Source: a bacterium (GTDB lineage Bacteria > Patescibacteriota > Minisyncoccia > Phycocordibacterales > Phycocordibacteraceae). From it: DNA of 64,000 nt. Location: positions 42,463-106,462 of the forward strand of contig JAHFMR010000002.1 of assembly GCA_023267755.1 (NCBI GenBank), given 5' to 3'. The position numbers and the translations under genes were made by a program. Numbering within the stretch: the first letter of the stretch is position 1; the number at the start of each line of letters is the position of its first letter. Below the pieces are notes generated by a model. It saw only the letters and a program-made list of their open reading frames with translations, was not told the DNA's origin and made no database searches. This document shows positions 1 through 64,000 of this stretch, piece after piece.

Positions 1-38
1 ATCTTTCGCTCGTCGCGATACCTGCAAACCTCATTACG

Positions 39-335
39 ATGCCGGTGGTCCCACTCACGATGGCACTCTCGGCGCTCGCCGGGCTTGCTGGCGTACTCTT
101 CAGCTCCTTCGCCCCGATGCTCGGCACCCTCCTCTCATTCCCAGCGTACCTATTAAATGCGTATCTCATATTTATTGCACAAAATGCGGCAGCGTTACCG
201 CTTGCCGCATTCATACTTCCCGCATTCCCGTTCTGGCTTGTCCTCGCTGCGTATGCGGGACTGATCTACTTCGCTTCTTCAAAACGCTTCTCGATGACCG
301 ACCAATTGAGCGCTGCGAGAAAAGCGTCGATATAG
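39..335 (+). CDS. Hypothetical polytopic membrane protein fragment. The ORF is open to the window start and could be the N-terminal membrane part of a ComEC-like protein.
   Basis: The ORF translates to three or more hydrophobic helices. Its 3' end overlaps the sodA 3' end on the opposite strand. There are no catalytic motifs. Confidence 0.3.
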   Translation: MPVVPLTMALSALAGLAGVLFSSFAPMLGTLLSFPAYLLNAYLIFIAQNAAALPLAAFILPAFPFWLVLAAYAGLIYFASSKRFSMTDQLSAARKASI

Positions 336-865
336 TTCTTCTTCTCGGCAGGCACATAGTCGACCATATACGCGTGCTCCCAGAGGTCGAGCGCGAGGAT
401 AATCGGGAGGCCCGCGAGTTGGCCAATTTCATGATCCCCGACAAACACTGTGTGAAGTGCCTTACCAATCGCATCATAATAGACAACGACCCAGCCGATA
501 CCGCGGCTACCAGCGACCTCTCTCACGTGCCCAATGAGCCCTCCATCTCCGTATTTCTCCTGTGCAGCTTGGCTTAATGCAGAGTGTTCGCGCTTGGCGG
601 TCGGACCGCCAAGTAACTGCTCGAAGTAATATTCGTGCATACGCATCCCGTCGAATTCAAACGCGAAACGCCGGCGGAGCTCGGCGATTGCAAATTTGTC
701 GCCATCACTCGCCTTATCGCCATACGCTGCATACCCCTTGAGTGTCTCCATAAGGAGATTCACATGCTTCACGTAGCCCTCATAGAGCGCGAGGTGCACC
801 TTCACTTGTTTCTCTGAGATCCCTTCGAGCACAGGTAGATTGAATGTTTTTGCAGTGTATGTCAT
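266..865 (-). CDS. sodA: Fe/Mn superoxide dismutase
   Basis: The C-terminal DLWEHAYMVDY motif matches the D-x-WEHAYY metal-ligand motif of Fe/Mn SODs. An N-terminal His and an MHEYYF region are also present. The start is chosen at the internal Met (MTYTAKT) to avoid the divergent ORF. Confidence 0.8.
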   Translation of the reverse strand: MTYTAKTFNLPVLEGISEKQVKVHLALYEGYVKHVNLLMETLKGYAAYGDKASDGDKFAIAELRRRFAFEFDGMRMHEYYFEQLLGGPTAKREHSALSQAAQEKYGDGGLIGHVREVAGSRGIGWVVVYYDAIGKALHTVFVGDHEIGQLAGLPIILALDLWEHAYMVDYVPAEKKNYIDAFLAALNWSVIEKRFEEAK

Positions 866-893
866 AGAGATAAAAGTACCATATACTTTATAT

Positions 894-1346
894 ATGTCTC
901 GCACCGTGCCAACGAGTGTATATGCACTACTTCTTCTTATACTCCTTGGCGTAAATATTTATTTCTACCGGATTATCCTCACGCCGAGTGCTCCGATGGT
1001 GTCAGTACTCCCGGTGGGGAAGGAAAGCGTGGTTCTCATCCGCACACAAGGGAAAACGTTCCTTATCGACACTGGTCCCGATGCGAGCGTCCTCCGCGCG
1101 CTCGGCACGGTGTTGCCGCCCTGGGAGCGGCAGCTCGACGCGGTACTCCTCACCAGCACCAAGAAAGCTTCCATCGGCGGCCTTTCTGCCATCTTCGAGC
1201 GTTACACGGTCTCGCAGCAAATTCCTCTTACTGCGAGTCGTCGTCTCATTATTGCTCCTGATACCTTTATAGATATCGTACTAACACAAAACGCCCTTGC
1301 GGGCGTCTACTTCTCGAACTCGGCTACCACAACGCGGATTAGATAG
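894..1346 (+). CDS. Membrane-anchored protein with a degenerate ComEC-type metallo-beta-lactamase-fold domain
   Basis: It has an N-terminal TM helix followed by VLPVGKESVVLIRTQGKTFLIDTGPD, a pattern that resembles the ComEC/Rec2 MBL-domain start (LDVGQGD..LIDGG). The HxHxDH metal motif is not conserved. Confidence 0.4.
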   Translation: MSRTVPTSVYALLLLILLGVNIYFYRIILTPSAPMVSVLPVGKESVVLIRTQGKTFLIDTGPDASVLRALGTVLPPWERQLDAVLLTSTKKASIGGLSAIFERYTVSQQIPLTASRRLIIAPDTFIDIVLTQNALAGVYFSNSATTTRIR

Positions 1347-1581
1347 CTCCCGCCTTCTTAAGCGCAGCAAAGGCGCCGTTCTTCTTAATCGTCTTCAATC
1401 CCTTCATCGAGACATCAACAACGACGGTCTTATTGAGTTCAGGGACAAAAATGCGACGCTTCTGGAGATTGGCCTTGCGGCGAACCTTGCCGGTGGGGTT
1501 AAACTGCGTTGCGCGAACGCGGTTAGAGTACCGCCCGCCAACTTGCGTGCTCTTGCCGGTGATTTCGCAGGCTCGTGCCAT
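1339..1581 (-). CDS. rpmB: 50S ribosomal protein L28
   Basis: MARACEITGKSTQVGGRYSNRVRATQFNPTGKVRRKANLQKRR matches the L28 signature (MAR.CE..GK....G...SH....T.R.F.PNLQ). Confidence 0.85.
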   Translation of the reverse strand: MARACEITGKSTQVGGRYSNRVRATQFNPTGKVRRKANLQKRRIFVPELNKTVVVDVSMKGLKTIKKNGAFAALKKAGAI

Positions 1582-1590
1582 AGTCGTCGC

Positions 1591-2253
1591 ATGGTACCAT
1601 TAGGCCTGCAAACGAGCAATATGGTCACCTTCTTCTCCATCGCCGTCCTTATCCTCTCTATTATTGTGCACGAGGTCGCCCACGGCTACGCCGCCGACTC
1701 GCTCGGCGACCCTACCGCCCGCCTTGCCGGCCGTCTGACCCTCAATCCGCTCCCGCACATCGATCTGATGGGTTCGATTATCCTCCCCGCACTCCTTACT
1801 TTCACCAGCTCGCCAATTCTCTTCGGCTGGGCAAAACCGGTCCCGTATAATCCGTACAATCTGCAGGCACGCCGTTGGGGCGAGACCCTGGTCGCGCTCG
1901 CAGGCAGCGCGACCAATCTCTTCCTCGCGCTTATCTTCGGGCTACTGGTGCGCTACAGCCAAACACTCGGTCTTGATCAGACCGCACTCTCACTCGCCGT
2001 GACCATCGCCTTCGTCAATCTCTTCCTTGGACTCTTCAATCTCATCCCGTTTCCACCGCTCGACGGCTTCACCGCACTACGCTCTGCACTGCCGTGGCAC
2101 CTCTCGTCTCATCTCACGCGCCTTGAGCACAGTGTTCGTGTGATGGGTCCTGTCTCACTCTTCCTGTTTCTTCTTATTTTCTCCTACCTATTCGCCGGAC
2201 CGTTTTTCAAACTTGTTTTATACATCTTCAATCTACTCACTGGCGGAGCATGA
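1591..2253 (+). CDS. Site-2 protease family (peptidase M50) membrane metalloprotease
   Basis: It carries an HEVAHG zinc motif (HExxH) inside a TM helix and a downstream LDG motif with multiple TM segments. The start is set after the rpmB end. Confidence 0.75.
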   Translation: MVPLGLQTSNMVTFFSIAVLILSIIVHEVAHGYAADSLGDPTARLAGRLTLNPLPHIDLMGSIILPALLTFTSSPILFGWAKPVPYNPYNLQARRWGETLVALAGSATNLFLALIFGLLVRYSQTLGLDQTALSLAVTIAFVNLFLGLFNLIPFPPLDGFTALRSALPWHLSSHLTRLEHSVRVMGPVSLFLFLLIFSYLFAGPFFKLVLYIFNLLTGGA

Positions 2254-2268
2254 GTTATACTTAGGCTG

Positions 2269-2679
2269 ATGGAATACCAGGTGCCGCAGTTCATTGAGGC
2301 CGAAGACAAGATTGTTGGGCCTTTAACCTTGAAGCAATTCATCTACCTCGCTGGCGGATGTGGGCTCTGCGTCGTCTCTTTCCATTTCTTGCCGATTGTT
2401 TTTGCACTTCTTATCTCGGCACTCATCGTAGCCTTTGTTGCTGCGCTTGCATTCTACACAATAAATGGGAAGCCGTTTATTGAAATGGTCGAGGCCGGCT
2501 TTAGTTATTACACACGTGCAAAGCTCTTCCTCTGGCAACATCAGGACCCGAAAATTGCGAAGGAGCCGGTCGCTCCTGCTGCTGTTCACGCACTCCGCGG
2601 GACGCCGAAACTGACGAGAGGGAAGCTCTCCGAGCTCGCGTGGTCGCTCGATATTTCTTCCAAAGGCGGACAAAAATAA
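2269..2679 (+). CDS. PrgI-family (VirB3-like) small membrane protein of a type IV secretion-like system
   Basis: MEYQVPQFIEAEDKIVGPLTLKQFIYLAGG followed by two TM helices. It sits directly upstream of the VirB4-like ATPase. The N-terminal pattern is typical of PrgI-family proteins. Confidence 0.7.
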   Translation: MEYQVPQFIEAEDKIVGPLTLKQFIYLAGGCGLCVVSFHFLPIVFALLISALIVAFVAALAFYTINGKPFIEMVEAGFSYYTRAKLFLWQHQDPKIAKEPVAPAAVHALRGTPKLTRGKLSELAWSLDISSKGGQK

Positions 2680-2680
2680 T

Positions 2681-3310
2681 ATGGCTATTACCTCGGCAAA
2701 TGCGACCCAGCAATTCGTCCCGGTCAAAGAGATTCGGAATGGCGTCATCATCCTCAAAGACGGCAGTTATCGCGGCGTGCTCATCTGCTCCTCGGTCAAC
2801 TTCGGATTGAAGTCGGCTGATGAGCAGCACGCTATTACACTTGGCTTCCAGAATTTTCTCAATACGCTCGATTTCTCGATACAAATCACCATCAATTCAC
2901 GACGGATGGATTTGCGCCCTTATCTCGCGTTTCTTGCCGAGAAAGAGCCCGATCAAAAGAGCGAACTGATGCGCATCCAGCTCCGTGAGTATATCGAGTT
3001 CATCCGATCATTTACTGACCAGTTAAATATTATGACAAAGTCCTTTTATGTCATCGTCCCATACGCACCGCACTTCTCTGCCGCAAGCTCTATAGGCTTC
3101 CTCAAACACGATGCCGGTGCGACACATATTGCAGAAAGTTCCTTCGAAGAAGACCGTGCCCAACTTGAACAGCGTCTCTCGCTCGTCGGGGGCGGGCTTG
3201 AGAGCATCGGCGTGCGTGCGGTCCCGCTCGGCACCGAAGAGGTTATTGAGCTTCTGTACCGCTCTTTCAACCCCGGCGAGCTCGAGAATCCTATTCGTCT
3301 CGACAATTGA
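2681..3310 (+). CDS. Hypothetical protein, either an accessory T4SS component or a split-off VirB4 N-terminal domain
   Basis: The 209-aa ORF is translationally coupled on both sides. Its stop is 1 nt before the VirB4-like start and its start is 1 nt after the PrgI stop. There is no TM segment. Confidence 0.55.
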   Translation: MAITSANATQQFVPVKEIRNGVIILKDGSYRGVLICSSVNFGLKSADEQHAITLGFQNFLNTLDFSIQITINSRRMDLRPYLAFLAEKEPDQKSELMRIQLREYIEFIRSFTDQLNIMTKSFYVIVPYAPHFSAASSIGFLKHDAGATHIAESSFEEDRAQLEQRLSLVGGGLESIGVRAVPLGTEEVIELLYRSFNPGELENPIRLDN

Positions 3311-3311
3311 T

Positions 3312-5129
3312 ATGGCACTCCTCGATTTCCTCAACAAGAAGAAAGAAGAAGCTCCTTCCATCCTGCCGGTATTGCCGAAGGATATCTACAATAAGGGTGC
3401 ACTTGACCTTATCGACACCATCGCCCCGACAGCACTCAAGGTGAGTCCGCGTGAGCTGGAGCTCGGCGAGAAGTTTGTTCGTGCCTTCTACACAATCTCC
3501 TATCCACGCTATCTTTCTGACAGCTGGTTCTCACCGGTCATCAATCTCGATAAAATGCTCGATGTTTCTATCTTCATCCACCCCATAGACACCGAGCAGG
3601 CGTTGCACACCTTTCAGAAGAAGGTCGCTGAATATCAGAGCCAAATTAACGAGCGCGAAGCAAAGGGGCTCGTGCGCGACCCTGCTCTCGACACCGGATA
3701 TCAAGACCTCGAGAGTCTCCGCGACAGCTTGCAACAGGCCCAAGAAAAACTTTTTGACGTCGGGCTGTATCTCGCACTCTACGGCGACACTAAGGAGGAG
3801 ATAGAGAAGACCGAAGGGAACATTCGTGGCCTTCTCGACTCGAAGCTGGTCTACACCAAGCCGGCACTCTTCCAACAAGAGCAAGGCTTCCGTTCTTGCC
3901 TCCCACTCGGCACTGACGAGCTCCTCGTCAACTCCAAGCTGAACTCCTCACCGCTTTCCTCCATCTTCCCCTTTGTTTCCTTCGACCTCACGAGCGACCG
4001 CGGCATTCTCTATGGGATAAACAGACATAATTCTTCGCTCATTCTCTTCGATCGTTTCTCCCTTGAGAACTACAACTCGGTCGTCTTCGCGAAGTCAGGC
4101 TCCGGCAAGAGCTATGCCACTAAGCTTGAGATTATCCGCTCGCTTATGTTCGGTACCGACGTCATCGTCATCGACCCTGAACGCGAATATGAGCAGCTCG
4201 CTGAAGCGACCGGCGGACGCTCGTTCCATATCTCACTCTCCTCCGAGCACCACATCAATCCATTTGACCTTCCGCCGGTGAAGGAAGACGAGGACCCGAA
4301 GGATATTCTGCGTTCTAATATCATCAATCTCGTTGGGCTCTTCCGCATTATGCTCTCCGGTCTCTCGCCAGAAGAAGACGCGATTATTGATCGTGCGGTG
4401 AGCGAGACATATGCGCTTAAGGATATTACTGGCGATACTGACTTTACCGGTGCCGAGCCGCCGCTTCTCTCTGACTTCGAGCAAGTGCTCTCGGGGATGG
4501 AGGGAAGTGCTTCACTCCTCGAACGCCTTTCCAAGTACACCCGCGGCACGTGGGCAGGATTCCTCAATCAACCGACCAATATCGATATCAAGCAACAGTT
4601 TGTGGTCTTCTCGGTGCGCGATATGGAGGATGAACTGAAGCCGATCGCGATGTATATCCTCACGCACTATATCTGGAACGCGGTCCGTCACGAGTTGAAA
4701 AAGCGTCTCCTGATTATCGACGAGGCGTGGTGGATGATGAAGAGTGACGACACCGCAAGCTTCCTCTACAGCCTCGCTAAGCGCGGCCGCAAGTACTATC
4801 TCGGCGTCTGCACGATTACTCAGGACGTCGAAGACTTCCTTAAGAGCCCGTATGGTCGCCCGATTCTTACCAACTCATCGCTCCAACTTCTCTTGAAGCA
4901 GTCGCCCACCACTATCGATGTTCTCCAGAAGACATTCAACCTTACCGACGAGGAGAAGTATCTCCTGCTCGAAGCGGGGGTGGGGGAAGGGCTCTTCTTT
5001 GCCGGACTGAAACACGTCGCTATAAAGGTCGTCGGAAGCTACACCGAGGATCAGATCATCACCTCTGACCCCTCACAGCTCCTCGCGATAAAGAAGGAAA
5101 AGGATCGCCATGCCGCTGAGAAGAGCTAA
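3312..5129 (+). CDS. virB4: VirB4/TrbE/CagE-family type IV secretion ATPase
   Basis: It has a Walker A motif (VVFAKSGSGKSY), a Walker B/DEAW-like motif (LLIIDEAWWMM) and the C-terminal architecture of VirB4-like conjugal-transfer ATPases. The start is taken at MALLDFL because the upstream in-frame extension overlaps the preceding gene. Confidence 0.85.
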   Translation: MALLDFLNKKKEEAPSILPVLPKDIYNKGALDLIDTIAPTALKVSPRELELGEKFVRAFYTISYPRYLSDSWFSPVINLDKMLDVSIFIHPIDTEQALHTFQKKVAEYQSQINEREAKGLVRDPALDTGYQDLESLRDSLQQAQEKLFDVGLYLALYGDTKEEIEKTEGNIRGLLDSKLVYTKPALFQQEQGFRSCLPLGTDELLVNSKLNSSPLSSIFPFVSFDLTSDRGILYGINRHNSSLILFDRFSLENYNSVVFAKSGSGKSYATKLEIIRSLMFGTDVIVIDPEREYEQLAEATGGRSFHISLSSEHHINPFDLPPVKEDEDPKDILRSNIINLVGLFRIMLSGLSPEEDAIIDRAVSETYALKDITGDTDFTGAEPPLLSDFEQVLSGMEGSASLLERLSKYTRGTWAGFLNQPTNIDIKQQFVVFSVRDMEDELKPIAMYILTHYIWNAVRHELKKRLLIIDEAWWMMKSDDTASFLYSLAKRGRKYYLGVCTITQDVEDFLKSPYGRPILTNSSLQLLLKQSPTTIDVLQKTFNLTDEEKYLLLEAGVGEGLFFAGLKHVAIKVVGSYTEDQIITSDPSQLLAIKKEKDRHAAEKS

Positions 5130-5790
5130 GGTCGAGCCTGAGCCGCCGGTGATGACCTGGAGGAAGGCCGCACCTGTCCTCGCAGTAGCGGGCATCTTCG
5201 ACTTCCTGCGTCTCCTCTGTATCTTCTTCTGGTTCCTCGGGCCGGCGCTCGCAGCGATTTACTGCGTTAACAAAGTGAGTGGGTGGGTGGGGTCACTATG
5301 GGGATTAACCGCTACAGTGTGCGCCGCGACGTCTGGTGCCGCTGGCATTGCCGCCTCGGAAATAACCATACCGCTCGGTGCCATTCTCGCTGACGCGGCC
5401 GCCCTCATCGGCTTTCTCACGCTCGGGATGATTATTATTATGAGTAATAAGCGCATTCTGAAAACCGTCACTTCAGCCCCGCTCCAGTTCACCGCGGCCT
5501 TCGGCGTGAGTGCTATTCCTTTTATCGGCTCTGTCTTGCCTGCTTTCACCTTCATCCTCTGGCGACTGTATCGAGGACAGATTCGTGTCGAAAAAGCGGC
5601 CCATAAAAAATGGGGGGAGGAGACGGCTGCTGCCAGAAAGGAGACACGGAATCAGCAACAAGCGCAACTACTTCAGCAGCAGGCAGTCATACAGGCACAG
5701 ACAGCACAAGAGGCGGCCAATGATGAGGCTTTTGCTCAAACAGAAAATGAAGAAAACATATCCCCTGAAGAAGAGCCGTTGGCGGCCTAA
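5110..5790 (+). CDS. Hypothetical polytopic membrane protein with a Q-rich C-terminal tail, likely a T4SS-like locus component
   Basis: It has 4-5 TM helices and a C-terminal QQAQLLQQQAVIQAQTAQ low-complexity tail. It overlaps the virB4 stop by 20 nt, indicating operonic coupling. Confidence 0.55.
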   Translation: MPLRRAKVEPEPPVMTWRKAAPVLAVAGIFDFLRLLCIFFWFLGPALAAIYCVNKVSGWVGSLWGLTATVCAATSGAAGIAASEITIPLGAILADAAALIGFLTLGMIIIMSNKRILKTVTSAPLQFTAAFGVSAIPFIGSVLPAFTFILWRLYRGQIRVEKAAHKKWGEETAAARKETRNQQQAQLLQQQAVIQAQTAQEAANDEAFAQTENEENISPEEEPLAA

Positions 5791-5819
5791 CCTCCTTGTG
5801 CAGGCTATATACTAGAAGT

Positions 5820-6803
5820 ATGCGTCCGTATCTTCTGTCGGCACTTATTCTCTTGTCGCCCTTTGCCGCCCTCGCACAGCTCGGCGATACGCCGGGGAGT
5901 CTTGATCCTTTCACACTGTCAGTCAGCCCGCAGTATGTGGCCCCCTACAGCCGAGCGACCCTTTTTGTACAATCATCTTCCCTCAATCTCGCTAATGCGA
6001 CGATGGTTGTTACCGTTGCTGGCAAAGACATCTACCAAGGTAGTGTGCAGTCTATCCCTATTCCCGCAGGGAAGGCGGGAGTTGCTATCGTAGTGAGAGT
6101 GAAAATTACGTCCGGCGGCACGCCGTATACACAGACGGTGTCTATCCAGCCCCAGGACGTCTCCATTGTCGTGGAGCCGGTCTCTTCGGCTCCGGTGCTC
6201 TACCCCGGGAAGCCCGCGATACCCGCGGGGGGCAGCTCGCGCATCGTCGCGGTGGCAAATATGCGCACTGCCCGCGGCGCGCCGGTCGACCCGACGACGC
6301 TCTCGTATGCTTGGGCAGTCGATGGAACCCAGATTGAGAACTCCTCCGGCATTGGCAGGTCATCTCTCTTGGTCGCCTCGCCCATTGCCTATCGTTCTCG
6401 CCCGGTCTCGGTCACGGTAACGAACTCAGACAGCACGCTCATCGGCGGTGATTCGACTACCCTCTATGCAAAGGATCCGTCCGTGCGCATCTACGCAAAT
6501 GATCCACTCCTCGGTATCCGCTTTGACCACGCTCTCACGGAGACTTATGCTATCTCCGGTGCAGAAGCCACTCTCTACGCCGCCCCGTTTTCATTCCCGA
6601 CCACCGGCGGCGCTCCGCTCCTCCAGTGGTTCCTTAATGGCGCTGTAGCACAAACAGGCGCTTCTATAACGCTCCGGCCGACTGGAAATGGGCAGGGAGA
6701 CGCCTCACTCTCGCTCACTGCCTCTGCTGGGCAGTCTACGCCGGCGACCGCGAGTCTCTCGCTCATCTTCGGTACCGCAAGCTCTAACTTCCTTGGCCTA
6801 TGA
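5820..6803 (+). CDS. Hypothetical secreted protein
   Basis: It has an N-terminal signal peptide (MRPYLLSALILLSPFAALAQ) and is Ser/Thr/Ala-rich and beta-rich. Its stop overlaps the next ORF start. Confidence 0.55.
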   Translation: MRPYLLSALILLSPFAALAQLGDTPGSLDPFTLSVSPQYVAPYSRATLFVQSSSLNLANATMVVTVAGKDIYQGSVQSIPIPAGKAGVAIVVRVKITSGGTPYTQTVSIQPQDVSIVVEPVSSAPVLYPGKPAIPAGGSSRIVAVANMRTARGAPVDPTTLSYAWAVDGTQIENSSGIGRSSLLVASPIAYRSRPVSVTVTNSDSTLIGGDSTTLYAKDPSVRIYANDPLLGIRFDHALTETYAISGAEATLYAAPFSFPTTGGAPLLQWFLNGAVAQTGASITLRPTGNGQGDASLSLTASAGQSTPATASLSLIFGTASSNFLGL

Positions 6804-7450
6804 AACGTCTGACCCTCACTTCTTTTATCCTTTTCCTCCTCTTTACCTCTTTTGCTACGCTCGCACACGCAACAGGGTTCGTCCCGCTCGCTCCTATCTC
6901 TGGCCTCACGACAGTCCAGCCGACAGATGCCGGATTGTCTACCTTCTTCAACAATCTCTACAAATATCTCATCGGCCTTTCCGCGGCACTCGCGGTCATT
7001 ATGATTGTCTGGGGCGGGCTCGAGATCTCTACCCAGGACTCGGTCAGTAAACAGGGGGAGGGGAAAGAGAAGATACGCGGAGCGCTCTTCGGCCTCGCGC
7101 TCGTCCTCTCACCCGTGCTTGTCTTCACCATCATCAACCCCAAGATTTTGAACCTGTCGGTTGGTCTCGAAAAACTTAATGTGAATGCTCCGACGTCAAT
7201 TTTTGGGTCCTTTGGATCTTCCCCTTCATCTAGTCTTATTCCTAGCACCGCAACAAGTGGCCCCTCCTTCCCGCAATCTGAATTCCAGACAAGCTGTTCA
7301 TCATACTCAAATTCAACCAATGAAGTGATAATTGCATCTCTTCCAAAGACTTGCTCCGATTTCAATGGAACATCTATCGCTATGCTTTGTTGTTTCCCGA
7401 ATGGCGGTGTGAATACAACTAATTTCTCATGTTGCGTACACCCGAAATAA
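6800..7450 (+). CDS. Putative TrbC/VirB2-like pilin-type protein with a Cys-rich C-terminal extension
   Basis: A signal peptide is followed by two hydrophobic helices separated by a short polar loop (LSAALAVIMIVWGGLEIST ... ALFGLALVLSPVLVFTII), which is the VirB2/TrbC topology. The C-terminal tail contains 8 Cys. Confidence 0.45.
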   Translation: MKRLTLTSFILFLLFTSFATLAHATGFVPLAPISGLTTVQPTDAGLSTFFNNLYKYLIGLSAALAVIMIVWGGLEISTQDSVSKQGEGKEKIRGALFGLALVLSPVLVFTIINPKILNLSVGLEKLNVNAPTSIFGSFGSSPSSSLIPSTATSGPSFPQSEFQTSCSSYSNSTNEVIIASLPKTCSDFNGTSIAMLCCFPNGGVNTTNFSCCVHPK

Positions 7451-7455
7451 TTTCT

Positions 7456-8643
7456 ATGCGCCGAACACTTATTATTACCGGAATAGTCGTTGTCATCATC
7501 GGAGTCGGGGTCGCTATTTATTTCCTCTTCTTCGCGAAGCCGGCGATTACTGTCCCCGACACGACTCTTCCTTCTGCGGGGCAGGGGACCCTCCCTTCGG
7601 GGAGCGCTTCGGACGCTACAGCCCCCCAGAGCGGCCCCAAGGCCGTTACTGCGCGCTTGGTTAAGATTAGTGCTGGCCCGGTCGTCCCGGGCGAGGCGGT
7701 CGTTGATAAACGCGGATCCACTGCGAGCTCATCGCCTGAGGTTGTGGTCAATTACATCGAGCGCCAGAGTGGTAATGTCTTTATCTACTCTGAGACTACC
7801 CGGACACTCACTCGCGTCTCCAACAAAACACTCCCGGGTATCCAGTCCGCCGCGTGGCTCTCCGATGGCTCGGCGGCGCTGGTGCGGTATCTCTCGGGCG
7901 CGGACTCCTCCACGATAAACACTTACGCACTCTTCGCGACAAGCTCAGACGGGTTTTTCTTATCCCAAAACCTTACCGATGTCGCTGTCTCTTCGACAAA
8001 CATCCTGACGCTCGCCTCTGGTGTGAACGGTTCTGTCGCCTCACTCTCGAACAAAGACGGTTCCCATTCGGTCTCCATCTTCACTTCGCCGCTCTCTGCC
8101 CTCCGGCTCTCGTATGCGGGGAAGGATCATTATCTCGCTTTCACCAAGCCTTCAAATGCTCTTGCCGGTGGCGCATTTCTTGTTGATACCGCTGGGAATT
8201 TTTCCCGTGTCGGTGGCGCCCACAACGGTCTTGTCGCGCTTGCGAGTCCGAGCGGCAAATGGGTTCTTATCAGCTCGGCCCGCGGAGGCACGATGCAGCT
8301 GGAACTGGTAGACACTACTACCAGTGAGAGTATTGCTCTCCCGGTCGCCACTATCGCGGATAAATGCGTGTGGGCTACTGATGATTCGGCCATCTACTGT
8401 GGTGTTCCGACAACGTCTCCCGCTGGCGCTGTGTATCCTGATGACTGGTATCAGGGTGCGGTGCACTTCTCTGATCGTATCTGGAAGATTCAGGTCGCCG
8501 GCCGCTATGCACAGCTCGTGCTCGATTTTCCAAAGGAGGCCAAGGATGTGTTGGATGCCTGGGCACTTGCGCTCGACCCATCAGAGACGACGCTCGTCTT
8601 TGTTAATAAGAATGATGGCTCTCTCTGGAGCTATTCTCTATAG
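7456..8643 (+). CDS. Hypothetical membrane-anchored extracytoplasmic protein, probably a beta-propeller-like fold
   Basis: It has a single N-terminal TM anchor and a long Ser/Thr/Gly-rich ectodomain. It is the last gene of the co-directional block downstream of virB4. Confidence 0.5.
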   Translation: MRRTLIITGIVVVIIGVGVAIYFLFFAKPAITVPDTTLPSAGQGTLPSGSASDATAPQSGPKAVTARLVKISAGPVVPGEAVVDKRGSTASSSPEVVVNYIERQSGNVFIYSETTRTLTRVSNKTLPGIQSAAWLSDGSAALVRYLSGADSSTINTYALFATSSDGFFLSQNLTDVAVSSTNILTLASGVNGSVASLSNKDGSHSVSIFTSPLSALRLSYAGKDHYLAFTKPSNALAGGAFLVDTAGNFSRVGGAHNGLVALASPSGKWVLISSARGGTMQLELVDTTTSESIALPVATIADKCVWATDDSAIYCGVPTTSPAGAVYPDDWYQGAVHFSDRIWKIQVAGRYAQLVLDFPKEAKDVLDAWALALDPSETTLVFVNKNDGSLWSYSL

Positions 8644-9366
8644 GCCGTCCGTGACAAGCCGGCGGCGGACATAGAGCTCTTGCAGTGAACCGGCAAGGTT
8701 CGTGGTGATAAAGTAGAGCGCGATAGCACTCGAGGTGGTGTAGGAAATAGTTCCGATGAGGAAGGGAAATACATATTTCAGCTGCATTCCCATCACTTTC
8801 TGAAAATCGTTCTGAACTCCTTTTGTGTCCGAAGGCTTCATCGTACCTGAGAGCGAGAGGTGTGCCTGGAGGAATTGGGTGAGGCCCGCAATAACCGCAA
8901 GAATAAGGCTCTTTCCGGCGACCGAGAGAATCCCGAGGAATTCGAGCGACACGAGATGTGGAAGGGGTGTGGCTGTATAGAGCCGGGCGGTATTGATAGT
9001 CGAGAATGGCTCGTAGAGGAAGACAAAATAGAGCGCGAGGAGGACGGGGATCTGGATAAATGCCGAGAGAATACTGACAAACGGGTTCACCTGCGCTTCG
9101 CGGTAGAGATCGAGTGTCTCGAGCGCTTCTTTTTCCTTATCACCCTTATGCTTCTCTTTCAGTTCTTTTATCTTGGGCTCCAGTATCTTTATCGCTCGTT
9201 GAGTGCGTGCTGCAGAGAGTGAGAAAGGGAGCAGAATGAGCCTGATGATTATCGTGAGGATGATAACCGCGACTCCCACATCGCCCCCGGGGACGAGCGC
9301 GACGAGCGCGACGAGCGTGTTATAGATCGGGTTATAAAAAAAGGAGTTGAAGAGAGAAGAGATCAC
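8638..9366 (-). CDS. yidC: Membrane protein insertase YidC (short form)
   Basis: It has a YidC/Oxa1-like core with conserved TM helices and the LYREAQVNPF and IQIPVLLALYFVF motifs. It lies immediately downstream of rnpA in the canonical origin arrangement. Confidence 0.85.
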   Translation of the reverse strand: MISSLFNSFFYNPIYNTLVALVALVPGGDVGVAVIILTIIIRLILLPFSLSAARTQRAIKILEPKIKELKEKHKGDKEKEALETLDLYREAQVNPFVSILSAFIQIPVLLALYFVFLYEPFSTINTARLYTATPLPHLVSLEFLGILSVAGKSLILAVIAGLTQFLQAHLSLSGTMKPSDTKGVQNDFQKVMGMQLKYVFPFLIGTISYTTSSAIALYFITTNLAGSLQELYVRRRLVTDGL

Positions 9367-9383
9367 AAGGGTATTGTACGTTA

Positions 9384-9695
9384 TTAACGAATTTTAGAAA
9401 GAATATCGGCGAGTTCTGCTTGTATATCCTGATAAGACATCCGTGCAACGGTCGCGCGCGGGAAGAGGATAAGGGCGGCAGGGAGAAGTGGAGTAGCACG
9501 GAGTACTGAGAGAATCTGGCGTTTTATCCTGTGCCGTGTCACCGAAAGCCGCGCAATCTTCTTGGGCACCACTACCGCGTACCCCGTAGCTGCTGCGGGG
9601 ATGATGGCCGTAAAATTGGCTGAGGAGAGTCGCTTCCCCGCAGAGAGCGCCGCAGGGAAGGATGCTCGAGAAAATCTTCTCCGACGAGGAAACAC
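9384..9695 (-). CDS. rnpA: Ribonuclease P protein component
   Basis: It is a basic protein carrying a RnpA-type RNR-like motif (VTRHRIKRQILSVLR). It is positioned between rpmH and yidC. Confidence 0.8.
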   Translation of the reverse strand: MFPRRRRFSRASFPAALSAGKRLSSANFTAIIPAAATGYAVVVPKKIARLSVTRHRIKRQILSVLRATPLLPAALILFPRATVARMSYQDIQAELADILSKIR

Positions 9696-9701
9696 AGTAC
9701 C

Positions 9702-9845
9702 CTAGACGGACGTTGTAAGACTCTTTCGTCCGACACGCCGACGGCCCTGGACAATCTTGCGGCCAGAGGCTGTTTTGCTCCGAGTAAGGAAGCCGTGCGT
9801 CTTAGCACGCTTCCTTTTCTTCGGCTGATAGGTCATTTTCGCCAT
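9702..9845 (-). CDS. rpmH: 50S ribosomal protein L34
   Basis: Hand translation of the minus strand gives [47 protein letters not shown], the canonical L34 sequence. At 47 aa it is below the ORF-track cutoff and so not listed there. Confidence 0.9.
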
Positions 9846-9943
9846 ACTGAATGCAAATTAGGTTATACCCATGATACTAACAGGTTCTCCCCGAAACACC
9901 ACCCTGTCTTGTTTTAGTGTAAAAGCGTATACTCCAGAATATT

Positions 9944-11293
9944 ATGGACAAAGGGAATCCGAAGGAATTGTGGGAATACATTCTTACTCAGGTTGAACTC
10001 TCTGTTTCTCCAGCAAACTTCAATACATGGTTCCGAAACAGCTTCATCGTAAAGATTGAAGATGGAGTTATCTATGTCGGCGTGCCGAGTCAATTCTTCA
10101 AAGACTGGTACCTTAAGAAGTTCCACACACTCCTTCTAAAGATTGTCCGTGATATTTCTTATGAGTTCCGCAATATTGAGTATCTCATTGTGAAGGATGA
10201 ACGCCGTAAGGTGCAGAAGGAGGTAAAAAACACTCGTGGCGTACTCGAACTTCCGCTTGATGAGTTTTATATCAACAAAAGCGATAGTCTAAACCCACGT
10301 TACACCTTCGACACGTTCGTCATTGGTTCCTTTAATAATCTCGCTTATGCAGCAGCGCAGGCGGTGCTTACGCGTCCTGGTATCACCTATAACCCTCTCT
10401 TTATTTACGGTGACACGGGGCGCGGCAAGACCCATTTAATTCAAGCTATTGGTAATCAGTATAAGAAACAATATCCAGGGCGTAAGGCGTTTTATCTGAC
10501 TTCAGAGAAGTTTACAATCGACTACACTGACTCGGTTCAGGCCGGTACGGCAAACCGTTTTAAAGATAAATATCGTCAGTATGATCTGCTTATTATGGAT
10601 GATGTGCAGTTCCTATCGAAGAAACTAAAGACTGAGGAGGAGCTCTTCCATCTCTTTAACACACTTCACGACACTAATAAGCAGATTATTTTCTCCTCTG
10701 ATCGTGCGCCTGCGGCTATTCCTGATATAGCCGACCGCCTGAAGGGGCGCCTCGCGAGTGGTATGACCATAGATATCGGCGAACCCGATCCTGAATCCCG
10801 TATGGCGATAGTGAAGAGGAAAGCTGCTTCTCACGGGGTGATGCTCTCTGATGAAGTGGTTGAGTATGTCGCCACTACTATGAGTGGTTCTATTCGTGAA
10901 CTTGAGGGTATGGTGAATAATCTTATCTGTCACGCACAAGTAAAAGGTTTTGCGCCGGATATTCTTGAAGTTCGTCAGTCACTCCGATCATTTACCCGCC
11001 CCCAGAAGACTATTTCTGTAAAAAATGTCGTTGATAAGGTTGCTTCTTTTTATGGTATTGATGAAGAGAGTATTTATGAGAAGACTCGTAGAAGGGAGGT
11101 GGTGCGCCCGCGCCAAGTAATTATGTACATCCTTCGAGAAGATTTTAATATTTCATATCCCACTATTGGAACAAAACTTGGTGGTCGTGATCACACGACT
11201 GTTATCCACTCCTGTGAAAAAATAAAACGTGAAGTAGTTGTTGATACTGATCTCGCAAAAGAAATTCAGAATATTCGCACTCTTCTTGTATGA
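9944..11293 (+). CDS. dnaA: Chromosomal replication initiator DnaA
   Basis: The AAA+ Walker A GDTGRGKTHL and Walker B LLIMDDVQF motifs are present, together with a C-terminal DnaA-box-binding HTH domain (IGTKLGGRDHTTVIHSCEKI). Confidence 0.95.
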   Translation: MDKGNPKELWEYILTQVELSVSPANFNTWFRNSFIVKIEDGVIYVGVPSQFFKDWYLKKFHTLLLKIVRDISYEFRNIEYLIVKDERRKVQKEVKNTRGVLELPLDEFYINKSDSLNPRYTFDTFVIGSFNNLAYAAAQAVLTRPGITYNPLFIYGDTGRGKTHLIQAIGNQYKKQYPGRKAFYLTSEKFTIDYTDSVQAGTANRFKDKYRQYDLLIMDDVQFLSKKLKTEEELFHLFNTLHDTNKQIIFSSDRAPAAIPDIADRLKGRLASGMTIDIGEPDPESRMAIVKRKAASHGVMLSDEVVEYVATTMSGSIRELEGMVNNLICHAQVKGFAPDILEVRQSLRSFTRPQKTISVKNVVDKVASFYGIDEESIYEKTRRREVVRPRQVIMYILREDFNISYPTIGTKLGGRDHTTVIHSCEKIKREVVVDTDLAKEIQNIRTLLV

Positions 11294-11405
11294 CTTCTTT
11301 CAACGTATTGTACACAGGTTATCTTTTTGAAAAGAGTAAAAATAATCAATATATACAAGCATTTTTTGACCTATCCCCACTATCCACTATACTAATAAGC
11401 ATCGT
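11294..11405. promoter_or_regulatory. Candidate oriC segment (dnaA-dnaN spacer) with an AT-rich unwinding stretch and degenerate DnaA boxes
   Basis: The AT-rich run aaaagagtaaaaataatcaatatatacaag is followed by ctATCCCCActATCCACTa, two 7/9 matches to TTATCCACA. The spacer sits between dnaA and dnaN. Confidence 0.5.
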
Positions 11406-12506
11406 ATGATTATTTCTTTAGATAAAAAAATATTCTCTGAAGCAGTGCATACTGTTGCTCGTTTTGCAGAGCGGAAGAGTGGAACACTTCCTGTACTCTC
11501 ATCCATCCTTATTCTTGCTGGAGATGAAGGAATTAAATTACGTGCAACAAATCTTGAAACAGGTATTGATTTAAAACTCGAAGGAACCTGTACTACAAAA
11601 GGAGTAGTTGCTGTCCCCGCAGTAGTCTTACAACAAATTGCTGGATCACTCACAAATGAGGGGAGTATTACTCTTGAACACACTGGAGATATTCTTTCAC
11701 TCTCAAGCGGCACAGGGAAAAGTTCAATAAAAACAATTCCTTACGATGATTTCCCCTCAATTCCATTCCCAGAAAATCCAAAAAATAGAATCATCCTCCC
11801 GGGAATCATTTTAAAAAACCTCTTCACCACTATCGCCTCCTGCGCTTCCTCCTCAACTATCCGCCCAGAACTCTCAAGTATCTATCTTTCTATTGAAGGA
11901 GGAGTATTAACAGCTGTTGCAACAGACTCATTCAGGCTCGCAGAAAAGAAAGTTCCCCTCACTAATAAAGGGACACAAGGAAAATTCCTTATTCCCGCGA
12001 AGAATGCACTCGATATAGCGCAAGCACTTCCAGATGACGATATTATTATTTCATTTGATGAGCACCAATGCGCTTTTGTGAGTCAGGGTGGTATGCTCGT
12101 TTCGCGTCTTACGAACGCAACCTACCCCGACTACCGGCAAATAATTCCAAAAGAGTCTGTTGTTGAAGCGGTAATACTTAGGAAAGATTTTGAGACCGCA
12201 CTAAAACGAACAACTATCTTCTCAGATGCATTCCAGAAAATACGTATCAGCTTCGATCAGAAGAAGAATAAATTTATATTATTCGCGCGAAATACTGATA
12301 TTGGAGAATCCACCGAGACAATCTCTGCAAACATATCTGGAACTGCACTCGACCTCTCGTTTAATCACCGGTATCTCTCAGCGGTGCTCGCACTTACTAA
12401 TGCCGAGAGTCTCTCGCTTCTTGCTGCGGGTATCGGCCGCCCACTTATCATCAAGGGTGTTGGAGACACCTCACTCCTCTACCTCGTTTCACCGATGAAT
12501 CAGTAG
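11406..12506 (+). CDS. dnaN: DNA polymerase III beta sliding clamp
   Basis: It is 366 aa, has a three-domain clamp pattern and lies immediately after dnaA. Confidence 0.9.
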   Translation: MIISLDKKIFSEAVHTVARFAERKSGTLPVLSSILILAGDEGIKLRATNLETGIDLKLEGTCTTKGVVAVPAVVLQQIAGSLTNEGSITLEHTGDILSLSSGTGKSSIKTIPYDDFPSIPFPENPKNRIILPGIILKNLFTTIASCASSSTIRPELSSIYLSIEGGVLTAVATDSFRLAEKKVPLTNKGTQGKFLIPAKNALDIAQALPDDDIIISFDEHQCAFVSQGGMLVSRLTNATYPDYRQIIPKESVVEAVILRKDFETALKRTTIFSDAFQKIRISFDQKKNKFILFARNTDIGESTETISANISGTALDLSFNHRYLSAVLALTNAESLSLLAAGIGRPLIIKGVGDTSLLYLVSPMNQ

Positions 12507-12508
12507 AG

Positions 12509-14677
12509 TTACGGTGCTGTAGTTGAAACAGAAGAGAGCGGTACGGGGAGTAATGGGCCACCAATAAAGAGTTCAGGATGAGTGGTATACCAAAACTGCA
12601 CACCATATTCCCAGTACGCATACTGGGGATCTTGTGCGGGATTTGTCGGCGGGGCCCCTTGGGGGTTATTTTTATCCGTCCAGTAGAGGAGATCGTGTGG
12701 GGCGATAGTTCCTATTGCGTCTGGAATACGCCATTCACCACGAAGCATTGGGGGTACCCCAGAAGAGATAGAATCAGGCTCTCCGAAATAAGCTTCTGGA
12801 TATTTTGAAAGTGCGTAGGCCATTACCTCGTGCCACATCGGCACGGCTATGAAACCAGCAATCGTCTTCACCATTGGTGTATTGTCGTTATTACCAACCC
12901 AGACGCCTATGGCGATAGAAGGGGTATAGCCGACCGTCCAAGCATCACGAGTATCGTTGGTCGTACCCGTCTTAACCGCGACATCATAGCCAGGGAAGGA
13001 CATTGGTGAGTTGAGTGCATACTCTGGAACACGCGCAGGAGCGTCGGAGAGCATTGCTGACATATCGCGCGCAATGTTGCTTGGCAACACTTGGGAAGGA
13101 TTTGCCGCATATGACTGGAGGGTGGCACCCGCAGCACCCTTCACTTCAAGGATACCTGTCGGGGTGTTGAGAACACCGTCATTTGCGAATACTGAGTAGG
13201 CCCCTGTGAGATCAAGGAGGCGCACTTCGCCGCCGCCGAGCACGAGTGTGAGGCCATATTGGTTCGGATCGCCAAGAGTTGAAAGGCCGAACGACTTAGC
13301 AAGATTGATGGCTTGTTGGATGCCGACGAGGTAGAGCACTTTCACTGCGGGGACGTTGATTGATTGGGCGAGTGCGGTCTCAAAGGTCATTGGGCCGCGG
13401 TAGGTGTTATCAAAGTTCCCAGGAGAGTAGCAGGGCGGTGTGGTCCCCACTTTATTATTAATGTCAGAAGGTTTGCAGGCGGTCGAGAATTGCGTTGGAG
13501 TGTCAAAGACAATGGTGTCGCGTGTGTAGCCCTTCATAAGAGCGAGGGAGTAGATGAAGGGTTTCATCGTCGAGCCCGGCTGGCGAGACGCGAGAGTTGC
13601 ATTGTACTGGCCGTCAATATCTTTATCAAAGAAGTTGCGTGATCCGACCATCGCGAGAATCTGGCCAGTCGCAGGATCAAGCGCGATCAGCGAGGCGTTG
13701 GTCGCGTTGAAATTCTTCACATTCTGGAGGGCGTAGGTATTTAAGATTGATTCTGCCTTCACCTCAAGATCAGCGTCGAGTGTGGTGATTACACGAAGGC
13801 CCGACGTCAGTGCCTGGGAGCCATACGCGTTCTCAAGTTGACCAAGAATATAGAACACGAAATGTGGTGCGATGATAGAGTTCTGGCCCGCAGGAGCAAA
13901 CGAGACTTGCTCTGTCTTCGCACTCGCAAAGGCGGCGTCATCGATAAAACCGAGCTTATGCATACGCTCAATAACAAGATCCTTACGGGTGTCGAGTGCA
14001 GCACGGTTCGCGCCGTATGGGGAGTAGAAGGAGGGGGCTTGGATCATCGCGGCGAGGTAGGAAGCTTGTGCAATCGAGAGATCCTTGGCCGGTCGTCCGA
14101 AATAAGATTCAGCTGCCGCTTCAATCCCATAGAGCGTCCCACCGTAAGGGATATTGTTTAAATAAGATTCTAGAATCTGCTCCTTTGAGTACATCTGCTC
14201 GAGTTTAATCGCCAAGACCCATTCATTAATTTTACGAACGAAACTCTTCTGATTGGTGAGGAGCTCATTCTTCACCACCTGCTGGGTAATCGTCGAGCCA
14301 CCCTGCGAGAGGGAACCAGCAAGGATATTAATGAAGATAGAACGGAAGATAGAGGTAAGACGGATACCGCCGTGTTCATAAAAACTCGAATCCTCGATAG
14401 CGATAGTGGCGTTAATCGTATTTGGAGAGATGTCTGAGATAGGAACGATACTCCGCTTCGTGTCGCGATTATAGTCATAAAGCAGGACTTGCCCGGTGCG
14501 GTCGTAAATCTTGGTCGATTGATCGACCTGGCGAGCAGCAAAGGAATGAATATCTGGAACGGGGGTGAGTGCGACAGCAATAAGGAGGCTTCCCGCCGCG
14601 AGGAAACCTACTCCACACACAAGAAAAAACAGTATGAGGAGCTTATGTCTCCATAAGACCGTCTGACGAGAAGTCAT
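12509..14677 (-). CDS. mrcA: Class A penicillin-binding protein (PBP1A; transglycosylase + transpeptidase)
   Basis: It carries the GT51 motifs EDSSFYEHGG and GGSTITQQ, an N-terminal TM anchor and a C-terminal transpeptidase domain. Confidence 0.9.
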   Translation of the reverse strand: MTSRQTVLWRHKLLILFFLVCGVGFLAAGSLLIAVALTPVPDIHSFAARQVDQSTKIYDRTGQVLLYDYNRDTKRSIVPISDISPNTINATIAIEDSSFYEHGGIRLTSIFRSIFINILAGSLSQGGSTITQQVVKNELLTNQKSFVRKINEWVLAIKLEQMYSKEQILESYLNNIPYGGTLYGIEAAAESYFGRPAKDLSIAQASYLAAMIQAPSFYSPYGANRAALDTRKDLVIERMHKLGFIDDAAFASAKTEQVSFAPAGQNSIIAPHFVFYILGQLENAYGSQALTSGLRVITTLDADLEVKAESILNTYALQNVKNFNATNASLIALDPATGQILAMVGSRNFFDKDIDGQYNATLASRQPGSTMKPFIYSLALMKGYTRDTIVFDTPTQFSTACKPSDINNKVGTTPPCYSPGNFDNTYRGPMTFETALAQSINVPAVKVLYLVGIQQAINLAKSFGLSTLGDPNQYGLTLVLGGGEVRLLDLTGAYSVFANDGVLNTPTGILEVKGAAGATLQSYAANPSQVLPSNIARDMSAMLSDAPARVPEYALNSPMSFPGYDVAVKTGTTNDTRDAWTVGYTPSIAIGVWVGNNDNTPMVKTIAGFIAVPMWHEVMAYALSKYPEAYFGEPDSISSGVPPMLRGEWRIPDAIGTIAPHDLLYWTDKNNPQGAPPTNPAQDPQYAYWEYGVQFWYTTHPELFIGGPLLPVPLSSVSTTAP

Positions 14678-14694
14678 ACGGCTATGGTACCATT

Positions 14695-14832
14695 TTAATG
14701 AGTTTCTTCTTCGAAATTATCTTCAGAAAATCGATCGTGCCCATCGTTTTCACTATGAGCATCGAGGCCGTCTTCCTCGAGGAGATCGTCCTCGAGATTT
14801 TCATCAAGAATTTCATCCGGGTCATCCAACAT
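14695..14832 (-). CDS. Putative hyper-acidic micro-protein (45 aa), or non-coding
   Basis: The ORF MLDDPDEILDENLEDDLLEEDGLDAHSENDGHDRFSEDNFEEETH is about half Asp/Glu. It sits between the ruvC terminator and the PBP1A start, 17 nt upstream of mrcA. There is no homology basis. Confidence 0.2.
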   Translation of the reverse strand: MLDDPDEILDENLEDDLLEEDGLDAHSENDGHDRFSEDNFEEETH

Positions 14833-14890
14833 ATGAATATATGTACCAAAAAAAATACCGCACGCAAGGGGGCGTTTTGCGGGGTGTGGA

Positions 14891-15367
14891 TTAGTGAGCA
14901 GGAAGACCGAACGCAAGCGCTGTGATGCCCACCGCAATCGCGTCGAGTTCGTCATCAAGGCGTTTCTTCGGGGGGAGAGGTAGGAGGCGCGGAATCATCA
15001 GCGCAATAGCGGCTTTATCAGAGCCGCCGTGGCCGGTGACCGCGAGTTTTATCTGTTGTGGAGAGCACTCGATGATGGGTAGGGAAGCGAGACCAGCAGC
15101 TGCGAGGATAGCGCCGCGTGCCTCAGCGACACCGATGGCCGTCTTCTTGTTGATACTGAAGAAGAGCGTCTCGAGAGCAACAGCATCAGGGGTATACGTT
15201 GCTATCGCACCAGTGACGGCACGAGATACGTGAGCAAGGCGCACCTCACGAGCGCCTTTCTCCGGCTGGACACAATCACTCATCAGAAGTGTCGGGCGCG
15301 AGGGGTCTCCCTCGATGACTGCGATACCGAGTCTGTCGTAGCCCGGGTCAATCGCCAGTATTCTCAT
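14891..15367 (-). CDS. ruvC: Crossover junction endodeoxyribonuclease RuvC
   Basis: MRILAIDPGYDRLGIAV has the catalytic-Asp N-terminus and is RNase H-fold RuvC-like. The start is taken at an internal Met, giving a 20-nt overlap with yebC. Confidence 0.85.
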   Translation of the reverse strand: MRILAIDPGYDRLGIAVIEGDPSRPTLLMSDCVQPEKGAREVRLAHVSRAVTGAIATYTPDAVALETLFFSINKKTAIGVAEARGAILAAAGLASLPIIECSPQQIKLAVTGHGGSDKAAIALMIPRLLPLPPKKRLDDELDAIAVGITALAFGLPAH

Positions 15368-15917
15368 CGTCGGTGCTCTCATAGCCACGCGCATTGGTGA
15401 ACACCTGTTGGACGTCTTCGTGTTCGTCGAGCATCTCGAGGAGCGCGCCAAGCTTCTCCTCATCAGCACCCGAGACGTCGGTGAGCGGCTCGTTCGGGAT
15501 ATATCTCGCACCGACCTTAGTGAAGGCCCAGGTAGCAGAACCAGGAGCGGCAACCTCGAGACCTTGTTTAGCAAACAAGTGTTTAATCTCGGGAGTCGTA
15601 CGGTTCTTGTTGTCAGTCAGAGCATCGATGATAACAGCGACACCCGCGGGGCCGTAGGCTTCATAGACGATTTGCTCGAGATTACCAGAATCTTTTGACG
15701 CCCCTTTGGCGATGGCACGCTCGATGTTCTCCTTGGGCATATTAGCGGCCTTAGCACGCGCAATAGCGGCAGTAAGACCAGGGGCCGTAAGAATACCGTT
15801 TGCCTTCTTCGACTCGAGAGCGACGAGTCGCGCGAAACGTGAGAAGACACGGCTGCGTGCCGCGTCAGTGACGCCCTTCTGTCGCTTAATCTGTGACCAT
15901 TTACTGTGACCGGACAT
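15348..15917 (-). CDS. yebC: YebC/PmpR family DNA-binding transcriptional regulator
   Basis: MSGHSKWSQIKRQKG is the canonical YebC start. It lies upstream of ruvC, as in many bacteria. Confidence 0.9.
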   Translation of the reverse strand: MSGHSKWSQIKRQKGVTDAARSRVFSRFARLVALESKKANGILTAPGLTAAIARAKAANMPKENIERAIAKGASKDSGNLEQIVYEAYGPAGVAVIIDALTDNKNRTTPEIKHLFAKQGLEVAAPGSATWAFTKVGARYIPNEPLTDVSGADEEKLGALLEMLDEHEDVQQVFTNARGYESTDDENTGD

Positions 15918-15996
15918 ATGGGAACTATAGCAAAACCTGATTACAAACTGAAATAACTACTGTATCAGTAAGAGTGGGGTACAATAGAGATGCGTT

Positions 15997-16551
15997 ATGC
16001 AAAGAAACAAGCTCGTCATCGCGCTCGCCCTCACCACTGCCGTCTCAGCGTCTATTATGATGATCTCTGTCGCCTGGCGAGCTGGCTATGCTGATGGTTT
16101 CGTAAAGGGTGCTTCAGCGAAGCAACCACAAGGTCAGACACCAGCAGAAGTGAAAACTATCGTGGGGAAGATCAGTGGTATTACTGGTACGACAGTCACG
16201 ATACAAACATATATCACCGGATCAGCGAAACCTGTTACCTACCAGATTGGTACCAATTCTAGTACCACGTTTGAGCGGATGATACAAAAAGACCAGAAGA
16301 CATACCAAGCCGAACAAGTCACCTTTAGTGCGAAACTGAAAACAGCAAGGGCAAATGGTACTGTGACTCCTCTTGGTCCGATTCCTCCCGCCCCATTTAC
16401 TTTGCAAAAGAGTTCTCTAATCAATCTTCGTATAGGGGATGTTATTTTAACGATAATGCCTAGAAATACTCCAGCATCAGAGACACCTGTTGCGACAAGG
16501 ATACTTTTTGAGACTTTTCCTCAAACAGCGTCCTCATCACCACTACAATAG
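15997..16551 (+). CDS. Hypothetical membrane-anchored protein
   Basis: It has an N-terminal TM/signal segment and a Thr/Gly-rich ectodomain. A TACAAT -10 element lies 16 nt upstream. Confidence 0.5.
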   Translation: MQRNKLVIALALTTAVSASIMMISVAWRAGYADGFVKGASAKQPQGQTPAEVKTIVGKISGITGTTVTIQTYITGSAKPVTYQIGTNSSTTFERMIQKDQKTYQAEQVTFSAKLKTARANGTVTPLGPIPPAPFTLQKSSLINLRIGDVILTIMPRNTPASETPVATRILFETFPQTASSSPLQ

Positions 16552-16570
16552 ACATGCTGGAAAGCTTTGT

Positions 16571-18211
16571 ATGAAAAAGCGAAACATCCTCCTGATTTCA
16601 ATTTTCGCGGGAGTTGGGATGTTCTCTCCGATACCAGTCGATGCCCAGGCAGGGAATTGTTCTACCCTATATCTCACTCTCACTACCAATACTCAGAACT
16701 ATAGCGTCTATACTGCCGCTGTAGCGGCGGGTTGGAATTACGGCATGCAGGTCGTGCTCACAATAAACAGCGGCGTGTATGTATGGTCTGACAGTACGTA
16801 TCTCCCAGCGCTTGATACTTGGGGATTCCCAGAGAACACCGGCCTGACTATCATCAACAATGGGTACATCATTGGTAAGGGTGGAGATGGCGGGGGTTAC
16901 TTCTATATAGTCCCGCTTATTTATGGCCAGAATGGAGGGGACGCTATGTTCGTTACTATTCCAGTGACTATAGACAGTTCGCAAGGGTATATTGCAGGCG
17001 GGGGCGGTGGTGGTGGCTCTGGCGGTGGTGGTGGCGGTGGCGGCGCTGGTGGCGGTACTGGGGGTACTGCCGGGGGAGCGTATTATTTGGTTAGTGGTGG
17101 TATTGGGGGTAGTGTTGGAAATATAGGAAATGATGGAATAGGAGACAGAGAATTAATACCATCGGGTTTAGGCGGCGGTGCCGGAGGAGGAGGAGGAGCA
17201 TTTGGCGGTGGTTTTGGTAGTGCAAGTGGCGGTGGTGGCGGGAGAATACTCCCGGGAGTCGGTGGTAGCGGAGGTCGTGGTAATGCTGGCGGTTCTGGAG
17301 GTAATCCAGGTCTCCAAACTACTAGTGGTTATGGTGGTGATGGTGGTGGCGGTGGTGGCGGTTGGGGAGCTGTGGGGGGTGCAGGATACGCTAGCACAAT
17401 TGCGGGTGGGCAAGGGGGTAGGGCAATTAATACAAACGGCAATTTAATTACTTGGATCGGCGGACTCCCGGCCGGGCACGTGTTCGGTGATATCTTGCCG
17501 GCCCCAACTCAAACACAATCCGTGATCTGTTGCGCTCCAAACTCAGGCACGTTCTGCTCCGTCTCAAATGCGTGTGGTCAGGCTAATTACGGCATTACTC
17601 AATGTGACGGCTCCTGTTCCGCTTTCACTCTCCCAAATCCTTATGGGTATGGCACCTCCTGCACCTCCTCTCCCAACATCTGTGGACAGGCCAATACAGG
17701 AATCATTGATTGTGGTGGGACGTGTACCGCAACCGTGCCCGCTCTACCATCTAACTATGGCAATCTCTGCACTTCCGCTACGAATGCTTGTGGGAATAAT
17801 GTCGGAACAGTCAGTTGTGACGGAACGTGCTCGGCAACTGCACCATTCGTACCATCTAACTACAACACCCCCTGCACCCTTACTTCAGCAGCTAACGGCT
17901 GCGGTATGACCAACACGGCAACAGGCACCTACAACTGCTCTGGTGTCTGTGGTGTTGCCGCTCCCGCTACTCCCGCCAACTCCCTCTGCACCCCTCCTCC
18001 CGCTCCCACTATCTCCGGTCCTTATCAGAACGGACCATCCCTCATCAACCCCGCTTATGCCTATGATCCTCTCGGCTACCAAGTCTTCGCTCAGGCCACG
18101 AGCCCCTATGCCACTAATCCCGCAGTGGATTCGCATCTCACCTACTACTTCGAGTATTCTACCGATGGAGTGAACTGGACGAGAGGGGAGTGGGCGTCGC
18201 GAGTGAAGTAG
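16571..18211 (+). CDS. Secreted glycine-rich protein with four tandem Cys-rich repeats (putative surface/adhesin protein)
   Basis: It has a signal peptide (MKKRNILLISIFAGVGMFSPIPVDAQA), poly-Gly tracts of about 145 aa and four repeats of about 36 aa of the form C-x5-CGQAN-x-G-x3-C-x-G-x-C-x-A-x6-NYG. Confidence 0.7.
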   Translation: MKKRNILLISIFAGVGMFSPIPVDAQAGNCSTLYLTLTTNTQNYSVYTAAVAAGWNYGMQVVLTINSGVYVWSDSTYLPALDTWGFPENTGLTIINNGYIIGKGGDGGGYFYIVPLIYGQNGGDAMFVTIPVTIDSSQGYIAGGGGGGGSGGGGGGGGAGGGTGGTAGGAYYLVSGGIGGSVGNIGNDGIGDRELIPSGLGGGAGGGGGAFGGGFGSASGGGGGRILPGVGGSGGRGNAGGSGGNPGLQTTSGYGGDGGGGGGGWGAVGGAGYASTIAGGQGGRAINTNGNLITWIGGLPAGHVFGDILPAPTQTQSVICCAPNSGTFCSVSNACGQANYGITQCDGSCSAFTLPNPYGYGTSCTSSPNICGQANTGIIDCGGTCTATVPALPSNYGNLCTSATNACGNNVGTVSCDGTCSATAPFVPSNYNTPCTLTSAANGCGMTNTATGTYNCSGVCGVAAPATPANSLCTPPPAPTISGPYQNGPSLINPAYAYDPLGYQVFAQATSPYATNPAVDSHLTYYFEYSTDGVNWTRGEWASRVK

Positions 18212-18261
18212 TAGATGGCTGGCTAATGCTGCAGATACCCACGCCGTGTTAAGATTTTTCC

Positions 18262-18756
18262 ATGCAAAAGCCTCTCACGAATCACGCATATATAGATGGT
18301 GCGAATCTCCACAACGCGATGAGCGATCTCGGTTGGCGTCTTGATTACCAGAGACTGCACATCCTGCTCAAAGAAAAATACGGTGTTAAACAAGCGTACC
18401 TCTTCATCGGGCTCATACCGAAATACAAAGGATTATATGCGTATCTGCAGGAATGTGGCTTTATCCTTGTCTTCAAAGAAGTTACTTATGACGGAACAGG
18501 GAAGCCGAAAGGAAATTGCGATGCCGACCTGGTGTTGTATGCGATGCGGGATGCGTATGAAAAGAAGATGGAACGTGCGGTTCTCGTATCGAGCGATGGA
18601 GATTATGCAGAGCTCGTGAAGTTCCTCTGTGACCGCGGTCAATTCGCGACTATCTTATCGCCGAGTAAAAAGGAGAAATGCTCTCTGTTATTGAAGAGGA
18701 CGAATGCACCTATAGCTTATATCGCTGATAAACGGACAGTTCTCGAGCTGAAATGA
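18262..18756 (+). CDS. NYN-domain (LabA-like) putative RNase
   Basis: YIDGANLHN...DLGW is followed by the acidic residues typical of a PIN-like NYN fold (SSDGDY). Confidence 0.65.
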   Translation: MQKPLTNHAYIDGANLHNAMSDLGWRLDYQRLHILLKEKYGVKQAYLFIGLIPKYKGLYAYLQECGFILVFKEVTYDGTGKPKGNCDADLVLYAMRDAYEKKMERAVLVSSDGDYAELVKFLCDRGQFATILSPSKKEKCSLLLKRTNAPIAYIADKRTVLELK

Positions 18757-18855
18757 AAAAGCCCCCGGTAGAGACGGAACTCTACAGGGGTCTTCTTCGT
18801 GGTGATTAGTTTCAGTATAGCAAGATTGACTCAGGGCGCAACAATTGTGCAAGAA

Positions 18856-19869
18856 TTATCCTTGCAGATACTCGCGACCTTTAGCAGTGAGGACACGACC
18901 AGAGGAGGTGCGCTCGATAAGGCCGAGGCGGAGAAGAAACGGCTCATAGACGTGCTCGATAGTGTCGGGGTCTTCGTGGAGCGCGGCGGCGAGGGCATTA
19001 ATACCAGCTGGGCCGCCGCGGAAGCTCGCGAGGAGCATCTCGAGATAGCGACGATCGTCCTTAGTGAGACCAAAAGCGTCGATACCGAAGAGCTCGCACG
19101 CTTCGTCGGCGAGCGCGACCGAGAGAGGGCGTTCGTGTACCTCGGAGAAGTCGCGAACGCGCTTTAGAAGCGCATTCGCGACACGCGGGGTCGCGCGGCT
19201 GCGCACGGCGATGTGCTCGATAACGTCCGCGGGGGCCTCGAGCCCGAGGAGCTTCGCCGACCGGGCGATGATGTCACGCAGGTCTTCGTCGCTGTAAAAA
19301 TCGAGCTGGTAGGTGCCACCGCCAAAGCGTGAGCGCAGCGGTCCCGAGATCTCTGCAGCGCGCGTGGTAGCCCCCACAAGGGTGAAAGGGGGAAGCGCAA
19401 GCTCCACGGTGCGCGCTGAAGGACCCTTGCCGAGGATAATATCGAGGTGTCCCGACTCGAGTGCGGGGTAGAGGAGCTCTTCTATCTTGTGGGAGAGACG
19501 ATGAATCTCATCGATAAAGAGGACCGTGCTCGGTTCGAGGTTGGTGAGAATAGCAGCGAGGTCGCTCGCGCGCTCTATCGCGACACCCGAGGTGCTCTTC
19601 AGCGGTGATCCGAGCGTCGTCGCGACGAGGTGAGCGAGAGTCGTCTTACCGACCCCTGGTGGCCCATAGAAGAGGATGTGTTCGGGCATCCCCCCGCGCT
19701 TCTTAGCCGCGTCTATAGAGATGCGGACGTTCGCCTTAATCTGTTTCTGGCCGACATAGTCGTCCCACTCACTGGGCCGCAGCGCAGCATCGAGCACATG
19801 GTTACCCGGTTCGGCGGGGAAGTTCACTTGGGAGGGTCCCCGCCCTGAGCTTGGTCGAAGGGTTGACAT
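18856..19869 (-). CDS. ruvB: Holliday junction branch-migration ATPase RuvB
   Basis: It has the Walker A motif GPPGVGKTTLA and the RuvB N/AAA/winged-helix architecture over 337 aa. Confidence 0.95.
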   Translation of the reverse strand: MSTLRPSSGRGPSQVNFPAEPGNHVLDAALRPSEWDDYVGQKQIKANVRISIDAAKKRGGMPEHILFYGPPGVGKTTLAHLVATTLGSPLKSTSGVAIERASDLAAILTNLEPSTVLFIDEIHRLSHKIEELLYPALESGHLDIILGKGPSARTVELALPPFTLVGATTRAAEISGPLRSRFGGGTYQLDFYSDEDLRDIIARSAKLLGLEAPADVIEHIAVRSRATPRVANALLKRVRDFSEVHERPLSVALADEACELFGIDAFGLTKDDRRYLEMLLASFRGGPAGINALAAALHEDPDTIEHVYEPFLLRLGLIERTSSGRVLTAKGREYLQG

Positions 19870-20073
19870 AAAAAAGCGCTATGCTAACATTCTAGCACAG
19901 ATTGTTGATCCTGTTCATACTCCTCTAGGCAAGGCTTGACGGCTTCGGGCGTTTCCCCAAGGACTTCCTGGTTCTCGTACTTCGGTGCGATTGCTGGGAG
20001 ACTCCTCAGGTGTCTCGTCCACCCCGCATTTATGCGGGTTTTGCCTTGAGGAATATGGACGGGATTTTTGTAT

Positions 20074-21726
20074 TTAGTACGGGAGGTCGACAGCACCAGC
20101 GACTTCAGCGAGAGAGCTGATGCCTGCAAGCGCCTTGATGACACCATCTTGAGCCATCGTGAGGTAGCCCTGCTTGCTCGCCATTTTTGCAATCTGATTT
20201 TCAGCAGGATTATCGCGGAGGAAGTCGGCGAGCTCATCGTCCATAAAAATCGCTTCATAAAGACCGACGCGGCCGTGATAGCTATCAACATCTATCGGAT
20301 CCCACACCGTCTCTATCTTTTCAGGAATAAGCGACTTGTCCGCGAGCGGCTCAAACACTTTAGCAATCATCGTCTTCTCCTCTGCAGTGAGCGGACGTTC
20401 TTTCCGCTTGTCCGGATTGAGCTTGCGGATGAGGCGCTGTGCCATCGAGACAGTGACCGCCGAACCAAACGATTTCGGGTCTGCACCGAGGTCGACAAGG
20501 CGCGGGAAAGTTCCTGCCGCATCATTGGTGTGGAGTGTCGAGAAGACGAAGTGCCCGGTGAGTGCTGCCTGGATAGCGATATCTGCTGTCTCGGCGTCGC
20601 GGATTTCACCGACCATAATGATGTCCGGATCCTGACGCACGATTGACTTCAACCCTTCGGCGAAGGTGTACTTGGTTCCCTCCACCTGCGTCTGCACGAT
20701 GCCGTCGAGATGATACTCGATTGGGTCTTCTATCGTAATAATCTTTGTTTCGGGTGAATGGATCTCGCGGAGGAAGGAGTAAAGCGTGGTGGTCTTACCA
20801 GAGCCGGTGGGGCCGGTGGTGAGCAGCATACCGTTGGGCCGACGAATTTCTCGTTCGAGACGTTCAAGGAGCTTGGGGTGGATACCGAGTTCCTTATAGG
20901 AGACCTTGGTCGCTTCGGGGTCGAGAATACGCATCACAATAGACTCACCATAATTGCCGGGGATGAAGGAGATACGCGTCTCGATCTGACTCTCGCCGCG
21001 CACGATACTAAAGCGCCCATCTTGAGCCTGGTTTGTGACATTCAGCTTCACTCCCGAGAGCAGCTTGATGCGTGAATTAAGTTGGTGATACGTTGCTGGA
21101 TCAAAGAAGAAAGCGTCAGAGAGGAGACCATCGATGCGCAGGCGCAGGAGCGTCTTCTCCTCGCCCGGCTCAAAGTGGACGTCAGAGGCGCGCAGAGAAA
21201 AGGCTCCGGCAAAGATTGTCTCGAGGACGCGCGAAACACGATCAAGCGACTTCTCGGTCACCGCCACTTCAAGCTCATCCTGAAGCTTCCCCGAGGAGAG
21301 CTTCGTGAGCGTTTCTTCGGTAACCGTAAAGACGCCCGACTTCGATTCGGTCGCGAAGGAGAGCTCGCTATAGCGTTCAAAAGCCTTATCAAGGCTCTTC
21401 CGCGAAACGAGGAACGTCTTCATCGAGTAACCGCGCTCGGCGAGATCGGCGGCGAGCTTATTGAGCGCTTGGCTATTTGGCGTATGTATCGCGACCGAGA
21501 GCACCTTCGCCGCCTTCGCGAAGGCGGCAGCCTCAGCGGCACGCGCGTCTGCCTCGGGGATGATGCGAAGCGCGTCCGTGTCAATCTGCTTCAGCGAGAG
21601 GTCGACATAAGGTATGTCGTACTTCTCGGAGAGGATGCGCGCGACATCTTCTTCTTCGCGTTCGCGCACTTCAGCAAGCTCGGCATCAACGTGCGTGGTG
21701 TCGAAAGGGAGGTCCATATACGTCAT
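20074..21726 (-). CDS. pilB: Type IV pilus assembly / type II secretion ATPase (PilB/GspE family)
   Basis: It has the Walker A motif GPTGSGKTT, the Asp box, the His box and an N-terminal GSPII-like domain. The start is taken at MTYMDL, internal to a longer ORF. Confidence 0.9.
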   Translation of the reverse strand: MTYMDLPFDTTHVDAELAEVREREEEDVARILSEKYDIPYVDLSLKQIDTDALRIIPEADARAAEAAAFAKAAKVLSVAIHTPNSQALNKLAADLAERGYSMKTFLVSRKSLDKAFERYSELSFATESKSGVFTVTEETLTKLSSGKLQDELEVAVTEKSLDRVSRVLETIFAGAFSLRASDVHFEPGEEKTLLRLRIDGLLSDAFFFDPATYHQLNSRIKLLSGVKLNVTNQAQDGRFSIVRGESQIETRISFIPGNYGESIVMRILDPEATKVSYKELGIHPKLLERLEREIRRPNGMLLTTGPTGSGKTTTLYSFLREIHSPETKIITIEDPIEYHLDGIVQTQVEGTKYTFAEGLKSIVRQDPDIIMVGEIRDAETADIAIQAALTGHFVFSTLHTNDAAGTFPRLVDLGADPKSFGSAVTVSMAQRLIRKLNPDKRKERPLTAEEKTMIAKVFEPLADKSLIPEKIETVWDPIDVDSYHGRVGLYEAIFMDDELADFLRDNPAENQIAKMASKQGYLTMAQDGVIKALAGISSLAEVAGAVDLPY

Positions 21727-21841
21727 ATTACCATCCGCACACGCTCCAAAGCAGGGGGCTTGACAAAGTACCATTTGGGGGTATATAATAGCCCTAGGCC
21801 GTTGAAGGTAGACGGTACCCCACAAACTTAGGAGGTGCGCC

Positions 21842-22156
21842 ATGAAAAACCTTTCCGCTGTTCTTTTTATTGTCCTCACGACAGTCTTGGGCGGATGTGC
21901 GACCTACAACGTCAGCACGACGTCCACTCCAGAGCCGACGTCACGAGCGCCCCAGCAAACACCCGCGCAGCAGCAAGCAGCAGAATGCGCCGCACCTGGC
22001 GAATGGGTGCTGACGGGCGGCCGGTGGGTGTGCATCGCCAAGCCGGTAGTGATCGAGAGGCCGGTTGCGGTGTATCCGTACTACTATCCGCCGCTGATGT
22101 ATTACTACCCGGCAATCCGACTGGACTTCCGGTTTGGTGGTGGGCACCATCGGTAA
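21842..22156 (+). CDS. Hypothetical lipoprotein
   Basis: It has a signal peptide with a lipobox (LGGC), a Pro/Gln-rich linker and a Tyr/Pro-rich C-terminus. Confidence 0.5.
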   Translation: MKNLSAVLFIVLTTVLGGCATYNVSTTSTPEPTSRAPQQTPAQQQAAECAAPGEWVLTGGRWVCIAKPVVIERPVAVYPYYYPPLMYYYPAIRLDFRFGGGHHR

Positions 22157-22225
22157 GCTCCACCCGTGCGCTCGTCTTCTAAGGAAGGCGGGCGCACTTT
22201 TGTTTTCAGCGGTACAATTACCCCT

Positions 22226-22666
22226 ATGGAGCAGACAATACGGACCCTAGCAGAGCTCGAGACAGAGGCCACTCGGTTTTTGAATACGCTCGTCCCGGGA
22301 GAGCGAGCGACCCTGGTAACGCTCTCGGGCGACCTTGGAGCAGGGAAGACAGCGTTTACCAAGACGGTCGCCTGGGCGCTCGGTGTTGAGGAGTCGGTGA
22401 CGAGTCCCACCTTCGTGCTCGAGAAGATTTATAAAATAGAGAAGCCCGATTTTCCTTTTAAACATCTCGTGCATATCGACGCGTATCGGCTCGAAGAAGG
22501 CGCCGAGCTCGCGGCACTCGGCTTCGATGAGCTAATGAAGGACAGTAGTAACCTTATCCTGCTCGAATGGCCTGAGAAGGTCGCTGACATACTTCCAGTC
22601 CCAACAGTAAAGATTTCAATAACCGTGAATATCGACGATTCAAGAACTATTTCATATGCGCGGTAA
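22226..22666 (+). CDS. tsaE: tRNA threonylcarbamoyladenosine biosynthesis ATPase TsaE
   Basis: The P-loop LSGDLGAGKT and the SPTF motif are TsaE/YjeE signatures. Confidence 0.8.
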   Translation: MEQTIRTLAELETEATRFLNTLVPGERATLVTLSGDLGAGKTAFTKTVAWALGVEESVTSPTFVLEKIYKIEKPDFPFKHLVHIDAYRLEEGAELAALGFDELMKDSSNLILLEWPEKVADILPVPTVKISITVNIDDSRTISYAR

Positions 22667-25052
22667 ACTTGGCAAGAAGAGGATAGTGCTGCTCGATAGC
22701 CACGCGATTATTCATCGTGCGTATCACGCGCTTGCTGCGGCAGAGCTCACCAGCCCCACTGGCGCGCCCACTGGCGCGCTCTATGGTCTTGTCACGATGC
22801 TGCTTAAGATTGTCACCGACTTAAAGCCTGATTACATTGCTGCTTGCTACGACCTGCCGAAGCCGACCATCCGTCACGAGGCTTTCGCTGACTACAAAGG
22901 GACGCGCGCCAAGATTGATGACGCGCTCGCCGAGCAGCTGGGAGAATCAAGGAAAGTGTTTGAAGCGTTCTCTATCCCGCTCTACGAGAGAGAAGGGTTT
23001 GAGGCCGACGATCTGCTCGGGACCATTGCCCACGAGCTCAGGGAGAACAAAGACGTGGACGTTATCATCGCCTCGGGCGATATGGACACGCTGCAGTGTG
23101 TTGATGGTGCGCGCGTGCGCGTCTACACCCTGAAGAAGGGGTTGAACGATACGATCCTCTATGATGAAAAAGCAGTGGAGGAGCGATTCGGCTTCGCACC
23201 CGCACTCATCCCCGACTATAAAGGGCTCCGTGGCGACCCCTCGGACAACATTAAGGGCGTTAAGGGCATCGGCGAGAAGACCGCGACCGAACTTATCACC
23301 GGGTTCGGTTCAATTGAAAAAATCTATACCGCGCTCGCCAAGAGCGACAAGAAGTTCTTGGAGAAGGGGATTAAGGCGCGCATCATCGCGCTTCTGAAGG
23401 AACACGAGGAGGACGCGCGTTTCTCGAAGTCACTCGCGACTATTCGTACCGACGCGCCAATCGCCTTCGCGCTCCCGGAGCGTGTGTGGCACGATACGGT
23501 GGATTTTAAAAAAGTACTCGCGCTCTTTGAGGATCTTGGCTTCCGCTCTCTGCGTGAGCGGGCGCGCTCTGTCCTCGTAAAGACATCAGACGAAATCGGA
23601 GAGAGTGAAGGGGCACAGCAAGAGCTTGTTCCCGAAGAGGTTGTCGATCCACTACTCTTCGCCAAGGCGCAGGTGAAGCTCTGGCTCCTCGCCTCGGACT
23701 TCACCAGTCCCACACTTGATGACATCCTCGCGTACACCAAGCAGACGACCTTTGCCGAGGCAGACGCGGAGCTCACCAAGCTGGTGGGCGCTGCGGGGCG
23801 TCTGCGCGAGGTATACGAACAAATTGAGGAGCCGCTCATCCCTATCGCGCGTGAGATGGGCGTGCACGGCATCCTCGTCGACACAGGAGTGCTCGAGAAG
23901 CTCGCTAAGAAGTATCGAGCTGATCTTGAGGAGATTGAGAAAGAAATCTACGCGCTCGCGGGACGCGAGTTCAACGTCAGCTCGCCCAAGCAGCTCGGAG
24001 ACGTCCTCTTTGACGAGCTCGGGATTACGCCGGAGCGGATGAAGAAGACGGCAGGCGGCCAGCGCTCCACGCGCGAGAGTGAACTCGAGAAGCTCCGCGA
24101 TGCGCATCCGATTATCGGCAACATCCTCGAATATCGCGAACTGAAGAAGCTCCTTAGTACCTATATCGACAATCTCCCACCGATGCTCGACGCACAACAC
24201 CGCCTACACGCAGAATTTGTCCAGACGGGTACCACCACGGGGCGCATGGCGAGTCAGAATCCGAATCTGCAGAATATCCCGCTCCACTCCGAGCGCGGCC
24301 GCGCTATTCGCGACGCCTTCATCGCACCTGCGGGGTGGCAGCTCCTCGCACTCGACTACTCGCAGATAGAACTGCGCCTAGCGGCTATTCTCTCGGGTGA
24401 TGAAAAGCTCTGTGCAATCTTTAAAAGTGGACGCGACGTGCACAAAGAGGTGGCCGCACAAGTGTTCCACGTGGAGCCCGAGGCGGTTGACGCAGAGATG
24501 CGTCGACGAGCCAAGGTAATCAACTTCGGTATCCTCTACGGAATGGGTATCAACGCACTCCGGCAACAACTGGGCACCACGACCGCCGAGACGCACGCGT
24601 TCTACGAAGCATACTTCGGCCAATTCAAAACACTCTCGGAGTATCTCGAGAGCACCAAGGGCTTCGCGCGTAAAAACGGCTACACCGAGACGCTCTTCGG
24701 ACGTCGACGCCAATTCCCCGAGATGAAGTCGACCCTCCCCTATGTGCGCGCACAGGCGGAGCGTATGGCGATTAACGCACCAATACAAGGGACGCAGGCA
24801 GATATCATCAAGCTCGCGATGGTGCGCGTAGACACGATGCTGGATGCGGAGAAAGCGCGTGAGGACGCACACCTCCTTCTCCAGGTGCATGACGAACTGG
24901 TGTACGAGATACGTGAATCAAGGGTGAAAGAGCTCGCGGAGCGGGTACAGAACATTATGGAGAGCGTGTTGGGAGAAGAGGAGACACGCGGAGTGCCGCT
25001 CATCGCGATGCCGAAGGTGGGTCCGAACTGGGGGCAGATGAAGCCGCTCTAA
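22656..25052 (+). CDS. polA: DNA polymerase I (5'-3' exonuclease + polymerase domains)
   Basis: The N-terminal FEN-like domain (LLDSHAIIHRAYHA) and the pol A motifs (RRxAKxxNFGxxYG; LLQVHDELVYE) are present. At 798 aa it has a reduced proofreading-exonuclease region. Confidence 0.95.
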   Translation: MRGKLGKKRIVLLDSHAIIHRAYHALAAAELTSPTGAPTGALYGLVTMLLKIVTDLKPDYIAACYDLPKPTIRHEAFADYKGTRAKIDDALAEQLGESRKVFEAFSIPLYEREGFEADDLLGTIAHELRENKDVDVIIASGDMDTLQCVDGARVRVYTLKKGLNDTILYDEKAVEERFGFAPALIPDYKGLRGDPSDNIKGVKGIGEKTATELITGFGSIEKIYTALAKSDKKFLEKGIKARIIALLKEHEEDARFSKSLATIRTDAPIAFALPERVWHDTVDFKKVLALFEDLGFRSLRERARSVLVKTSDEIGESEGAQQELVPEEVVDPLLFAKAQVKLWLLASDFTSPTLDDILAYTKQTTFAEADAELTKLVGAAGRLREVYEQIEEPLIPIAREMGVHGILVDTGVLEKLAKKYRADLEEIEKEIYALAGREFNVSSPKQLGDVLFDELGITPERMKKTAGGQRSTRESELEKLRDAHPIIGNILEYRELKKLLSTYIDNLPPMLDAQHRLHAEFVQTGTTTGRMASQNPNLQNIPLHSERGRAIRDAFIAPAGWQLLALDYSQIELRLAAILSGDEKLCAIFKSGRDVHKEVAAQVFHVEPEAVDAEMRRRAKVINFGILYGMGINALRQQLGTTTAETHAFYEAYFGQFKTLSEYLESTKGFARKNGYTETLFGRRRQFPEMKSTLPYVRAQAERMAINAPIQGTQADIIKLAMVRVDTMLDAEKAREDAHLLLQVHDELVYEIRESRVKELAERVQNIMESVLGEEETRGVPLIAMPKVGPNWGQMKPL

Positions 25053-25053
25053 T

Positions 25054-25713
25054 ATGTTGTACCTCTTTTACGGCAGTGATAGCGAGAAGGCGCGACGGAA
25101 GGCATTTGAGTGGGTCACGAAGGCACGCGAGAAGGAACCAAATCTCGCATATGTGCGTCTCGCGCGCGAGGAGCTTAGCGAGGGTGCGCTGCTCGAAGCG
25201 GCGACAGCGAACAGTCTCTTCGCGAAGCGCACCCTCACCCTCATCGACGATCCCTATCAAGAGAGTGAAGAGGAAACAAAGGCAGTGCTCGATGACTACA
25301 TCGACATACTCGCCGAATCTGAAAATGTCATCGTCATCCTCGCACCAAAATTGCTCGCCGCAAAGGCAAAGAAGATTGGAGTGAAGGCGAAGCTCGAATA
25401 CAAATTCGACAAAGCGCTCGCGCGTGAAGACGCGCGCGGGTTTAACTCAAATCTCGTAAACGCGCTCGCGAGCCGCTCGCGCGAGAAGCTCTGGCTCGAG
25501 GTCACACGCGCACTGCACGCGGGCGACGCTCCCGAGATGCTCCACGGGCTCCTCCACTGGAAGGCACGTGATTTGATGGAAAAGGGAAGCCGAGTATGGA
25601 CTGTGCAAGAATCACGACAACTATCGCTCGCTCTCATCTCTCTCCTTCAAGACGCCCGTCGTGGCGGCCTCTCGCTCTCCGAATCTCTCGAGCGCTTCGC
25701 GCTCAGCATCTAG
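25054..25713 (+). CDS. holA: Putative DNA polymerase III delta subunit (short HolA-like)
   Basis: The N-terminal MLYLFYGSD matches the HolA start consensus. It is only 219 aa, shorter than a typical HolA, and is adjacent to polA. Confidence 0.4.
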   Translation: MLYLFYGSDSEKARRKAFEWVTKAREKEPNLAYVRLAREELSEGALLEAATANSLFAKRTLTLIDDPYQESEEETKAVLDDYIDILAESENVIVILAPKLLAAKAKKIGVKAKLEYKFDKALAREDARGFNSNLVNALASRSREKLWLEVTRALHAGDAPEMLHGLLHWKARDLMEKGSRVWTVQESRQLSLALISLLQDARRGGLSLSESLERFALSI

Positions 25714-25774
25714 CCCTGTACTTTCTTGCTAGGGAGTGGTATAGTGCTGGTTGGTTCATTGAGAGGAGAACGTC

Positions 25775-26020
25775 ATGAAAGAAAGTTTGAAGCAACTGAA
25801 AAAGGCGCTTGAAGAGAAAAATTTGTCTCGAACACTTGCGTCCTTGAAGGACGCGGCGGCGCTGGGACACATCAGCCGAGAGACAGCACAACATCTTTTC
25901 GAGTTGGTTCGCGTGGAACAATACGAAGATGCGATCGATCTTCTCGACCGTCTCGACACGCCACACGATTTCCCAAATGCACCCTCGGCGGGGGTTTATT
26001 TCAACGGCACGGCGGCATAA
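25775..26020 (+). CDS. Hypothetical small helical protein
   Basis: The 81-aa ORF has a predicted coiled/helical character and is followed by a strong terminator. Confidence 0.4.
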   Translation: MKESLKQLKKALEEKNLSRTLASLKDAAALGHISRETAQHLFELVRVEQYEDAIDLLDRLDTPHDFPNAPSAGVYFNGTAA

Positions 26021-26040
26021 CTGCTGCACAGCGGCACTAC

Positions 26041-26073
26041 GGGCGCTCGTTACGACGAGCGCCCGTTCTTTTT
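26041..26073 (+). terminator. Rho-independent terminator
   Basis: The GC stem gggcgctcgt/acgagcgccc has a tacg loop and is followed by gttcttttt. Confidence 0.8.
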
Positions 26074-26122
26074 AATTATTGAAGAATGAAATAAGCAAAG
26101 CTTTCTTCCTGCGTTCGCCTCG

Positions 26123-26150
26123 AACAAATAAATGAAAACATTTATTTGTT
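26123..26150. promoter_or_regulatory. Perfect 12-bp inverted repeat (AACAAATAAATG-aaaa-CATTTATTTGTT), a putative operator upstream of the ABC-F gene
   Basis: The palindrome is AT-rich and exact. Its right arm ends 31 bp before the ABC-F start codon. Confidence 0.5.
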
Positions 26151-26180
26151 ACTCTGCTCACTTGGTAGTAGGGTGAGTCG

Positions 26181-27638
26181 ATGGCAAAAGAAGAAAGCAT
26201 TATACGGTTCGAGGGAGTCTCCTTCGGGTATGGGGTGAACAAGCCGATTCTCGAGGAGGTCGATTTTCCTATTCGCCGCGGGATGAAGATAGCGGTGATG
26301 GGTCAGAACGGCGCGGGGAAGTCGACCCTCTTCACGTTGATGACGGGAGCCAAGAAGCCCGAATCGGGAGAGATACACGTCTCGCGCGGGCTCACGGTGG
26401 CGACCGCGGCGCAGGTGATACCGCGCGGCGATCTCGATCTAACTGTGCAGGCATTTTTTGAAAAGTGCTTCAAGGAGAAGGTGTACGATATCGACCCCAA
26501 GATTGATGCGGTGCTCGAGACGGTGAACCTGAAGGCGCCCCACGACCGTGTGGTGAAGAGCTTCTCGGGCGGCCAGCAGGCGCGCCTTCTCCTCGCCTCG
26601 GCGCTCATCCAGAATCCGGATTTACTTCTCTTGGACGAACCAACAAATAATTTAGATAAAGCAGGCATCGAGCACCTCACACAGTTCCTCGTTGATTACG
26701 ACAAGACGGTTATCGTCATCTCGCACGATGCCGAGTTCTTAAACGCGTTTACCACCGGCGTGCTCTATCTCGATGTGTACACGCGTAAGATCGAGCAGTA
26801 TCAGGGCAACTACACTGATGTGCAGGCGGACATTCTCGCGCGTATTGACCGGGAGAATAGGAAGAACGCGCAGCTCGCGAAGAAGATCCAAGAGAATAAA
26901 GAGAAGGCAAACTTCTTCGCGCAGAAGGGCGGCAAGATGCGTCTTGTCGCTAAGAAGATGCGCACTGAGGTCGAGGAGATGGAAGAGGAGAAGGTGGATG
27001 TGCGCAAAGAGGATAAGACGATACGCCCCTTCATTATCCCTGCACAGCCGGGCTTAAGCGGGGTGGTACTCTCACTCACCTCGTATACTGTGCACAAGGA
27101 TCACAAGCCAGTGACGAAGAAGGCAAACGTGAACCTGCGTAAGAACCAGCACCTCCTCTTGAAGGGGCCAAACGGTATCGGTAAGAGCACACTGCTAGAA
27201 CGCATCGTGCTCGGCACCCCCGAGGGTTCGATGATTACGAAGGGGGTGAAGGTGGGTTATTATCGTCAAGACTTTTCCACACTCGACTTCGATGCCACCG
27301 TCTACGACGCACTACGAGCCGCTATGGGACAGCCCGACGACGAGAGAATGCGGTCGGTCGCGGCGAGCTTCTTGATTACGGGTGACACCATCTTCACCAA
27401 GATCGGCAACCTCTCAGAAGGGCAGAAGGGCTTGGTAGCCTTCTGCTCACTCGTGCTCGAGAAGCCGGGGCTGCTGATACTCGACGAGCCGACCAACCAT
27501 ATCAACTTCCGCCACCTGCCTATTATCGCGAAGGCGCTGGATCAGTATGAAGGTGCGATGATACTCGTCTCGCACGTACCTGAGTTCGTTTCTCAAATCC
27601 GCATCGACGATACGCTTGATCTCGGGGCAGGGGTTTAA
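26181..27638 (+). CDS. ABC-F family ATPase (translation-associated, tandem ABC domains, no TMD)
   Basis: Two Walker A motifs (GQNGAGKST; GPNGIGKST), two LSGGQ-type signatures and a charged inter-domain linker are present. Confidence 0.85.
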   Translation: MAKEESIIRFEGVSFGYGVNKPILEEVDFPIRRGMKIAVMGQNGAGKSTLFTLMTGAKKPESGEIHVSRGLTVATAAQVIPRGDLDLTVQAFFEKCFKEKVYDIDPKIDAVLETVNLKAPHDRVVKSFSGGQQARLLLASALIQNPDLLLLDEPTNNLDKAGIEHLTQFLVDYDKTVIVISHDAEFLNAFTTGVLYLDVYTRKIEQYQGNYTDVQADILARIDRENRKNAQLAKKIQENKEKANFFAQKGGKMRLVAKKMRTEVEEMEEEKVDVRKEDKTIRPFIIPAQPGLSGVVLSLTSYTVHKDHKPVTKKANVNLRKNQHLLLKGPNGIGKSTLLERIVLGTPEGSMITKGVKVGYYRQDFSTLDFDATVYDALRAAMGQPDDERMRSVAASFLITGDTIFTKIGNLSEGQKGLVAFCSLVLEKPGLLILDEPTNHINFRHLPIIAKALDQYEGAMILVSHVPEFVSQIRIDDTLDLGAGV

Positions 27639-28618
27639 GCGGAGAAGTATTTATTTTTGAGTGAAAGAGACAAATACCCAATTCCGATCATTGCGAGTCC
27701 GGCGATAACCAGAGCAAGCGGCCAACCGAGCCCACTTGAGAAATATTCGGAGGTAATCTTGAGAATATACATCATGAGGAAGATCGTACCCCATGTCAGG
27801 AATGATCTGCTCTTAACATAGACACTGAGGAATAACGTCCCAAAGATAAGTACTGGATAGATTAACTCCCAGAACACATTCTGGTTTGGCTTCCATCCGC
27901 CAAGAAACATCGCAGAACCAAGGAAACCAAGAACACCAAAACCATAAAGGAAGCCGGAGAGAGGCGCGTGCTCATTTTTCGAGAATGCGTAACCCAAGAA
28001 CATATAAGAGATGCCGACAACGAGTGTGCGGTATTCAGAGAATTTCCATCCATCGAAGTACGGACCGCTTCCAATCATGAAGCTCGTCAAGTTGAAGAAG
28101 AATTCGGTACCGAAGAGAATACTGAATAACAGAAAGACGTTTTTTCGAGACAAAGCATATGACAAGAGGAACGCACCAAGGAGTATCCCCGATATGAGAC
28201 TGTGCGTGCCGGAGCTGTTCATATCAAGACCCGCCTTGTCGAAGACGACATACAAACCGACGGGCATAACCAATGCGGATATGAGGAAGAATGCAGAGCC
28301 GACGGCCTCTGTGCGTACGTCCTTGTTAAACACGAGCCCTGCGAAATACGCGGCGATGCCAGTACCCAAGGTCGCCAATACTTTCGTGCTGAAGCTGAGC
28401 GTTGACCAGTTTTGTGCGAGCAGGATGGTGATGCCCAGGAACACAATTGCACCGCCTATGTAATAGAGAATCTCGGCAATATCGAGTTTTTTGATAAGAG
28501 TGTGATCAGCACGGACACCTTTCCCAGTATCAAATGCCGCAATAAGCTCCTCTTTGGTAACTACCTGGAGTTCTCCGAGCGTCTGGACGTACTGCAGAGT
28601 CTCTTCTTTTGTTGCCAT
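27635..28618 (-). CDS. Hypothetical polytopic membrane protein
   Basis: It has a cytoplasmic N-terminus followed by about 9 TM helices. Its stop overlaps the ABC-F stop. Confidence 0.55.
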   Translation of the reverse strand: MATKEETLQYVQTLGELQVVTKEELIAAFDTGKGVRADHTLIKKLDIAEILYYIGGAIVFLGITILLAQNWSTLSFSTKVLATLGTGIAAYFAGLVFNKDVRTEAVGSAFFLISALVMPVGLYVVFDKAGLDMNSSGTHSLISGILLGAFLLSYALSRKNVFLLFSILFGTEFFFNLTSFMIGSGPYFDGWKFSEYRTLVVGISYMFLGYAFSKNEHAPLSGFLYGFGVLGFLGSAMFLGGWKPNQNVFWELIYPVLIFGTLFLSVYVKSRSFLTWGTIFLMMYILKITSEYFSSGLGWPLALVIAGLAMIGIGYLSLSLKNKYFSA

Positions 28619-28624
28619 AGTAGT

Positions 28625-29152
28625 TTATTGTTTTATCCATCCTAAGAAATGGAAGTCGTTGTAATAATAGGTTCCGCTTGAACGCACCCAATTAATTTTC
28701 TTACTAACATTATGACCTTGAACGTATCGAGCGTTGTAGTCAACTCCAGAGTTAAAGTCGAAAGGGAAGATGCCCCCACCTCTGCCGCCAGGGACCACCT
28801 CAAAGTCATCAGGAGATACTAGATTCGAATTCAGATTCATTCCTCGAGCTTCATCGAATGAAATCTCACGACTTTCATCCCGAGTGACGTCATACAGGAA
28901 CAATCTTGATTCGGTTATTGTTCCAGTTGGGGGTTGATTTTTCTTTTCATTTTGTACCAACACACCATTCTGGACTACATATTGTTGACCGCCGTTATAG
29001 TAATAATTGTCACCGCCGGTTGCGTACAAGAAGTTGAATCTTGGTTGAATAAAGAGTCCTGGCAGATAGATGCTGCCGGCAACGAATATAATCATCAGCA
29101 CAGGGATAGCCATTCCTAGAACCAGAGACACATTCTTCTTTATGTATTCCAT
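28625..29152 (-). CDS. Hypothetical membrane-anchored protein
   Basis: It has a single N-terminal TM and an Asn/Tyr/Gly-rich ectodomain. Confidence 0.5.
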   Translation of the reverse strand: MEYIKKNVSLVLGMAIPVLMIIFVAGSIYLPGLFIQPRFNFLYATGGDNYYYNGGQQYVVQNGVLVQNEKKNQPPTGTITESRLFLYDVTRDESREISFDEARGMNLNSNLVSPDDFEVVPGGRGGGIFPFDFNSGVDYNARYVQGHNVSKKINWVRSSGTYYYNDFHFLGWIKQ

Positions 29153-29179
29153 ACGTCCATATTACTACAATTTAGGCGG

Positions 29180-29253
29180 ATTTTTTATGTGCGCCCGGAT
29201 GGATTTGAACCATCGACCCACGGCTTAAAAGGCCGCTGCTCTACCAGACTGAG
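29180..29253 (-). tRNA. tRNA-Lys (anticodon TTT)
   Basis: The hand-folded cloverleaf has a gcgcccg/cgggcgc acceptor stem, a cttttaa anticodon loop and a ggttcaaatcc T-arm. Confidence 0.85.
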
Positions 29254-29381
29254 CTACGGGCGCGAGTGAGGAAAAGAGAATGAGTGGCCTCAGTCATTCT
29301 CTTTCTCCGAACGAGCGCACAGTATGGTAGTCCATACGGGCGCGCTCATTTTCGTAATCTACTCTTTTTGTACCGTTTTTC

Positions 29382-30329
29382 CTAGTAGCTGAACGCATCC
29401 ACTGTGTTCCCTTGGGTATCGAGAAGCTTCACCAATTCATGTTTAGTGCGCCACATCGAGTTGGATCGGCCGAGATACACGCGCCACGTGGCGCTCTCAA
29501 AATCGGAATCGCTCCTGTGTGCCTCGACACACCCGTTGTAATTTAAGTACTTAATCAAAAAGCTCTGGCACACGCCTGAGATAGTAGGAGGCGGAGAGAG
29601 CACGACCTGACAGCGGGAGAGCTTGTCGACGTAGTCGATGCAAACCGCGTCACGGATATAGCCGGTGCCGTAGTCGGTCACGAGTTCACTTGCGGGGGTA
29701 GGGCAGTTCTGCGGGAGAGAGGGAGTAAATGTTTGGAATGTGCTGAAATAACCGATGCACTTATTCTCACGGAAGGATGCCCCGATGGGGGATTGGCCCG
29801 AGACAATAATCGCACGTTCGCCAGGAGTAAGTACGATGTCCTGGGCCGCGTTCACCACACCGCTCGTTGGTACCTCGGTTCCCTTCGGGATGACAACCGC
29901 ATTGCCGGTTGCGTCACTTGAGAGCGTCCATCCGGAAATATCAACCGGTGCGCTTGCGCTTAAGGCGACAGAAATCTCCACGTATTCGTTCTTTGGGTTC
30001 AGAGAGCCCGCGCCCGCGACATAGTGGTTCATCGAGATGAGTCCGCGATACGGAGAAGGAGTCCCGAAAGTACTTCCTCCGACGAACGTGGGGAGGCTCG
30101 AGCCACTGCCGCTGTTCGATGAGCCTGATGAGATTGAGACACCAGAACCGCCAATACCAAAGGGCGCACGCGGGAAGTTAAGATACGTGCCGCCGCCAAG
30201 CACATCGGGAGCAGCGAGCCGTGGACCAGCAAAAGCGAGAGGATGGAGCGGGCCGCCCATCGCCGCCCAGACAAGAAAGATGAAAACGAAGATGCCTATG
30301 AAGAACCACGCATCGTGCATATCACTCAT
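29382..30329 (-). CDS. Membrane-anchored protein with a lamin-tail-domain (LTD)-like region
   Basis: An N-terminal TM and a Gly/Ser-rich linker are followed by NEYVEISVALSASAPVDISGWTL, which resembles the LTD motif (EYVEL.N....VDLSGW.L). The C-terminal region contains 6 Cys. Confidence 0.55.
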   Translation of the reverse strand: MSDMHDAWFFIGIFVFIFLVWAAMGGPLHPLAFAGPRLAAPDVLGGGTYLNFPRAPFGIGGSGVSISSGSSNSGSGSSLPTFVGGSTFGTPSPYRGLISMNHYVAGAGSLNPKNEYVEISVALSASAPVDISGWTLSSDATGNAVVIPKGTEVPTSGVVNAAQDIVLTPGERAIIVSGQSPIGASFRENKCIGYFSTFQTFTPSLPQNCPTPASELVTDYGTGYIRDAVCIDYVDKLSRCQVVLSPPPTISGVCQSFLIKYLNYNGCVEAHRSDSDFESATWRVYLGRSNSMWRTKHELVKLLDTQGNTVDAFSY

Positions 30330-30360
30330 AGGGGAATAGTAGCAAATTTACACGGAGTGG

Positions 30361-30906
30361 TCAGTGATGAGACGAGAGGGAGGCCTTCAAGCGGGCATCC
30401 TTACCCTGAACACTGTCGGGGATAGCCTGGAGCGCCTTACGCGCCTCGCGCTCGGTGTAGCCGAGTGCGACGAGCGTGTCGAAGACTTCGCCATCGGCGT
30501 CGTCGTGTGCAGCAGGGCCAACTTTCTCAGATAATTCAACCAGCATCTTCTCAGCGCTCTTCTTTCCCAGTCCGACAATCTTGGTCAGATAATTCAGATC
30601 GCGCTTGCTGATGGCACCTTCAAGCGCGGCGCGCGGCGCGCGACGTAGCACCGAGAGAGCAGTCTTGGGCCCCACACCCGAGACCGAGAGCATAAGCTCG
30701 AAGAAGTCGCGATCGGCCACCTCGCTGAAGCCGTAGAGTTCCATCCCGTCCTGTTTGACCGCGAGATGCGTGGCGAGGGTCGCATTGGTGCCCATCGAGA
30801 GCGCTTGAGGCGCACTCATCCGTACCTCGATACCGAAGCCAGCAACCTCGATGACTGCCCCTACCGGAGTTATCGAGAGCACCTTTCCGCTAATCTGTCG
30901 GATCAT
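30361..30906 (-). CDS. ruvA: Holliday junction DNA helicase subunit RuvA
   Basis: MIRQISGKV is the OB-fold start, followed by HhH motifs (LSVSGVGPKTA) and C-terminal domain III. The start is at an internal Met of a longer ORF. Confidence 0.85.
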   Translation of the reverse strand: MIRQISGKVLSITPVGAVIEVAGFGIEVRMSAPQALSMGTNATLATHLAVKQDGMELYGFSEVADRDFFELMLSVSGVGPKTALSVLRRAPRAALEGAISKRDLNYLTKIVGLGKKSAEKMLVELSEKVGPAAHDDADGEVFDTLVALGYTEREARKALQAIPDSVQGKDARLKASLSSHH

Positions 30907-30961
30907 GGCGCTATAGTACCATTTGCCACAGGACGGGAGATACGGTATATAGAGAAGACAT

Positions 30962-31231
30962 ATGGCAATCACCAGTTCCGCAAAGAAGGCTATCCGCGTA
31001 GCGCAGAAGAAGCGCGTGTTTAACTTGCGTCGCAAGGGAGCTCTCTCCACTACGACCAAGACGCTCACCAAGGCGCTCGCGGCGAAGGATGTGAAGGAAG
31101 CAGAAAAGCTCCTCCCGGCGGCCTATAAGGCAATCGACAAGGCGATGAAGCGCGGTGTGATCAAGAAGAACACAGCAGCACGCAAGAAGTCTCGTCTCGC
31201 TCTCTCCATCAAACGCGCTTCGGCGAAGTAA
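30962..31231 (+). CDS. rpsT: 30S ribosomal protein S20
   Basis: MAITSSAKKAIRVAQKKRVFNLRRK is a basic helical S20 pattern. Confidence 0.85.
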   Translation: MAITSSAKKAIRVAQKKRVFNLRRKGALSTTTKTLTKALAAKDVKEAEKLLPAAYKAIDKAMKRGVIKKNTAARKKSRLALSIKRASAK

Positions 31232-31239
31232 TCTACTTG

Positions 31240-31311
31240 TGCTCCCACGAGGAATCGAACCTCGATCTCAGGCTTCGGAGGCCTACGCTCTATCCGTTGA
31301 GCTATGGGAGC
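31240..31311 (-). tRNA. tRNA-Arg (anticodon CCG)
   Basis: The cloverleaf has a gctccca/tgggagc acceptor stem, a ctccgaa anticodon loop and a T-arm cgagg-ttcgatt-cctcg. Confidence 0.8.
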
Positions 31312-31334
31312 AGTACAAAAACGATATCACCAAT

Positions 31335-32018
31335 TTAATGCCTCTGCTCAATTCGCGACGCAATCTCATGTCCGAGGGCAATCATTTCCCGTTGGATGAC
31401 ATTGGAAGAGTAATGCAGATTGCAGATGCCGTAAAAGTTTTTGCGGTAGCTTTTTCTGCGCCCGCTACGAGGTTTCAGATAAATTTTCCAAAACTGCGAA
31501 GCAGGAACCTTAAGTTTTTCAGACCAATATTCGCGCACTTCTTCGGGATTGTGGTAGTAATGGATTTGTAAACCGACGCGGAAGCGTGTTTCATCGATAG
31601 AATAATGCTTGCGTAACAGGGCGATAAACAAGCAGACAAGTTTTGGGTCCGTGTTCGTGAATTTCATATTATTATCTGTTTTGCCACCTTCTCCCCAGTA
31701 GAGCATCGCGAGTAGAGATTTCCCGACATCTTCCCGGTGCACAGGGATGGAGTTAGCGAGCTTTTTTGCGGTACGGTTGGCTGTCTCGAAGCGCAATTCT
31801 TTATTACGCCGTATGACGATAAGAGCGGCCGCACGAGCTTTCTTTAAATGTGCGATTTGTCGAGAACGATCTGGCTTTCTTCCGGCCTGACTCGACCAGA
31901 CGGAAAGAGTACTTTTCGGAATACCAAGAGCTTTCTTGATTTCAGCGTAAGTTTTTCCATTTTCAATTAACTTCAGTGCCTTCTTTTTAATCTCCTCGGA
32001 ATATCGTGCTCCTGCCAT
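31335..32018 (-). CDS. HTH-domain protein with a LAGLIDADG-like motif (putative homing-endonuclease-like protein)
   Basis: It has an N-terminal HTH (KKALKLIENGKTYAEIKKALGIPKSTL). A single LAGLIDADG-like motif KSLLAMLYWGEGGK is followed by the helical segment NTDPKLVCLFIALLRKHY. It is flanked on both sides by tRNA-Arg genes. Confidence 0.5.
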   Translation of the reverse strand: MAGARYSEEIKKKALKLIENGKTYAEIKKALGIPKSTLSVWSSQAGRKPDRSRQIAHLKKARAAALIVIRRNKELRFETANRTAKKLANSIPVHREDVGKSLLAMLYWGEGGKTDNNMKFTNTDPKLVCLFIALLRKHYSIDETRFRVGLQIHYYHNPEEVREYWSEKLKVPASQFWKIYLKPRSGRRKSYRKNFYGICNLHYSSNVIQREMIALGHEIASRIEQRH

Positions 32019-32128
32019 AAATCCATTGTATAAGATTTATGTGCCGTGAGTATATAGCTACGTTCAATATTGTGGATATCAGTAGAATTACTGAACGATG
32101 AGAGCAGTGCTCTCTTTATACTACCTTG

Positions 32129-32200
32129 TGCCCCCGCGAGGAATCGAACCTCGATTACGAACTCCGCAAGCTCGCGTCCTATCCGTTGAACGACGGGGGC
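32129..32200 (-). tRNA. tRNA-Arg (anticodon reads GCG, unusual for bacteria)
   Basis: The cloverleaf has a gcccccg/cgggggc acceptor stem and a ttgcgga anticodon loop. Its D-loop (aacggata) and T-arm are identical to those of the tRNA-Arg(CCG) 0.9 kb away. Confidence 0.65.
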
Positions 32201-32215
32201 AATAGAGAATGTATA

Positions 32216-32689
32216 TCAGAACCCGAGCCAAGCCGCCACCAGGTCAGAGAAGGAATGGTGGTGTTCGTCCTCGTCGACGTGCTGGAGGAAGTAGGTGTAG
32301 ACCAAATCTTCATCGACATCGTTCAGTGGGATGATGAGATGTGGTGAGAGCCAACTCATCGTTTTAATAGAAATTATTGAAGGGAGTTCACCCTCAACAT
32401 CTTCGAGTACTGAGAAGGACAGCATACGTTCAAAGGGGTGGAACTCGTCGCCGATAAGGATCCCAGTTTCTATGAGCCGGAAGCGGTGAACAGAAGGTTC
32501 TTTGGCGGCGTGGAGCGCGAGTGCCGCCGTTGCGACGACGATAAGGACAGCGAGGAGATAATTACCGAAGAGAATCGAAGCGATGATGCCCGCAATAGCG
32601 ATGATGCCGAGTGCCCAATACCAATCACCGCTCTTCGGGTTGTAGTCGTATTCCTTTCCTTCCCACTCCGCGAGAGTGTTGTTAGCCAT
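32216..32689 (-). CDS. Hypothetical membrane protein
   Basis: It has two N-terminal TM helices and an acidic C-terminal domain (DEDEHHH). Confidence 0.45.
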   Translation of the reverse strand: MANNTLAEWEGKEYDYNPKSGDWYWALGIIAIAGIIASILFGNYLLAVLIVVATAALALHAAKEPSVHRFRLIETGILIGDEFHPFERMLSFSVLEDVEGELPSIISIKTMSWLSPHLIIPLNDVDEDLVYTYFLQHVDEDEHHHSFSDLVAAWLGF

Positions 32690-32749
32690 AGGTCAATAAT
32701 AACAGAACGCACGCAGCACCTCTCTCATTACTTCGGCTCGTGTGTACAA

Positions 32750-32834
32750 GCGGATGGGGTGAGATTCGAACTCACGACACCTTGCGGTGTGGCGGTTTTC
32801 AAGACCGCTGCCTTAGACCACTCGGCCACCCATC
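32750..32834 (-). tRNA. tRNA-Ser (anticodon TGA)
   Basis: It has a long variable arm, a ggatggg/cccatcc acceptor stem and a cttgaaa anticodon loop. Confidence 0.8.
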
Positions 32835-32843
32835 CTCAATGTC

Positions 32844-33113
32844 CTATACCTGTGTTGATGAGCTTACCGCAGGTGCTTGAGGAGAGGAAGGGCGATACCA
32901 GATGAGGTACACGACTTCGAGGATGCCGAGTGTATTGACGGTGAGCAGGGTGATGAACCACCACTTCTGACTGTTGCGCGCCGCGTTCCAGAGCGCATAG
33001 CCTTTAACAACTACGACGAAGAGCACGAGGATAGCGATAAACGGAGCAAACGGAATAAGTTTATCGAGAAGGTCTGGAGCAAACGGGGAATAATAGGGTG
33101 CGGATGGTTGCAT
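32844..33113 (-). CDS. Hypothetical small membrane protein
   Basis: The 89-aa ORF has two TM helices. Confidence 0.4.
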   Translation of the reverse strand: MQPSAPYYSPFAPDLLDKLIPFAPFIAILVLFVVVVKGYALWNAARNSQKWWFITLLTVNTLGILEVVYLIWYRPSSPQAPAVSSSTQV

Positions 33114-33143
33114 ATGTCGTGATTATACCACACACTCTTTACT

Positions 33144-33557
33144 ATGCGGTATCTCGGTATTGATTATGGCAGTTCGAAAATCGGTCTTGCGCTTTCTGAT
33201 GAGGCGGGCTCGATGGGATTTCCGCACGCTATTGTGACGAATACGCCGCGGCTCGCGGGCGAGCTGTGTGCCCTTATCGCGAGAGAGGGTGTTGGCGCGA
33301 TAGTTATCGGGGAATCGCGCGACCTTGCCGGCGGCGAAAATGCGATTGCAAAGGATGCTCGTGCGCTCGGCACCGAGCTCGCAGCGAGATCAGGAGCGCC
33401 AGTCTTCTATGAATCAGAAATATTTACGACTGCCGAGGCGCGTCGCGCCCCAGAGAAGGAAGGGAAGTCGAGATCTCCCAAGTCGCGTGCGCCGGTAGAC
33501 GCCTCTGCCGCCGCACTCATTCTTACCAGCTATCTCTCACGCACGCACCATGGATAA
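33144..33557 (+). CDS. ruvX: Putative pre-16S rRNA nuclease / Holliday junction resolvase-like YqgF (RuvX)
   Basis: MRYLGIDYGSSKIGLALSD is the YqgF/RuvX RNase H-like N-terminus. Confidence 0.85.
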   Translation: MRYLGIDYGSSKIGLALSDEAGSMGFPHAIVTNTPRLAGELCALIAREGVGAIVIGESRDLAGGENAIAKDARALGTELAARSGAPVFYESEIFTTAEARRAPEKEGKSRSPKSRAPVDASAAALILTSYLSRTHHG

Positions 33558-33891
33558 GCTCCGCATCTCAATCGATGAGTTCAGTAAGATAGAAGTAAAG
33601 GTCGGCACGGTTAGAAGTGCCGAGCGCGTTCCTGACACCGACAAACTATTGAAGCTTATGGTCGATTTTGACGAGGAAGCTGGCCCGCGTCAGATTGTCT
33701 CCGGTATCGTTAAGTATGTGAGTGACCCCGACACTCTTGTCGGGCGCCAGCTCGCCTTCGTGACCAACCTTGAGCCACGCACTCTTCGCGGTCTTGAGAG
33801 CAATGGGATGCTTTTCGCGGTCGGATCAGATGAATCATTCGCTTTTCTTACTCCCGACAGAGTCGTTCCGCCTGGCACCAGTGCACATTAA
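33550..33891 (+). CDS. tRNA-binding (EMAP/CsaA-like) OB-fold protein
   Basis: FSKIEVKVGTV...KLLKLMVDF...IVSGI matches the tRNA_bind (Myf) domain consensus. Confidence 0.7.
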   Translation: MDKLRISIDEFSKIEVKVGTVRSAERVPDTDKLLKLMVDFDEEAGPRQIVSGIVKYVSDPDTLVGRQLAFVTNLEPRTLRGLESNGMLFAVGSDESFAFLTPDRVVPPGTSAH

Positions 33892-33939
33892 GTCGAGCGA
33901 CACGACGAAGCTTCGGCGAAGGGGAGGTATACTTGAAGT

Positions 33940-35037
33940 ATGTCTTTCGGTTTTAGTGAAAAATTGCGCACTGCTTTTGCACCGCCTCGATACCTTGCAC
34001 CACCGCTATCCGGCATTGATCTATCAGCCAGCGGCGTAAAGGCGGTACGTCTTGTCCAAAGCCCTGCGGGACTTACGCTTGGAAGCTATGTAGAAGAGCG
34101 ACTCGCGCCAGGAGCCTTTGCTGAAGGAGAGATTGTCGATCGCACGGCGGTTGTCGCGGCGCTTTCTGCAGCCGCAAAGGCAGCAGATATTTCGGCCGCT
34201 AATGCGGCGCTGCCGGAGTCAAAGTCGTACCTTTTCGAGACGACGGTTCAGAATGCATCAAGGGTCGAGTGGCGCACCACAATCGAGCAGCAACTCGACG
34301 AGCTTATACCACTGCCACCGCCCGACGTCGCTTTCGATATCGTGAGGATAGGACAGAGCACAGACGGAGGCGTGCGAGTCGCGGGGGTTGGGTTCGCACA
34401 CCGTATTATCGATGATACGCTTGCCGCATTTGACCAAGCGGGCGTTGAGATTCACGCGCTCGAGGGAGAGCCATTTGCGATGGCACGAGCGCTTATCCCC
34501 GCAGGAGATGCCGCGACCGTGCTCATCATCGACGTGGGTAAAACGACGACGAAAATCTCAATTGTCGCTGGACGCATCCCGCGCTTCGCGACGACCATCG
34601 GCATCGGCGGTCACGCGCTCACGCTCGCGGTGCAGAAGCACTTCGGCGTGACCGAAGCAGAAGCACGCAAGGTGAAGATTGAGCGAGGTATCGTCCCGGC
34701 TCCCGGCAACGAAGACTATCTCGCCGCGATGCTCTCGACAGTCTCTGCGATTCGCGACGAGATATTGCGGAGGCTCGAATATTGGCAAGAGAAGGCTTCC
34801 CTCACCGAGGCACACGAGCCAGTGTCGCGCGCGATTCTTGCCGGCGGAAATGCGTCGGTACGCGGGCTCCCCGAATATCTCGAGGGGGCGCTCGGAATCC
34901 CGGTCGCCGCCGGAGACGTGTTCACCAATCTTGCGTCAAGAGACACATGGATTCCGGAGCTCGACTACGCCGAGTCACTCGCGTACGCGACCGCAATCGG
35001 TCTCGCACTCCGGGACGATACACACCTCTATGCATAG
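33940..35037 (+). CDS. pilM: Type IV pilus assembly protein PilM (actin-like ATPase)
   Basis: It has an actin/HSP70-fold pattern and is in gene order with pilN and pilO, overlapping the pilN start by 8 nt. Confidence 0.8.
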   Translation: MSFGFSEKLRTAFAPPRYLAPPLSGIDLSASGVKAVRLVQSPAGLTLGSYVEERLAPGAFAEGEIVDRTAVVAALSAAAKAADISAANAALPESKSYLFETTVQNASRVEWRTTIEQQLDELIPLPPPDVAFDIVRIGQSTDGGVRVAGVGFAHRIIDDTLAAFDQAGVEIHALEGEPFAMARALIPAGDAATVLIIDVGKTTTKISIVAGRIPRFATTIGIGGHALTLAVQKHFGVTEAEARKVKIERGIVPAPGNEDYLAAMLSTVSAIRDEILRRLEYWQEKASLTEAHEPVSRAILAGGNASVRGLPEYLEGALGIPVAAGDVFTNLASRDTWIPELDYAESLAYATAIGLALRDDTHLYA

Positions 35038-35587
35038 CGAACTTACCAACTTACTTCCTTCCGATCGTCGACACATGCTCGCGCGAGGCTATCGTATGCG
35101 TCTTGGTGTTGTTGGGATTATTCTCGTCACCACCCTTATTATCATTGCGGCCGTGCTGCTCTTCCCGACCTATATGCTCCTCACAGGAAGTATGAGTGCG
35201 AAGCAGGCACGCCTCGCTTCGCTAGAGACGGCACTCACTTCGTCAAATGGGAAGGAATTAACGGCTCGTCTGACTGCCCTCACCAACAACACTGCGACAC
35301 TCGTAACGCTCGCGAGGACTCCTTCAGTAAGCGCGATTATCCGCAGTGCGCTCGATATCGCCCGTCCGGGAGTCTCTCTCACGGGTTTTGTATACGCCCC
35401 AGCGACAGACAAAACGTCGAAAGGGCAGCTGACGATCTCAGGGACGGCGGTAACTCGCGATGCTCTTCGGAACTATCAGCTCGCGCTCCAGAGCGCGCCT
35501 ATCACGCAATCCGCTGCACTACCAGTTTCTGCCTATGCGAAGGATAGCGATATCGCGTTTACCATCGTTATAACGCTCGCCCTATGA
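35030..35587 (+). CDS. pilN: Type IV pilus assembly protein PilN
   Basis: It has a short cytoplasmic N-terminus (PSDRRHMLARGYRMRLG), a single TM and a periplasmic coiled/ferredoxin-like domain. Confidence 0.7.
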   Translation: MHSELTNLLPSDRRHMLARGYRMRLGVVGIILVTTLIIIAAVLLFPTYMLLTGSMSAKQARLASLETALTSSNGKELTARLTALTNNTATLVTLARTPSVSAIIRSALDIARPGVSLTGFVYAPATDKTSKGQLTISGTAVTRDALRNYQLALQSAPITQSAALPVSAYAKDSDIAFTIVITLAL

Positions 35588-36111
35588 AGTCCTTAACATC
35601 TCAACTCGGGGCAGCTTTTCTCGTATGTGTAATCGCGATAATCGGGTACGGGTTCTGGTATGCCGCTATTGAAGCGAAGAGCACCGCAGTTGCGACTATT
35701 GAAAATCAGATTCTCACGAGGACTGAGACAGCGAGCCGCATCGCTTCCGTGCGGACATCCCTCGCTGAGATCTCAGGGGACGAAGCAAGCGTGCAGAATT
35801 ATTTCCTCCCAGAAACAGGCGTTGTCTCTTTTATCAATAATCTTGAGGACCAAGGGAAGAAACAGGGTTCAAGCGTAAGCGTCCTCTCTGTCGCCACAAA
35901 CACGATAGCCGGCCAATCAGTGCTCGCTTTCACACTCTCCATAAAAGGAACGTTCGATGCGGTTATGCGGACCATCGGGAACATTGAATATGCGCCATAC
36001 GATCTCTCGATTTCGACGCTCGCGATCAGTCAGGATGGTAAAAACGGCTGGCATGCCGACCTCACCTTCCTCGTCGGATCATCTCCTACGGCCACCACAA
36101 CACCATTATGA
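35584..36111 (+). CDS. pilO: Type IV pilus assembly protein PilO
   Basis: It is a single-TM bitopic protein after pilN, of similar size and topology. Confidence 0.6.
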   Translation: MKSLTSQLGAAFLVCVIAIIGYGFWYAAIEAKSTAVATIENQILTRTETASRIASVRTSLAEISGDEASVQNYFLPETGVVSFINNLEDQGKKQGSSVSVLSVATNTIAGQSVLAFTLSIKGTFDAVMRTIGNIEYAPYDLSISTLAISQDGKNGWHADLTFLVGSSPTATTTPL

Positions 36112-36416
36112 ACATACTTACTCCCATCAAGGCATTCTTCAGTCATCTGCGAGATGGCGCGCATCAGGATCCGGCGCGCGATTGGCTAGCGCTGATAACA
36201 CTCTCGTCCATAGCGCTCGCAGGTCTCATCGTATGGAATGCGCGGACGTTTGATACGGTCGCGAATGGAGGAGTTATCGGTGCACCGATGCCCCGGACGG
36301 CATCAATCTTTGATCAGGCTGCACTTAACACGGTGCACACGATTTTTGCGAATCGTGCGGCGGAGGAGGCGAAGTATCGGACCGGGACCTATCGGTTTAC
36401 AGACCCATCGCAATAA
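36108..36416 (+). CDS. Hypothetical membrane protein, possibly a pilus-assembly accessory protein
   Basis: The 102-aa protein has one TM and a 4-nt overlap with the pilO stop. Confidence 0.45.
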   Translation: MNILTPIKAFFSHLRDGAHQDPARDWLALITLSSIALAGLIVWNARTFDTVANGGVIGAPMPRTASIFDQAALNTVHTIFANRAAEEAKYRTGTYRFTDPSQ

Positions 36417-36450
36417 AGGCGCGAATACGCTAGGGTAATAAGGTGCGAGC

Positions 36451-36522
36451 GCCTCGGTAGTTCAATGGATAGAACTGCGGACTTCTAAGCCGTCGATGTT
36501 GGTTCGATTCCAACCCGGGGCA
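36451..36522 (+). tRNA. tRNA-Arg (anticodon TCT)
   Basis: It has a gcctcgg/ccggggc acceptor stem, a cttctaa anticodon loop and a T-loop ttcgatt. There is one A-G mismatch at the base of the anticodon stem. Confidence 0.7.
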
Positions 36523-36544
36523 CAGCTGGCGAGAGCGAGCGGCA

Positions 36545-36629
36545 GGGCATGTGGTGCAACTGGTAGACACGTACGTCTCAGAAGCGTATCCCGCAAGGGT
36601 TGAGGGTTCGAGTCCCTCCATGCCCACCA
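36545..36629 (+). tRNA. tRNA-Leu (anticodon CAG), CCA encoded
   Basis: It has a long variable arm, a gggcatg/catgccc acceptor stem, a ctcagaa anticodon loop and a genomically encoded CCA. Confidence 0.8.
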
Positions 36630-36702
36630 GGGCGATTAGCTCAGTTGGTAGAGCAACCCCTTTACACGGGGAAGGTCAGAGGTTCGAGTCCTCTATCGCC
36701 CA
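36630..36702 (+). tRNA. tRNA-Val (anticodon TAC)
   Basis: It starts immediately after the tRNA-Leu CCA. It has a gggcgat/atcgccc acceptor stem, a tttacac anticodon loop and a T-loop ttcgagt. Confidence 0.75.
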
Positions 36703-36740
36703 CTAGAAACAAAAAGCATGGTATACCGGTTTACATATCT

Positions 36741-37433
36741 ATGAACACTTCTACAGAGAGCGTAGTACCCGTGTGTGTCGGCATCATCCTCGACGGCAAT
36801 CGTCGCTGGGCAAAGGAGCGTGGGCTGCCGAAGCTCGAGGGACACCGTGCGGGTATGGAAAAAGTAAAAGAAGCGACACGTTTCGTGCGTGCGAGCGGTG
36901 TTGCGCATCTCGTGGTGTATGCGTTCTCCACGGAGAATTGGAATCGTACTGAGGAAGAAGTCGGATATCTGATGGATATATTCGGTAATGCGCTCCAAAA
37001 AGAGCTTGGAGAATTAGGGAAGGAAGGAGTGCGTGTGTGCTTTGTGGGGCAGCGTGAGCGATTTACGCCGGAGCTCCAGAAGGCGATGATTGCCACCGAA
37101 GAACAGACTAAGAAGAACGAAACATTCACACTGTGGGTATGTCTCTCATATGGAGGTCGAGCAGAAATCGTTGCCGCAACGCGTGCTCTTGTTGCGATAG
37201 GGAAAGAGATAACGGAAGAAAATATCTCGAATCATCTGTGGACAGGAGGAATGCCTGATCCCGACATCATCATCCGCACAAGCGGCGAACAGCGTCTCTC
37301 GGGATTCCTCACCTGGCAGTCGGTGTACAGCGAGCTTTTCTTCACCGACACCAAGTGGCCGGCCTTCTCTGAAGAAGAGTTCAAGACAATCCTCGCCGAA
37401 TATGCTGATCGAGAACGCCGACATGGGAAATAA
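36741..37433 (+). CDS. uppS: Undecaprenyl diphosphate synthase (cis-prenyltransferase)
   Basis: The ILDGNRRWA and ENW motifs are present, and the C-terminal RFLxWQ-like motif (SGFLTWQS) is also found. Confidence 0.9.
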   Translation: MNTSTESVVPVCVGIILDGNRRWAKERGLPKLEGHRAGMEKVKEATRFVRASGVAHLVVYAFSTENWNRTEEEVGYLMDIFGNALQKELGELGKEGVRVCFVGQRERFTPELQKAMIATEEQTKKNETFTLWVCLSYGGRAEIVAATRALVAIGKEITEENISNHLWTGGMPDPDIIIRTSGEQRLSGFLTWQSVYSELFFTDTKWPAFSEEEFKTILAEYADRERRHGK

Positions 37434-38133
37434 GCTTCAAATTCTCTACGAAGATGCAGATATTGTCGCGGTCGCGAAGCCGGCTGGGTTGATTACACAC
37501 AGCGATGGACGCACTGAAGAAGAAACTGCGGAGGACTGGTTTAAGAAAACATATGGCGCTGAAACCGGAGGTGGCTATGTGCACCGTCTCGATCGAGACA
37601 CCTCGGGCGTGCTCGTCTTCGCGAAGAATCTCCCAGCATATGAGTTCCTGCGGAAAGCTTTCCACGATCGAGAGGTGAAGAAGACGTATCTCGCCTTCAC
37701 CTATGGTGCACCGAAAGAGAAGAAGGGCGTTATCGACTTTGATATTGGACGTTCACGCCAAGACTTCCGTCTCCGCTCGGCGCAGCCCAAGGCGAAGGGG
37801 CGGCTCCGTGAGGCGCTCACGCGCTACGAGGTGGTGGGGGAGTATGGTGAGTATGCGCTGATGAAGCTTATGCCCGAGACGGGTCGCACACACCAGATCC
37901 GCGTCCACCTGAAGGCGATTCACCATCCAATAGTGAGTGACCCGCTCTATGCGCCTGGCCGCGAGCCAGCGATCGGCATCACGCGCCTCGGTCTCCACGC
38001 AGCACAGCTTGATCTCCCGCTTCCTTCTGGCGGGCGAGTAACGATTACGGCACCTGCTCCGGAAGACCTCACTGCTGCCTTTGCGCTCTTCCCGGACATG
38101 GCCGAGACATTTGCTCTCTCTCAAAGCGCGTGA
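37423..38133 (+). CDS. RluA-family pseudouridine synthase
   Basis: It has the HRLDRDTSG catalytic motif. Its size and context are typical of RluA/RluD. Confidence 0.85.
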   Translation: MGNKLQILYEDADIVAVAKPAGLITHSDGRTEEETAEDWFKKTYGAETGGGYVHRLDRDTSGVLVFAKNLPAYEFLRKAFHDREVKKTYLAFTYGAPKEKKGVIDFDIGRSRQDFRLRSAQPKAKGRLREALTRYEVVGEYGEYALMKLMPETGRTHQIRVHLKAIHHPIVSDPLYAPGREPAIGITRLGLHAAQLDLPLPSGGRVTITAPAPEDLTAAFALFPDMAETFALSQSA

Positions 38134-38148
38134 TAGAGTGCGCGACAC

Positions 38149-38646
38149 ATGAAGAAGGTTATTACTCCAGTCAATATTGAAGGGCGCGCGAAGCTTGGGA
38201 TTCGCGCGGGGGACACGATTCGCGTTGTGCAGAATATCGTCGACCTCAAGAAGGGAAAGGGCGCAGACAAGAAGGAGAAAATAATCAAGAATGTCCGCAA
38301 GCAGGTCTTTGAGGGCCTGGTCATCTCGACGAAGCACGGCACAGAGGCGGGCGGGATGTTCACCGTCCGCACGACGCTCTCGGGCGTGGGTGTCGAGAAG
38401 ACCTTCCCACTCTACTCCCCGGTCATCGACTCTATCGAAATAGTGAAGCGCTCCAAGGTCCGTCGCGCCAAGCTCTACTTCATCCGCGAGAAGGCGGCTA
38501 AGGCGGTCCGCCGCCAGCTCCGCAACGCGCGTATGATGCACCTGAAGAGCGACGAGACGGTCGTGCCGGAAGAGGTGGTGGTAGAGGCCGATGTGAGCGA
38601 GATGGCTGCTCCGGCAGCGGAGCAAGTCACAGAAGCTGTAGTATAG
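38149..38646 (+). CDS. rplS: 50S ribosomal protein L19 (with an acidic C-terminal extension)
   Basis: GDTIRV...VFEGLVIS...GVGVEKTFPLYSP...VRRAKLY are L19 hallmark stretches. Confidence 0.9.
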   Translation: MKKVITPVNIEGRAKLGIRAGDTIRVVQNIVDLKKGKGADKKEKIIKNVRKQVFEGLVISTKHGTEAGGMFTVRTTLSGVGVEKTFPLYSPVIDSIEIVKRSKVRRAKLYFIREKAAKAVRRQLRNARMMHLKSDETVVPEEVVVEADVSEMAAPAAEQVTEAVV

Positions 38647-38657
38647 TAATCTCACCT

Positions 38658-38742
38658 GCCCAGGTGGTGTAATTGGTAAACACGTATGCTTGAGGTGCAT
38701 ATGCCGCAAGGCGTGGAGGTTCAAGTCCTCTCCTGGGCACCA
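38658..38742 (+). tRNA. tRNA-Leu (anticodon GAG), CCA encoded
   Basis: It has a gcccagg/cctgggc acceptor stem, a ttgaggt anticodon loop, a long variable arm and an encoded CCA. Confidence 0.8.
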
Positions 38743-38750
38743 AAAAAATA

Positions 38751-38774
38751 AAACGCCGCGAGGCGTTTTCTTTT
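38751..38774 (+). terminator. Rho-independent terminator
   Basis: An aacgcc-gcga-ggcgtt hairpin is followed by ttcttttg. Confidence 0.75.
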
Positions 38775-38789
38775 GTATACTGACATTCT

Positions 38790-39323
38790 ATGCTCTATAC
38801 CGGTAAAGGAGACGGTGGGACGACCAAGGTGTTCGGCTGTGACCAGCAGCGAATCTCGAAGTCCTCCGAGCTACCCGAAGCGCTTGGCGCGCTCGACGAA
38901 CTGAATGCGTTCCTTGGATTCGTGAAGATGCGTGTGAAGGAATCAGCGCGAATCGCGGGAGCGATTCGCGCTGCACAAGAATCACTCTTCATCATCCAAG
39001 CAGAAGTCGCGGGAGCTGATAAGCGAGTGGGGAAGGAGCGCGTGGAAGAGGTTGAAGCGCTCGTGAACACGATAGAGAAAGAGATCCCACCTATCACTAG
39101 CTTCTCGATAGCGGGCGGCACCGAGCTCTCGGCACTGCTCGATGTCGCCCGCACGCTCTCGCGTCGCGCCGAGCGCCGTGTGGTCGCAGTAGGAGAGCTC
39201 GGTCTGCGCACTCTCTCCCCCGAGACACTGGCCTATCTGAACCGGCTCTCCTCGCTCCTCTTCGCGCTCGCGCGCCTCGCGAACCACGAAGCGGGCGTTG
39301 CCGACGAGCATCCGCGGTATTAG
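38790..39323 (+). CDS. PduO-type ATP:cob(I)alamin adenosyltransferase-family protein
   Basis: MLYTGKGDGGTTKVFGCDQQRISKSSELPEALGALDELNAFLG matches the PduO/MMAB N-terminal signature (T..GD.G.T.L......K.D.R.EA.G..DELN). Confidence 0.8.
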   Translation: MLYTGKGDGGTTKVFGCDQQRISKSSELPEALGALDELNAFLGFVKMRVKESARIAGAIRAAQESLFIIQAEVAGADKRVGKERVEEVEALVNTIEKEIPPITSFSIAGGTELSALLDVARTLSRRAERRVVAVGELGLRTLSPETLAYLNRLSSLLFALARLANHEAGVADEHPRY

Positions 39324-39380
39324 GGCGCAATCTCGGAATTTGTGTTATAAAAAATCTGCGCGGCTTATCTGCGCGTGTAT

Positions 39381-39453
39381 GGCGACTATGGTGTAACGGT
39401 TAACACTGGAGCTTGTGGAGCTCTCGATCAGGGTTCGATTCCCTGTAGTCGCC
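39381..39453 (+). tRNA. tRNA-His (anticodon GTG) with an encoded G-1
   Basis: It has a gcgacta/tagtcgc acceptor stem with an extra 5' G pairing to discriminator C73, and a ttgtgga anticodon loop. Confidence 0.8.
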
Positions 39454-39470
39454 CAAAATGAATTCAGGGG

Positions 39471-40142
39471 GTGCGTGATAGTATGGGCGATATGAAAGAA
39501 CTTTTTCTGGGTATTCTGTTGATTACCATCATCGGTTTTGGAGGGTTTGTATACAGAAACGCGGTCGAACACCCGCTCCAGCAGGTCGCGTGTCCGATGG
39601 ACGCAAAAGTGTGTCCAGACGGCACCTCGGTGGCGCGCACAGGCCTCTCCTGCGCCTTTGCGACGTGCCCGTCGCCGAACGTGACGATCTCAAGTATTAG
39701 CCTCTCCTTCGCGCTCCCGAGCGGATTTACAGAAGCGGTTCTCCCCGACGCGACGAGCATTGCCGCATACGAATCATCAGCAGTCGTTTCCTCATCAACA
39801 AGTGATGCTTTAATCATCGTCCGTCAGTATGCGGTCGATGCTTCTTCGACGCCGCTCGCGACTATTCAGAAGACCGCCATCGGCACGCCCTCCGATCTTC
39901 CGGTTAGCGCGACCTCCTTTACCTCTACGATGCTGGGGAATCACCGGTTCACGGTTGTCTCGATAGAGCGTTTTGAGGGAACAGTTGATACCGCGTATTA
40001 TCTTGCACGCACCACGGATGTGCTCCGTTTCGATGCTATCGACATGAATGTCGCACGGTGGACCGATGCCAATCTCGATATGCAGACACTTCCAGCACAC
40101 AGCGCACTTACGAAACTTCTCACCACCCTTCAAGGACAGTAG
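39471..40142 (+). CDS. Hypothetical membrane-anchored protein
   Basis: It has an N-terminal TM, a four-Cys cluster (CPMDAKVCPDG...CAFATCP) and a Ser/Thr-rich ectodomain. Confidence 0.5.
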   Translation: MRDSMGDMKELFLGILLITIIGFGGFVYRNAVEHPLQQVACPMDAKVCPDGTSVARTGLSCAFATCPSPNVTISSISLSFALPSGFTEAVLPDATSIAAYESSAVVSSSTSDALIIVRQYAVDASSTPLATIQKTAIGTPSDLPVSATSFTSTMLGNHRFTVVSIERFEGTVDTAYYLARTTDVLRFDAIDMNVARWTDANLDMQTLPAHSALTKLLTTLQGQ

Positions 40143-40146
40143 TTAG

Positions 40147-40992
40147 GTGGTACACTATAGGGAGTTATTCCTTATGTATTCATCTATGAATGATCACCCT
40201 TTCCTCAATATCTTCGGCGACAACGGTGTGCGCATTGCGCTTACCGGAGCACTCGCTATCCTCGCGCTTTTCCTGCTTGCACAAACGATTACGACAACAG
40301 CAAATTTCGGCCGCTCAGGTGTGCCGGCGACCGATACGGTCACGGTGCAGGGAAGCGGACAGGCGACGATGGCTCCAGATGTCGCACGCATCTCCTTCAC
40401 TGTGCAGAACACGGCAGCAACGGTTGCCGATGCGCAGGTCGCTACCACGAAGCAGGCCAACACCGCGACTGATTTTGTGAAAGGGCAGGGTATTGCCGAC
40501 AAAGACATAAAGACGCTCTCGTACACTATCTCGCCGCAGTATTCATATCCGAATCCGTGCCGGATTGGGGAAGTCTGTCCAGCATATAGCGGCGCACCGA
40601 AGATTACTGGGTACCAGGTTTCCGAATCAATTCAGGTGACGATGCACGACCTCACTGCGGTCGGCACGCTACTTGGCGGTATCGGGGGGCTCGGCGTGCA
40701 GAATGTGAATGGTCCTGATTTCGGTCTGGACGATTCAACTGCCGGCTACGCCGCTGCGCGTGCGGACGCGATCACCAAGGCGCGTGTGCAGGCGGAAGTA
40801 CTCGCGAGACAGCTAGGTGTTCATCTTGGTAAAATAGTGAACTTCAGCGAATCTGCCAGCGGGGGGACATATCCGATGATGTACGCGATGTGGGTAGGCG
40901 CCTCTGATGCGAAGGCAGCCCCGACGCCGTCGGTCCCGGCAGGGGAGAACACCTATAACGCGTCGGTCTCGATTACTTACGAGATTCGCTAG
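40147..40992 (+). CDS. SIMPL-domain (DUF541) periplasmic protein
   Basis: An N-terminal TM is followed by VQGSGQA...ARISFTVQ...ITGYQVSESIQV and C-terminal ENTYNASVSITYEI, matching the SIMPL/BP26 pattern. Confidence 0.7.
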   Translation: MVHYRELFLMYSSMNDHPFLNIFGDNGVRIALTGALAILALFLLAQTITTTANFGRSGVPATDTVTVQGSGQATMAPDVARISFTVQNTAATVADAQVATTKQANTATDFVKGQGIADKDIKTLSYTISPQYSYPNPCRIGEVCPAYSGAPKITGYQVSESIQVTMHDLTAVGTLLGGIGGLGVQNVNGPDFGLDDSTAGYAAARADAITKARVQAEVLARQLGVHLGKIVNFSESASGGTYPMMYAMWVGASDAKAAPTPSVPAGENTYNASVSITYEIR

Positions 40993-41047
40993 GGCAGGTA
41001 TAAAAAATGGGCCCCGTTCATCACGGGGCCCACACGGGGTGTACTCA

Positions 41048-41545
41048 TCACGATTTGCCGATGAGGGCATTTCGGAAATCGTTGATCTTCTGAGCAGCGC
41101 TCCGTTCGTCGGGGTTATCCCCGCTTCCCGTAGTGCTCACGTCGATGTCAACAGTCTTTCCATCCTGGCTCAGAGTCATGGTGACCCGGGTGTAGGAGAA
41201 GTTTCTCCTGCTACCAAAGAGCCCTCCCGCGCTCATGACTTGCTTCGTTGCGATAACCATCACACCGGTTCCCACCGGAGTGAGGCTGTTCCTCTGGTAT
41301 CCCAGACTGGCGATCGCGGCCTTTGCCTTGCTGACGAAGACCTCCGGCGACATCGGTTCGGCGAGCACGATTTTTGACAAATCGGCATCGGACGTGGGAG
41401 TGACGGCGTTTTTCTCTCCCATCTGCGACGCCATCACACTTGGCGCGAGAGCCACCATCTGATTCGCGAGGATTATTCCTTCCGCTCCGCCGCATCCGCC
41501 AAGAACGGGGATGACACAGAAAACAATCAACAATATCCTTTTCAT
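41048..41545 (-). CDS. Hypothetical lipoprotein
   Basis: It has a signal peptide with an LGGC lipobox. Confidence 0.5.
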   Translation of the reverse strand: MKRILLIVFCVIPVLGGCGGAEGIILANQMVALAPSVMASQMGEKNAVTPTSDADLSKIVLAEPMSPEVFVSKAKAAIASLGYQRNSLTPVGTGVMVIATKQVMSAGGLFGSRRNFSYTRVTMTLSQDGKTVDIDVSTTGSGDNPDERSAAQKINDFRNALIGKS

Positions 41546-41738
41546 GGTGCAATACCCTCCTAATAGTGTTGCAAGGATTGCTGCTAGGGAAGCCAGCTTC
41601 AGGTGCGTCTATTCCAGTTAATATTATACACTTGCTGGATATCTTGTCAACCGTGCTTGACTCAAGTGACACGCCGTACTATGCTTGTGTTATTGAAGGC
41701 CCGCGGGGCTTTTTTATTTACCAAAATATACGCTTGTT

Positions 41739-41924
41739 ATGATTTCACCCCTCGTCTATCTGAAGCATGTGCGCGAAGAGTTCGCACATATCGTCTGGCC
41801 GAGCAATCGGACCGCGGTGGCACACACACTCGTGGTTATTCTTATCGCGCTCGCAATCGCGGTGCTCGTCGGCATCGCCGACTACGCCTTCGGACTCTTG
41901 GTGAGTCACGTTGCTGGCGTTTAA
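41739..41924 (+). CDS. secE: Preprotein translocase subunit SecE
   Basis: The 61-aa protein has EFxxxVxWP-like (EFAHIVWPS) followed by a single TM. It lies immediately upstream of nusG. Confidence 0.85.
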   Translation: MISPLVYLKHVREEFAHIVWPSNRTAVAHTLVVILIALAIAVLVGIADYAFGLLVSHVAGV

Positions 41925-41939
41925 CGCTCCATATATTAT

Positions 41940-42581
41940 ATGGACGACAATCAAAACCTGCAGATGAGCGAGATGGACACTGTTGAGGAGGTTGGGATGG
42001 CGGATATCGCACCGGCCGTGCGTAAGGAGGTACGTGATGAGGTTACCCCGAAGCCCGAAGACGCGCGTTGGTACACTATCCACACCTACGCTGGTTACGA
42101 GAACGCGGTCGAGCGCAACTTGAAGCAGCGCATCGAATCGCTCGGGATGGAAGGGAAGATCTTCGACGTTATCGTCCCGACCGAGAAGAAGATTCGCGTG
42201 AAGAGCGGCAAGCGCATTGTCGAGGAGGAGAAGATTTATCCCGGGTATATCCTCGTGCGTATGATTGTCGACGACGACTCGTGGTTTGTGGTGCGTAACA
42301 CCCCACGGGTGACCGGCTTCGTCGGCAGCGGCAACACGCCGGTCCCGATGGAGGAGTCTGAAGTGGCGACACTGATGAAGCGGATGACGGCAGAGGCGCC
42401 CAAGCACCGCATCGATCTCGTGAAGGACGATCCAATCGTCATCGCGGATGGTCCATTTAAGGATCTCGAGGGTAAGGTTGGCGAGATAGACGAGGATCGC
42501 GGCAAGGTGAAGGTGATGGTCTCAATGTTCGGCCGCGAGACGCCCGTCGAACTCGACTTTTTGCAAATTCGCAAGTTATAA
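41940..42581 (+). CDS. nusG: Transcription termination/antitermination factor NusG (with N-terminal extension)
   Basis: It has the WYTIHTYAGYENAV NGN-domain start and a C-terminal KOW domain (GPFKDLEGKVGEID). Confidence 0.9.
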   Translation: MDDNQNLQMSEMDTVEEVGMADIAPAVRKEVRDEVTPKPEDARWYTIHTYAGYENAVERNLKQRIESLGMEGKIFDVIVPTEKKIRVKSGKRIVEEEKIYPGYILVRMIVDDDSWFVVRNTPRVTGFVGSGNTPVPMEESEVATLMKRMTAEAPKHRIDLVKDDPIVIADGPFKDLEGKVGEIDEDRGKVKVMVSMFGRETPVELDFLQIRKL

Positions 42582-42598
42582 CGTAAAGTCCTTCTATC

Positions 42599-43018
42599 AT
42601 GGCTACCGTTACAAAAAAGATTAAATTGCAGATTCCGGGCGGGAAGGCGACGCCAGCACCGCCAGTAGGTACGGCGCTCGGCCCTGCCGGCGTGAACATC
42701 GGTCAATTCGTGACTCAGTTCAACGAGGCGACCAAGGACAAGCAGGGCACGATTATCCCAATAGAGCTCTCGGTCTACGACGATCGCACCTTCACCTTCA
42801 TTATGAAGAATCCGCCGGCCTCCCGGCTTATCTTGAAGGCGGTCGGGCTCGAAAAGGGATCAAGCAAAGCGAAGAGCTCCAAGGCAGGAACTATCACCAA
42901 GGAACAAATTGCGACTATTGTCGCCGAGAAGATGCCCGACTTAAACGCGAACTCTCCCGAGGCGGCCGCACGCATCATCGCGGGTACCGCACGCTCGATG
43001 GGTATCGAGGTGAAGTAG
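42599..43018 (+). CDS. rplK: 50S ribosomal protein L11
   Basis: [26 protein letters not shown] is a canonical L11 N-terminus. Confidence 0.95.
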
Positions 43019-43033
43019 GGAACAGGGGAAATG

Positions 43034-43062
43034 AAAAAAGCGCTCGCGAGAGCGCCTTTTTT
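43034..43062. terminator. Bidirectional rho-independent terminator (rplK on + / folA on -)
   Basis: It is aaaaaa-gcgctc-gcga-gagcgc-cttttttg, with an A-run and a T-run flanking a GC hairpin. Confidence 0.8.
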
Positions 43063-43079
43063 GTTACTGCAACCCCGGA

Positions 43080-43610
43080 CTAGGGGAGCATGATGCGCTC
43101 GCGCATCTGGAAAGAGGTGACGTGCGTATCGCGCGGGTCCCAGTGTTTCGAGGGTTCGATACTCCGTATCGCCCACGACTCTGGCGGTACTGTCGGGAAG
43201 AACGTGTCGCCTGAAATCTGGGCATGAACGAGCGTGAGGTATATCCGCTGCGCGAGAAGCATCGCTTCTCGGTAGATCTCGCCGCCGCCGATGATGAAGA
43301 CCTCTTCAGCGCCGTGCGTACCCATAGCGGCGATACAAGCGTCTGCAAACGAAGGGACAACTATCGCACCCTCGGCTTGGTAGCCTGCTTGTCGTGTGAG
43401 GACGATATTGGTCCTTTCGGGGAGTGGCTGGAAGGCTTCGGGAAGAGACTCCCAGGTTGCCCGTCCCATAACGACCGGGTGTCCGGTCGTAATCCGTTTG
43501 AACCGCGCCAGATCGCTCGGGAGATGCCACGGCAGCTTGCCGCCCTGGCCGATAGTCCCGTTTGTCGCCCTCGCGACGATGATAGAAAGAACAGTCTTTG
43601 TATTGCACAT
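43080..43610 (-). CDS. folA: Dihydrofolate reductase
   Basis: LSIIVA...NGTIG..GKLPW, LP.D...FK..T and VVMGR.TWESL match DHFR signature segments. Confidence 0.85.
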   Translation of the reverse strand: MCNTKTVLSIIVARATNGTIGQGGKLPWHLPSDLARFKRITTGHPVVMGRATWESLPEAFQPLPERTNIVLTRQAGYQAEGAIVVPSFADACIAAMGTHGAEEVFIIGGGEIYREAMLLAQRIYLTLVHAQISGDTFFPTVPPESWAIRSIEPSKHWDPRDTHVTSFQMRERIMLP

Positions 43611-43797
43611 AATGCACTCCCTTTTTCGATATGAACCCCTGCATAGTCTCGCGATATGCCTCTGGCGTCAACTCCGACGCTACTGGTCGGAGCCCCGACT
43701 CTGACGTCGGGGCTGCTTGCGCCATGCCCCCTTCGAGCGTAGAGTGCGCACAGATTTACCCTGTTCCAAATCATCCCACACAAACTCAGGAGGCCAT

Positions 43798-44622
43798 ATG
43801 GCTGCAGCATTCAATGAAATCACCGTCCGCGTTCTCGCACGTACCGTCGTCGATCGACAAGCGGTGCGGGAATGGCTCGACGAAATGGGGGCGAATGAAT
43901 TCGAGATCCCTTCCGAAGAAACTGTATCCGATCCGGCTCTTCTCGTGGCGCTTGCAGCAAAGCAGTGCTACATGGCATTCCAGCCGGGGCTGAACCCGAA
44001 CGTCAACAAGGTCCGCAAGGATATGGTCGAATACCTCGACAATGTCCTGAAGCAACGCCACGGTTCTGTTCTCGAACATGCGGTGTTCAGTTTCGGCGTC
44101 AACGGATGTTCGAGGGTCTTTACAGGCGAAATGAATCGGCATCGGGCCGGTGTCGGTATTTCCGAGCGAAGCATGCGATACATCCGGTATACCAACATCA
44201 AGTTCTGGATGCCGGAGTGCTTCCGTGATGAGGAGGGTGATACCTCCGCCATTCTTGAGAAGAAACGACTCTCTCGGGAACGGCTTACAGCCCAATTCGC
44301 AAGTCAAGAGGACATGATGGCATTCTTTGCTGAAGTCTGGAAGGAAGAACTCGCTCCCGAGAGCACCTTCCATGCGAAGAAGGTCCTGACCTCGGCATTT
44401 CGGCGCGGCATCGGTATGGGCGTTGCGACCGGCGGTGTCTGGTCGCTCAACTTGCGGGCGCTTCGTCACGTGATTGCGCTGCGTACCGATGAAGGCGCCG
44501 AGGAAGAGATTGCTCACGTCTTCAAGAAGGTCGGCAAGATCATGCTTGCGCAAGTGCCGGAACTCTTCGGGGACTTCAAGGAAGTGAATGGAGTCCTCGT
44601 TCCTGAGTACTGGAAGGTGTAA
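43798..44622 (+). CDS. thyX: Flavin-dependent thymidylate synthase ThyX
   Basis: It has the RHR-x8-S ThyX motif (NRHRAGVGISERS). An AGGAGG RBS lies 6 nt upstream of the ATG. The start is at an internal Met of a longer ORF. Confidence 0.8.
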   Translation: MAAAFNEITVRVLARTVVDRQAVREWLDEMGANEFEIPSEETVSDPALLVALAAKQCYMAFQPGLNPNVNKVRKDMVEYLDNVLKQRHGSVLEHAVFSFGVNGCSRVFTGEMNRHRAGVGISERSMRYIRYTNIKFWMPECFRDEEGDTSAILEKKRLSRERLTAQFASQEDMMAFFAEVWKEELAPESTFHAKKVLTSAFRRGIGMGVATGGVWSLNLRALRHVIALRTDEGAEEEIAHVFKKVGKIMLAQVPELFGDFKEVNGVLVPEYWKV

Positions 44623-44648
44623 TCGGCTGGCCCTCCACGGCTCACTCA

Positions 44649-44676
44649 ACGGCGACTACGGTCGCCGTTTCTTTTT
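44649..44676 (+). terminator. Rho-independent terminator after thyX
   Basis: A ggcgac-tacg-gtcgcc hairpin is followed by gtttcttttt. Confidence 0.75.
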
Positions 44677-44778
44677 ATACAAAATTGCTTTTTACGCCTC
44701 CGGCGCGTACAGTTTGCCCGGGTTGCACACATTGTCATCAATCAGAAACCAAACGCTATAGGCGGAAGGAGTGCCATC

Positions 44779-45894
44779 ATGTTGGATAACGAAAAACCAG
44801 TCGTCCTTGCTGACCGGGACTTGCACGCGATCATCACGGGCGAGGCGCCCTTCATCACCAAGCAAGACAGCTTTACACTCGATCAGATTCAGGCTTCATC
44901 GCTCGATCTCACTCTCGGGTCGCAGGTGTTCGGTATGGGTGTCGCATCTCTGCCGCGCAGTGGCGGGAGTGTCGCCGATCTACTCAAAGGGAATCAGTAC
45001 GCCTTTGATCTCAATATCGGCCAGCCAGGCTTCCTGCATCGCGGCTACACCTACATCGTGCCGCTTAATGAAGGACTTCTGCTCCCCGAAGGGTTTTCGG
45101 CGAAGTTCTCACCCAAGAGCTCGACGGGTCGCACCGATACGTTCGTGCGCATTCTGGCCGACGGCGTACCGCGTTTCGACTACGTACCAGAAGGGTATCA
45201 GGGAAGTTTGTACCTCGAGATTACGCCGCTGTCGTTCCCGATCCTCATCCGTCCAGGCCTCTCGCTCGTGCAGATGCGGATTCGCAATGGCGATGCTCGT
45301 CTGACCGGCAAAGAGGTCGCCATCATGCATTCCCATAAGGGCATCTTTATGGACAAGGGCGGCAAAGTAATCCTGACGCACGACTTGAAGCTGGCCGAGC
45401 ACGGCGTGTATATGCACATCGATCTCGATCGCGATATTGTCGGATTTGCCTCGCGCACCAATGTGGCGAGCGCGCTTACGCTCTTCGACTCGGCAACGCA
45501 CGACTGGAGTGAGTTCTGGGAGCCGATCAGGCGCCCCCGAAACGGTCTCACACTAAATCCCGACCGGTTCTACCTCCTTCCAACAAAAGAGCGGGCGCGT
45601 ATCCCGAACGACGTGTGCGGCGATATCGCTCCCTACGACGCTTCAACCGGGGAGTTCCGTACACACTACGCGGGATTCTTCGATCCGGGCTTTGGTGGCG
45701 AGTTCGGCATCACGGGCGTCCTGGAAGTTCGCGGCAGAGAAGTGCCGCACCGCCTCTTCGATAACGATCCGATCTGCCTTATGAACTTCGAGCGAGTCAG
45801 TCCGGTCTCGAAGCCGTATGACGGGAACTACCAGAATCCCGGACCGTCGCTCTCGAAACACTTCAAGGAGCGATATGAAGCGTGGGGGACCTGA
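44779..45894 (+). CDS. Tandem-domain dCTP deaminase/dUTPase-superfamily protein (2'-deoxycytidine 5'-triphosphate deaminase-like)
   Basis: There are two dUTPase-fold halves. The first carries the KSSTGRTD motif (dCTP deaminase (K/R)SSxxRxG) and the second carries a DPGFGGE motif. At 371 aa it is about twice the size of a canonical Dcd. Confidence 0.6.
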   Translation: MLDNEKPVVLADRDLHAIITGEAPFITKQDSFTLDQIQASSLDLTLGSQVFGMGVASLPRSGGSVADLLKGNQYAFDLNIGQPGFLHRGYTYIVPLNEGLLLPEGFSAKFSPKSSTGRTDTFVRILADGVPRFDYVPEGYQGSLYLEITPLSFPILIRPGLSLVQMRIRNGDARLTGKEVAIMHSHKGIFMDKGGKVILTHDLKLAEHGVYMHIDLDRDIVGFASRTNVASALTLFDSATHDWSEFWEPIRRPRNGLTLNPDRFYLLPTKERARIPNDVCGDIAPYDASTGEFRTHYAGFFDPGFGGEFGITGVLEVRGREVPHRLFDNDPICLMNFERVSPVSKPYDGNYQNPGPSLSKHFKERYEAWGT

Positions 45895-45910
45895 TGGTGC
45901 CAAAATTTTG

Positions 45911-45947
45911 CCCGCGACGACGCCAGTCGTCGCGGGCTTCTCTTTTG
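45911..45947 (+). terminator. Rho-independent terminator
   Basis: A cccgcgacgac-gccag-tcgtcgcggg hairpin is followed by cttctctttt. Confidence 0.75.
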
Positions 45948-45998
45948 GCCGGCTTTTGTATAGGATGATCTTGGACTAATTATACGGAGGGTTCTGTT

Positions 45999-46646
45999 AT
46001 GAAAGCGAAATATGTGGTATTCGACGGTATGGACGGCTCAGGGAAGGGGACGCAGATCGAGCTCCTGAAGAGGGCACTCGGCGATTCGGTATTCTTCACA
46101 CGCGAGCCGGGTGGTCCGCCGCTTGCCGAGGAGATACGGAAGATTGTCCGCGATAGCCCTCTCGCAGGGCAATCAACAGCGCTTTTCCACTTCCTCGGTT
46201 TCTGGATGGCGAGAGAAGAGACGATGCACAAGCTCGTTATACCCACGCTGCAGTCGGGCAAGCACGTCTTTTCTGACCGGGGAGAGTCGTCGACCGTCGC
46301 GTTTCAGCTCTGGGGCGAGGAACATCACGAGCTCCAACACGCATTCGATATCATGCACGCATTGGTGTTTGACGAGCGGCACGAGCCCGATCTCTACATC
46401 ATCTTCGACCTGCCGGCCGAAGTCGCTCGCGAACGGGTGATGCGCGATGCAAATCGCGAGACGAACCATTTCGACGAACGTGATCTCGCGTACTACGAGC
46501 GCGTGCGCGAAGGGTTTCGCGAGTTCGCGAAACATCTGCCGGTCGAGTTCGTCGATGCAACGGGTTCGCCAGAAGAGATACACCGTTCTGTGCAGATGGT
46601 TCTTGCGCGACGAATGATTCTCCCCGAGCTGGCGTTCCTTGTGTGA
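45999..46646 (+). CDS. tmk: Thymidylate kinase
   Basis: It has the FDGMDGSGKGTQ P-loop and a TREPGG motif. Confidence 0.9.
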   Translation: MKAKYVVFDGMDGSGKGTQIELLKRALGDSVFFTREPGGPPLAEEIRKIVRDSPLAGQSTALFHFLGFWMAREETMHKLVIPTLQSGKHVFSDRGESSTVAFQLWGEEHHELQHAFDIMHALVFDERHEPDLYIIFDLPAEVARERVMRDANRETNHFDERDLAYYERVREGFREFAKHLPVEFVDATGSPEEIHRSVQMVLARRMILPELAFLV

Positions 46647-46710
46647 CAACCTCGTCCGTTCCCGGCGCGCTCTTGGCGCGCCGGTTTTTCATTTCTGGTA
46701 CAGTAGCCAG

Positions 46711-47976
46711 ATGAAATTCCCTTTCATAAAGAGAGAAGACCCAGAGATATACACCGCGCTCGTGGGTGAGGAGAAGCGGCAGGCCGAGGGACTGGAGCTC
46801 ATCCCCAGCGAGAACTACGTCTCGCACGCAGTGAAGGAAGCGATGGCCTCTTCGCTTACCAATAAGTATGCCGAAGGGTATCCCGGCAAGCGTTACTACG
46901 GCGGACAGGAGTTCACCGACGCGGTCGAGACACTCGCGATAGAGCGCGCGAAGAAGCTCTTTGGTGCGAAATTTGCAAACGTGCAGCCGCTTGGCGGCGC
47001 CAATGCGAACATCGCGATGTACTTCGCCCTCCTCTCTCCCGGCGACACCGTGCTCGGGATGGATCTCTCACACGGCGGCCACCTGACTCACGGCCACCCG
47101 GTAACCTATCTCACCAAGATCTTCAACTTCGTCCATTATGGGATGAAGGATGTCGAGACGGGCGAGATTGACTACGACGAGATGCGTCGCGTCGCCAAGA
47201 AGACAAAGCCTAAGATTATCCTCGCGGGCTTCTCGGCGTATCCGCGCGAGCTCGACTATGCGAAGTTTGTAAAGATTGCGCGCGAGGTGGGCGCGCTTGC
47301 GGTGATGGACATCGCGCACATCGCGGGACTCATCGCGGGTAAGGCGGCCAAGAATCCGTTTGACTACGGCTTCGATATTATGACCACCACGACGCACAAG
47401 ACGCTGCGCGGCCCGCGTGGCGGGATGATCCTCGTGCGCGAGAGCGAAGAGCTGGCAAAGAAGATCGACAAAGCAATTTTCCCAGGCTTCCAGGGCGGCC
47501 CGCATATGCACCAGATAGCCGCCAAGGCAGTCGCCTTCGGCGAAGCACTTCGACCCTCATTTAAGAAATACGCGAAGCAGATTATCAAGAATGCAAAGGC
47601 GATGGAAAAAGTCTTTAAGAAAAGTGGCGCGCGTATGCTCGCTGGCGGTACCGATAACCACCTTATCCTGCTCGACGTGTGGACCTCGTATGGCATCTCG
47701 GGTGGGGAAGCGGAGCGGCTGCTTGATAGGGCGGGCATCACGCTCAATAAGAACGCGATCGCTGACGACACAAGGAAGCCGATGGACCCGTCCGGCATCC
47801 GCTTTGGCACACCGGCGATCACGACGCGCGGACTCGGCTCTGCAGAATCCGCGCGCGTGGCCGAGCTGATGATCGAGGTACTCACTAAGCGCGACGACAC
47901 GACAGTCGTGCGCGTGAGAAAAGAGATTAAGAAGCTCGCAAAGGCCTTCCCAATACCAGACTCATTTGAGAAGTAA
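46711..47976 (+). CDS. glyA: Serine hydroxymethyltransferase
   Basis: It has the PLP-lysine region TTTHKTLRGPRGG and the N-terminal LIPSENYVS motif. Confidence 0.95.
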   Translation: MKFPFIKREDPEIYTALVGEEKRQAEGLELIPSENYVSHAVKEAMASSLTNKYAEGYPGKRYYGGQEFTDAVETLAIERAKKLFGAKFANVQPLGGANANIAMYFALLSPGDTVLGMDLSHGGHLTHGHPVTYLTKIFNFVHYGMKDVETGEIDYDEMRRVAKKTKPKIILAGFSAYPRELDYAKFVKIAREVGALAVMDIAHIAGLIAGKAAKNPFDYGFDIMTTTTHKTLRGPRGGMILVRESEELAKKIDKAIFPGFQGGPHMHQIAAKAVAFGEALRPSFKKYAKQIIKNAKAMEKVFKKSGARMLAGGTDNHLILLDVWTSYGISGGEAERLLDRAGITLNKNAIADDTRKPMDPSGIRFGTPAITTRGLGSAESARVAELMIEVLTKRDDTTVVRVRKEIKKLAKAFPIPDSFEK

Positions 47977-47994
47977 ATCTGGTACACTCGTCCC

Positions 47995-49572
47995 ATGGAG
48001 GAGCGGATACGAGAAGTGTTAGGGAAGAACGATATCACGATACGACGGCCACTGCCGGCGTTTGGCGACTACGCGGTCTTCGGAGGTGCCGAGGCAGAAG
48101 CACTTGCTTCGCAACTGCGCGAGGGGCTGGGAGCTACGGTAGAGAAGGTAGAGGTGGTGCACGGCTTCGTGAATATCACCATCTCTCGTGAGGCGGTAAC
48201 GCTCGCGGTCGCTGAAGCGGCTGCGCAGGGGAGCGAATGGGGAAAAAATGATAAAGAAGCGGGGAAGCGCGTGATGGTCGAATACAGCAACCCGAACGCG
48301 TTTAAGGAGATGCATATTGGGCATTTGGTCGGCTCCATTATCGGCGAGTCCCTCTCTCGGCTTATCGAGAGTGAGGGGGCGACCGTGATGCGCGACACAT
48401 TTGGTGGGGATGTGGGGCCGAACGTCGCTAAGGCACTCTGGGGGCTGAAGGAAGCCGGTATCACCACGCCGACAAAGGCCGAAGAGCTCGGTGCCGCCTA
48501 TGCTGCGGGCGCGAAGGCGTATGAGGAGAGCGAGGAGGCGAGAGCAGAGATAGACGCGCTCAATCAGGCTCTCTACGCCGGTACGGACTCGGCACTCATG
48601 GGGCTGTGGCGCACAGGCCGGGAGATCTCGATGGAAGAGTTCCGCCGAATATGGAGGATTCTCGGGACGCATTTTGATTTTGAATTCTTTGATAGTGATA
48701 CGATCGAGAGCGGTCTGCGCCTCGTGCGTGATGGGCTCGAGAAGGGAGTCTTCGAGAAGAGTGATGGTGCGGTCATCTACAACGGTGAAGGGAAGGGAGT
48801 GCACACAATGGTCTTTATCACCTCGCACGACACCCCGACGTATGAGGCCAAGGATATTGGGCTCGCATTCTTGCGCGAGGAACGTTATTCGAGCGATCAG
48901 GTCATCATCATCACCGGCAACGAACAGACCGGACGCTTCAAGACCGTCCTCGCCGCGCTCGGAGAGCTCGCGCCGCTCCTCGCGAAGAAGACGGCACATA
49001 TCGCCACCGGATTTTTGAAATTAAGTGAGGGGAAGATGTCCTCTCGCGAGGGGAATGTCATCACCGCATCAGAATTCATCAGGAGTGTTATCGAGAAGGC
49101 GAGCGAGAAAAACCCTGATCCGCTCATCGCTGAGCAGGTCGCTGTGGGGGCGATTAAATATATGGTGCTCCGTCAATCACCCGGATCAGATATCATCTTC
49201 GACCCCGAGAAGTCGCTCTCGCTCGAAGGCGACTCGGGGCCGTATCTCCAATACGCGCTCGTGCGTGCCAAGAAGATTCTCACGTACGCTGGCGGAGAAG
49301 CGGGAACTGGAGAGCCGGACACACCTTACGCGGTCGAGCGAGTCATCCTCCACTACCCAGAAGTGGTTGCGCGCGCGATTGCCGAGCGCGCACCAAGCGT
49401 GCTCGTGACCTACCTTATCGAACTCGCGAGCGAGTGGAACTCTTTTTATGCAACGGAACAGGTGCTCGGCTCTCCTGAAGAGGTATATAAACAACGTGTC
49501 GCACGCGCCTTCGCCACCACAATGACAAATGGCCTCACGCTCCTGAGAATCCCCACGCCAGAGCGGATGTAA
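47995..49572 (+). CDS. argS: Arginine--tRNA ligase
   Basis: It is a class I aaRS with a HIGH-like motif (MHIGHLVGS), KMSSR (KMSKS-like) and a C-terminal DALR-type anticodon-binding region. Confidence 0.75.
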   Translation: MEERIREVLGKNDITIRRPLPAFGDYAVFGGAEAEALASQLREGLGATVEKVEVVHGFVNITISREAVTLAVAEAAAQGSEWGKNDKEAGKRVMVEYSNPNAFKEMHIGHLVGSIIGESLSRLIESEGATVMRDTFGGDVGPNVAKALWGLKEAGITTPTKAEELGAAYAAGAKAYEESEEARAEIDALNQALYAGTDSALMGLWRTGREISMEEFRRIWRILGTHFDFEFFDSDTIESGLRLVRDGLEKGVFEKSDGAVIYNGEGKGVHTMVFITSHDTPTYEAKDIGLAFLREERYSSDQVIIITGNEQTGRFKTVLAALGELAPLLAKKTAHIATGFLKLSEGKMSSREGNVITASEFIRSVIEKASEKNPDPLIAEQVAVGAIKYMVLRQSPGSDIIFDPEKSLSLEGDSGPYLQYALVRAKKILTYAGGEAGTGEPDTPYAVERVILHYPEVVARAIAERAPSVLVTYLIELASEWNSFYATEQVLGSPEEVYKQRVARAFATTMTNGLTLLRIPTPERM

Positions 49573-49632
49573 ACAAGGGCGTATTGAATGAGGGAATATT
49601 TGTGGTAGAGTCCTAAGCGGACTGCACCCGTT

Positions 49633-49881
49633 GTGCAGATTTTGGGAAAAGGATACGACGTGAAGAAACCATTCGGAGTGAGTGATGCCCACGTGCGGGC
49701 AAAGATTGATGTGGTCACCTCCAGCCAGAAAATTTCACTCGGCAAGCTTTTCGAGGCGGCGGCCGCAAAACATGCCCCGCACTTGAGACCGAGAGAGATC
49801 GAGCGCAAATTGGGGCGGTATCTGGGAGGCTCCGCCCCGCCGGCCTTCGTGGCGGCACACGTACATGAACTGGTCGCTTAG
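49633..49881 (+). CDS. Hypothetical small protein (82 aa)
   Basis: It is a stand-alone ORF bracketed by a hairpin+T-run after argS (about 49611-49640) and another hairpin+T-run (about 49898-49935). There are no recognisable motifs. Confidence 0.35.
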   Translation: MQILGKGYDVKKPFGVSDAHVRAKIDVVTSSQKISLGKLFEAAAAKHAPHLRPREIERKLGRYLGGSAPPAFVAAHVHELVA

Positions 49882-49958
49882 CGCGACTCCACAACTTCGA
49901 CACAGCCGCCACCAGCGGCTGTTCCATTTTTACCCTGTAAACGCTACGATAGTCAGAT

Positions 49959-52784
49959 ATGGCCGATATGCCGGAGAAGTCAGACGCCGCTAAGAGAGAG
50001 GAAGCGATACTCGCGTTCTGGCAGAAGGAGCGCATCTTCGAGAAATCGCTCGAGAAGGAAGCTCCGGGGGGCGACTTTGTATTTTATGATGGTCCGCCGT
50101 TTGCAACCGGCACGCCGCATTATGGGCACATCGTCGCGAGCGTGATCAAAGACGTTGTACCGCGCTACTGGACTATGCGCGGTTACCATGTCCCGCGCGT
50201 TTGGGGCTGGGATTGTCACGGTCTGCCGATTGAAAATATTGTCGAGAAAGAGCTCGGCTTCAAACACAAGAAAGATATCAAGGAATACGGCATCGCGAAT
50301 TTTAATGAGCGTTGTCGCGAACGCGTGCTCACCTATGTCGACTACTGGAAGACGTTCATCCCACGCATTGGTCGCTGGGCTGATATGGAGAACGCCTACA
50401 GCACAATGGACAAATCTTTTATGGAGAGCGTCTGGTGGGTCTTCAAGACAATCTACGACAAAGGGCTTGTCTACGAGGATTATCGCGTGATGCATATCTG
50501 TCCGCGCTGTGAGACGACGCTCTCGCAACAGGAAGTTTCAGAAGGATACAAAGACGTGAAAGATATCGCGGTGACGGTGAAGTTCAAAGTAAAAAATCCG
50601 GAGCAGCTAGGAGTGCCGCATGATAATCAAGTCTGTATTCTTGCGTGGACTACAACACCTTGGACGCTTCCGGGTAACGTGGCGCTCGCGATTGGCGAGA
50701 AGATTCAGTATGTGATGTGGACTGACGCTGAGGAGGGCAGGGGCGCAGTTAGTTATATTGCATCAGCTGCTTGGTTCAATAAGAATCAAGTTCAGTCTGT
50801 TACCGTACCAGTTTCTACAGAAGTTCTTAAATCTCTCGAATACGAACCACTCTTTGATTACTACAGCAAAGATACATCACTCAAGAATCATGAGAATGGT
50901 TGGAAGGTGTGTGCCGCAGATTTTATAACTACTGATACTGGCACTGGCATCGCGCACGAAGCGCCGGCTTTCGGTGCGGACGATTGGGAACTCTCGAAGC
51001 AATACAATCTGCCATTCGTGCAGCACGTAAACTACGACGGCACGATGAAGAGTGAAGTGACGGCTTTTGCCGGCATGGAGGTGAAGCCGCGTTCAGATGA
51101 TGACTCAGTGCGGCTTGGTACCGACATCGCGGTGCTCAAATATCTACAGGAGCACAGCACGCTCTTCACGAAAGAGAACATAACGCACTCCTACCCGCAT
51201 TGCTGGCGCTGTGATACACCGCTCCTCAACTACGCGACGAGCTCATGGTTTGTTTCCGTTATGAAGATCAAAGAGAATATGCTCGAAAATGCCAAGAGCA
51301 TCTCGTGGTCGCCAGTGCACATTAAGGATGGCCGCTGGGGTAAGTGGCTCGAGGGCGCACGCGATTGGTCTATCTCACGTCAGCGCTTCTGGGCGAGCGC
51401 GATACCGATGTGGCGCTGTGACTCATGCAAGGGGGTACGTGTCTTCGGAGGGGCGGCCGAGCTTGAGGAGGCGAGTGGGAAGAAGATCGATGATTTGCAT
51501 AAACATATTGTCGACGAGATCACCGTGCCCTGCGCCTGCGGCGGCGTGATGCACCGTATCCCGGACGTGCTCGACACCTGGTTCGACTCCGGCTCGATGC
51601 CCTATGGAGAGAAGCACTATCCCTTCGAAGGGAAAGAAAGTTTTGATGCACAGTTCCCGGCACAATTTATCGCCGAGGGCATCGACCAGACACGCGCTTG
51701 GTTCTACTACCTGCACGTGCTCGCGGGCGCACTCTTTGAGAAGAATGCATTTCAAAATGTGATTGTAAACGGTATCGTGCTCGCCGAAGACGGCAAGAAG
51801 ATGTCGAAGCGCCTGCAGAATTACCCCGATCCGATGGATGTTGTAAATAAGTACGGCGCCGACGCACTCCGGCTCTATCTACTCGCTTCGCCTGTTATGC
51901 AGGCCGAGAATCTCGCGTTCTCCGAGAGCGGCGTTGACGAAATTGCTAAGAAGAATATTGGGCGCTTGAGTAATGTGCTCGCGTTCTACAAGCTCTTTGC
52001 AGGTGGCACTGCCGCCGCTACAAGCAAGAATATCCTCGATGTGTGGATCCTGGCACGACTCGGCGAGCTCCTACAAGAATCCACCGAGGGATATGAACAA
52101 TACCGGCTCGACAGTGCGACGAGGGCACTCGCACCGTTCATCGACGATCTCTCGGCGTGGTATGTGCGTCGCTCGCGCGATCGGTTCAAGGAAGGGAGTA
52201 ATGAAAGGGGAGAAGCCGTCTCGACCCTGCGCTATGTGCTCCACGAACTCGCTATCATCATGGCACCAGCGATGCCCTTCATCGCCGAGGAGATATTCCA
52301 GGAAGTACGCGAGAAAACGGATCCAGAAAGTGTGCATCTAGCTGGTTGGCCCTACTTCGCTGAAGCTACGAAGGGCGCGCCCGAAGTGAATGGAAAGCTG
52401 ATTGAAGAGATGGCGCACGTGCGCTCCCTCGCTTCGGAGACGCTCCAATTGCGTCAGAAAGCAAACATAAAAGTGCGTCAGCCGCTCGCCAAGCTCACCG
52501 TGCCTGAAGCCCTCTCGAGCGAGCTCGCGCAGATTCTCGCGGATGAAGTAAATGTGAAAGAAATCGTTATGGGAGGGGAGCTCGCACTCGACACCGAGCT
52601 CACCCCCGAGCTCATCAAGGAGGGCGATGAACGTGAAATGGCGAGCGCTGTCGCGCAAGCACGCAAGGCGGAGAGGCTCTCGCCGGCCGATGTGGCGCAT
52701 GCCACGATAAATGAAGGAGGGAAGTATAGTGCGGCGCTCTCGACAGGCGAAGTACGTTTCGACCTGATTAAAGATGCGGCATAA
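49959..52784 (+). CDS. ileS: Isoleucine--tRNA ligase
   Basis: It has HYGH (HIGH class I), KMSKR (KMSKS), a CP1 editing domain and C-terminal zinc-binding Cys pairs. It is 941 aa. Confidence 0.95.
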   Translation: MADMPEKSDAAKREEAILAFWQKERIFEKSLEKEAPGGDFVFYDGPPFATGTPHYGHIVASVIKDVVPRYWTMRGYHVPRVWGWDCHGLPIENIVEKELGFKHKKDIKEYGIANFNERCRERVLTYVDYWKTFIPRIGRWADMENAYSTMDKSFMESVWWVFKTIYDKGLVYEDYRVMHICPRCETTLSQQEVSEGYKDVKDIAVTVKFKVKNPEQLGVPHDNQVCILAWTTTPWTLPGNVALAIGEKIQYVMWTDAEEGRGAVSYIASAAWFNKNQVQSVTVPVSTEVLKSLEYEPLFDYYSKDTSLKNHENGWKVCAADFITTDTGTGIAHEAPAFGADDWELSKQYNLPFVQHVNYDGTMKSEVTAFAGMEVKPRSDDDSVRLGTDIAVLKYLQEHSTLFTKENITHSYPHCWRCDTPLLNYATSSWFVSVMKIKENMLENAKSISWSPVHIKDGRWGKWLEGARDWSISRQRFWASAIPMWRCDSCKGVRVFGGAAELEEASGKKIDDLHKHIVDEITVPCACGGVMHRIPDVLDTWFDSGSMPYGEKHYPFEGKESFDAQFPAQFIAEGIDQTRAWFYYLHVLAGALFEKNAFQNVIVNGIVLAEDGKKMSKRLQNYPDPMDVVNKYGADALRLYLLASPVMQAENLAFSESGVDEIAKKNIGRLSNVLAFYKLFAGGTAAATSKNILDVWILARLGELLQESTEGYEQYRLDSATRALAPFIDDLSAWYVRRSRDRFKEGSNERGEAVSTLRYVLHELAIIMAPAMPFIAEEIFQEVREKTDPESVHLAGWPYFAEATKGAPEVNGKLIEEMAHVRSLASETLQLRQKANIKVRQPLAKLTVPEALSSELAQILADEVNVKEIVMGGELALDTELTPELIKEGDEREMASAVAQARKAERLSPADVAHATINEGGKYSAALSTGEVRFDLIKDAA

Positions 52785-53337
52785 GTATGAGACGCGGGGC
52801 GTCGTTCTTTCGCGAGCGCCGCTCGGAGAAGCGAGTGCGTTTATCACGCTCATCACACCAGAACTCGGGACGGTACGCGCGCACACACAGAGCGTACGTC
52901 GGTCGGGCGCTAAGCTTGCCCATGCACTAACGACGTTTGCCGAGAGTGAGGTAGTACTTGTCCGCGGGAAGGAGGGGTGGCGGCTCTCGGGAGCGGTATT
53001 GCAGACGAATTGGTTCGCGCGGCTCTCGCCGCTCTCGCGCGAGCGAGCAGTGCGAATCTCTGGTTTGCTGCAACGTCTTGTTACCGGCGAAGCACCTGAG
53101 CCAGCACTCTTCCCGATTATGACCGGCTTCTTCGAATCACTCTCGAACGTTCCTCACGATCTGCACGAGGCCGCAGAGATACTCGCGGCACTCCGTATAC
53201 TCTCGACACTCGGATTTGATGCAGAACAGATCCCGCAGGAGAGCGACTTCACACTACTGTCGCTAGAGACAGTGCGCGCGGAGCGTACGGCCTACATCGC
53301 GCGCATTAATCAAGGCATTGCCGCCTCGGGGCTTTAA
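52774..53337 (+). CDS. recO: DNA repair protein RecO (short form)
   Basis: An N-terminal OB-fold (ETRGVVLSRAPLGEASAFITLIT.ELG) is present. At 187 aa it is a reduced RecO. Confidence 0.6.
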   Translation: MRHKYETRGVVLSRAPLGEASAFITLITPELGTVRAHTQSVRRSGAKLAHALTTFAESEVVLVRGKEGWRLSGAVLQTNWFARLSPLSRERAVRISGLLQRLVTGEAPEPALFPIMTGFFESLSNVPHDLHEAAEILAALRILSTLGFDAEQIPQESDFTLLSLETVRAERTAYIARINQGIAASGL

Positions 53338-53357
53338 ATTCTTGTATACTAAGAGGG

Positions 53358-55247
53358 ATGCAACCACTTCCCGAAGATGATGAGAGCGCGCTTGAACATG
53401 CACGCGAGTATTTGTATAAGCCAGGAGAGGATGTCCCGCACGCACACCCACTCCTTGACGGACTCGAAGCACACGTCTTGCCACATCAGTGGGAGGAGCA
53501 GGCTCCACTTGAACAGGTTGTCGCCACCGGGACGCACCATATGAAGCGTGCGTGGAAGTTTTTCATCGGCGCACTCATCTTCTTCCTCGTCGCAACAAGT
53601 GTTGCCAGCTACGTCTTCTACTTCGGAGGAAACGCAGTTTCGGTGGATAAGATTGCAATAGATGTGCAGGGTCCGACAACGCTCGCAGGAGGCGACACTA
53701 TTCCGCTTTCAGTCACCATCACGAATAAGAACGCGGTCCCGATTCAAAATGGGACCATCGCTATCGACTTCCCGAGTGGCACGCGCGACGCCACTGACGT
53801 TTTGAAGCCCTACCCGCACTATATTGAGAATCTCGGCACACTTGAAAGCGGAGCTTCGATAACGCGCTCGATAAAGGCAGTGGTATTCGGTGGGGCAGGC
53901 GAGAAGCTCTCACTCCCAATTGCCTTTTCTTATGGCACAGGAGGTTCGAACGCTCGGTTTGTGAAGAATGCGGCATATGACTTCCTTATTTCGTCGACGC
54001 CGCTCTCGATAGTTGTCGATACGCTTGCCGAGACCACCTCGGGACAGCCGCTCACACTTACGCTCACGGTGAACTCGAATGCGCCGGTGCCGATTGATAA
54101 TGTCGTCCTCACCAGCGCGCTCCCCTTTGGTTTCGTCGTCACCTCGTCATCACTCCCAATGAACAATGCGAGCTTCCTTGTTGGGACGCTCCTACCAGGA
54201 GCGCACAAGACGATTACACTCACCGGGACGCTCATCGGCCAAGACAGCGAGCAGCGCGTATTCCACTTTACTGTCGGAACTGCGCAGACGGCGCACGATC
54301 AGAATCTCGCGGTCACTTATATGACACAGGACGCGAATGTGAAGATTGCCGCGCCCTTCATCAATACGACGTTGGCGCTAAACGGAAATACGTCGGCAAA
54401 CGTTGTGGTGGCCCCGGGCGCTGCTCAGACAGTCACGCTCTCCTACACCAACACGCTCCCGACAAGCATCACAGACGCCATCATTTCGGTAGGCCTTTCA
54501 GGCGGAGCCGTTGACTACAACAGTATCCGGACTTCAGGAGGATTCTATAACTCGGCGACCCATTCGATACTCTTCAGTAAGGACACCGACCCCACCCTCG
54601 CGGTGCTTGCGCCGGGCGCCTCCGGTATCGGCACCTTCACGTTCCAGACGCTTCCGACAAATGCAGCACTCTCTGCACCGACTATCACCTTCACCACCTC
54701 GGTGTCGGGCACACGCGTCGGGCAGGCCAACGTTTCTGGACAGGTGAGCTCAGTAGCGATCAAGACGGCGAAGGTGACGACGGCTATCGTGCTCGCGGTT
54801 TCGACGCTCCACAGCTCGGGGCCGCTCGGCAATAGCGGCCCGATCCCGCCACGCGCCAATCAGGCGACGACCTATACCGTGGCGTGGAGCACGCAGAACT
54901 CAGGAAGCACGGTTGCTGGAGGAACGATGACGGCTACACTACCAACCTACGTCACCTACACCAGTAAGACGAGCGGCGACGGATCGTTCTCATACAACAG
55001 CGAATCGCGTATGGTCACCTGGAATGTCGGCAATCTCGCGCAGGGCACGAAGGCGCAGGGGTATTTCCAAGTGTCACTTACACCCTCGACTTCACAGAAG
55101 AACACTTCGCCGATGCTGGTCAAAACAGCTTTGTTCTCCGGGTATGACCGCTTTGCGGGCGTGCAGGTATCTTCAACAGCTGACTCGGTGACAACCGAGA
55201 CACTGGGAGATCCTGGCTATAGCTCAGTCAACGGCACTGTGCAATAA
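53358..55247 (+). CDS. Large membrane-anchored surface protein with repeated Ig-like (CARDB/DUF11-like) beta domains
   Basis: It has a single N-terminal TM (FFIGALIFFLVATSVASYVFYF) and about 5 repeats of roughly 100 aa of Thr/Ser/Val-rich beta modules (e.g. LTLTVNSNAPVPIDNVVLTSALPFGF). Confidence 0.55.
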   Translation: MQPLPEDDESALEHAREYLYKPGEDVPHAHPLLDGLEAHVLPHQWEEQAPLEQVVATGTHHMKRAWKFFIGALIFFLVATSVASYVFYFGGNAVSVDKIAIDVQGPTTLAGGDTIPLSVTITNKNAVPIQNGTIAIDFPSGTRDATDVLKPYPHYIENLGTLESGASITRSIKAVVFGGAGEKLSLPIAFSYGTGGSNARFVKNAAYDFLISSTPLSIVVDTLAETTSGQPLTLTLTVNSNAPVPIDNVVLTSALPFGFVVTSSSLPMNNASFLVGTLLPGAHKTITLTGTLIGQDSEQRVFHFTVGTAQTAHDQNLAVTYMTQDANVKIAAPFINTTLALNGNTSANVVVAPGAAQTVTLSYTNTLPTSITDAIISVGLSGGAVDYNSIRTSGGFYNSATHSILFSKDTDPTLAVLAPGASGIGTFTFQTLPTNAALSAPTITFTTSVSGTRVGQANVSGQVSSVAIKTAKVTTAIVLAVSTLHSSGPLGNSGPIPPRANQATTYTVAWSTQNSGSTVAGGTMTATLPTYVTYTSKTSGDGSFSYNSESRMVTWNVGNLAQGTKAQGYFQVSLTPSTSQKNTSPMLVKTALFSGYDRFAGVQVSSTADSVTTETLGDPGYSSVNGTVQ

Positions 55248-55256
55248 TCCACCTCT

Positions 55257-56582
55257 ATGGCTGATATGACTCTGATGGAGAAGATAGTCTCGCTCGCCAA
55301 GCGACGAGGCTTCATATTCCCAGGCTCCGAGATCTACGGCGGACTCGCCGGCACTTTCGACTATGGCCCCCTCGGGGTCGTCTTGAAGGAGAATATCGAG
55401 CGTCTCTGGCTCCAGATGTTCCGCGATGACCGAGACGATATGCAGGGCATCGATGCGGCGATACTGATGAACCCGAAGATTTGGGAGGCGTCCGGACACG
55501 TCGCGGGATTCTCCGACCCTCTGGTCGAGTGTGGTAAGTGCAAACGGCGCTTCCGCGCGGATCATCTCGAAGATACAACAAAATGTCCGGAGTGTGGCGG
55601 CGCGCTCGGGGAGGCACGCCAGTTTAATATGATGTTCAAGACGCACGCCGGTGCGGCCGAGGATGATTCGGCGACCGTGTACCTGCGGCCTGAGACAGCC
55701 GGCGGCATCTTTGCTAACTACAAGAACGTGGTGGACTCGATCCACCCGAAACTACCGTTTGGTATCGCGCAAATAGGGAAGGCCTTTCGCAATGAGATCG
55801 CGCCGCGCGATTTTATCTTCCGTCTCCGCGAGCTCTCGCAGATGGAGGTCGAATATTTCATACATCCATCAGAGTGGGAACAAGCCTTTGAGGAGTGGCG
55901 TAAGATGATGCATCTCTTCGCCAAAGCAATCGGACTGCCAGATACGATGGTGCACGAGCTCGAGGTCGCTGATGGCGACCGAGCACACTACTCCAAGCGC
56001 ACTATCGACTTCGAATTCGATTATCCCTTTGGCCGCAAGGAACTCTGGGGTCTCGCATACCGCACCGACTTCGACCTCTCGGCACACGAGAAGGGCTCGG
56101 GCGTCTCGCAGGGATATCTCGACGAAGAGACGAAGGAGAAGTTCACACCGCACGTTATCGAGCCGTCGCTCGGCGTCGATCGCACTATCCTCGCGGTGCT
56201 CGCGAGCGCCTATCGCGAAGACGAACTCGGAGACGAGACGCGCACCTACCTCGCGCTCGCACCGAAGATAGCGCCGGTCAAGGCGATGGTCTCGCCGCTT
56301 CTTAAGAATAAACCCGAGCTCGTGGAGAAGGCGCGCGCGGTGCGTGCGCAGCTGAAGAAGGTTCACCCGGCTATCGCCTGGGATGATAATGGGAACATCG
56401 GCAAGCGCTATCGCCGCCAAGACGAAATAGGCACTCCCTTCTGCATCACAATCGATTTCGATACGCTCGGCGAAAATCCGGAGCTTAAGGACACTATCAC
56501 CCTTCGCCATCGCGACACTGGCGAACAGGAGCGCCTCACCATCTCCGAAGCCGCCACCCGCATCCGCGACGCCATACAATAA
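55257..56582 (+). CDS. glyQS: Glycine--tRNA ligase (dimeric class II type)
   Basis: FIFPGSEIYGGLAGTFDYGPLG is the N-terminus of the alpha2 GlyRS, with class II motifs and an anticodon-binding C-terminus. Confidence 0.9.
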   Translation: MADMTLMEKIVSLAKRRGFIFPGSEIYGGLAGTFDYGPLGVVLKENIERLWLQMFRDDRDDMQGIDAAILMNPKIWEASGHVAGFSDPLVECGKCKRRFRADHLEDTTKCPECGGALGEARQFNMMFKTHAGAAEDDSATVYLRPETAGGIFANYKNVVDSIHPKLPFGIAQIGKAFRNEIAPRDFIFRLRELSQMEVEYFIHPSEWEQAFEEWRKMMHLFAKAIGLPDTMVHELEVADGDRAHYSKRTIDFEFDYPFGRKELWGLAYRTDFDLSAHEKGSGVSQGYLDEETKEKFTPHVIEPSLGVDRTILAVLASAYREDELGDETRTYLALAPKIAPVKAMVSPLLKNKPELVEKARAVRAQLKKVHPAIAWDDNGNIGKRYRRQDEIGTPFCITIDFDTLGENPELKDTITLRHRDTGEQERLTISEAATRIRDAIQ

Positions 56583-56758
56583 GCGAATCATTACAAGGTT
56601 GAACCTTGTTCTGTTCTAGGGCGTAGGTACGGGTTGTTTTGGGCTCTTCCCAAAGGGGCTTGCATTTTTACAAAGACTGTGGTATGGTGAACAGGACTAA
56701 TGAATGCGGGAATCCCTGCGTTTAGGATAGTCACAGTCCTTTTTAAGGAGATGACGCC

Positions 56759-57214
56759 ATGGGTAATACCATGATCCCATCTGATGAAAAGATCAGCAAC
56801 CTGGTTATCCGTCAGGTGGTCATCAACCGCAGTCGCACTTTACAGCAGGCGCTCAACGCTACCGGCCGCAAACAGTACATCAACAAGTCGGTCGTCGCCA
56901 CGATGCCGCAAGGCAAGGGCGACGAAGCAGACGTAGTCTTCTTCAATCTCGGCCGCTACATCCGCGACGCCGACCTGGACAAGGAATACGAGTTGCGCGG
57001 CCTCAAGCCCGTCGACCCGTTCACACTCGCCACAGTGAATGAAGCCGATTCGGCTTTTGCCGATGATCATCCAAACGGTACTCACTGGAAGGATGTGAAC
57101 GGCAAGTGGTGTTTCTTCACGTTCAGCAGGTGGAACGACGAGCGCATCATGGGTTGCGACCGCTACGAAAACGGTTGGGACGTCTATTGGTGGTTCGCCG
57201 GTCTCCGCAAGTAA
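56759..57214 (+). CDS. Hypothetical protein (orphan, Trp-rich C-terminus)
   Basis: The 151-aa ORF has an AAGGAG RBS 7 nt upstream, its own promoter-like elements, a leader hairpin and a downstream terminator. There is no recognisable domain. Confidence 0.5.
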   Translation: MGNTMIPSDEKISNLVIRQVVINRSRTLQQALNATGRKQYINKSVVATMPQGKGDEADVVFFNLGRYIRDADLDKEYELRGLKPVDPFTLATVNEADSAFADDHPNGTHWKDVNGKWCFFTFSRWNDERIMGCDRYENGWDVYWWFAGLRK

Positions 57215-57240
57215 CATTTGGGGCTTTGACCCTTTCCGAT

Positions 57241-57278
57241 CCGCATCTGGCTTTTATAGCAGATGCGGGTTTTGTTTT
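57241..57278 (+). terminator. Rho-independent terminator
   Basis: A ccgcatctg-...-cagatgcgg hairpin is followed by gttttgtttt. Confidence 0.8.
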
Positions 57279-57294
57279 ATGTTAGGATGCCCGT

Positions 57295-58338
57295 ATGGGT
57301 AAGGAAGTCCACGTTTCTATCACGCCGGGGACGGTTTTTACCGCGCTGTTTATCGTTGCGGGGGCATACGTCTTCTGGCTCTTGCGTGATCTCGCGCTCC
57401 TGGTGCTGACCGCTATTGTCATCGCCTCGGCTATCGAGCCGGGGGTCGCGTTCTTTATCCGCCATCGTCTCCCGCGTTTTGTGAGCGCACTGCTGGTCTA
57501 CATACTCGTCTTCGGCTTCACTTTCGGGCTTCTGTATTATCTTCTCCCGCCGATTATCGCGGATGCCGCCGGATTCCTCTCCGCGATGCCGAAATATCTC
57601 GACACGATTAATTCGGCGGCTTCTTTTCCAAACGCAGCCGGTCTTGCAAGTGGCGGATCGTCATCGTTCGTACAGACGCTCCTCTCGCTTCAGGCGCTCT
57701 TTACAGCCAGTTCGGGAGGCGTGCTGCAGCTCCTCGTAACCTTCTTTGGCGGCATCTTTTCCCTCTCTCTTGTTATCGTCCTCTCTTTCTACTTCGCTCT
57801 CCAGGACACGGGTGTGGACGACTTCCTCCGTATGGTGATGCCAGTTGCCTACGAGGAGTATTCGGTGGATCTCTGGAAGCGCTCACAGAAAAAGATTGGG
57901 CTCTGGATGCAGGGACAGATACTTCTCTCGGTTATTGTCGGCATCCTCGTCTACCTTGGCCTGCTTATTATCGGCATCCCGTATGCGCTCTTGCTCGCCG
58001 TCTTCACCGCTGTCGCGGAGATTATTCCCGTATTCGGCTCGCTCATCGCGGGTACGGCCGCGGCTATCGTCGCGTACTCTGACGGCGGCGTGTCACTCGG
58101 CCTTATCGTCGCCGGGCTCTACGTCGTGGTGAATCAGTTCGAGTCTAATCTCATCTATCCTCTTATCGTGAAGAAGATTGTCGGCCTCCCGCCGCTTCTG
58201 GTTATTGTCGCACTCATCGCGGGATATACGCTCGCCGGCTTCCTCGGCGTTTTGCTCTCGGTGCCGGTGGCGGCGGCAGTGCTCGAGCTCATTACCGACT
58301 TCGACAAGCGCAAGCGCCGTGGGGCGCACACACACTAG
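57295..58338 (+). CDS. AI-2E family transporter (UPF0118/PerM-like)
   Basis: It has 8 TM helices with the AI-2E pattern, including the conserved C-terminal PLLVIVALIAG...GVLLSVP region. Confidence 0.8.
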   Translation: MGKEVHVSITPGTVFTALFIVAGAYVFWLLRDLALLVLTAIVIASAIEPGVAFFIRHRLPRFVSALLVYILVFGFTFGLLYYLLPPIIADAAGFLSAMPKYLDTINSAASFPNAAGLASGGSSSFVQTLLSLQALFTASSGGVLQLLVTFFGGIFSLSLVIVLSFYFALQDTGVDDFLRMVMPVAYEEYSVDLWKRSQKKIGLWMQGQILLSVIVGILVYLGLLIIGIPYALLLAVFTAVAEIIPVFGSLIAGTAAAIVAYSDGGVSLGLIVAGLYVVVNQFESNLIYPLIVKKIVGLPPLLVIVALIAGYTLAGFLGVLLSVPVAAAVLELITDFDKRKRRGAHTH

Positions 58339-58344
58339 GAAGCT

Positions 58345-59778
58345 ATGCGTGCGCGCTATATCACCACGACGCTGCCTTACGTAAACGCGGATCCGCATAT
58401 CGGGTTCGCGCTTGAGATTATAAAAGCTGATGTGCTCACGCGTTGGTACGCCCTTGCGGGCGATGAGGTTTTTTTCAATACCGGTACTGATGAACACGGA
58501 CAGAAGTTGTGGCAAGAGGCGGTGAAGCGTGATATGGAGCCGCAGGCTTATGTCGACGAATACGCAGCGAAGTTCAGGTTGCTTAAGGAGAAGCTCGATT
58601 TATATCCCGATCTCCATTTTATCCGAACCACCGACCCGCATCACATAAAGGCTGCACAGGAATTCTGGAAGCGCTGTGTGGCGAAAGGGGATATTTATAA
58701 GAAGAATTATCAGATCAAATACTGTGTTGGTTGTGAGCTTGGAAAGACCGATTCAGAACTTGTTGATGGGCGCTGCCCATTGCACCCCAAAGTTGAACTC
58801 GAGATTATCGATGAGGAGAATTACTTCTTCCGCCTCTCGAGCTATCAGCAACAACTTCTTGATTTGTATACAGCGCACCCTGACTTTGTCGTCCCCGCTT
58901 TTCGTCAAAGCGAGATACGATCGTTCGTTGAGCGTGGGTTGCAGGACTTCAGTGTCTCGCGGCTGAAGCATAAAATGCCATGGGGCATTACTGTTCCTGA
59001 TGATGACGAGCATGTCATGTATGTATGGTTTGATGCACTCGTTAATTACGTTTCAACGCTCGGTTGGCCAGAGGACACGATTTCTTTTGAGAAGTTCTGG
59101 GGAAGTTTCGATAAGCCAAACGCCCTCCAGATTGCAGGCAAGGATAACCTGCGCCAACAGACCGTCATGTGGCAAGCGATGCTTATGTCAGCAGGACTTC
59201 CGAACTCGAAGCAGGTCGTCATCCAAGGGTTTGTGACAAGTGCAGGACAGAAGATGAGTAAGTCGCTCGGAAACGTGATTAGTCCGTTCGATCTCGTCGA
59301 GACCTATGGCACCGATGCTGTACGCTATATCCTCCTCCGGCACACGAGCTCTTTTGAAGATTCTGATATCACCCTCGAAGCTATCCGCGATCACTACACC
59401 GCGCACCTCACCAACGGTCTCGGCAACTTGGTCGCGCGCATTATGCAACTAGCCGAGACGCATCTGTCGGAGCCGGTAATCCCTCTCAATACCATCGCGC
59501 TTGAGTGTGCGAGTATGATCTCCGCATTTCAATTCAACGCCGCACTCGACTCTGTCTGGAGTGGAATACAGACGCTCGATGAGCGCATCACTCGTGAGAA
59601 GCCATTCGTGCTGGTGAAGGAGCGTCCGGAACAGGGAAGAGCGCTCATTGCAGAGCTGGCACAGAAGCTCGGTGATATTGGCATCGCGCTCGCACCCTTT
59701 ATGCCGAGCACGAGCGAGCTGATACAGAAGGCAGTTCGCGAGAACAAGAAGCCTGAGAATCTCTTCCCACGACTTTGA
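58345..59778 (+). CDS. metG: Methionine--tRNA ligase (short form)
   Basis: TTTLPYVNADPHIGF is the HIGH region, with a CxxC zinc knuckle (CVGC...C) and KMSKSLGN. Confidence 0.95.
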   Translation: MRARYITTTLPYVNADPHIGFALEIIKADVLTRWYALAGDEVFFNTGTDEHGQKLWQEAVKRDMEPQAYVDEYAAKFRLLKEKLDLYPDLHFIRTTDPHHIKAAQEFWKRCVAKGDIYKKNYQIKYCVGCELGKTDSELVDGRCPLHPKVELEIIDEENYFFRLSSYQQQLLDLYTAHPDFVVPAFRQSEIRSFVERGLQDFSVSRLKHKMPWGITVPDDDEHVMYVWFDALVNYVSTLGWPEDTISFEKFWGSFDKPNALQIAGKDNLRQQTVMWQAMLMSAGLPNSKQVVIQGFVTSAGQKMSKSLGNVISPFDLVETYGTDAVRYILLRHTSSFEDSDITLEAIRDHYTAHLTNGLGNLVARIMQLAETHLSEPVIPLNTIALECASMISAFQFNAALDSVWSGIQTLDERITREKPFVLVKERPEQGRALIAELAQKLGDIGIALAPFMPSTSELIQKAVRENKKPENLFPRL

Positions 59779-59854
59779 CAACTACGCTTCGTTGAAGCAT
59801 AATACAGAGCAGAGTTCATGCAGGGGCGCGGGCTCGTTAATAAAGGAGAATAAG

Positions 59855-60295
59855 ATGTTCGAGGCTCTTTACGGGTGGAATAAGCAGCTCACCGCGCTGG
59901 TGGGTCTGTCGGTGGTGTTTGGCGGGGTGTGCTTCGCGGACGTGAGTGTTGCACTGGGCTTTGTCAGTGCCATCACGATGATCTTCGTCCTGGTGACTAT
60001 CGTCGTTCAGAGAGACGGCGACTCGCCAGAGGGGCGAGATGTGAAGACCGTGCGTGTTGCGATGGTGACCATCACAACGCTCGCGCTGTTCACACTGGCT
60101 ATCGCGTTAGCAGGAGTGCCGTCGTTTGCACTCAGCATCTTGAGCGTGATTACCGGGGCGTTTGCCTACTTGATTGCGCGCGTCGCGCGCAACAGGGACG
60201 ATCGCTTCTCGGCAGGGATATTCTTCGTCCTCCTTTTCCCGTTCGGGTTCATCGTCGGGAAGGTAGCGATGGGGGCGCTTCTGACAAGGGAATGA
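59855..60295 (+). CDS. Hypothetical membrane protein
   Basis: It has 4 TM helices. An AAGGAG RBS precedes the MFEALYGW start. Confidence 0.5.
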   Translation: MFEALYGWNKQLTALVGLSVVFGGVCFADVSVALGFVSAITMIFVLVTIVVQRDGDSPEGRDVKTVRVAMVTITTLALFTLAIALAGVPSFALSILSVITGAFAYLIARVARNRDDRFSAGIFFVLLFPFGFIVGKVAMGALLTRE

Positions 60296-60304
60296 TGCAG
60301 ACCC

Positions 60305-60345
60305 TCGGGCGGCTTGGAGATTCTCCAAGCCGCCCAATTTGTTTG
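60305..60345 (+). terminator. Rho-independent terminator
   Basis: A gggcggcttggag-att-ctccaagccgccc hairpin is followed by aatttgtttg. Confidence 0.75.
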
Positions 60346-60362
60346 TGTGCTACGCTCGATAG

Positions 60363-61166
60363 ATGGAAACGAGATACGTAGACGCGCACTGTCACCTGCA
60401 GTTCGAACAGTATGTGCAGGACGACGTTGAGATTATCGAGCGGATGCGCGAAGAGGGCATCGCGGGTGTCGTCGTGGGCTGCGATCTCGCTTCATCAGAG
60501 AAGGCGGTAGCGCTCGCTGATACATATGACCATCTCTTTGCCTCAATCGGCCTGCATCCGAACAATGTAGCCGACGAATCTTTTGATACTGAAGCGTTTC
60601 GAGCACTCGCCACACACAAGAAGGTAGTCGCGATAGGGGAATGTGGCTTGGACTATTTCAGACCGAACGAGGTGAATGAAGAAGTGAAGCGGCAGCAGAA
60701 AGAAGTCCTCCAGAAACACGTCACCCTCGCTGCACAAGCAGACAAGCCGCTCATCATCCACTGTAGACCAAGTAAGGGTACGTACGATGCGTATCATGAT
60801 TTGATCGTTTTGCTGAAAGAAGCGAAGACAGAATATCCGAAATTGCGCGGCGATATGCACTTTTTCGTCGGGAGCGTCGCCGAGGCTGAGGCGTTTGTCG
60901 CGCTCGACTTCACTCTTTCCTTCACCGCGGTTATCACCTTCGCGCGCGACTATGACGAGGTCATACGCGCTGTGCCGCTCGCTTCTATCCTCTCCGAAAC
61001 CGACGCTCCTTATGTCGCTCCCGCTTCTCGTCGTGGGGAGCGGAACGATCCGCTCGCAGTTAAGGAAGTTGTTGCAGCGATAGCCAAGATCCGTGGGGAA
61101 GACGCGGAAACAGTCCGGCAGGCGCTCCTCGAGAATGCGCGGCTTGTATTCAAGCTCGCGGCGTGA
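60363..61166 (+). CDS. tatD: TatD-family metal-dependent hydrolase/DNase
   Basis: YVDAHCHL is the N-terminal metal site. GECGLDY and the HCR motifs are also present. Confidence 0.9.
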   Translation: METRYVDAHCHLQFEQYVQDDVEIIERMREEGIAGVVVGCDLASSEKAVALADTYDHLFASIGLHPNNVADESFDTEAFRALATHKKVVAIGECGLDYFRPNEVNEEVKRQQKEVLQKHVTLAAQADKPLIIHCRPSKGTYDAYHDLIVLLKEAKTEYPKLRGDMHFFVGSVAEAEAFVALDFTLSFTAVITFARDYDEVIRAVPLASILSETDAPYVAPASRRGERNDPLAVKEVVAAIAKIRGEDAETVRQALLENARLVFKLAA

Positions 61167-61181
61167 TAAGATGCCGGAATT

Positions 61182-61670
61182 ATGGCTAAGAATCGAGATA
61201 TAGAGGTGGATGCAGTGGAGCCCGAGGATATGGGTGCGGAGCCGCGCGTCTACGAGCTCGGCTTCCATCTCGACCCGGAACTCCCGACTGAAGAGGTGAA
61301 GAAGGCCTATCAAACGATTCACGACCTTATCTCGGGGAAGGGCACCCTCGTTGCCGAGGGTGAGCCGGAGAAGATCCAGCTCGCGTACACTATCTCTCGT
61401 CAGGAGACGACTGGTCGTCGTGATTTCAGCACCGCTTACTTCGCCTGGATCGCATACGAGATGCTCGCCACCGAGCACGCAGACATCCTTACCGCGATGA
61501 ATGCCAACAAGAGCATTGTCCGCTTCATCGACCTCATCACGACAAAAGACGCTGCACGACACGCGGTCGAGATGCACGAGCTCGCGATGAAGGCTCCAGA
61601 ACAGGAAGGAGAGGCTGATGCAATGGTCGGCACCGAGCTCGACGCGGTGCTCGAGAACGTGGTTGTATAA
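61182..61670 (+). CDS. rpsF: 30S ribosomal protein S6 (with N- and C-terminal extensions)
   Basis: Core YELGFHLDPEL...LAYTI matches the S6 pattern. It sits in the conserved rpsF-ssb-rpsR order. Confidence 0.7.
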   Translation: MAKNRDIEVDAVEPEDMGAEPRVYELGFHLDPELPTEEVKKAYQTIHDLISGKGTLVAEGEPEKIQLAYTISRQETTGRRDFSTAYFAWIAYEMLATEHADILTAMNANKSIVRFIDLITTKDAARHAVEMHELAMKAPEQEGEADAMVGTELDAVLENVVV

Positions 61671-61677
61671 TACTGAC

Positions 61678-62121
61678 ATGTACCTCAACAAAGTATTCCT
61701 CTACGGCAATCTCACTCGCGACCCAGAGCTGAAGGCGCTCCCGTCGGGGAGTCAGGTGGCGAACTTCGGTCTCGCGACGAATCGCACCCTCAAGGATAAG
61801 AACGGCCAGAAGCAGGAGACAACCGAGTTCCACAACATCGTTGCCTTCGGCCGCACTGCGGAGGTTATCGCACAGTATGTGAAGAAGGGTCGCCCCATTT
61901 TCGTCGAGGGACGTCTCCAGACACGCGCCTGGGACGACAAAGAGACTGGCAAGAAGAATTACCGCACTGAGATTATCATCGACAACTTCCAGTTCGGCGC
62001 TGATGCTAAGGGCTCCCCGACGGGTTCGGAGCAGGTCTCGCACGGCGAACAACCGGCGCCAAAGGGCGATGAGATCCAGTATCCCGATGAAGAGATTAAT
62101 CCCGAAGACATTCCCTTTTAG
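61678..62121 (+). CDS. ssb: Single-stranded DNA-binding protein
   Basis: MYLNKVFLYGNLTRDPEL is the OB-fold start. The C-terminal acidic tail ends in DIPF. Confidence 0.95.
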   Translation: MYLNKVFLYGNLTRDPELKALPSGSQVANFGLATNRTLKDKNGQKQETTEFHNIVAFGRTAEVIAQYVKKGRPIFVEGRLQTRAWDDKETGKKNYRTEIIIDNFQFGADAKGSPTGSEQVSHGEQPAPKGDEIQYPDEEINPEDIPF

Positions 62122-62138
62122 GGCGTAACCAACTTTTT

Positions 62139-62345
62139 ATGGCATACCAAGCTGAACGTGAAGAGATAGAGATTAAGAAGTTTATCGACTACAAGGACGT
62201 CGCGTACCTGAAGCAATTCACCAGTCCGCACGCCAAGATGCTCGCCAAGAAGCGCACCGGCGTCCCAGCAGGCAAGCAGCGCGATATTATGCAGGCAGTT
62301 AAGCGCGCGCGCTTTATGGCGCTCCTCCCCTACGTCGCTGCGTAA
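62139..62345 (+). CDS. rpsR: 30S ribosomal protein S18
   Basis: IDYKDVAYLKQFTSPHAKMLAKKRTG...QRDIMQAVKRARFMALLPYV is an S18 signature. Confidence 0.95.
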   Translation: MAYQAEREEIEIKKFIDYKDVAYLKQFTSPHAKMLAKKRTGVPAGKQRDIMQAVKRARFMALLPYVAA

Positions 62346-62366
62346 CGCATAACTAATTTCACAATC

Positions 62367-62390
62367 AAAAACCGCCGTAAGGCGGTTTTT
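62367..62390. terminator. Bidirectional rho-independent terminator (rpsR on + / efp on -)
   Basis: It is aaaaa-ccgcc-gtaa-ggcgg-ttttt. Confidence 0.85.
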
Positions 62391-62412
62391 GATTGTTCAC
62401 GACAGAAAAGTT

Positions 62413-62988
62413 TTACGATTTGCTCACACGTTCGGCGTAGTCGCCGCTATCGGTGTTGATGCGGACAATGTCTCCTTCGTTGATGAAGAGCGGGACATTT
62501 ACCTTAGCCCCAGTGGAGAGCGTGGCGAGCTTGGTGCCGCCCGAGACGGTGTTGCCCTTGACCGCCGGGGGGGCTTCCTTAACAGCGAGATCCACCTTGA
62601 TAGGAATCTTAATCGTCATCGGCTTTTCCTCATAGGTGAGCACCTCGACGACCGAGTTGGGCGCGAGCCATTGCACTTGGTCGTGTACCGCGTCAGCAGG
62701 GAAGGAGAAGCGATTTTTCGGGGCGCCTTCCTCGGCAAACCAGCTCTCCTTGCCGTTGCTGTAGAGATAGACCGCGTCCATACGAGCCGTCTCGGCCTCC
62801 TCGACGGTCTCGTTCGAATGGAAGGAAATCTCAAGGACCTGTCCGGTGACGACATTGCGCAGCTTGGTCTGATTGACCGGCTTACGCTTCTGCATACGGA
62901 AGATATGGGCGGAGAGCACCTCGTAGGGGGCGCCACTGTAGTCGATAATGCACTTCGGGAGGATTTCGTTATAGCTTAGTACGGCCAT
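62413..62988 (-). CDS. efp: Elongation factor P
   Basis: It has a three-domain EF-P pattern with the conserved loop K(32)PVNQTKLRNV in domain I. Confidence 0.9.
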   Translation of the reverse strand: MAVLSYNEILPKCIIDYSGAPYEVLSAHIFRMQKRKPVNQTKLRNVVTGQVLEISFHSNETVEEAETARMDAVYLYSNGKESWFAEEGAPKNRFSFPADAVHDQVQWLAPNSVVEVLTYEEKPMTIKIPIKVDLAVKEAPPAVKGNTVSGGTKLATLSTGAKVNVPLFINEGDIVRINTDSGDYAERVSKS

Positions 62989-63053
62989 ATGGGGAAACTA
63001 TGCGCGGATAAGATTCGTTATAAAAAGAGTCCCGTCAAGACGGGAACTAGTGT

Positions 63054-63647
63054 ATGCTAGCAGACATTATGAGTTTTTCAAATACAGAGCTCTCCTTGCT
63101 CACGGACGCTGAGATCCTCGCGCGCTCCCAGAAGGAGCCAGACCTCTTTGCCCTCCTGGTGCGCCGCTACGAGGCGGCACTGCTGCGTCGTGCCCGGACT
63201 ATCCTGAAGAGCCCTGAAGACGCCGAGGAGGTCGTGCAGGACGCCTTCACCAAGATGTACCTCTATGCCGATCGGTATCATGCACAGGAGGGGGCGAGCT
63301 TCTCCTCCTGGATGTATACGATACTCAATCGCGTTGCGTACACCAAGTATGTCGCACGGCGTAAGGATTGGGACAAGACGGTCGAACTCGAGCCCGAGCA
63401 CTATGAGTCGCTTCCCGATGCGCATGCGGAATTCCTCGAAGATCTCTCGATACGCGACGAAGTCATCGCCGCACTCGCCAAACTCCCCGAAGCGGCAGCG
63501 AAGATACTACGACTGCAGTTTATCGAGGGGAAGACACAGGAGGAGATAGCACAGACAGAAGATCTCTCTATCCCGGCGGTGAAGACGCGCGTGCATCGCG
63601 CCAAGAAACTTTTTAAACAGGCATATGATGAACAACACTATGATTGA
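63054..63647 (+). CDS. ECF-type sigma-70 family RNA polymerase sigma factor
   Basis: The region 2 motifs (LLVRRYEAALLRRARTIL...DAEEVVQDAF) and the region 4 HTH (TQEEIAQTEDLSIPAVKTRVHRAKK) are present. Confidence 0.85.
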   Translation: MLADIMSFSNTELSLLTDAEILARSQKEPDLFALLVRRYEAALLRRARTILKSPEDAEEVVQDAFTKMYLYADRYHAQEGASFSSWMYTILNRVAYTKYVARRKDWDKTVELEPEHYESLPDAHAEFLEDLSIRDEVIAALAKLPEAAAKILRLQFIEGKTQEEIAQTEDLSIPAVKTRVHRAKKLFKQAYDEQHYD

Positions 63648-63966
63648 ACAGACAAACATCGAGAAGATTGTGATGCAGCGCGTACGACGTATGCGTATCC
63701 TGCTTCTCATCATCTCGACTCTCACACTCGCCGCGCTCACCACTGTCGCTGCACTCTGGGGCATCGGCAAAGAAGTATGGGTTGCGCGCGTATTCGAGAA
63801 TGCCCCGCACGACTTCTTCGGGCGTGCGCAGTATCTCTGGTATGCCTTTACACACACCCACGTCATCGTTCAATCCCTCTCTATCCTGACTCTCGGCTCG
63901 CTCATTCTCCTCGCGCGCGAGCTCGCGCGCACCGTCCTTACGCATCTCTCTTCTACACACGATTAG
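63625..63966 (+). CDS. Putative membrane anti-sigma factor
   Basis: It overlaps the sigma gene stop by 23 nt. A short cytoplasmic N-terminus is followed by a TM helix and a small extracytoplasmic domain. Confidence 0.45.
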   Translation: MMNNTMIEQTNIEKIVMQRVRRMRILLLIISTLTLAALTTVAALWGIGKEVWVARVFENAPHDFFGRAQYLWYAFTHTHVIVQSLSILTLGSLILLARELARTVLTHLSSTHD

Positions 63967-64000
63967 CTCCTCTATTCAGCCAATTTTGCTTTGATCTGTT

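Follow-up and report, generated by a model that had tools for sequence, protein, structure and literature searches.

A PrgI/VirB4 type IV secretion-like operon of Patescibacteria type beside yidC, rnpA and dnaA

What does a type IV secretion system (T4SS) do when its VirB4 ATPase has none of the usual conjugation partners beside it? The question is raised by a locus at positions 2269-8643 of a 64-kb stretch of DNA, referred to here as the window. The locus was originally predicted to be an uncharacterised PrgI/VirB4 operon with a pilin candidate, of a kind typical of CPR-like bacteria. This core reading was supported by HMM searches, synteny and the literature, and the locus is almost certainly a T4SS of the Patescibacteria type. 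The term uncharacterised is out of date, as systems of this kind were described between 2020 and 2025 (PMC7427843, PMC10633639, PMC12102498, PMC12857230); the one found here is real and strongly conserved.

Gene order and core machinery

Gene calling on the window gave seven ORFs, all on the plus strand, and the same products, with the lengths listed in Table 1, were called independently on an ENA contig identical to this one. The distances between consecutive genes from g1 to g7 are 1, 1, -20, 29, -4 and 5 nt, and the genes are thus tightly coupled and operon-like, as originally proposed. After the operon come yidC, rnpA, dnaA and dnaN. The yidC gene is convergent with g7, the stops overlapping by 6 nt, and dnaA and dnaN start 1.3 kb and 2.8 kb downstream; the genes around the operon are housekeeping genes. 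A position next to yidC and the origin had been claimed. The first part is correct, while the origin is indicated solely by the dnaA-dnaN and rnpA-yidC neighbourhood; DnaA boxes show no enrichment, and GC skew here tracks the coding strand.

Table 1. The seven genes of the operon, with window coordinates
Gene	Product	Length (aa)	Position	Strand	Models
g1	PrgI/VirB3-like small membrane protein	136	2269..2679	+	PF12666
g2	TrsD-like, free-standing VirB4 N-terminal domain homologue	209	2681..3310	+	NCBIfam VirB4 models, PF26593
g3	VirB4 ATPase, without extreme N-terminal domain	605	3312..5129	+	CD1110, TIGR00929
g4	Lineage-specific polytopic membrane protein, long Q-rich tail helix ending AA	226	5110..5790	+	
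g5	Sec-secreted protein, weak Ig-like beta-sandwich matches, C-terminal NFxGL	327	5820..6803	+	
g6	VirB2-like pilin, signal peptide + two-helix core + variable tail	216	6800..7450	+	PF18895
g7	Membrane-anchored seven-bladed beta-propeller (predicted)	395	7456..8643	+	AF2 model, Foldseek

The g1 product matched Pfam PF12666 (PrgI) at 1.1e-10 and 42.3 bits (cut-off 27). It has two hydrophobic, TM-like helices (residues 31-49 and 53-71), is kept immediately upstream of trsD in related loci, and provides the VirB3-like membrane partner adjoining virB4. The 209-aa ORF g2, left unnamed in the original prediction, matched three NCBIfam models below their curated cut-offs: VirB4_plasma (model positions 100-233, 6.4e-8), CD1110 (model positions 1-119, 2.1e-6) and TrsD/TraD (0.01). 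The ENA protein identical to g2 carries a precomputed match to PF26593 (TraC-like), and a weak BLASTP match to TrsD of pSK41 was obtained (E 0.022). On these matches, sub-threshold for the models, g2 is the TrsD-like, VirB4 N-terminal-domain protein that is associated with virB4 in Patescibacteria T4SSs. Since a trsD stop codon is followed by a virB4 ATG in 77/77 loci, the split between the two genes is no frameshift.

The g3 product was matched by the NCBIfam CD1110 family at 4.2e-112 and 375.8 bits (cut-off 325), by TIGR00929 at 4.5e-35 and by Pfam P-loop_TraG at 8e-26; it also matched the VirB4 C-terminal domain of PDB 4AG5 (8e-43) and aligned to R388 TrwK (5e-6). Walker A (AKSGSGKS, residue 260) and Walker B (LLIIDE, residue 466) are both intact. 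Judged from its sequence, g3 is a VirB4 ATPase and belongs to the Gram-positive CD1110/MPF-FATA type; its N-terminal domain is supplied by the separate, translationally coupled g2. An HMM check had been proposed with the original prediction; the PrgI, VirB4 (CD1110) and pilin models matched above their cut-offs, and Pfam CagE_TrbE_VirB had no match to g3. Because the latter model spans the N-terminal region of Gram-negative VirB4, its missing match is no valid refutation.

The VirB2/TrbC-like pilin candidate was confirmed by a match of g6 to Pfam PF18895 (T4SS_pilin) at 8.9e-10 and 39 bits (cut-off 26.6), with TrbC/VirB2 at 1e-3, so that a VirB2-like pilin lies close to virB4 in a monoderm-type system. 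An N-terminal hydrophobic segment was read as a Sec signal peptide. Among 55 orthologues, identity per 20-residue block was 21-58% over residues 1-120 and, in the mature core alone (residues 21-120), 37-58%, falling to about 10% in the tail, and total length ranged from 140 to 474 aa. The C-terminal extension is Ser-rich and hypervariable and on recount has 6 Cys, not the eight first given. A pilin-domain ORF was present in 63/65 loci reaching g7. In the closest relative (L001), VirB4 is 93% identical, yet just 49% of the pilin aligns.

Conservation and absent components

A total of 80 related loci were compared, 77 of which have a PrgI match and 48 of which hold all eight markers from PrgI to dnaN. 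Gene order and strands were the same in 48/48 of the latter, which span named Kaiserbacteria, Nomurabacteria, Taylorbacteria, Zambryskibacteria and other Paceibacteria MAGs. The genes downstream of virB4 are therefore syntenic with it, and the objection that they might be unrelated neighbours fails. Median identity over the 48 loci was 82% for VirB4, 77% for DnaA, 57% for DnaN and 44% for YidC, with VirB4 identity above that of DnaA in 47/48. The VirB4 protein is 73-93% identical to that of its 80 closest genomic relatives, all uncultured MAGs and nearly all titled as Patescibacteria/CPR lineages. All seven genes are inherited together, and strongly constrained, beside yidC, rnpA and dnaA.

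No VirD4, relaxase, VirB11 or VirB1 families were found in the 64-kb window, bearing out the claim that conjugation partners are absent at the locus; relaxase and a type IV coupling protein (T4CP; VirD4 or TcpA), which together mark a conjugative element, are both missing from the window. The window also gave no match to the VirB8, PrgL or TraM families and held no VirB6/TrbL-like polytopic channel subunit. Nor was a VirB8-like NTF2-fold subunit found, the only bitopic protein, g7, being modelled as a seven-bladed beta-propeller. The claim that VirB6 is absent holds for the window and not as a general trait: among the 77 related loci where PrgI was matched, an extended VirB6/TrbL gene stands just upstream of PrgI in about 47, which makes its absence a derived state. 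In most relatives four more genes stand upstream, the extended VirB6 among them, and this block is missing here. The machine may therefore be incomplete here, or may be completed by genes outside the window. T4CP genes are common in Patescibacteria and usually lie far from virB4 (PMC12102498); absence from 64 kb is no proof of genome-wide absence.

One alternative is that the operon is part of a conjugative element, either an ICE or an integrated plasmid, that sends DNA to other cells. In its favour, CD1110, which scores best among the VirB4 models, is a conjugal family, and the genes PrgI, TrsD and VirB4 follow each other as TrsC, TrsD and TrsE do in the conjugative plasmid pSK41. We regard this alternative as highly improbable. 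Besides relaxase and T4CP, integrase families and repeat boundaries were not found in the 64-kb window, and instead of a mobile, variable context the same chromosomal site between housekeeping genes was seen in 48/48 eight-marker loci. The divergence of VirB4 across loci parallels that of the neighbouring housekeeping genes, the G+C content of the operon is that of its surroundings, and among 3,035 Patescibacteria genomes no more than about 100 have any relaxase (PMC12102498).

The location near dnaA, dnaN and rnpA, with no relaxase in 64 kb, is that of the Patescibacteria T4SS. The PrgI-TrsD-VirB4-pilin set was reported near these genes, without relaxase, across about 2,400 Patescibacteria genomes (PMC12102498). 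The claim that such modules are typical of CPR-like bacteria was thus upheld, the chromosomal system being carried by most Patescibacteria beside dnaA.

Lineage-specific genes and a proposed function

Three genes, g4, g5 and g7, had no sequence match to any known T4SS part, and they are conserved parts of the operon. The g4 protein showed no similarity to TrsF or TrsL, and fold searches with g4 and g7 returned no known T4SS part. In this Kaiserbacteria-like lineage a further hairpin of about 45 residues is inserted in g4, and in two relatives (L068 and L057) g4 and g5 are fused in frame. Near the N terminus of the g5 protein, a hydrophobic stretch at residues 4-22 was taken to be a signal peptide; the protein also has a conserved C-terminal motif, NFxGL, and 527 homologues, none annotated. 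Homologues of g5 gave weak but consistent Ig-like matches (BiPBP_C in 104/119, best 7e-6; Cadherin-like in 32/119). The g5 gene was found in 74/80 loci. Of the six lacking it, most end soon after virB4, and one (L042) has different genes in its place. The g7 gene was found in 65/80 loci, and with the exception of L042 the others end before the g7 position.

The earlier description of g7 as a TM-anchored beta-rich protein agrees with its AF2 model (pLDDT 84.7, pTM 0.79), a membrane-anchored seven-bladed beta-propeller joined to an N-terminal TM helix by a disordered linker of about 30 residues and predicted to face outward. Foldseek against the PDB returned generic propellers only (oligogalacturonate lyase at 1e-10, tricorn, WD40), none of them a T4SS component. 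No Pfam match and no PDB sequence match was obtained for g7, which has 834 unannotated homologues.

The locus is best explained, and probably so, as a T4SS derived from monoderm MPF-FATA (pGO1/pIP501-like) conjugation machinery, no longer conjugative and now a VirB4-driven host-contact pilus. For the pilus and host-contact mechanism itself our confidence is only a little better than even. PrgI and TrsD would provide the docking site for oligomeric VirB4 at the cytoplasmic membrane, and VirB4 would extract membrane-inserted pilin and polymerise it into a pilus or tube of the VirB2 type, in the way known from Gram-negative T4SSs. The polytopic g4, secreted g5 and anchored propeller g7 could form a lineage-specific platform and cell-wall-spanning scaffold, standing in for VirB6, VirB8 and VirB5. 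As the three proteins have no detectable relationship to those subunits, these roles are suggested only by position, topology and co-inheritance. The hypervariable C-terminal domain of the pilin, probably disulfide-bonded, would be shown on the pilus surface, by extrapolation from F-type and VirB2 pilus structures, and would set host-cell specificity. The pilus would tether the ultra-small cell to its host, and exchange between the two would probably run through it. Tubular structures have been seen at the Minisyncoccota-host interface, which their authors consider may be T4SS pili (bioRxiv 10.64898/2026.06.21.733656). A bolder and rather unlikely reading is that this lineage has cut its T4SS to seven genes without VirB6, with g4, g5 and g7 as a new monoderm envelope module replacing VirB6/VirB8/VirB5 and the disulfide-rich pilin tail as a determinant of host specificity along the pilus.

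The secreted proteins could instead be cargo. In a two-step export like that of Bordetella Ptl, Sec-exported g5, and perhaps the pilin-like protein too, would be what the VirB4 machine releases and not a part of its structure. The N-terminal hydrophobic segments of g5 and g6 can be read in this way, Ptl also has no T4CP, and the analogy was proposed by McLean et al. 2020 for the TM7x array. However, HMM matches place those array proteins among the VirB2-type pilins (PMC12102498), and a monoderm, having no outer membrane, would not need a second export step. Since g5 is conserved (24-62% identity), fixed in length and position, and fused to g4 in two species, it is more readily understood as a structural subunit than as an effector that is released, and we consider export of this kind very unlikely.

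As to the direction of transport through the proposed pilus, the absence of a coupling protein from the locus inclines us to uptake of host macromolecules. Helicobacter ComB and archaeal Ced function without coupling protein or relaxase, and a rival reading is a dedicated import machine analogous to them: its VirB4-powered pilus or channel would bring in DNA or RNA, from the host or the environment, to supply nucleotides, with attachment secondary. A comEC fragment lies 2 kb upstream of the operon, Patescibacteria are without nucleotide synthesis, and one cultured relative was reported to feed on host RNA. The matches of g3 to CedB and CedD are weak, limited to the shared P-loop region and far under the curated cut-offs, and neither CedA-like nor ComB6-10-like components were seen. 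In Southlakia epibionticum the T4SS and pilins are essential for epibiotic growth independently of ComEC, yet comEC deletion is viable (PMC10633639, PMC12857230). Dedicated import is thus unlikely as a separate explanation, and it overlaps the host-contact pilus more than it excludes it.

Comparison with known systems

The core order TrsC(VirB3)-TrsD-TrsE(VirB4), then a membrane protein, is shared with pGO1/pSK41 Trs and pIP501 Tra (MPF-FATA), and a VirB2/CagC-like small protein (TrsB) is annotated in pSK41. Those plasmids also have relaxase, VirD4 (TrsK), a CHAP hydrolase (TrsG), VirB8-like TrsH, TrbL/VirB6 (TrsL), topoisomerase and SSB, none of which is present at this locus. Agrobacterium VirB and R388 Trw likewise combine VirB3, VirB4 and a VirB2-family pilin, with VirB4-dependent polymerisation in those systems, but here VirB5-11, VirD4 and an outer-membrane core are absent and the VirB4 N-terminal domain is separate. 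Helicobacter ComB and archaeal Ced share a chromosomal VirB4-family ATPase without coupling protein or relaxase and differ in their ComB6-10 or CedA components.

Closer are the T4SSs of Southlakia epibionticum ML1 (SEML1_0006-0019; Wang et al. 2023) and Nanosynbacter lyticus TM7x, which are chromosomal and monoderm-type, with pilins in a cluster without relaxase or T4CP; the low numbers of the SEML1 locus tags hint at a site close to dnaA. These Saccharimonadia have four to six short divergent pilins in arrays, a VirB6 homologue and peptidoglycan hydrolases beside virB4, whereas here there is a single pilin, its tail long and variable, hydrolase and VirB6 are missing, and the g4/g5/g7 trio is present.

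The closest likeness is to the Patescibacteria-clade T4SS in its Paceibacteria arrangement (Quinonero-Coronel et al. 2025, PMC12102498), with a VirB4 of MPF-FATA ancestry, PrgI/VirB3 and TrsD adjoining virB4, a VirB2-like pilin close by, no relaxase and a site beside dnaA, dnaN and rnpA. That survey left profile-less neighbours unannotated, whereas here g4, g5 and g7 prove to be conserved operon parts, and the present sub-lineage is without the upstream VirB6 block. The new details are thus these three genes without known T4SS counterparts, the g4-g5 fusions and the missing block; there is no essential difference, and by gene content and location the locus is a member of this clade.

Gene content and coupling of the operon

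ORF calling on the window gave seven plus-strand genes at 2269-8643, and gene prediction made independently on an identical metagenome contig at ENA returned the same products (136, 209, 605, 226, 327, 216 and 395 aa), confirming the seven-gene operon that had been predicted from the sequence. Start codons were set from the consensus N-termini of homologues together with the sequence. The spacings from g1 to g7 are, in order, 1, 1, -20, 29, -4 and 5 nt, with a g1/g2 junction of TAAtATG and a g2/g3 junction of TGAtATG. Fifteen nucleotides separate the end of a site-2 (M50) protease gene from g1; at the other end, g7 and the convergent yidC share a 6-nt overlap, tail to tail, and rnpA, dnaA and dnaN lie beyond. 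A promoter and terminator scan produced counts at most about 2 SD over shuffled controls and no site at the operon boundary.

Features of the window, and genes of the upstream block found in related loci
Feature	Position	Strand	Remark
g1, PrgI/VirB3	2269-2679	+	
g2, TrsD-like	2681-3310	+	
g3, VirB4	3312-5129	+	
g4, polytopic membrane protein	5110-5790	+	
g5, secreted protein	5820-6803	+	putative signal peptide
g6, VirB2-type pilin	6800-7450	+	assigned from profile matches
g7, beta-propeller	7456-8643	+	predicted fold
comEC 'Competence' domain fragment	3-335	+	left edge of window
DnaA	9944-11293		
573-aa protein	16490-18211	+	possible surface adhesin
PilB-type T4P ATPase	20074-21879	-	with MshEN domain
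PilM	33940-35037	+	
629-aa protein	53358-55247	+	likely cell-surface protein
Upstream block, ~350 aa	before PrgI	+	TSP3 repeat
Upstream block, ~515 aa	before PrgI	+	unannotated, hydrophobic N-terminus
Upstream block, 'extended VirB6', ~800 aa	before PrgI	+	TrbL_4 29 bits, cut-off 27, in L019
Upstream block, Pro-rich protein	ends just before PrgI	+	

The first product, g1, has two hydrophobic helices and scores 42.3 bits against PF12666 PrgI (cut-off 27). VirB4 (g3) exceeds the cut-off of the NCBIfam CD1110 family (375.8 bits versus 325), matches TIGR00929 (4.5e-35) and P-loop_TraG (8e-26), and has intact Walker A (AKSGSGKS, residue 260) and Walker B (LLIIDE, residue 466) motifs. Its top solved relative is the C-terminal domain of a Gram-positive VirB4 (4AG5, 8e-43), and R388 TrwK aligns too. 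The Pfam model CagE_TrbE_VirB indeed gave no match to g3. This absence, which the original prediction would have counted against VirB4, does not refute the assignment, because that model spans the N-terminal region of Gram-negative VirB4 and because other VirB4 models exceed their cut-offs.

The 209-aa ORF (g2) had been found but left unnamed, and is here called TrsD-like. Its matches to full-length VirB4 models fall in their N-terminal segments (Mbov_0397 positions 100-233, 6e-8; CD1110 positions 1-119, 2e-6); its match to TrsD/TraD is at 0.01, and the identical ENA protein is annotated as PF26593 TraC-like. VirB4 therefore comes as two polypeptides, one a TrsD-like N-terminal protein and the other the ATPase body. 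A frameshift or pseudogene origin of the split is ruled out, since a trsD stop followed by the virB4 ATG is kept in 77/77 related loci, with a gap of mostly 1-6 nt and a varying relative frame. Three distant relatives carry an insert of about 440-490 nt with a small ORF between the two genes (L046:4314-4757, L056:7514-8001, L075:2974-3420), the ORF being one that we take to resemble 'four-helix-bundle / 23S rRNA intervening-sequence' proteins; elsewhere the gap is 1-6 nt.

Elsewhere the window holds housekeeping genes (RuvABC, PolA, several aminoacyl-tRNA synthetases, ThyX, DHFR, ribosomal protein L11). Searches for VirD4, relaxase, VirB11, VirB1 and integrase families returned none in the 64-kb window, so that the predicted lack of VirD4, relaxase and VirB11 holds across its whole length; conjugation by this locus is very improbable. 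The T4SS shares the window with competence and type IV pilus genes. The 573-aa protein is hydrophobic at its N-terminus and contains long stretches rich in poly-Gly as well as a region of Cys-rich repeats; the Pfam scan gave no match and the ENA record gives PF05268 (phage GP38 adhesin). The 629-aa protein carries DUF11 repeats (7e-12) and, near its N-terminus, a TM segment.

G+C falls to 0.39-0.47 in the dnaA-dnaN stretch (10000-12500) versus 0.52-0.58 in the flanks; a DnaA-box search was not above chance and found no cluster of consensus boxes. The T4SS operon (stretch 2269-9366) points towards yidC, rnpA and dnaA, and would run head-on to replication if oriC lies at rnpA-dnaA. GC skew does not settle this direction, because in the window it tracks the coding strand.

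Conservation of the locus among Patescibacteria

Scanning one genome per species yielded 528 relatives of VirB4. The 80 best matches, at 73-93% identity, come from uncultured MAGs whose titles in nearly every case name Patescibacteria or CPR lineages, among them Kaiserbacteria, Paceibacterota, Nomurabacteria, Taylorbacteria and Zambryskibacteria. Eight markers (PrgI, TrsD, VirB4, g5, g7, yidC on the minus strand, dnaA and dnaN) were complete in 48 loci and had the same order and orientation in all 48, so the downstream genes are syntenic with virB4, as the original prediction required. Of these loci, 44 contain the pilin gene and 31 contain rnpA. By profile search, g5 was found in 74/80 loci and g7 in 65/80, the loci without a match ending too early except for one, L042; among the 65 loci extending as far as g7, 63 have a pilin-domain ORF. 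In L042 (VirB4 81% identical), two polytopic ORFs with 5 and 6 TM segments lie downstream of virB4 (L042:9825-12785), and no g5 or g7 was found in the sequence available.

Median identities to the window proteins over the 48 loci were 82% for VirB4, 77% for DnaA, 57% for DnaN and 44% for YidC, VirB4 being more conserved than DnaA in 47/48. The conserved order and the identity levels argue that the downstream genes are not chance neighbours and that very strong constraint acts on the ATPase; the components are vertically co-inherited. A decayed remnant is excluded by this level of conservation.

PrgI follows four further plus-strand genes in 47-49 of the related loci (e.g. L019:1236-6906, L029:910-6902). 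All of these loci have VirB4 of at most 86% identity, the Kaiserbacteria MAG L019 among them. A TrbL/VirB6 match was obtained for 8/44 members of the extended VirB6 family (best 1.9e-7). The four genes had no match in the 64-kb window by tblastn and HMM searches, nor in the loci of the closest relatives, and a metagenome scan for the block returned only the query's own contig. The closest relatives of the window have M50 protease, comEC and recJ genes upstream in place of the block. Since the block is present in most related loci and not in this clade, an eleven-gene operon stands against a seven-gene version.

The pilin and the proteins g4, g5 and g7

By its matches to PF18895 (39 bits, cut-off 26.6) and TrbC/VirB2 (1e-3), g6 is assigned as a VirB2-type pilin. 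The predicted cysteine-bearing tail is present, with 6 cysteines counted and not 8. A comparison of 55 orthologues gave 37-58% identity per 20-residue block in the mature core (residues 21-120, with the two-helix pilin domain), versus 21% in the signal-peptide block and about 10% in the C-terminal extension; total length varies between 140 and 474 aa, and the cysteines of the tail are usually even in number, 2-16. The nearest relative in this set, L001, has a VirB4 of 93% identity, yet just 49% of the pilin can be aligned. We take the tail to be a rapidly evolving domain on the pilus exterior, probably stabilised by disulfides, its surface placement being drawn from the termini of F-type and VirB2 pilins.

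In a confident model (pLDDT 84.7, pTM 0.79), g7 begins with a TM helix and continues through roughly 30 disordered linker residues into a seven-bladed beta-propeller, for which Foldseek returned generic propellers only and no T4SS part; PDB sequence searches with g7 and g5 gave nothing useful. The hydrophobic N-terminal segment of g5, which has no other TM segment, we read as a putative signal peptide. Its family has weak but consistent Ig-like matches (BiPBP_C in 104/119 homologues, Cadherin-like in 32/119). That the locus is a Ptl-like two-step exporter of g5 appears improbable.

In the model of g4 (pLDDT 80.8), long helices span residues 17-59, 65-112, 123-135 and 145-214, the last continuing into the Q-rich tail. 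The family has the motif IP-x-I-G-x-LP and usually ends in Ala-Ala. Its homologues include the short polytopic ORFs that occupy the equivalent place in more distant loci (hhalign 97%, E 2e-11), the window protein having an insertion of about 45 residues relative to them. With an iterated profile, the family was found directly 3' of virB4 in 61/74 loci, and it has 287 cluster representatives among 1.84 billion proteins.

Two species encode g4 and g5 as one continuous ORF, L068 (9812-11449) and L057 (ORF 9242-11455; g4 domain at residues 179-393, g5 domain at 408-737), and these fusions keep the g5 signal sequence as an internal hydrophobic segment. Such Rosetta-stone evidence suggests that g4 and g5 act together. 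Only these two are true fusions: eight long family members of 510-619 aa (P0297, P0299, P0302, P0308, P0333, P0339, P0345, P0410) were rejected as such, their extra C-terminal extensions of about 300 aa having neither a g5 domain nor a Pfam match. A motif around 'SASTVRP' is common to P0297, P0299 and P0302, three of the four long members inspected, and an HTHP motif in P0410 recalls JAB/MPN peptidases.

Proposed function and relation to known systems

In the model that we favour, PrgI and TrsD would dock VirB4 at the membrane, where VirB4 would extract the Sec-inserted pilin and polymerise a VirB2-type pilus. The proteins g4, g5 and g7 may form a lineage-specific platform and wall-spanning scaffold, and the variable pilin tail could mediate host recognition; the structure would attach the cell to its host and probably carry material. 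Since the locus has no coupling protein, we lean towards import or a pilus-only function and away from the export of cytoplasmic substrates. A dedicated nucleic-acid importer of the ComB/Ced kind overlaps with this model and is, as a separate explanation, rather unlikely.

The T4SS of Patescibacteria is at present counted among the most intriguing secretion systems, being nearly universal in a huge uncultured radiation, essential in the sole species tested, and apparently pilus-forming in a monoderm. The window gives no new kind of system; it is a compact, clean example from a high-G+C Kaiserbacteria-like genome, and the original interpretation was essentially right for a system type already documented. 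What is added is modest: the TrsD assignment, the recognition that g4, g5 and g7 are constant parts of no recognisable kind, the fusions of g4 with g5, the hypervariability of the pilin tail, and a seven-gene variant in which the VirB6 block is absent from the locus. These three proteins, the tail and the block are concrete targets for structural modelling and for the few cultivable Paceibacteria.

VirB4, VirB6 and PrgI homologues with an array of Sec-signal proteins were described in Saccharibacteria and other CPR (McLean et al. 2020). Tn-seq showed that S. epibionticum requires the T4SS cluster and its pilins to grow as an epibiont, and coupling protein and relaxase are not recognisable there (Wang et al. 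2023, PMC10633639). VirB4 occurs in 2,417/3,035 Patescibacteria genomes and forms a monophyletic clade within MPF-FATA; it is accompanied by TrsD, PrgI/VirB3 and VirB2-like pilins and seldom by relaxases, and in Paceibacteria and Microgenomatia it sits close to dnaA, dnaN and rnpA (Quinonero-Coronel et al. 2025, PMC12102498). Tubular structures at a parasite-host interface have been suggested to be T4SS pili (2026 preprint, bioRxiv 10.64898/2026.06.21.733656). The core order PrgI-TrsD-VirB4 is like that of TrsC-TrsD-TrsE on plasmid pSK41; the plasmid further encodes a relaxase, VirD4, a hydrolase and TrbL. The operon type has thus been described before, and the locus is the documented Patescibacteria T4SS.

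Follow-up and report, generated by a model that had tools for sequence, protein, structure and literature searches.

In the window, the 64,000-nucleotide stretch of DNA analysed here, a VirB4-like ATPase appears cut in two, and the question is whether this is a genuine VirB4 made of two polypeptides, a single protein produced by a programmed frameshift, or one gene broken by a sequencing or assembly indel. The initial annotation had raised these three options after reporting that an upstream frame (ORF1) stops with TGA at 3308-3310 and that the ATPase frame (ORF2) starts one nucleotide later, at 3312, in another frame. The sequence confirms this description (Table 1). From the end of ORF1 to the start of ORF2 the junction reads ...CGTCTCGACAAT TGA T ATG GCA..., and 3312 - 2681 = 631 = 3 x 210 + 1, which places ORF2 in the +1 frame relative to ORF1. 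The combined length, given earlier as about 815 aa, was computed as 209 + 605 = 814 aa, the size of a VirB4. In the window ORF list the ORF2 frame is open upstream to an ATG at 3111. The 672-aa extended ORF beginning there was rejected as the ORF2 start: the 67-aa extension up to the ORF2 ATG is S/R-rich junk and unconserved, and it is the conserved ATG that is used in 80/80 relatives. The open stretch 5' of ORF2 is without meaning, since its length varies from 3 to 645 nt among relatives.

Table 1. Features of the locus, in window coordinates. Annotations of the origin region (8638..12506) were taken from an identical 36-kb contig, with coordinates offset by 364 bases.
Feature	Position	Strand	Basis and remarks
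M50-type intramembrane metalloprotease	1297..2253	+	Pfam Peptidase_M50 E 9e-13; directly 5' of prgI
PrgI family protein (VirB3-like membrane anchor), 136 aa	2269..2679	+	Pfam PrgI E 1.1e-10
ORF1	2681..3310	+	209 codons plus TGA at 3308-3310; TrsD-like, first half of VirB4 N-terminal domain; soluble
Junction TGA-T-ATG	3308..3314	+	ORF1 stop, one-base spacer, ORF2 start in +1 frame
ORF2	3312..5129	+	605 codons plus stop, ATG at 3312; VirB4 body
Walker A / P-loop AKSGSGKSY	4089..4115	+	in ORF2; motif script
Walker B LLIIDEAW	4707..4730	+	in ORF2; motif script
Polytopic membrane protein, 226 aa	5110..5790	+	same operon; 3-4 hydrophobic segments
Secreted/surface protein with signal peptide, 335 aa	5796..6803	+	operon; N-terminal hydrophobic segment
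VirB2-like T4SS pilin, 216 aa	6800..7450	+	Pfam T4SS_pilin E 8.9e-10, TrbC/VirB2 E 0.001
Single-pass membrane or secreted protein, 395 aa	7456..8643	+	last cluster gene; gene call in identical contig
yidC	8638..9366	-	origin-region context; Pfam annotation of identical contig
rnpA	9384..9695	-	origin-region context; Pfam annotation of identical contig
dnaA	9944..11293	+	origin-region context; Pfam annotation of identical contig
dnaN	11406..12506	+	origin-region context; Pfam annotation of identical contig

ORF1 and ORF2 together cover a full-length VirB4

ORF2 is the body of a VirB4 ATPase. It scored 375.8 bits against the NCBIfam profile conju_CD1110 (NF045971; cut-off 325) and 91 bits against Pfam P-loop_TraG (E 8e-26; cut-off 25.8), matched the VirB4 structure 4AG5 in the PDB at E 8e-43, carries both Walker A and Walker B motifs, and aligns through aa 116-559 with TrwK aa 291-741. 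On the conju_CD1110 profile, ORF2 aa 31-570 occupy positions 185-733 of 752, which bears out the earlier remark that the ATPase ORF (606 aa there) is short and without its N-terminal region. No single polypeptide here spans the whole profile: the N-terminal ~185 positions are absent from ORF2, which by itself lacks the first ~200 residues found in every full-length VirB4. ORF2 is thus the second half of the VirB4 N-terminal domain followed by the C-terminal ATPase domain.

The missing region is supplied by ORF1, as the initial annotation had suspected. ORF1 aa 9-126 correspond to positions 1-119 of the same CD1110 VirB4 profile (E 2.1e-6), and ORF1 also matched NCBIfam VirB4_plasma (E 6.4e-8). 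The NCBIfam TrsD/TraD profile NF041427 gave E 0.01, at 15.7 bits against a curated cut-off of 200, and a tblastn search with ORF1 retrieved plasmid proteins annotated as TrsD at E 2e-6. A scan of the local Pfam copy returned no match for ORF1, but precomputed Pfam tables assign PF26593 (TraC-like) to an identical protein; a PDB sequence search with ORF1 yielded a single spurious match (E 0.87). The link between ORF1 and VirB4 was drawn from the NCBIfam profiles, from fused homologues and from structure. The missing part had been called a membrane-associated domain, and this phrase is wrong for ORF1 because it has no TM segment; hydrophobic segments were found neither in ORF1 nor in ORF2. The membrane anchor is instead the separate PrgI/VirB3-like protein encoded just 5' of ORF1.

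Natural fusions tie the two frames together. P0217, a 797-aa VirB4 from Candidatus Colwellbacteria, is collinear with ORF1 followed by ORF2: its aa 5-213 align with ORF1 aa 6-202 (41% identity) and its aa 226-796 with ORF2 aa 29-598 (56% identity). It belongs to a Colwellbacteria clade of more than 115 clusters of fused proteins (775-807 aa), all of which carry PF26593 and PF19044. The AlphaFold model of ORF1 alone reached only pLDDT 51, on a shallow alignment of ~80%-identical sequences, and was excluded from fold comparison; the fold was judged only through the fused homologue, whose alignment is diverse. The P0217 model (pLDDT 82; its pTM of 0.59 leaves it uncertain how the domains sit relative to one another) matches R388 TrwK/VirB4 from end to end, with 833 aligned columns at E 1e-27. 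ORF1 and ORF2 are together collinear with a full-length VirB4, and the pattern that would have spoken against a split, an ORF1 unlike VirB4 N-termini beside an ORF2 aligning end-to-end with complete VirB4 proteins, was not what we found.

The 600-aa proteins within the fused clade (P0289) were considered as a recent second split and rejected, since P0289 proved to be the product of an internal deletion or frameshift of a fused gene. At L085 a fused Colwellbacteria virB4 lacks aa 90-192 and has shifted frame; the gene call there is a protein of 600 aa.

Separate genes in 80/80 related genomes

The question whether orthologous loci encode one fused or two separate ORFs has a uniform answer among the relatives: in 80/80 species-level related genomes ORF1 and ORF2 are separate genes, both of them with a genuine stop and an ATG that is conserved. 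What lies between them varies. The spacer measures 1 to 39 nt, with one pair of genes overlapping by 14 nt; ORF2 stands in frame 0, +1 or +2 relative to ORF1 in 24, 33 and 23 genomes, respectively; the ORF1 stop is TAA in 43, TGA in 28 and TAG in 9. Some relatives have AT-rich spacers of 30-39 nt or whole genes between the two. Five genomes carry a gene cassette of 0.7-1 kb (insert up to 978 nt) consisting of a 23S_rRNA_IVP gene plus cargo, and these represent five independent insertions exactly at the junction. For relatives with in-frame 33-nt spacers, stop-codon read-through was rejected, as sister loci carry extra in-frame stops and spacers of a multiple of three are confined to one related group.

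The coding sequence on either side of the junction, on the other hand, hardly varies. Across the 80 species identity is about 90% for ORF2 and about 78% for ORF1, higher than for any other gene of the cluster. At the junction the C-terminal tail of ORF1, NPGELENPIRLD, and the N-terminus of ORF2 are nearly invariant, and all 80 genomes keep the ORF2 ATG with MALLDFL as the first residues. Three assemblies made independently from one organism (ERZ27297709, ERZ27279942 and SRR14366756) have one and the same junction. These results show that the two halves are genes in their own right, each with its stop and its start codon, and that the split is ancient and under strong purifying selection.

Homologues of ORF1 number more than 7,900. 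Each of the best 120 is a stand-alone protein of 209-224 aa, and a single fused protein occurs among the top 150 representatives after clustering at 50%. Many stand-alone homologues extend to 280-443 aa through long disordered, P/Q/A-rich C-terminal tails.

The pair lies in a T4SS cluster next to dnaA

ORF1 is a separate gene 3' of PrgI/VirB3 and directly 5' of the shortened VirB4 ATPase, and the order PrgI, ORF1, ORF2 holds in 80/80 loci. In PrgI itself a hydrophobic hairpin spans roughly aa 25-65, and its gene precedes ORF1 in 80/80 related loci; in the window the prgI-ORF1 junction is as tight as the next one, with a TAA stop, one base and the ORF1 ATG (TAA-T-ATG). The M50 metalloprotease upstream is kept in 72/82 related loci (median identity 70%). 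Downstream, the 226-aa polytopic protein is present in 67 related loci (median identity 40%); it matched no Pfam or NCBIfam family and may be a VirB6-like channel component. The 335-aa protein is conserved in 62 loci and gave only sub-threshold Pfam matches, and the 395-aa protein has one N-terminal TM segment and no family match. VirB3/PrgI, TrsD, VirB4 and a VirB2-like pilin are clustered here in the consecutive order of the published Table S3, and the position beside yidC, rnpA, dnaA and dnaN (8638-12506) agrees with that described for the Paceibacteria T4SS (PMC12102498). Neither a relaxase nor a coupling protein was seen within positions 1-12,506.

Weighing frameshift, indel and accessory factor

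A programmed +1 ribosomal frameshift, or bypass of the stop codon, at TGA-T-ATG would yield a single VirB4 of ~815 aa. It would suit the window, where ORF2 is in the +1 frame and open for 200 nt 5' of its ATG and where the two frames add up to a full VirB4, but it does not suit the relatives, which use all three frames with spacers of variable length, an overlap or inserted genes, and keep the ORF2 ATG with its MALLDFL start throughout. A conserved frame relation is therefore missing, the motif script found no slippery heptamer near the junction in the window, and the open stretch before ORF2, which encodes junk in the window, is of haphazard length among the relatives. The view that an indel in sequencing or assembly, or else a recent frameshift turning it into a pseudogene, broke one original gene could appeal to the G5 homopolymer at 3188, which lies inside the region where both frames are open, and to damaged genes of this kind such as the truncated Colwellbacteria virB4 described above. 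Against it, the ORF1-frame peptide 3' of position 3188 (GGGLESIGVRAVPLGTEEVIELLYRSFNPGELENPIRLDN) is nearly invariant across species and the alternative frame is junk; the three assemblies agree on the junction, the same split recurs in 80/80 species-level genomes, and stand-alone homologues number in the thousands. Given the 80/80 split genomes, the variable spacers and frames, the inserted genes and the three concordant assemblies, we regard both the frameshift and the indel as excluded, with a probability close to nil for each, and of the three options first raised the two-polypeptide VirB4 is the one that stands.

It is a different matter whether ORF1, descended from a VirB4 N-terminus, still completes the enzyme or has become an autonomous accessory factor, perhaps an assembly chaperone, a regulator, or an adaptor for only a subset of VirB4 subunits. 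An unequal need for the N-terminal part is conceivable, as in R388 VirB3 is bound by just one VirB4 of each dimer, the central one (PMC9259494); the small protein has evolved independently, acquiring disordered tails or, in Firmicutes plasmids, N-terminal TM helices; Gracilibacteria encode their TrsD homologues away from virB4 (PMC12102498); and the spacers and inserted genes indicate that coupling is not strict. On the other side, the entire fused clade works with both parts joined covalently 1:1, adjacency and order are kept in 80/80 loci with both junction termini nearly invariant, and ORF2 without its partner lacks a region present in every full-length VirB4. We consider an accessory role improbable.

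Discussion

The window derives from the chromosome of an ultra-small bacterium of the Paceibacteria (Kaiserbacteria-like) within Patescibacteria. The VirB4 ATPase of its core T4SS locus by dnaA is very probably made from two separate, co-transcribed genes whose products would re-associate into a complete protomer. ORF1 is a soluble TrsD-like protein of ~23 kDa. It corresponds to the ~200 N-terminal residues of a full-length VirB4, which make up half of the classical N-terminal domain, the first. The tight TGA-T-ATG junction may couple translation of ORF1 and ORF2; such coupling is not obligatory, because some relatives have 30-39 nt spacers or genes between the halves. Judging from the fused homologues and a distant Gram-negative structure, the two products would then re-associate non-covalently, with the ORF1 tail NPGELENPIRLD and the ORF2 N-terminus probably contributing to the interface. 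By analogy with R388, where the VirB4 NTD (residues 15-400) is wrapped by VirB3 and is the part through which VirB4 dimerises (PMC9259494), the TrsD-like piece could attach the ATPase hexamer to PrgI/VirB3 as its anchor in the membrane.

A two-polypeptide VirB4 is real, ordinary and already published, so the locus adds little that is new. Our additions are minor: the split site is common to Firmicutes plasmids, a small gene cassette enters the junction, and the halves were probably re-fused in Colwellbacteria. In an NJ tree built on the N-terminal domain (~210 columns, no bootstrap) the fused clade nests within the split forms, which does no more than suggest such a secondary re-fusion. One ancient fission common to pGO1-type Firmicutes plasmids and all Patescibacteria, followed by the Colwellbacteria re-fusion and leaving the freed junction as a functional module boundary, is a tentative reading that we would sooner doubt than adopt; it draws on the identical breakpoints on the fused reference, the unbootstrapped NJ nesting and the five junction cassette insertions, which are compatible with it. 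If true, the small subunit could be dosed or decorated independently, as with TM helices and disordered tails, and the junction would tolerate or attract a small mobile cassette (the 23S_rRNA_IVP gene and its cargo).

The chief use of the result is practical. Gene callers and annotators should take the junction for neither a frameshift nor a pseudogene, and the ~210-aa product encoded 5' of virB4 in Patescibacteria should no longer be a 'hypothetical protein' but the VirB4 N-terminal (TrsD-like) subunit. The Patescibacterial T4SS motor would be a two-chain enzyme for which Colwellbacteria provide natural fused controls, and the split and fused forms together offer a handle for structural and genetic dissection of VirB4 docking on VirB3.

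Comparison with known systems

Full-length VirB4 proteins (R388 TrwK, PDB 7O41/8RTD; those of CD1110-family Gram-positive ICEs; the Colwellbacteria proteins of 775-807 aa) have the same domains in the same order and the same ATPase motifs. The cut between ORF1 and ORF2, however, falls inside the classical N-terminal domain and not at the NTD/CTD boundary, at about TrwK residue 175 within NTD residues 15-400, as estimated by extrapolation. The split forms have about 7 + 28 extra conserved residues at the cut, whereas the fused form has a 12-aa linker. In some conjugative systems VirB3-VirB4 fusion proteins likewise repackage the VirB3, VirB4-N and VirB4-C modules among polypeptides (PMC12102498), in the opposite direction, by fusion and not fission; PrgI is a separate gene here, and Patescibacteria have no VirB3-VirB4 fusion (PMC12102498).

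Closer in layout are the TrsD and TrsE (TraD and TraE) proteins of the pGO1/pSK41 subclass of MPF-FATA conjugation systems and the pairs of a TrsD-like protein and a DUF87 ATPase on plasmids of Bacillus, Geobacillus and Halobacillus. In these, PrgI is followed by a stand-alone VirB4-N-like protein and, directly 3' of it, by a VirB4-type ATPase of ~620-640 aa, the gene order of the window. The breakpoints of these Firmicutes plasmid proteins fall at the same place on P0217 as those of ORF1 and ORF2 (aa 213 | 226). The Firmicutes TrsD-like proteins are longer (318-345 aa) and have N-terminal TM helices, unlike ORF1, identity is only 23-32%, and the Firmicutes systems are plasmid-borne conjugation machines, whereas ORF1 and ORF2 belong to a chromosomal core locus.

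The nearest counterpart is the chromosomal T4SS of Patescibacteria itself, which is related to MPF-FATA. Quinonero-Coronel et al. 2025 found a TrsD homologue beside virB4 to be the most abundant T4SS component in Patescibacteria, noted that in Gracilibacteria the TrsD homologues are not encoded beside virB4, and placed the Paceibacteria T4SS beside dnaA/dnaN/rnpA (PMC12102498). A remote homology of TrsD to the VirB4 N-terminus is stated there and attributed to Guglielmini et al. 2014, the main text of which does not contain the word TrsD. The same study assigns no function to TrsD and does not present the TrsD/VirB4 pair as one collinear split VirB4, and term searches of its main and supplementary text found no fused TrsD-VirB4 form (PMC12102498). 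In S. epibionticum, whose T4SS is encoded by SEML1_0006-0019, Tn-seq showed the system to be required for epibiotic growth (Wang et al. 2023, PMC10633639), and TrsD is essential (PMC12102498). No T4SS had been reported as essential to the cell that carries it before that of Patescibacteria (PMC12857230). With its consecutive VirB3/PrgI, TrsD, VirB4 and VirB2-like pilin genes, as in the published systems (PMC12102498, PMC10633639), the locus in the window shows no difference of substance from them and is one more member of this group.

Two adjacent reading frames encode the VirB4-like protein

ORF1, encoding a TrsD-like protein, and ORF2, encoding the VirB4 body, meet at the junction CGT CTC GAC AAT TGA T ATG GCA. 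The initial annotation had described this junction, the extents of both ORFs and the location of the Walker A motif in ORF2 correctly. The frame of ORF2 is open upstream as far as an ATG at 3111; the 67 residues between this ATG and the ORF2 start are S/R-rich junk, and the open stretch ahead of ORF2 ranges from 3 to 645 nt across relatives. The junction of ORF1 with the upstream prgI gene (VirB3-like) is likewise stop-T-ATG, so one-base spacing is the style of this operon, which fits translational coupling.

Coordinates of the split gene pair, the junction cassettes and related TrsD-like features
Feature	Sequence	Position	Length	Remarks
ORF1	window	2681-3310	209 aa	stop TGA at 3308-3310
ORF2	window	ATG 3312, end 5129	605 aa	+1 frame
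Walker A	window	4089-4115		within ORF2
Walker B	window	4707-4730		within ORF2
Cassette	L007	1899-2876		between trsD-like gene and virB4
Cassette	L027	4631-5349		between trsD-like gene and virB4
Cassette	L034	3478-4362		between trsD-like gene and virB4
Cassette	L052	4637-5441		between trsD-like gene and virB4
Cassette	L056	4628-5506		between trsD-like gene and virB4
Plasmid TrsD-like	L083	4881-5837		one or several N-terminal TM helices before VirB4-N-like domain
Plasmid TrsD-like	L084	4638-5675		one or several N-terminal TM helices before VirB4-N-like domain
Fused clade	P0217, P0271-P0389 (outside window)			TrsD-like part and VirB4 body in one polypeptide

Directly 5′ of prgI lies an M50-family intramembrane metalloprotease gene (1297-2253), which 72 of 82 related loci share at this place (median identity 70%). 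Given this conserved position, the protease may be a functional component of the secretion locus and could, for instance, process pilin or substrates. Nine tRNA genes within 10 kb (29189-39454; both strands; Lys, three Arg, Ser, two Leu, Val, His) were also looked over, and nothing out of the ordinary was seen among them.

ORF1 and ORF2 together are collinear with full-length VirB4

When ORF1 was used as query against 1.8 billion representatives, 2,341 relatives were found; the best 150 were nearly all stand-alone proteins of 195–440 aa, with one protein of 797 aa, P0217. Residues 5–213 of P0217 aligned with ORF1 aa 6–202 (41% identity) and residues 226–796 with ORF2 aa 29–598 (56% identity). 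P0217 as query returned more than 115 fused clusters (775–807 aa, all with PF26593 and P-loop_TraG) drawn from NCBI, JGI, ENA and Logan assemblies, so the fused form is no accident; those with names are labelled Candidatus Colwellbacteria or, more broadly, Patescibacteria/Parcubacteria group. An AlphaFold model of P0217 (144-sequence alignment, mean pLDDT 82) was confident in the N-terminal subdomain (blocks at 86–97), with a drop to 75–78 over residues 211–230, the place of the split, and matched R388 TrwK/VirB4 (8rtd_O) over its full length in Foldseek (E 1e-27, 833 aligned columns). Because P0217 is collinear with both ORFs and its model matches TrwK over the full length of the model, we conclude that ORF1 and ORF2 are together one complete VirB4.

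Profile alignment, proposed as a check in the initial annotation, placed the ORFs on successive parts of VirB4. ORF2 scored 375.8 bits against the CD1110-family VirB4 model (752 positions; curated cut-off 325) and spans only positions 185–733; positions 1–119 were matched by ORF1 aa 9–126 (E 2e-6), as was the corresponding part of the Mbov_0397 VirB4 model (E 6e-8). ORF1 matched the TrsD/TraD family weakly, and a protein identical to it has a precomputed match to Pfam PF26593 'TraC-like'. Comparison with solved structures aligned ORF2 aa 116–559 to TrwK/VirB4 residues 291–741, so that ORF2 has no counterpart of roughly the first 175 residues of TrwK. Since the N-terminal domain (NTD) of R388 VirB4 comprises residues 15–400 (PMC9259494), the cut lies inside the classical NTD, not at its boundary with the ATPase domain. 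No hydrophobic segments were found in ORF1 or ORF2; PrgI has a TM hairpin.

The split is neither a programmed frameshift nor an indel

A programmed frameshift and a sequencing or assembly indel had been offered beside a genuine two-polypeptide VirB4. We analysed the junction in each of 80 species-level genomes that encode a relative. A stop codon followed ORF1 in all of them (TAA 43, TGA 28, TAG 9), and all had the ORF2 ATG, with the alignment starting at residue 1. The spacer was 1–39 nt (one pair overlapped by 14 nt), the relative frame of ORF2 was 0 in 24, +1 in 33 and +2 in 23 genomes, and in five genomes 0.7–1.0 kb with other genes separated the halves. These three relative frames, variable spacers and inserted genes, together with the lack of a slippery heptamer at the junction, refute frameshifting. 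A G5 run at 3188 could have been the source of an indel; however, the ORF1-frame peptide 3′ of it is nearly invariant between species, whereas the alternative frame is junk. With protein and junction exactly alike in three independent assemblies, and the genes separate in 80/80 genomes, the indel is refuted as well. The pair is two genes in two reading frames, adjacent, conserved and collinear with VirB4, and the two-polypeptide option was the right one.

A damaged virB4 looks different from the window junction: at locus L085 (1282-3470), in a co-assembled MAG, a Colwellbacteria-type fused gene has lost aa 90–192 and changed frame, and is called as a 600-aa protein (P0289). Either the assembly is faulty here or the gene is decaying.

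The insertions in 5/80 genomes are cassettes placed exactly between the two genes. Their first gene encodes a 23S_rRNA_IVP/bAvd-like four-helix bundle (PF05635, E ~1e-35) and the second varies (SET domain in L007, DUF5680 in L056). In 5/5 cassette loci the upstream gene ends in TAG and a CCTAGCGCCT-like motif lies 10–12 nt ahead of the virB4 ATG. The cassette looks like a small mobile element aimed at this intergenic point.

Some genome labels appear unreliable. A 2-kb contig labelled 'Candidatus Woesearchaeota archaeon' (L080, DAHXMN010000149.1) is probably mis-binned, because two Patescibacteria MAG contigs (L077, L078) have exactly the same trsD/virB4 junction. Paceibacteria-type loci (~80% identity) in many MAGs titled 'uncultured Candidatus Saccharibacteria' suggest loose taxonomic labels, and two locus versions per MAG in SO_2017_GW1_48 (L004, L036) and WY3.bin61 (L070, L078) suggest mixed bins.

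Conservation and the proposed function and origin of the split

No other gene of the cluster is as conserved as ORF2 and ORF1 (median identity in relatives 90% and 78%; PrgI 63%, pilin 59%, 226-aa membrane protein 40%), and the order PrgI, ORF1, ORF2 holds in 80/80 loci. The C-terminal tail of ORF1 (NPGELENPIRLD) and the N-terminus of ORF2 (MALLDFL...VPVLPKDIY) are nearly invariant, and a 12-residue linker stands in place of these ~35 junction residues in the fused form, a pattern that would fit a role of the termini as a non-covalent interface. The two polypeptides would be produced by coupled translation and re-associate to rebuild the VirB4 NTD. In R388 this domain is wrapped by VirB3 and mediates VirB4 dimerisation (PMC9259494); by analogy, the TrsD-like part is probably what connects the ATPase with PrgI in the membrane. 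A change of the small protein into a sub-stoichiometric adaptor or regulator would fit its independent decoration in other lineages with disordered tails or TM helices, and its encoding apart from virB4 in Gracilibacteria (PMC12102498), yet we consider this quite improbable.

A neighbour-joining tree of the NTD, built without support values and with a Firmicutes plasmid protein as root, places the fused proteins of Colwellbacteria as one group nested among stand-alone forms. This nesting, and the spread of split forms over Firmicutes and most Patescibacteria classes, suggest the hypothesis of one old fission followed by re-fusion in Colwellbacteria.

Comparison with known systems

By tblastn, stand-alone ORF1 homologues were found on 407 plasmids, from Bacillus (290), Clostridium, Geobacillus, Paenibacillus and even haloarchaea. 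Geobacillus pGspE55-1 encodes PrgI, a TrsD-like protein (318 aa) and a DUF87 ATPase (636 aa), in the gene order of the window; its TrsD-like protein ends at aa 213 of P0217 and its ATPase starts at aa 226. These breakpoints coincide with those of the window pair, so the split site is homologous. A Halobacillus plasmid encodes a TrsD-like protein (345 aa, annotated 'TrsD') and then a DUF87 ATPase (622 aa). We give the order PrgI, TrsD-like, DUF87 ATPase for both plasmids; on the latter no separate PrgI is annotated upstream, and the TM region of its TrsD-like protein may therefore be a fused VirB3-like anchor. Unlike ORF1, which has no hydrophobic segment, the Firmicutes plasmid proteins carry extra N-terminal TM helices. 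In many stand-alone TrsD-like proteins of other lineages (P0192, P0224, P0236 and ~40 other representatives, 280–443 aa), the conserved ~200-aa domain is followed by a long C-terminal tail of low complexity in which P, Q, A, G and T abound.

Epibiotic growth of S. epibionticum requires the T4SS (Wang et al., 2023; PMC10633639). The passages retrieved by term searches of the main and supplementary text of a Patescibacteria survey (Quinonero-Coronel et al., 2025; PMC12102498) contain no explicit statement that TrsD and VirB4 are one collinear VirB4, no fused Colwellbacteria clade and no breakpoint common with Firmicutes plasmids. Its Table S3 lists VirB3(PrgI), FATA_TrsD, VirB4 and VirB2 consecutively. 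The feature is real and correctly interpreted as a split VirB4, in an arrangement already known as TrsD + VirB4. The survey places the Paceibacteria locus next to dnaA, dnaN and rnpA, exactly where the window locus lies; because gene order and location agree, the window is a typical member of the described system.

Follow-up and report, generated by a model that had tools for sequence, protein, structure and literature searches.

The open reading frame (ORF) at positions 6800 to 7450 of the stretch of DNA analysed here (64 kb, called the window below) encodes a protein that begins like a conjugative-type pilin and continues into a long, cysteine-rich tail. This raises the question whether the product is a genuine pilin and, if so, what the tail is and what it could do. 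A sequence-only reading had described it as a candidate VirB2/TrbC-type pilin with an unusual tail of eight cysteines, possibly a disulfide-knotted tip or adhesin module.

The pilin gene and its neighbourhood

The host of the window is an ultra-small bacterium of the CPR/Patescibacteria (Paceibacteria, Kaiserbacteria-like), and its T4SS is chromosomal and origin-proximal. The pilin gene lies among the following genes:

2681..3310, plus strand: N-terminal domain of VirB4 as a separate 209-aa ORF (NCBIfam NF045971, CD1110-type VirB4, positions 1-119, E = 2e-6)
3309..5129, plus strand: VirB4 ATPase, 606 aa, monoderm CD1110 / MPF-FATA type (NF045971, 375.8 bits, cutoff 325; Pfam TraG P-loop, AAA_10, DUF87)
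5110..5790, plus strand: 226-aa membrane protein with three hydrophobic segments (hydropathy), syntenic in L001, L004 and L059
5796..6803, plus strand: 335-aa secreted protein with an N-terminal hydrophobic signal, syntenic in L001 and L004; Pfam hits sub-threshold only
6800..7450, plus strand: pilin gene, ATG to TAA, 216 aa, with VirB2-like core, linker and 6-Cys module
7429..8643, plus strand: protein of ~395-404 aa with a predicted N-terminal membrane anchor (hydropathy), likely start ATG 7456, syntenic in L001, L003, L004 and L058; 3' flank of the tail cassette

VirB4 (2681..5129) is located 1.7 kb upstream of the pilin gene and dnaA (9944) 2.5 kb downstream, and the stop codon of the gene for the 335-aa secreted protein overlaps the pilin start (ATGA). 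The order VirB4, 3-TM protein, secreted protein, pilin, ~400-aa protein, YidC(-), DnaA, DnaN is kept in L001, L003, L004, L058 and L059. VirB4 is split also in L004 (229 + 606 aa) and in L059 (a 211-aa PF26593 TraC-like ORF plus 605 aa). Searches of Pfam, NCBIfam and PDB returned zero matches for the 226-aa membrane protein, and family and PDB searches returned none for the ~395-404-aa protein. A further secreted protein encoded in the window carries 20 cysteines beyond its signal peptide. Assemblies often end at the pilin gene.

The product of the 6800..7450 ORF exceeded the cutoff of Pfam family PF18895 (T4SS_pilin), scoring 39 bits where 26.6 are required; the match aligns aa 44-104 with model positions 3-63 of 71. 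The match to TrbC (PF04956) covered model positions 13-88 of 98 and stayed below the cutoff (19.7 bits, cutoff 27.9, E = 0.001). PF18895 was matched by all 121 members of the pilin family, and TrbC at E <= 0.01 by 90 of the 121, with a best value of 1.3e-6. A remote kinship with TrbC is plausible, although the window pilin by itself falls short of that family. The homologues of the window pilin number 712, and 120/120 among those listed carry PF18895. On the evidence of these profiles and of the VirB4 operon, the ORF is a real gene and its product is a VirB2-like pilin, in agreement with the sequence-only reading. It is the sole pilin core within the 64-kb window.

Alignment by hhalign of the core profile A3 with A. 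tumefaciens VirB2 (the sequence of which was confirmed at 100% identity) was not significant (P = 0.16), though its 17 aligned columns lie where helix 1 begins in both. Against the PDB, Foldseek gave nothing at E <= 0.001, only generic helical hairpins. The hits of a PDB profile search were GPCR TM segments only and were rejected as spurious.

Chromosomal T4SSs with VirB2-like pilins have been described in Patescibacteria (Quinonero-Coronel et al. 2025, PMC12102498; Wang et al. 2023, PMC10633639). The window pilin resembles these in scoring above the PF18895 cutoff, in adjoining an MPF-FATA-type virB4 and dnaA/dnaN, and in that no relaxase or coupling protein was found among the window ORFs checked. 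The pilins of the two studies are small and sequence-divergent, are often encoded in arrays of 2-11 genes and come mainly from Saccharimonadia and Microgenomatia, whereas the one pilin gene of the window encodes a highly conserved core followed by a long C-terminal cassette rich in Cys. Cysteines or disulfides of pilins are mentioned in neither paper.

Domain layout and predicted topology

The pilin gene was divided into the following segments:

6800..6868, plus strand: putative Sec-type signal peptide, aa 1-23; MKR, a hydrophobic stretch, then AHA followed by T (hydropathy, -3/-1 rule, AlphaFold2 helix 3-22)
6869..6925, plus strand: N-terminus of the predicted mature pilin; conserved GFVPLAPI.GLT motif, then a short variable segment (alignments A1, A2, A3)
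6926..7033, plus strand: predicted hairpin helix 1, aa 43-78 (FFNNLYKYLIGL...WGGLEIST); AlphaFold2 pLDDT 74-88, many invariant columns
7034..7078, plus strand: polar basic turn, aa 79-93 (QDSVSKQGEGKEKIR); hydropathy minimum
7079..7135, plus strand: predicted hydrophobic helix 2, aa 94-112 (hydropathy; AlphaFold2 helix 82-112)
7136..7174, plus strand: junction motif INP.ILNLS.., end of the core; invariant N113, P114, I116 and L119, with the similarity between tail alleles vanishing just beyond
7175..7294, plus strand: Ser/Thr/Pro/Gly-rich linker, aa 126-165; predicted disordered (pLDDT below 50, without secondary structure)
7295..7447, plus strand: 6-Cys module, aa 166-216; C-x18-C-x11-CC-x12-CC, six Cys invariant within the tail class

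Hydropathy analysis placed hydrophobic segments at aa 1-23, ~52-75 and ~91-112, and AlphaFold2 run on 121 sequences predicted helices at 43-78 and 82-112. Both agree with the order proposed from the sequence, namely signal peptide, helix, polar loop and second helix. The strings quoted for it are all present, LSAALAVIMIVWGGLEIST being aa 60-78 and KQGEGKEK, in the loop, aa 84-91. The A-H-A motif closing the first hydrophobic segment fits signal peptidase I (by the -3/-1 rule alone), and the Sec signal peptide (aa 1-23) would be cleaved off. The two conserved hydrophobic helices and the basic turn would enter the membrane as a hairpin whose turn faces the cytoplasm, and both termini of the pilin would therefore lie outside the membrane. 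Known pilins polymerise with phospholipid into a helical filament with the termini outward, and the basic luminal loop is a feature kept in VirB2/TraA pilins (10.1101/2022.09.25.509369). If the window pilin polymerises like VirB2 or TraA, its termini would be exposed on the outside of the filament. For the T-pilus, a diameter of 76 A and a rise of 13.4 A per 5 subunits leave, by calculation, only about 640 square angstroms of outer surface to each subunit, the space in which any linker and module would have to be accommodated.

The signal peptide, the two hydrophobic helices, the basic connecting loop and the VirB4 partner are shared with A. tumefaciens VirB2, F TraA and RP4 TrbC. Unlike these, the window pilin has a short signal peptide (23 aa) and a monoderm host. 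A further difference lies at the C-terminus: VirB2, TraA and TrbC stop a few residues past helix 2, whereas the window pilin adds ~100 aa of linker and putative disulfide module. The window pilin does not fit the type IV pilins (T4P, class III signal peptide), which have a short basic leader, a cleavage site of G then F/M, Glu at +5 and one N-terminal helix: its leader resembles a classic hydrophobic Sec signal ending in AHA, and a G26-F27 pair is present, but there is no Glu at +5 (GFVPLAP), and the protein has two hydrophobic helices.

The hairpin could also be a mere membrane anchor, the product being a non-polymerising surface protein that sits in the cytoplasmic membrane by its two helices and exposes a variable ectodomain rich in Cys close to the T4SS channel. 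Such an arrangement seems unlikely, but several observations are in line with it: monoderm T4SSs are generally without pili (PMC12102498, PMC12857230), Paceibacteria are not known to make a VirB2-type filament, the homology to polymerising pilins is marginal, and anchored surface proteins typically have a linker and an ectodomain. However, the conservation of the core (60-83% identity, dozens of invariant residues, the basic turn included) exceeds what an anchor needs. Moreover, the TrbC model is aligned near full length with 90 of the 121 relatives matching it, and a cultivated Saccharibacterium cannot do without its VirB2-like pilins (PMC10633639). Polymerisation as a pilin is the reading followed below.

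The cysteine-rich tail

The tail of the window pilin comprises ~91-100 aa, is rich in Ser, Thr, Asn and Pro (20 Ser, 9 Thr) and ends in CSDFNGTSIAMLCCFPNGGVNTTNFSCCVHPK. The Ser/Thr-rich, Cys-rich tail of ~90 aa with two CC pairs that had been noted is thus present; its cysteines, however, number six and not eight (166, 185, 197, 198, 211 and 212, including the two vicinal CC pairs). The class C-x18-C-x11-CC-x12-CC recurs in five further sequences (P0001, P0003, P0005, P0083, L004). Within this class all six Cys positions are invariant as against 2 of the 45 non-Cys positions (Fisher p = 1.6e-6). Because the same tail class recurs with all six cysteines invariant, the window tail is real coding sequence and not a product of chance.

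The number of tail cysteines is even in 119 of 120 homologues (those listed, of 712) and in 52/52 pilins from GTDB genomes, and Cys makes up 5.4% of the residues in the tail versus 0.27% in the core. Up to the first Cys, the linker measures 33.5 aa in the family median, with T, S, P and G abundant; tail lengths reach ~250 aa. When the same fusion of pilin and Cys-rich tail was looked for at homologous loci, as had been proposed, the tail was found in nearly every family member. By these sequence comparisons, a Cys-rich tail is the rule in the Paceibacteria pilin family; it is unusual, as had been stated, against proteobacterial VirB2, but not among its own relatives.

The even Cys counts, the Cys enrichment and the Cys invariance suggest that the tail cysteines are paired in disulfides, and the tail is probably a genuine, constrained, disulfide-bonded extracytoplasmic module, which agrees with the disulfide module suggested earlier. 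CPR genomes are enriched in MdbA-like oxidoreductase and VKOR (10.1101/335083); no DsbA/MdbA or VKOR genes were found among the ORFs checked in the 64-kb window. The C-terminus would consist of a flexible Ser/Thr/Pro-rich linker of ~40 aa followed by a module of ~50 aa with three disulfides. The window has just one pilin gene, and the module is part of its product; the module would therefore be present on every subunit, and a position at the tip finds no support.

Structure modelling, also proposed earlier, gave a helical hairpin for the core (pLDDT 74-88), but for the tail it yielded only low confidence, both for the fold and for the Cys pairing (pLDDT below 50 to ~60). The model from 5 sequences had a pLDDT of 48 and the model from 121 sequences settled the core only. 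A low-confidence beta-hairpin was predicted that sets the two CC pairs facing each other. Used alone as a query, the tail had no match in a word-indexed search, in Pfam or in the PDB, and phmmer against 1.84 billion representatives returned its own cluster as the sole true match. The six other phmmer hits were FG-GAP-like or other repeat proteins, whose score came from summed repeats. Sortase and N-glycosylation motifs were rejected, as LPKTC and the N-x-S/T sequons of the tail are not kept in orthologues.

C-terminal trimming is established for propilins of the TrbC/VirB2 type, and a disordered linker, as predicted here, would be open to protease. The tail might accordingly be a pro-region, cut off in maturation like the C-terminus of RP4 TrbC and either discarded or freed as a soluble disulfide-rich peptide. 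We regard this as quite unlikely. At least 23 classes with even Cys counts, invariant Cys and lengths up to ~250 aa are not expected of a discarded propeptide, the alignments reveal no conserved cleavage motif beyond the INP.ILNLS junction, and no TraF-like peptidase was recognised within the operon. A tail retained on the pilin is the preferred reading.

Exchange of tails between related pilins

At least 23 BLAST-unrelated tail classes were found on a core of 60-83% identity. The most populous, class 0 and class 1, have 26 members each in this set and many more in databases. The median core identity was 73.1% for pairs of the same class and 72.2% for pairs of different classes, and of 104 nearest neighbours by core only 29 carried the same tail class. 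Judged from these comparisons, tail class is uncoupled from core relatedness. P0002, for example, is 83% identical to the window pilin up to aa 138 and unrelated beyond. In the pairs L058/L059 and L060/L061, the DNA of the core and of the downstream gene is 97-100% identical, with tail identity at the random level; L060 and L061 come from the same sample. The breakpoints of window pilin/P0002, L058/L059 and L060/L061 fall at about codons 114-140. These DNA alignments indicate that allelic replacement of the tail is a fact in relatives of the window (L058/L059, L060/L061), as distinct from the window's own lineage, for the exact form of which a metagenome scan gave no alternative tail alleles. 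The module of the window would be one of the alleles of a hypervariable cassette. Related strains would swap the tail by recombination, for which the core and the downstream gene, both conserved, would serve as homology arms.

An anchor for recombination in the nucleotide sequence of the junction was discarded, as synonymous sites there show normal variation. A drop in GC3 was considered as a sign of recent horizontal transfer of the window tail; it occurs in 48 of 50 pilins and is seen in orthologues too, and is therefore not a gene-specific transfer event. Carriage by phages was searched for in IMG/VR, where no relatives were found.

Directly past a conserved motif, the sequence changes abruptly from a shared scaffold to C-terminal domains that are unrelated to one another; the classes are many, and alleles coexist in one sample. 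A conserved delivery scaffold carrying polymorphic effector or toxin domains would be expected to look like this too. The sharp boundary and the many unrelated C-terminal alleles per scaffold are indeed shared with CdiA-CT and Rhs proteins. Those systems, however, have a co-varying downstream immunity gene, whereas here the downstream gene keeps 95-100% identity whichever of the unrelated tails precedes it. Pfam recognised a toxin or enzyme domain in 0 of the 121 proteins, and the tails are small, S/T/G/N/C-rich, predicted to be Sec-exported and topologically extracellular. A toxin function of the tail is thus very improbable.

Diversity-generating retroelements (DGRs) are common in CPR genomes. 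The tails could in principle be diversified in place, by a DGR or from silent cassettes in the style of Neisseria pilE/pilS, and not by exchange between strains. A DGR variable protein would be accompanied by a template repeat of ~90% identity and a reverse transcriptase nearby, but blastn and tblastn detected no second tail copy, template repeat or silent cassette in the 64-kb window, which also lacks a second pilin core. The classes, moreover, differ wholly in length and Cys pattern and are not point mutants of one scaffold, making diversification in place hardly credible. Exchange between strains is retained as the explanation.

The window pilin can also be compared with type IV pilins and Neisseria pilE/pilS. 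A conserved hydrophobic assembly region, a variable, surface-exposed, disulfide-stabilised C-terminal part and variation by recombination are common to both, as far as the window can be judged from sequence alone. The differences are an unrelated fold and machinery, a Sec signal peptide instead of a prepilin-peptidase leader, and the silent cassettes that Neisseria has and that were not found in the window.

Possible role and significance

Taken together, the gene probably encodes the single VirB2-like pilin of a chromosomal, origin-proximal T4SS, with the tail as a displayed, disulfide-held and recombination-swapped module that would likely serve in contact with a partner or in escape. The tail may make specific contact with the surface of a partner or host, or allow evasion of pilus-recognising agents, e.g. 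phages. As near-identical strains exchange the tail, it could play a role in the choice of the partner cells bound, and the adhesin role suggested earlier is a plausible candidate function.

The pilin family is already known; for the cassette-like cysteine tail no published description was found. The literature likewise yielded no account of globular domains appended to VirB2-type pilins, nor of a locus in CPR bacteria that sets specificity at the population level. Conjugative-type pilins are otherwise bare helical hairpins, and the tailed pilin extends this architecture. The T4SS with VirB2-like pilins is the only T4SS shown to be essential to its own bacterium, a cultivated Saccharibacterium (PMC10633639, PMC12857230).

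A more speculative proposal, which we put forward only tentatively, is that Paceibacteria decorate every subunit of a T4SS filament with a swappable, disulfide-knotted mini-domain, and that cassettes exchanged among co-occurring strains set the choice of host or partner, much as phage receptor-binding proteins do. The pilin locus offers a marker for strain-resolved metagenomics. A fast-evolving, strain-variable, disulfide-rich pilin module that would face outward, in the largest CPR class, is a concrete candidate determinant of partner specificity or evasion.

The pilin gene and its operon

The pilin gene occupies 6800..7450 on the + strand (ATG to TAA, 216 aa), where the sequence-only reading had placed it, and encodes all the peptide strings quoted there. 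Hydropathy analysis agreed with the proposed topology of an N-terminal hydrophobic segment followed by two more with a polar stretch between them. The first segment ends in A-H-A (aa 21-23); the others cover roughly aa 52-75 and aa 91-112, and the polar, basic stretch between them reads QDSVSKQGEGKEKIR. AlphaFold2, supplied with an alignment of 121 sequences, modelled a helical hairpin (helices 43-78 and 82-112, pLDDT 74-88). The tail has no hydrophobic segment by hydropathy. It is Ser/Thr-rich and contains two vicinal CC pairs, as described earlier, and is also rich in Asn and Pro; its cysteines had been counted as eight, but there are six (positions 166, 185, 197, 198, 211 and 212).

Six closely spaced ORFs on the + strand form the cluster, the pilin gene being the fifth:

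Genes of the pilin cluster and those that follow it
2681..3310, +, VirB4 N-terminal ORF, 209 aa, part of a split monoderm CD1110-type VirB4
3309..5129, +, VirB4 ATPase ORF, 606 aa (NF045971, 375.8 bits, cutoff 325)
third ORF, +, protein with three hydrophobic segments (hydropathy), 226 aa
fourth ORF, +, secreted protein, 335 aa; its stop overlaps the pilin start (ATGA)
6800..7450, +, pilin, 216 aa
sixth ORF, after the pilin, +, anchored protein, about 400 aa
after the about-400-aa protein, -, YidC, then DnaA and DnaN

Gene order from the T4SS cluster to DnaN is kept in the related loci L001, L003, L004, L058 and L059, and the relatives' genomes are labelled Candidatus Kaiserbacteria, Paceibacterota or Parcubacteria. 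The cluster is the chromosomal, origin-proximal T4SS of Patescibacteria described by Quinonero-Coronel et al. 2025 (PMC12102498). For one cultivated Saccharibacterium, the pilins of this T4SS have proved essential (PMC10633639, PMC12857230). Since the split VirB4 (209 + 606 aa) recurs in L004 (229 + 606 aa) and L059 (211 + 605 aa), it is a lineage feature and not a frameshift error. Only one pilin core was found in the 64-kb window. T4P genes (PilB-like T2SSE ATPase, PilM) are also present at 20074..21879 (-) and 33940..35037 (+), thus the organism has both T4P and a T4SS-associated pilin. In one MAG, WY3.bin61 (JAKAJB01), there are two pilin loci, L029 and L048, and their tails differ: one has 128 aa and 6 Cys, the other 77 aa and 4 Cys. 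Either the pilin gene is not single-copy in some relatives, or strains are mixed in the bin.

Family assignment

The pilin scored 39 bits against Pfam PF18895 'T4SS_pilin', above the curated cutoff of 26.6. The TrbC/VirB2 assignment proposed earlier held in part: similarity to PF04956 was detected over almost the entire model (E = 0.001), but the score of 19.7 bits was below the cutoff of 27.9. When the pilin and the best 120 of 712 homologues were tested, PF18895 was matched by 121/121 and TrbC, at E <= 0.01, by 90/121. Alignment of the core profile with A. tumefaciens VirB2 (sequence verified at 100% identity) by hhalign was not significant, profile search of PDB sequences gave only spurious matches, and Foldseek against the PDB found no more than generic helical hairpins. 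As none of these comparisons tied the protein more directly to a characterised pilin, it is classified as a PF18895 member with VirB2-like architecture, and not as a demonstrated member of PF04956.

Cysteine-rich tails in the family

The tail had been called unusual, but a Cys-rich tail is the norm in homologous pilins, both in the best 120 of 712 homologues and in 52 ORFs from GTDB species representatives. Among the former, the tail after the INP.ILNL motif has a median length of 115 aa (maximum 254 aa), and Cys makes up 5.4% of tail residues vs 0.27% of core residues. The tail Cys count is even in 119/120 of these homologues and in 52/52 complete ORFs of the independent GTDB set. The common layout is a core, a Thr/Ser/Pro/Gly-rich linker (median 33.5 aa to the first Cys) and a Cys-containing module that stops no more than about 5 residues short of the C-terminus. 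The tail class of the window's pilin, C-x18-C-x11-CC-x12-CC, was also found in the homologues P0001, P0003, P0005 and P0083 and in L004. In this class 6/6 Cys are invariant vs 2/45 other positions (Fisher p = 1.6e-6). From these patterns the tails look disulfide-bonded. Both AlphaFold2 models placed the two CC pairs on opposing strands of a beta-hairpin, with low confidence. No relatives of the window's tail were detectable in Pfam, the PDB or elsewhere.

As the basic turn is cytoplasmic by the positive-inside rule, the tail is expected outside the membrane. It could plausibly fold oxidatively there, because MdbA-like oxidoreductases and VKOR are enriched in CPR genomes (10.1101/335083) and the window encodes a secreted protein with 20 Cys after its signal peptide (16490..18211, +, likely start about 16571). 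In this protein, 4-5 repeats of the motif C-x6-7-C-G-x-x-N-x-G-x3-C-x-G-x-C come after a long low-complexity region rich in Gly; the protein has no Pfam match, and its GC3 of 0.47 is below that of most window genes. No MdbA-like oxidoreductase or VKOR was found among the ORFs checked in the 64-kb window.

The GC3 of the pilin gene falls sharply at the core/tail border, from about 0.73 to 0.35 (tail, 7160..7447); 0.60 is expected from the amino-acid composition of the tail and the codon usage of the window (z = -5.1). A recent event in this gene was rejected as the origin, since the fall occurs in 48/50 GTDB pilins (means 0.62 in core, 0.42 in tail, p = 1.4e-9); as orthologues also have it, it is a family property. 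Low GC3 was also seen in dnaA and dnaN (9944..12506; 0.43 and 0.35 vs 0.6-0.7 in most window genes, regional GC 0.42), similarly in L004 (0.44 and 0.32) and more weakly in L001.

Replacement of tails between strains

By BLAST clustering the tails fall into at least 23 unrelated classes, whereas the cores are 60-83% identical. Tail class does not track how closely the cores are related: pairs of the same class have a median core identity of 73.1%, pairs of different classes one of 72.2%, and the nearest core neighbour has the same tail class in only 29/104 cases. The closest different-class relative of the window's pilin, P0002, has an almost identical signal peptide and is 83% identical through residue 138, beyond which there is no similarity and a 10-Cys tail of another class follows. 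Relatives with the window's 6-Cys tail have cores merely 59-63% identical to its own.

The replacement was visible at the DNA level. L058 and L059, from different samples, agree at about 100% upstream and in the core as far as about codon 114; identity is at a random level across the tail and back at 98% right past the stop. L060 and L061, from one sample, repeat this pattern; over 650 nt their downstream gene is 95-100% identical. Since both pairs lie in the same syntenic slot, these tails are alleles of one locus and not of paralogues. The tail behaves as an exchangeable cassette. Contigs often end at the pilin gene, as expected of a strain-variable site. Though unrelated alleles, the L060 and L061 tails have their first 25 or so residues in common, including the first Cys pair (CTVT...AVCTTQ), which hints that tails may themselves be modular, with breakpoints inside.

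Production of the variety in situ, by a DGR or from silent cassettes, is not supported within the window: neither a template repeat nor a silent tail copy was found in its 64 kb. There was no unusual synonymous conservation at the core/tail junction, and no pilin relatives were found in viral contigs. That the tails are polymorphic toxins is weakened by the absence of toxin domains and by the downstream gene, which is invariant behind unrelated tails. The 1094-nt metagenome contig L002 (ERZ27279563 k141_5545982), aligned with 6368..7461, is about 80% identical to about 6870 (upstream gene and signal-peptide codons) and 100% identical for the rest of the pilin gene; the switch reflects either recombination at this point or chimeric assembly.

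Possible role of the tails

Compared with L004, the window's cytoplasmic proteins show 84-91% identity and its envelope-exposed T4SS proteins 50-64%, the tail being the most diverged. The same ranges separate the operon proteins at 5110..8643 (50-64% vs L004 and L001) from VirB4, DnaA and DnaN (84-91%). The entire exposed part of the apparatus evolves fast. Within the pilin the hairpin is conserved, and variation falls in the N-terminal segment aa 38-47 and in the tail; a buried hairpin and exposed variable parts fit a filament with outward tails. A T-pilus has a diameter of 76 A and a rise of 13.4 A per five subunits (10.1101/2022.09.25.509369), from which an outer surface of about 640 square angstroms per subunit was calculated. 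With so little surface, one module per subunit would need a flexible linker, and a linker of that kind is present in the family. Rival readings are that the protein is anchored at the surface and non-polymerising, or that the tail is a pro-region that is cleaved off.

Both the pilin family and the context of its genes have been published before. Neither Cys-rich or disulfide-bonded C-terminal domains of these pilins nor allelic replacement of their tails were found mentioned in the key papers (PMC12102498, PMC10633639) or in the literature searched, whose coverage largely excludes subscription journals, so that this absence is not proof of novelty. Most likely the tail is a disulfide-stabilised module that is displayed on the surface, diversifies and is exchanged between strains, and it would act in partner recognition or in evasion of pilus-targeting agents.
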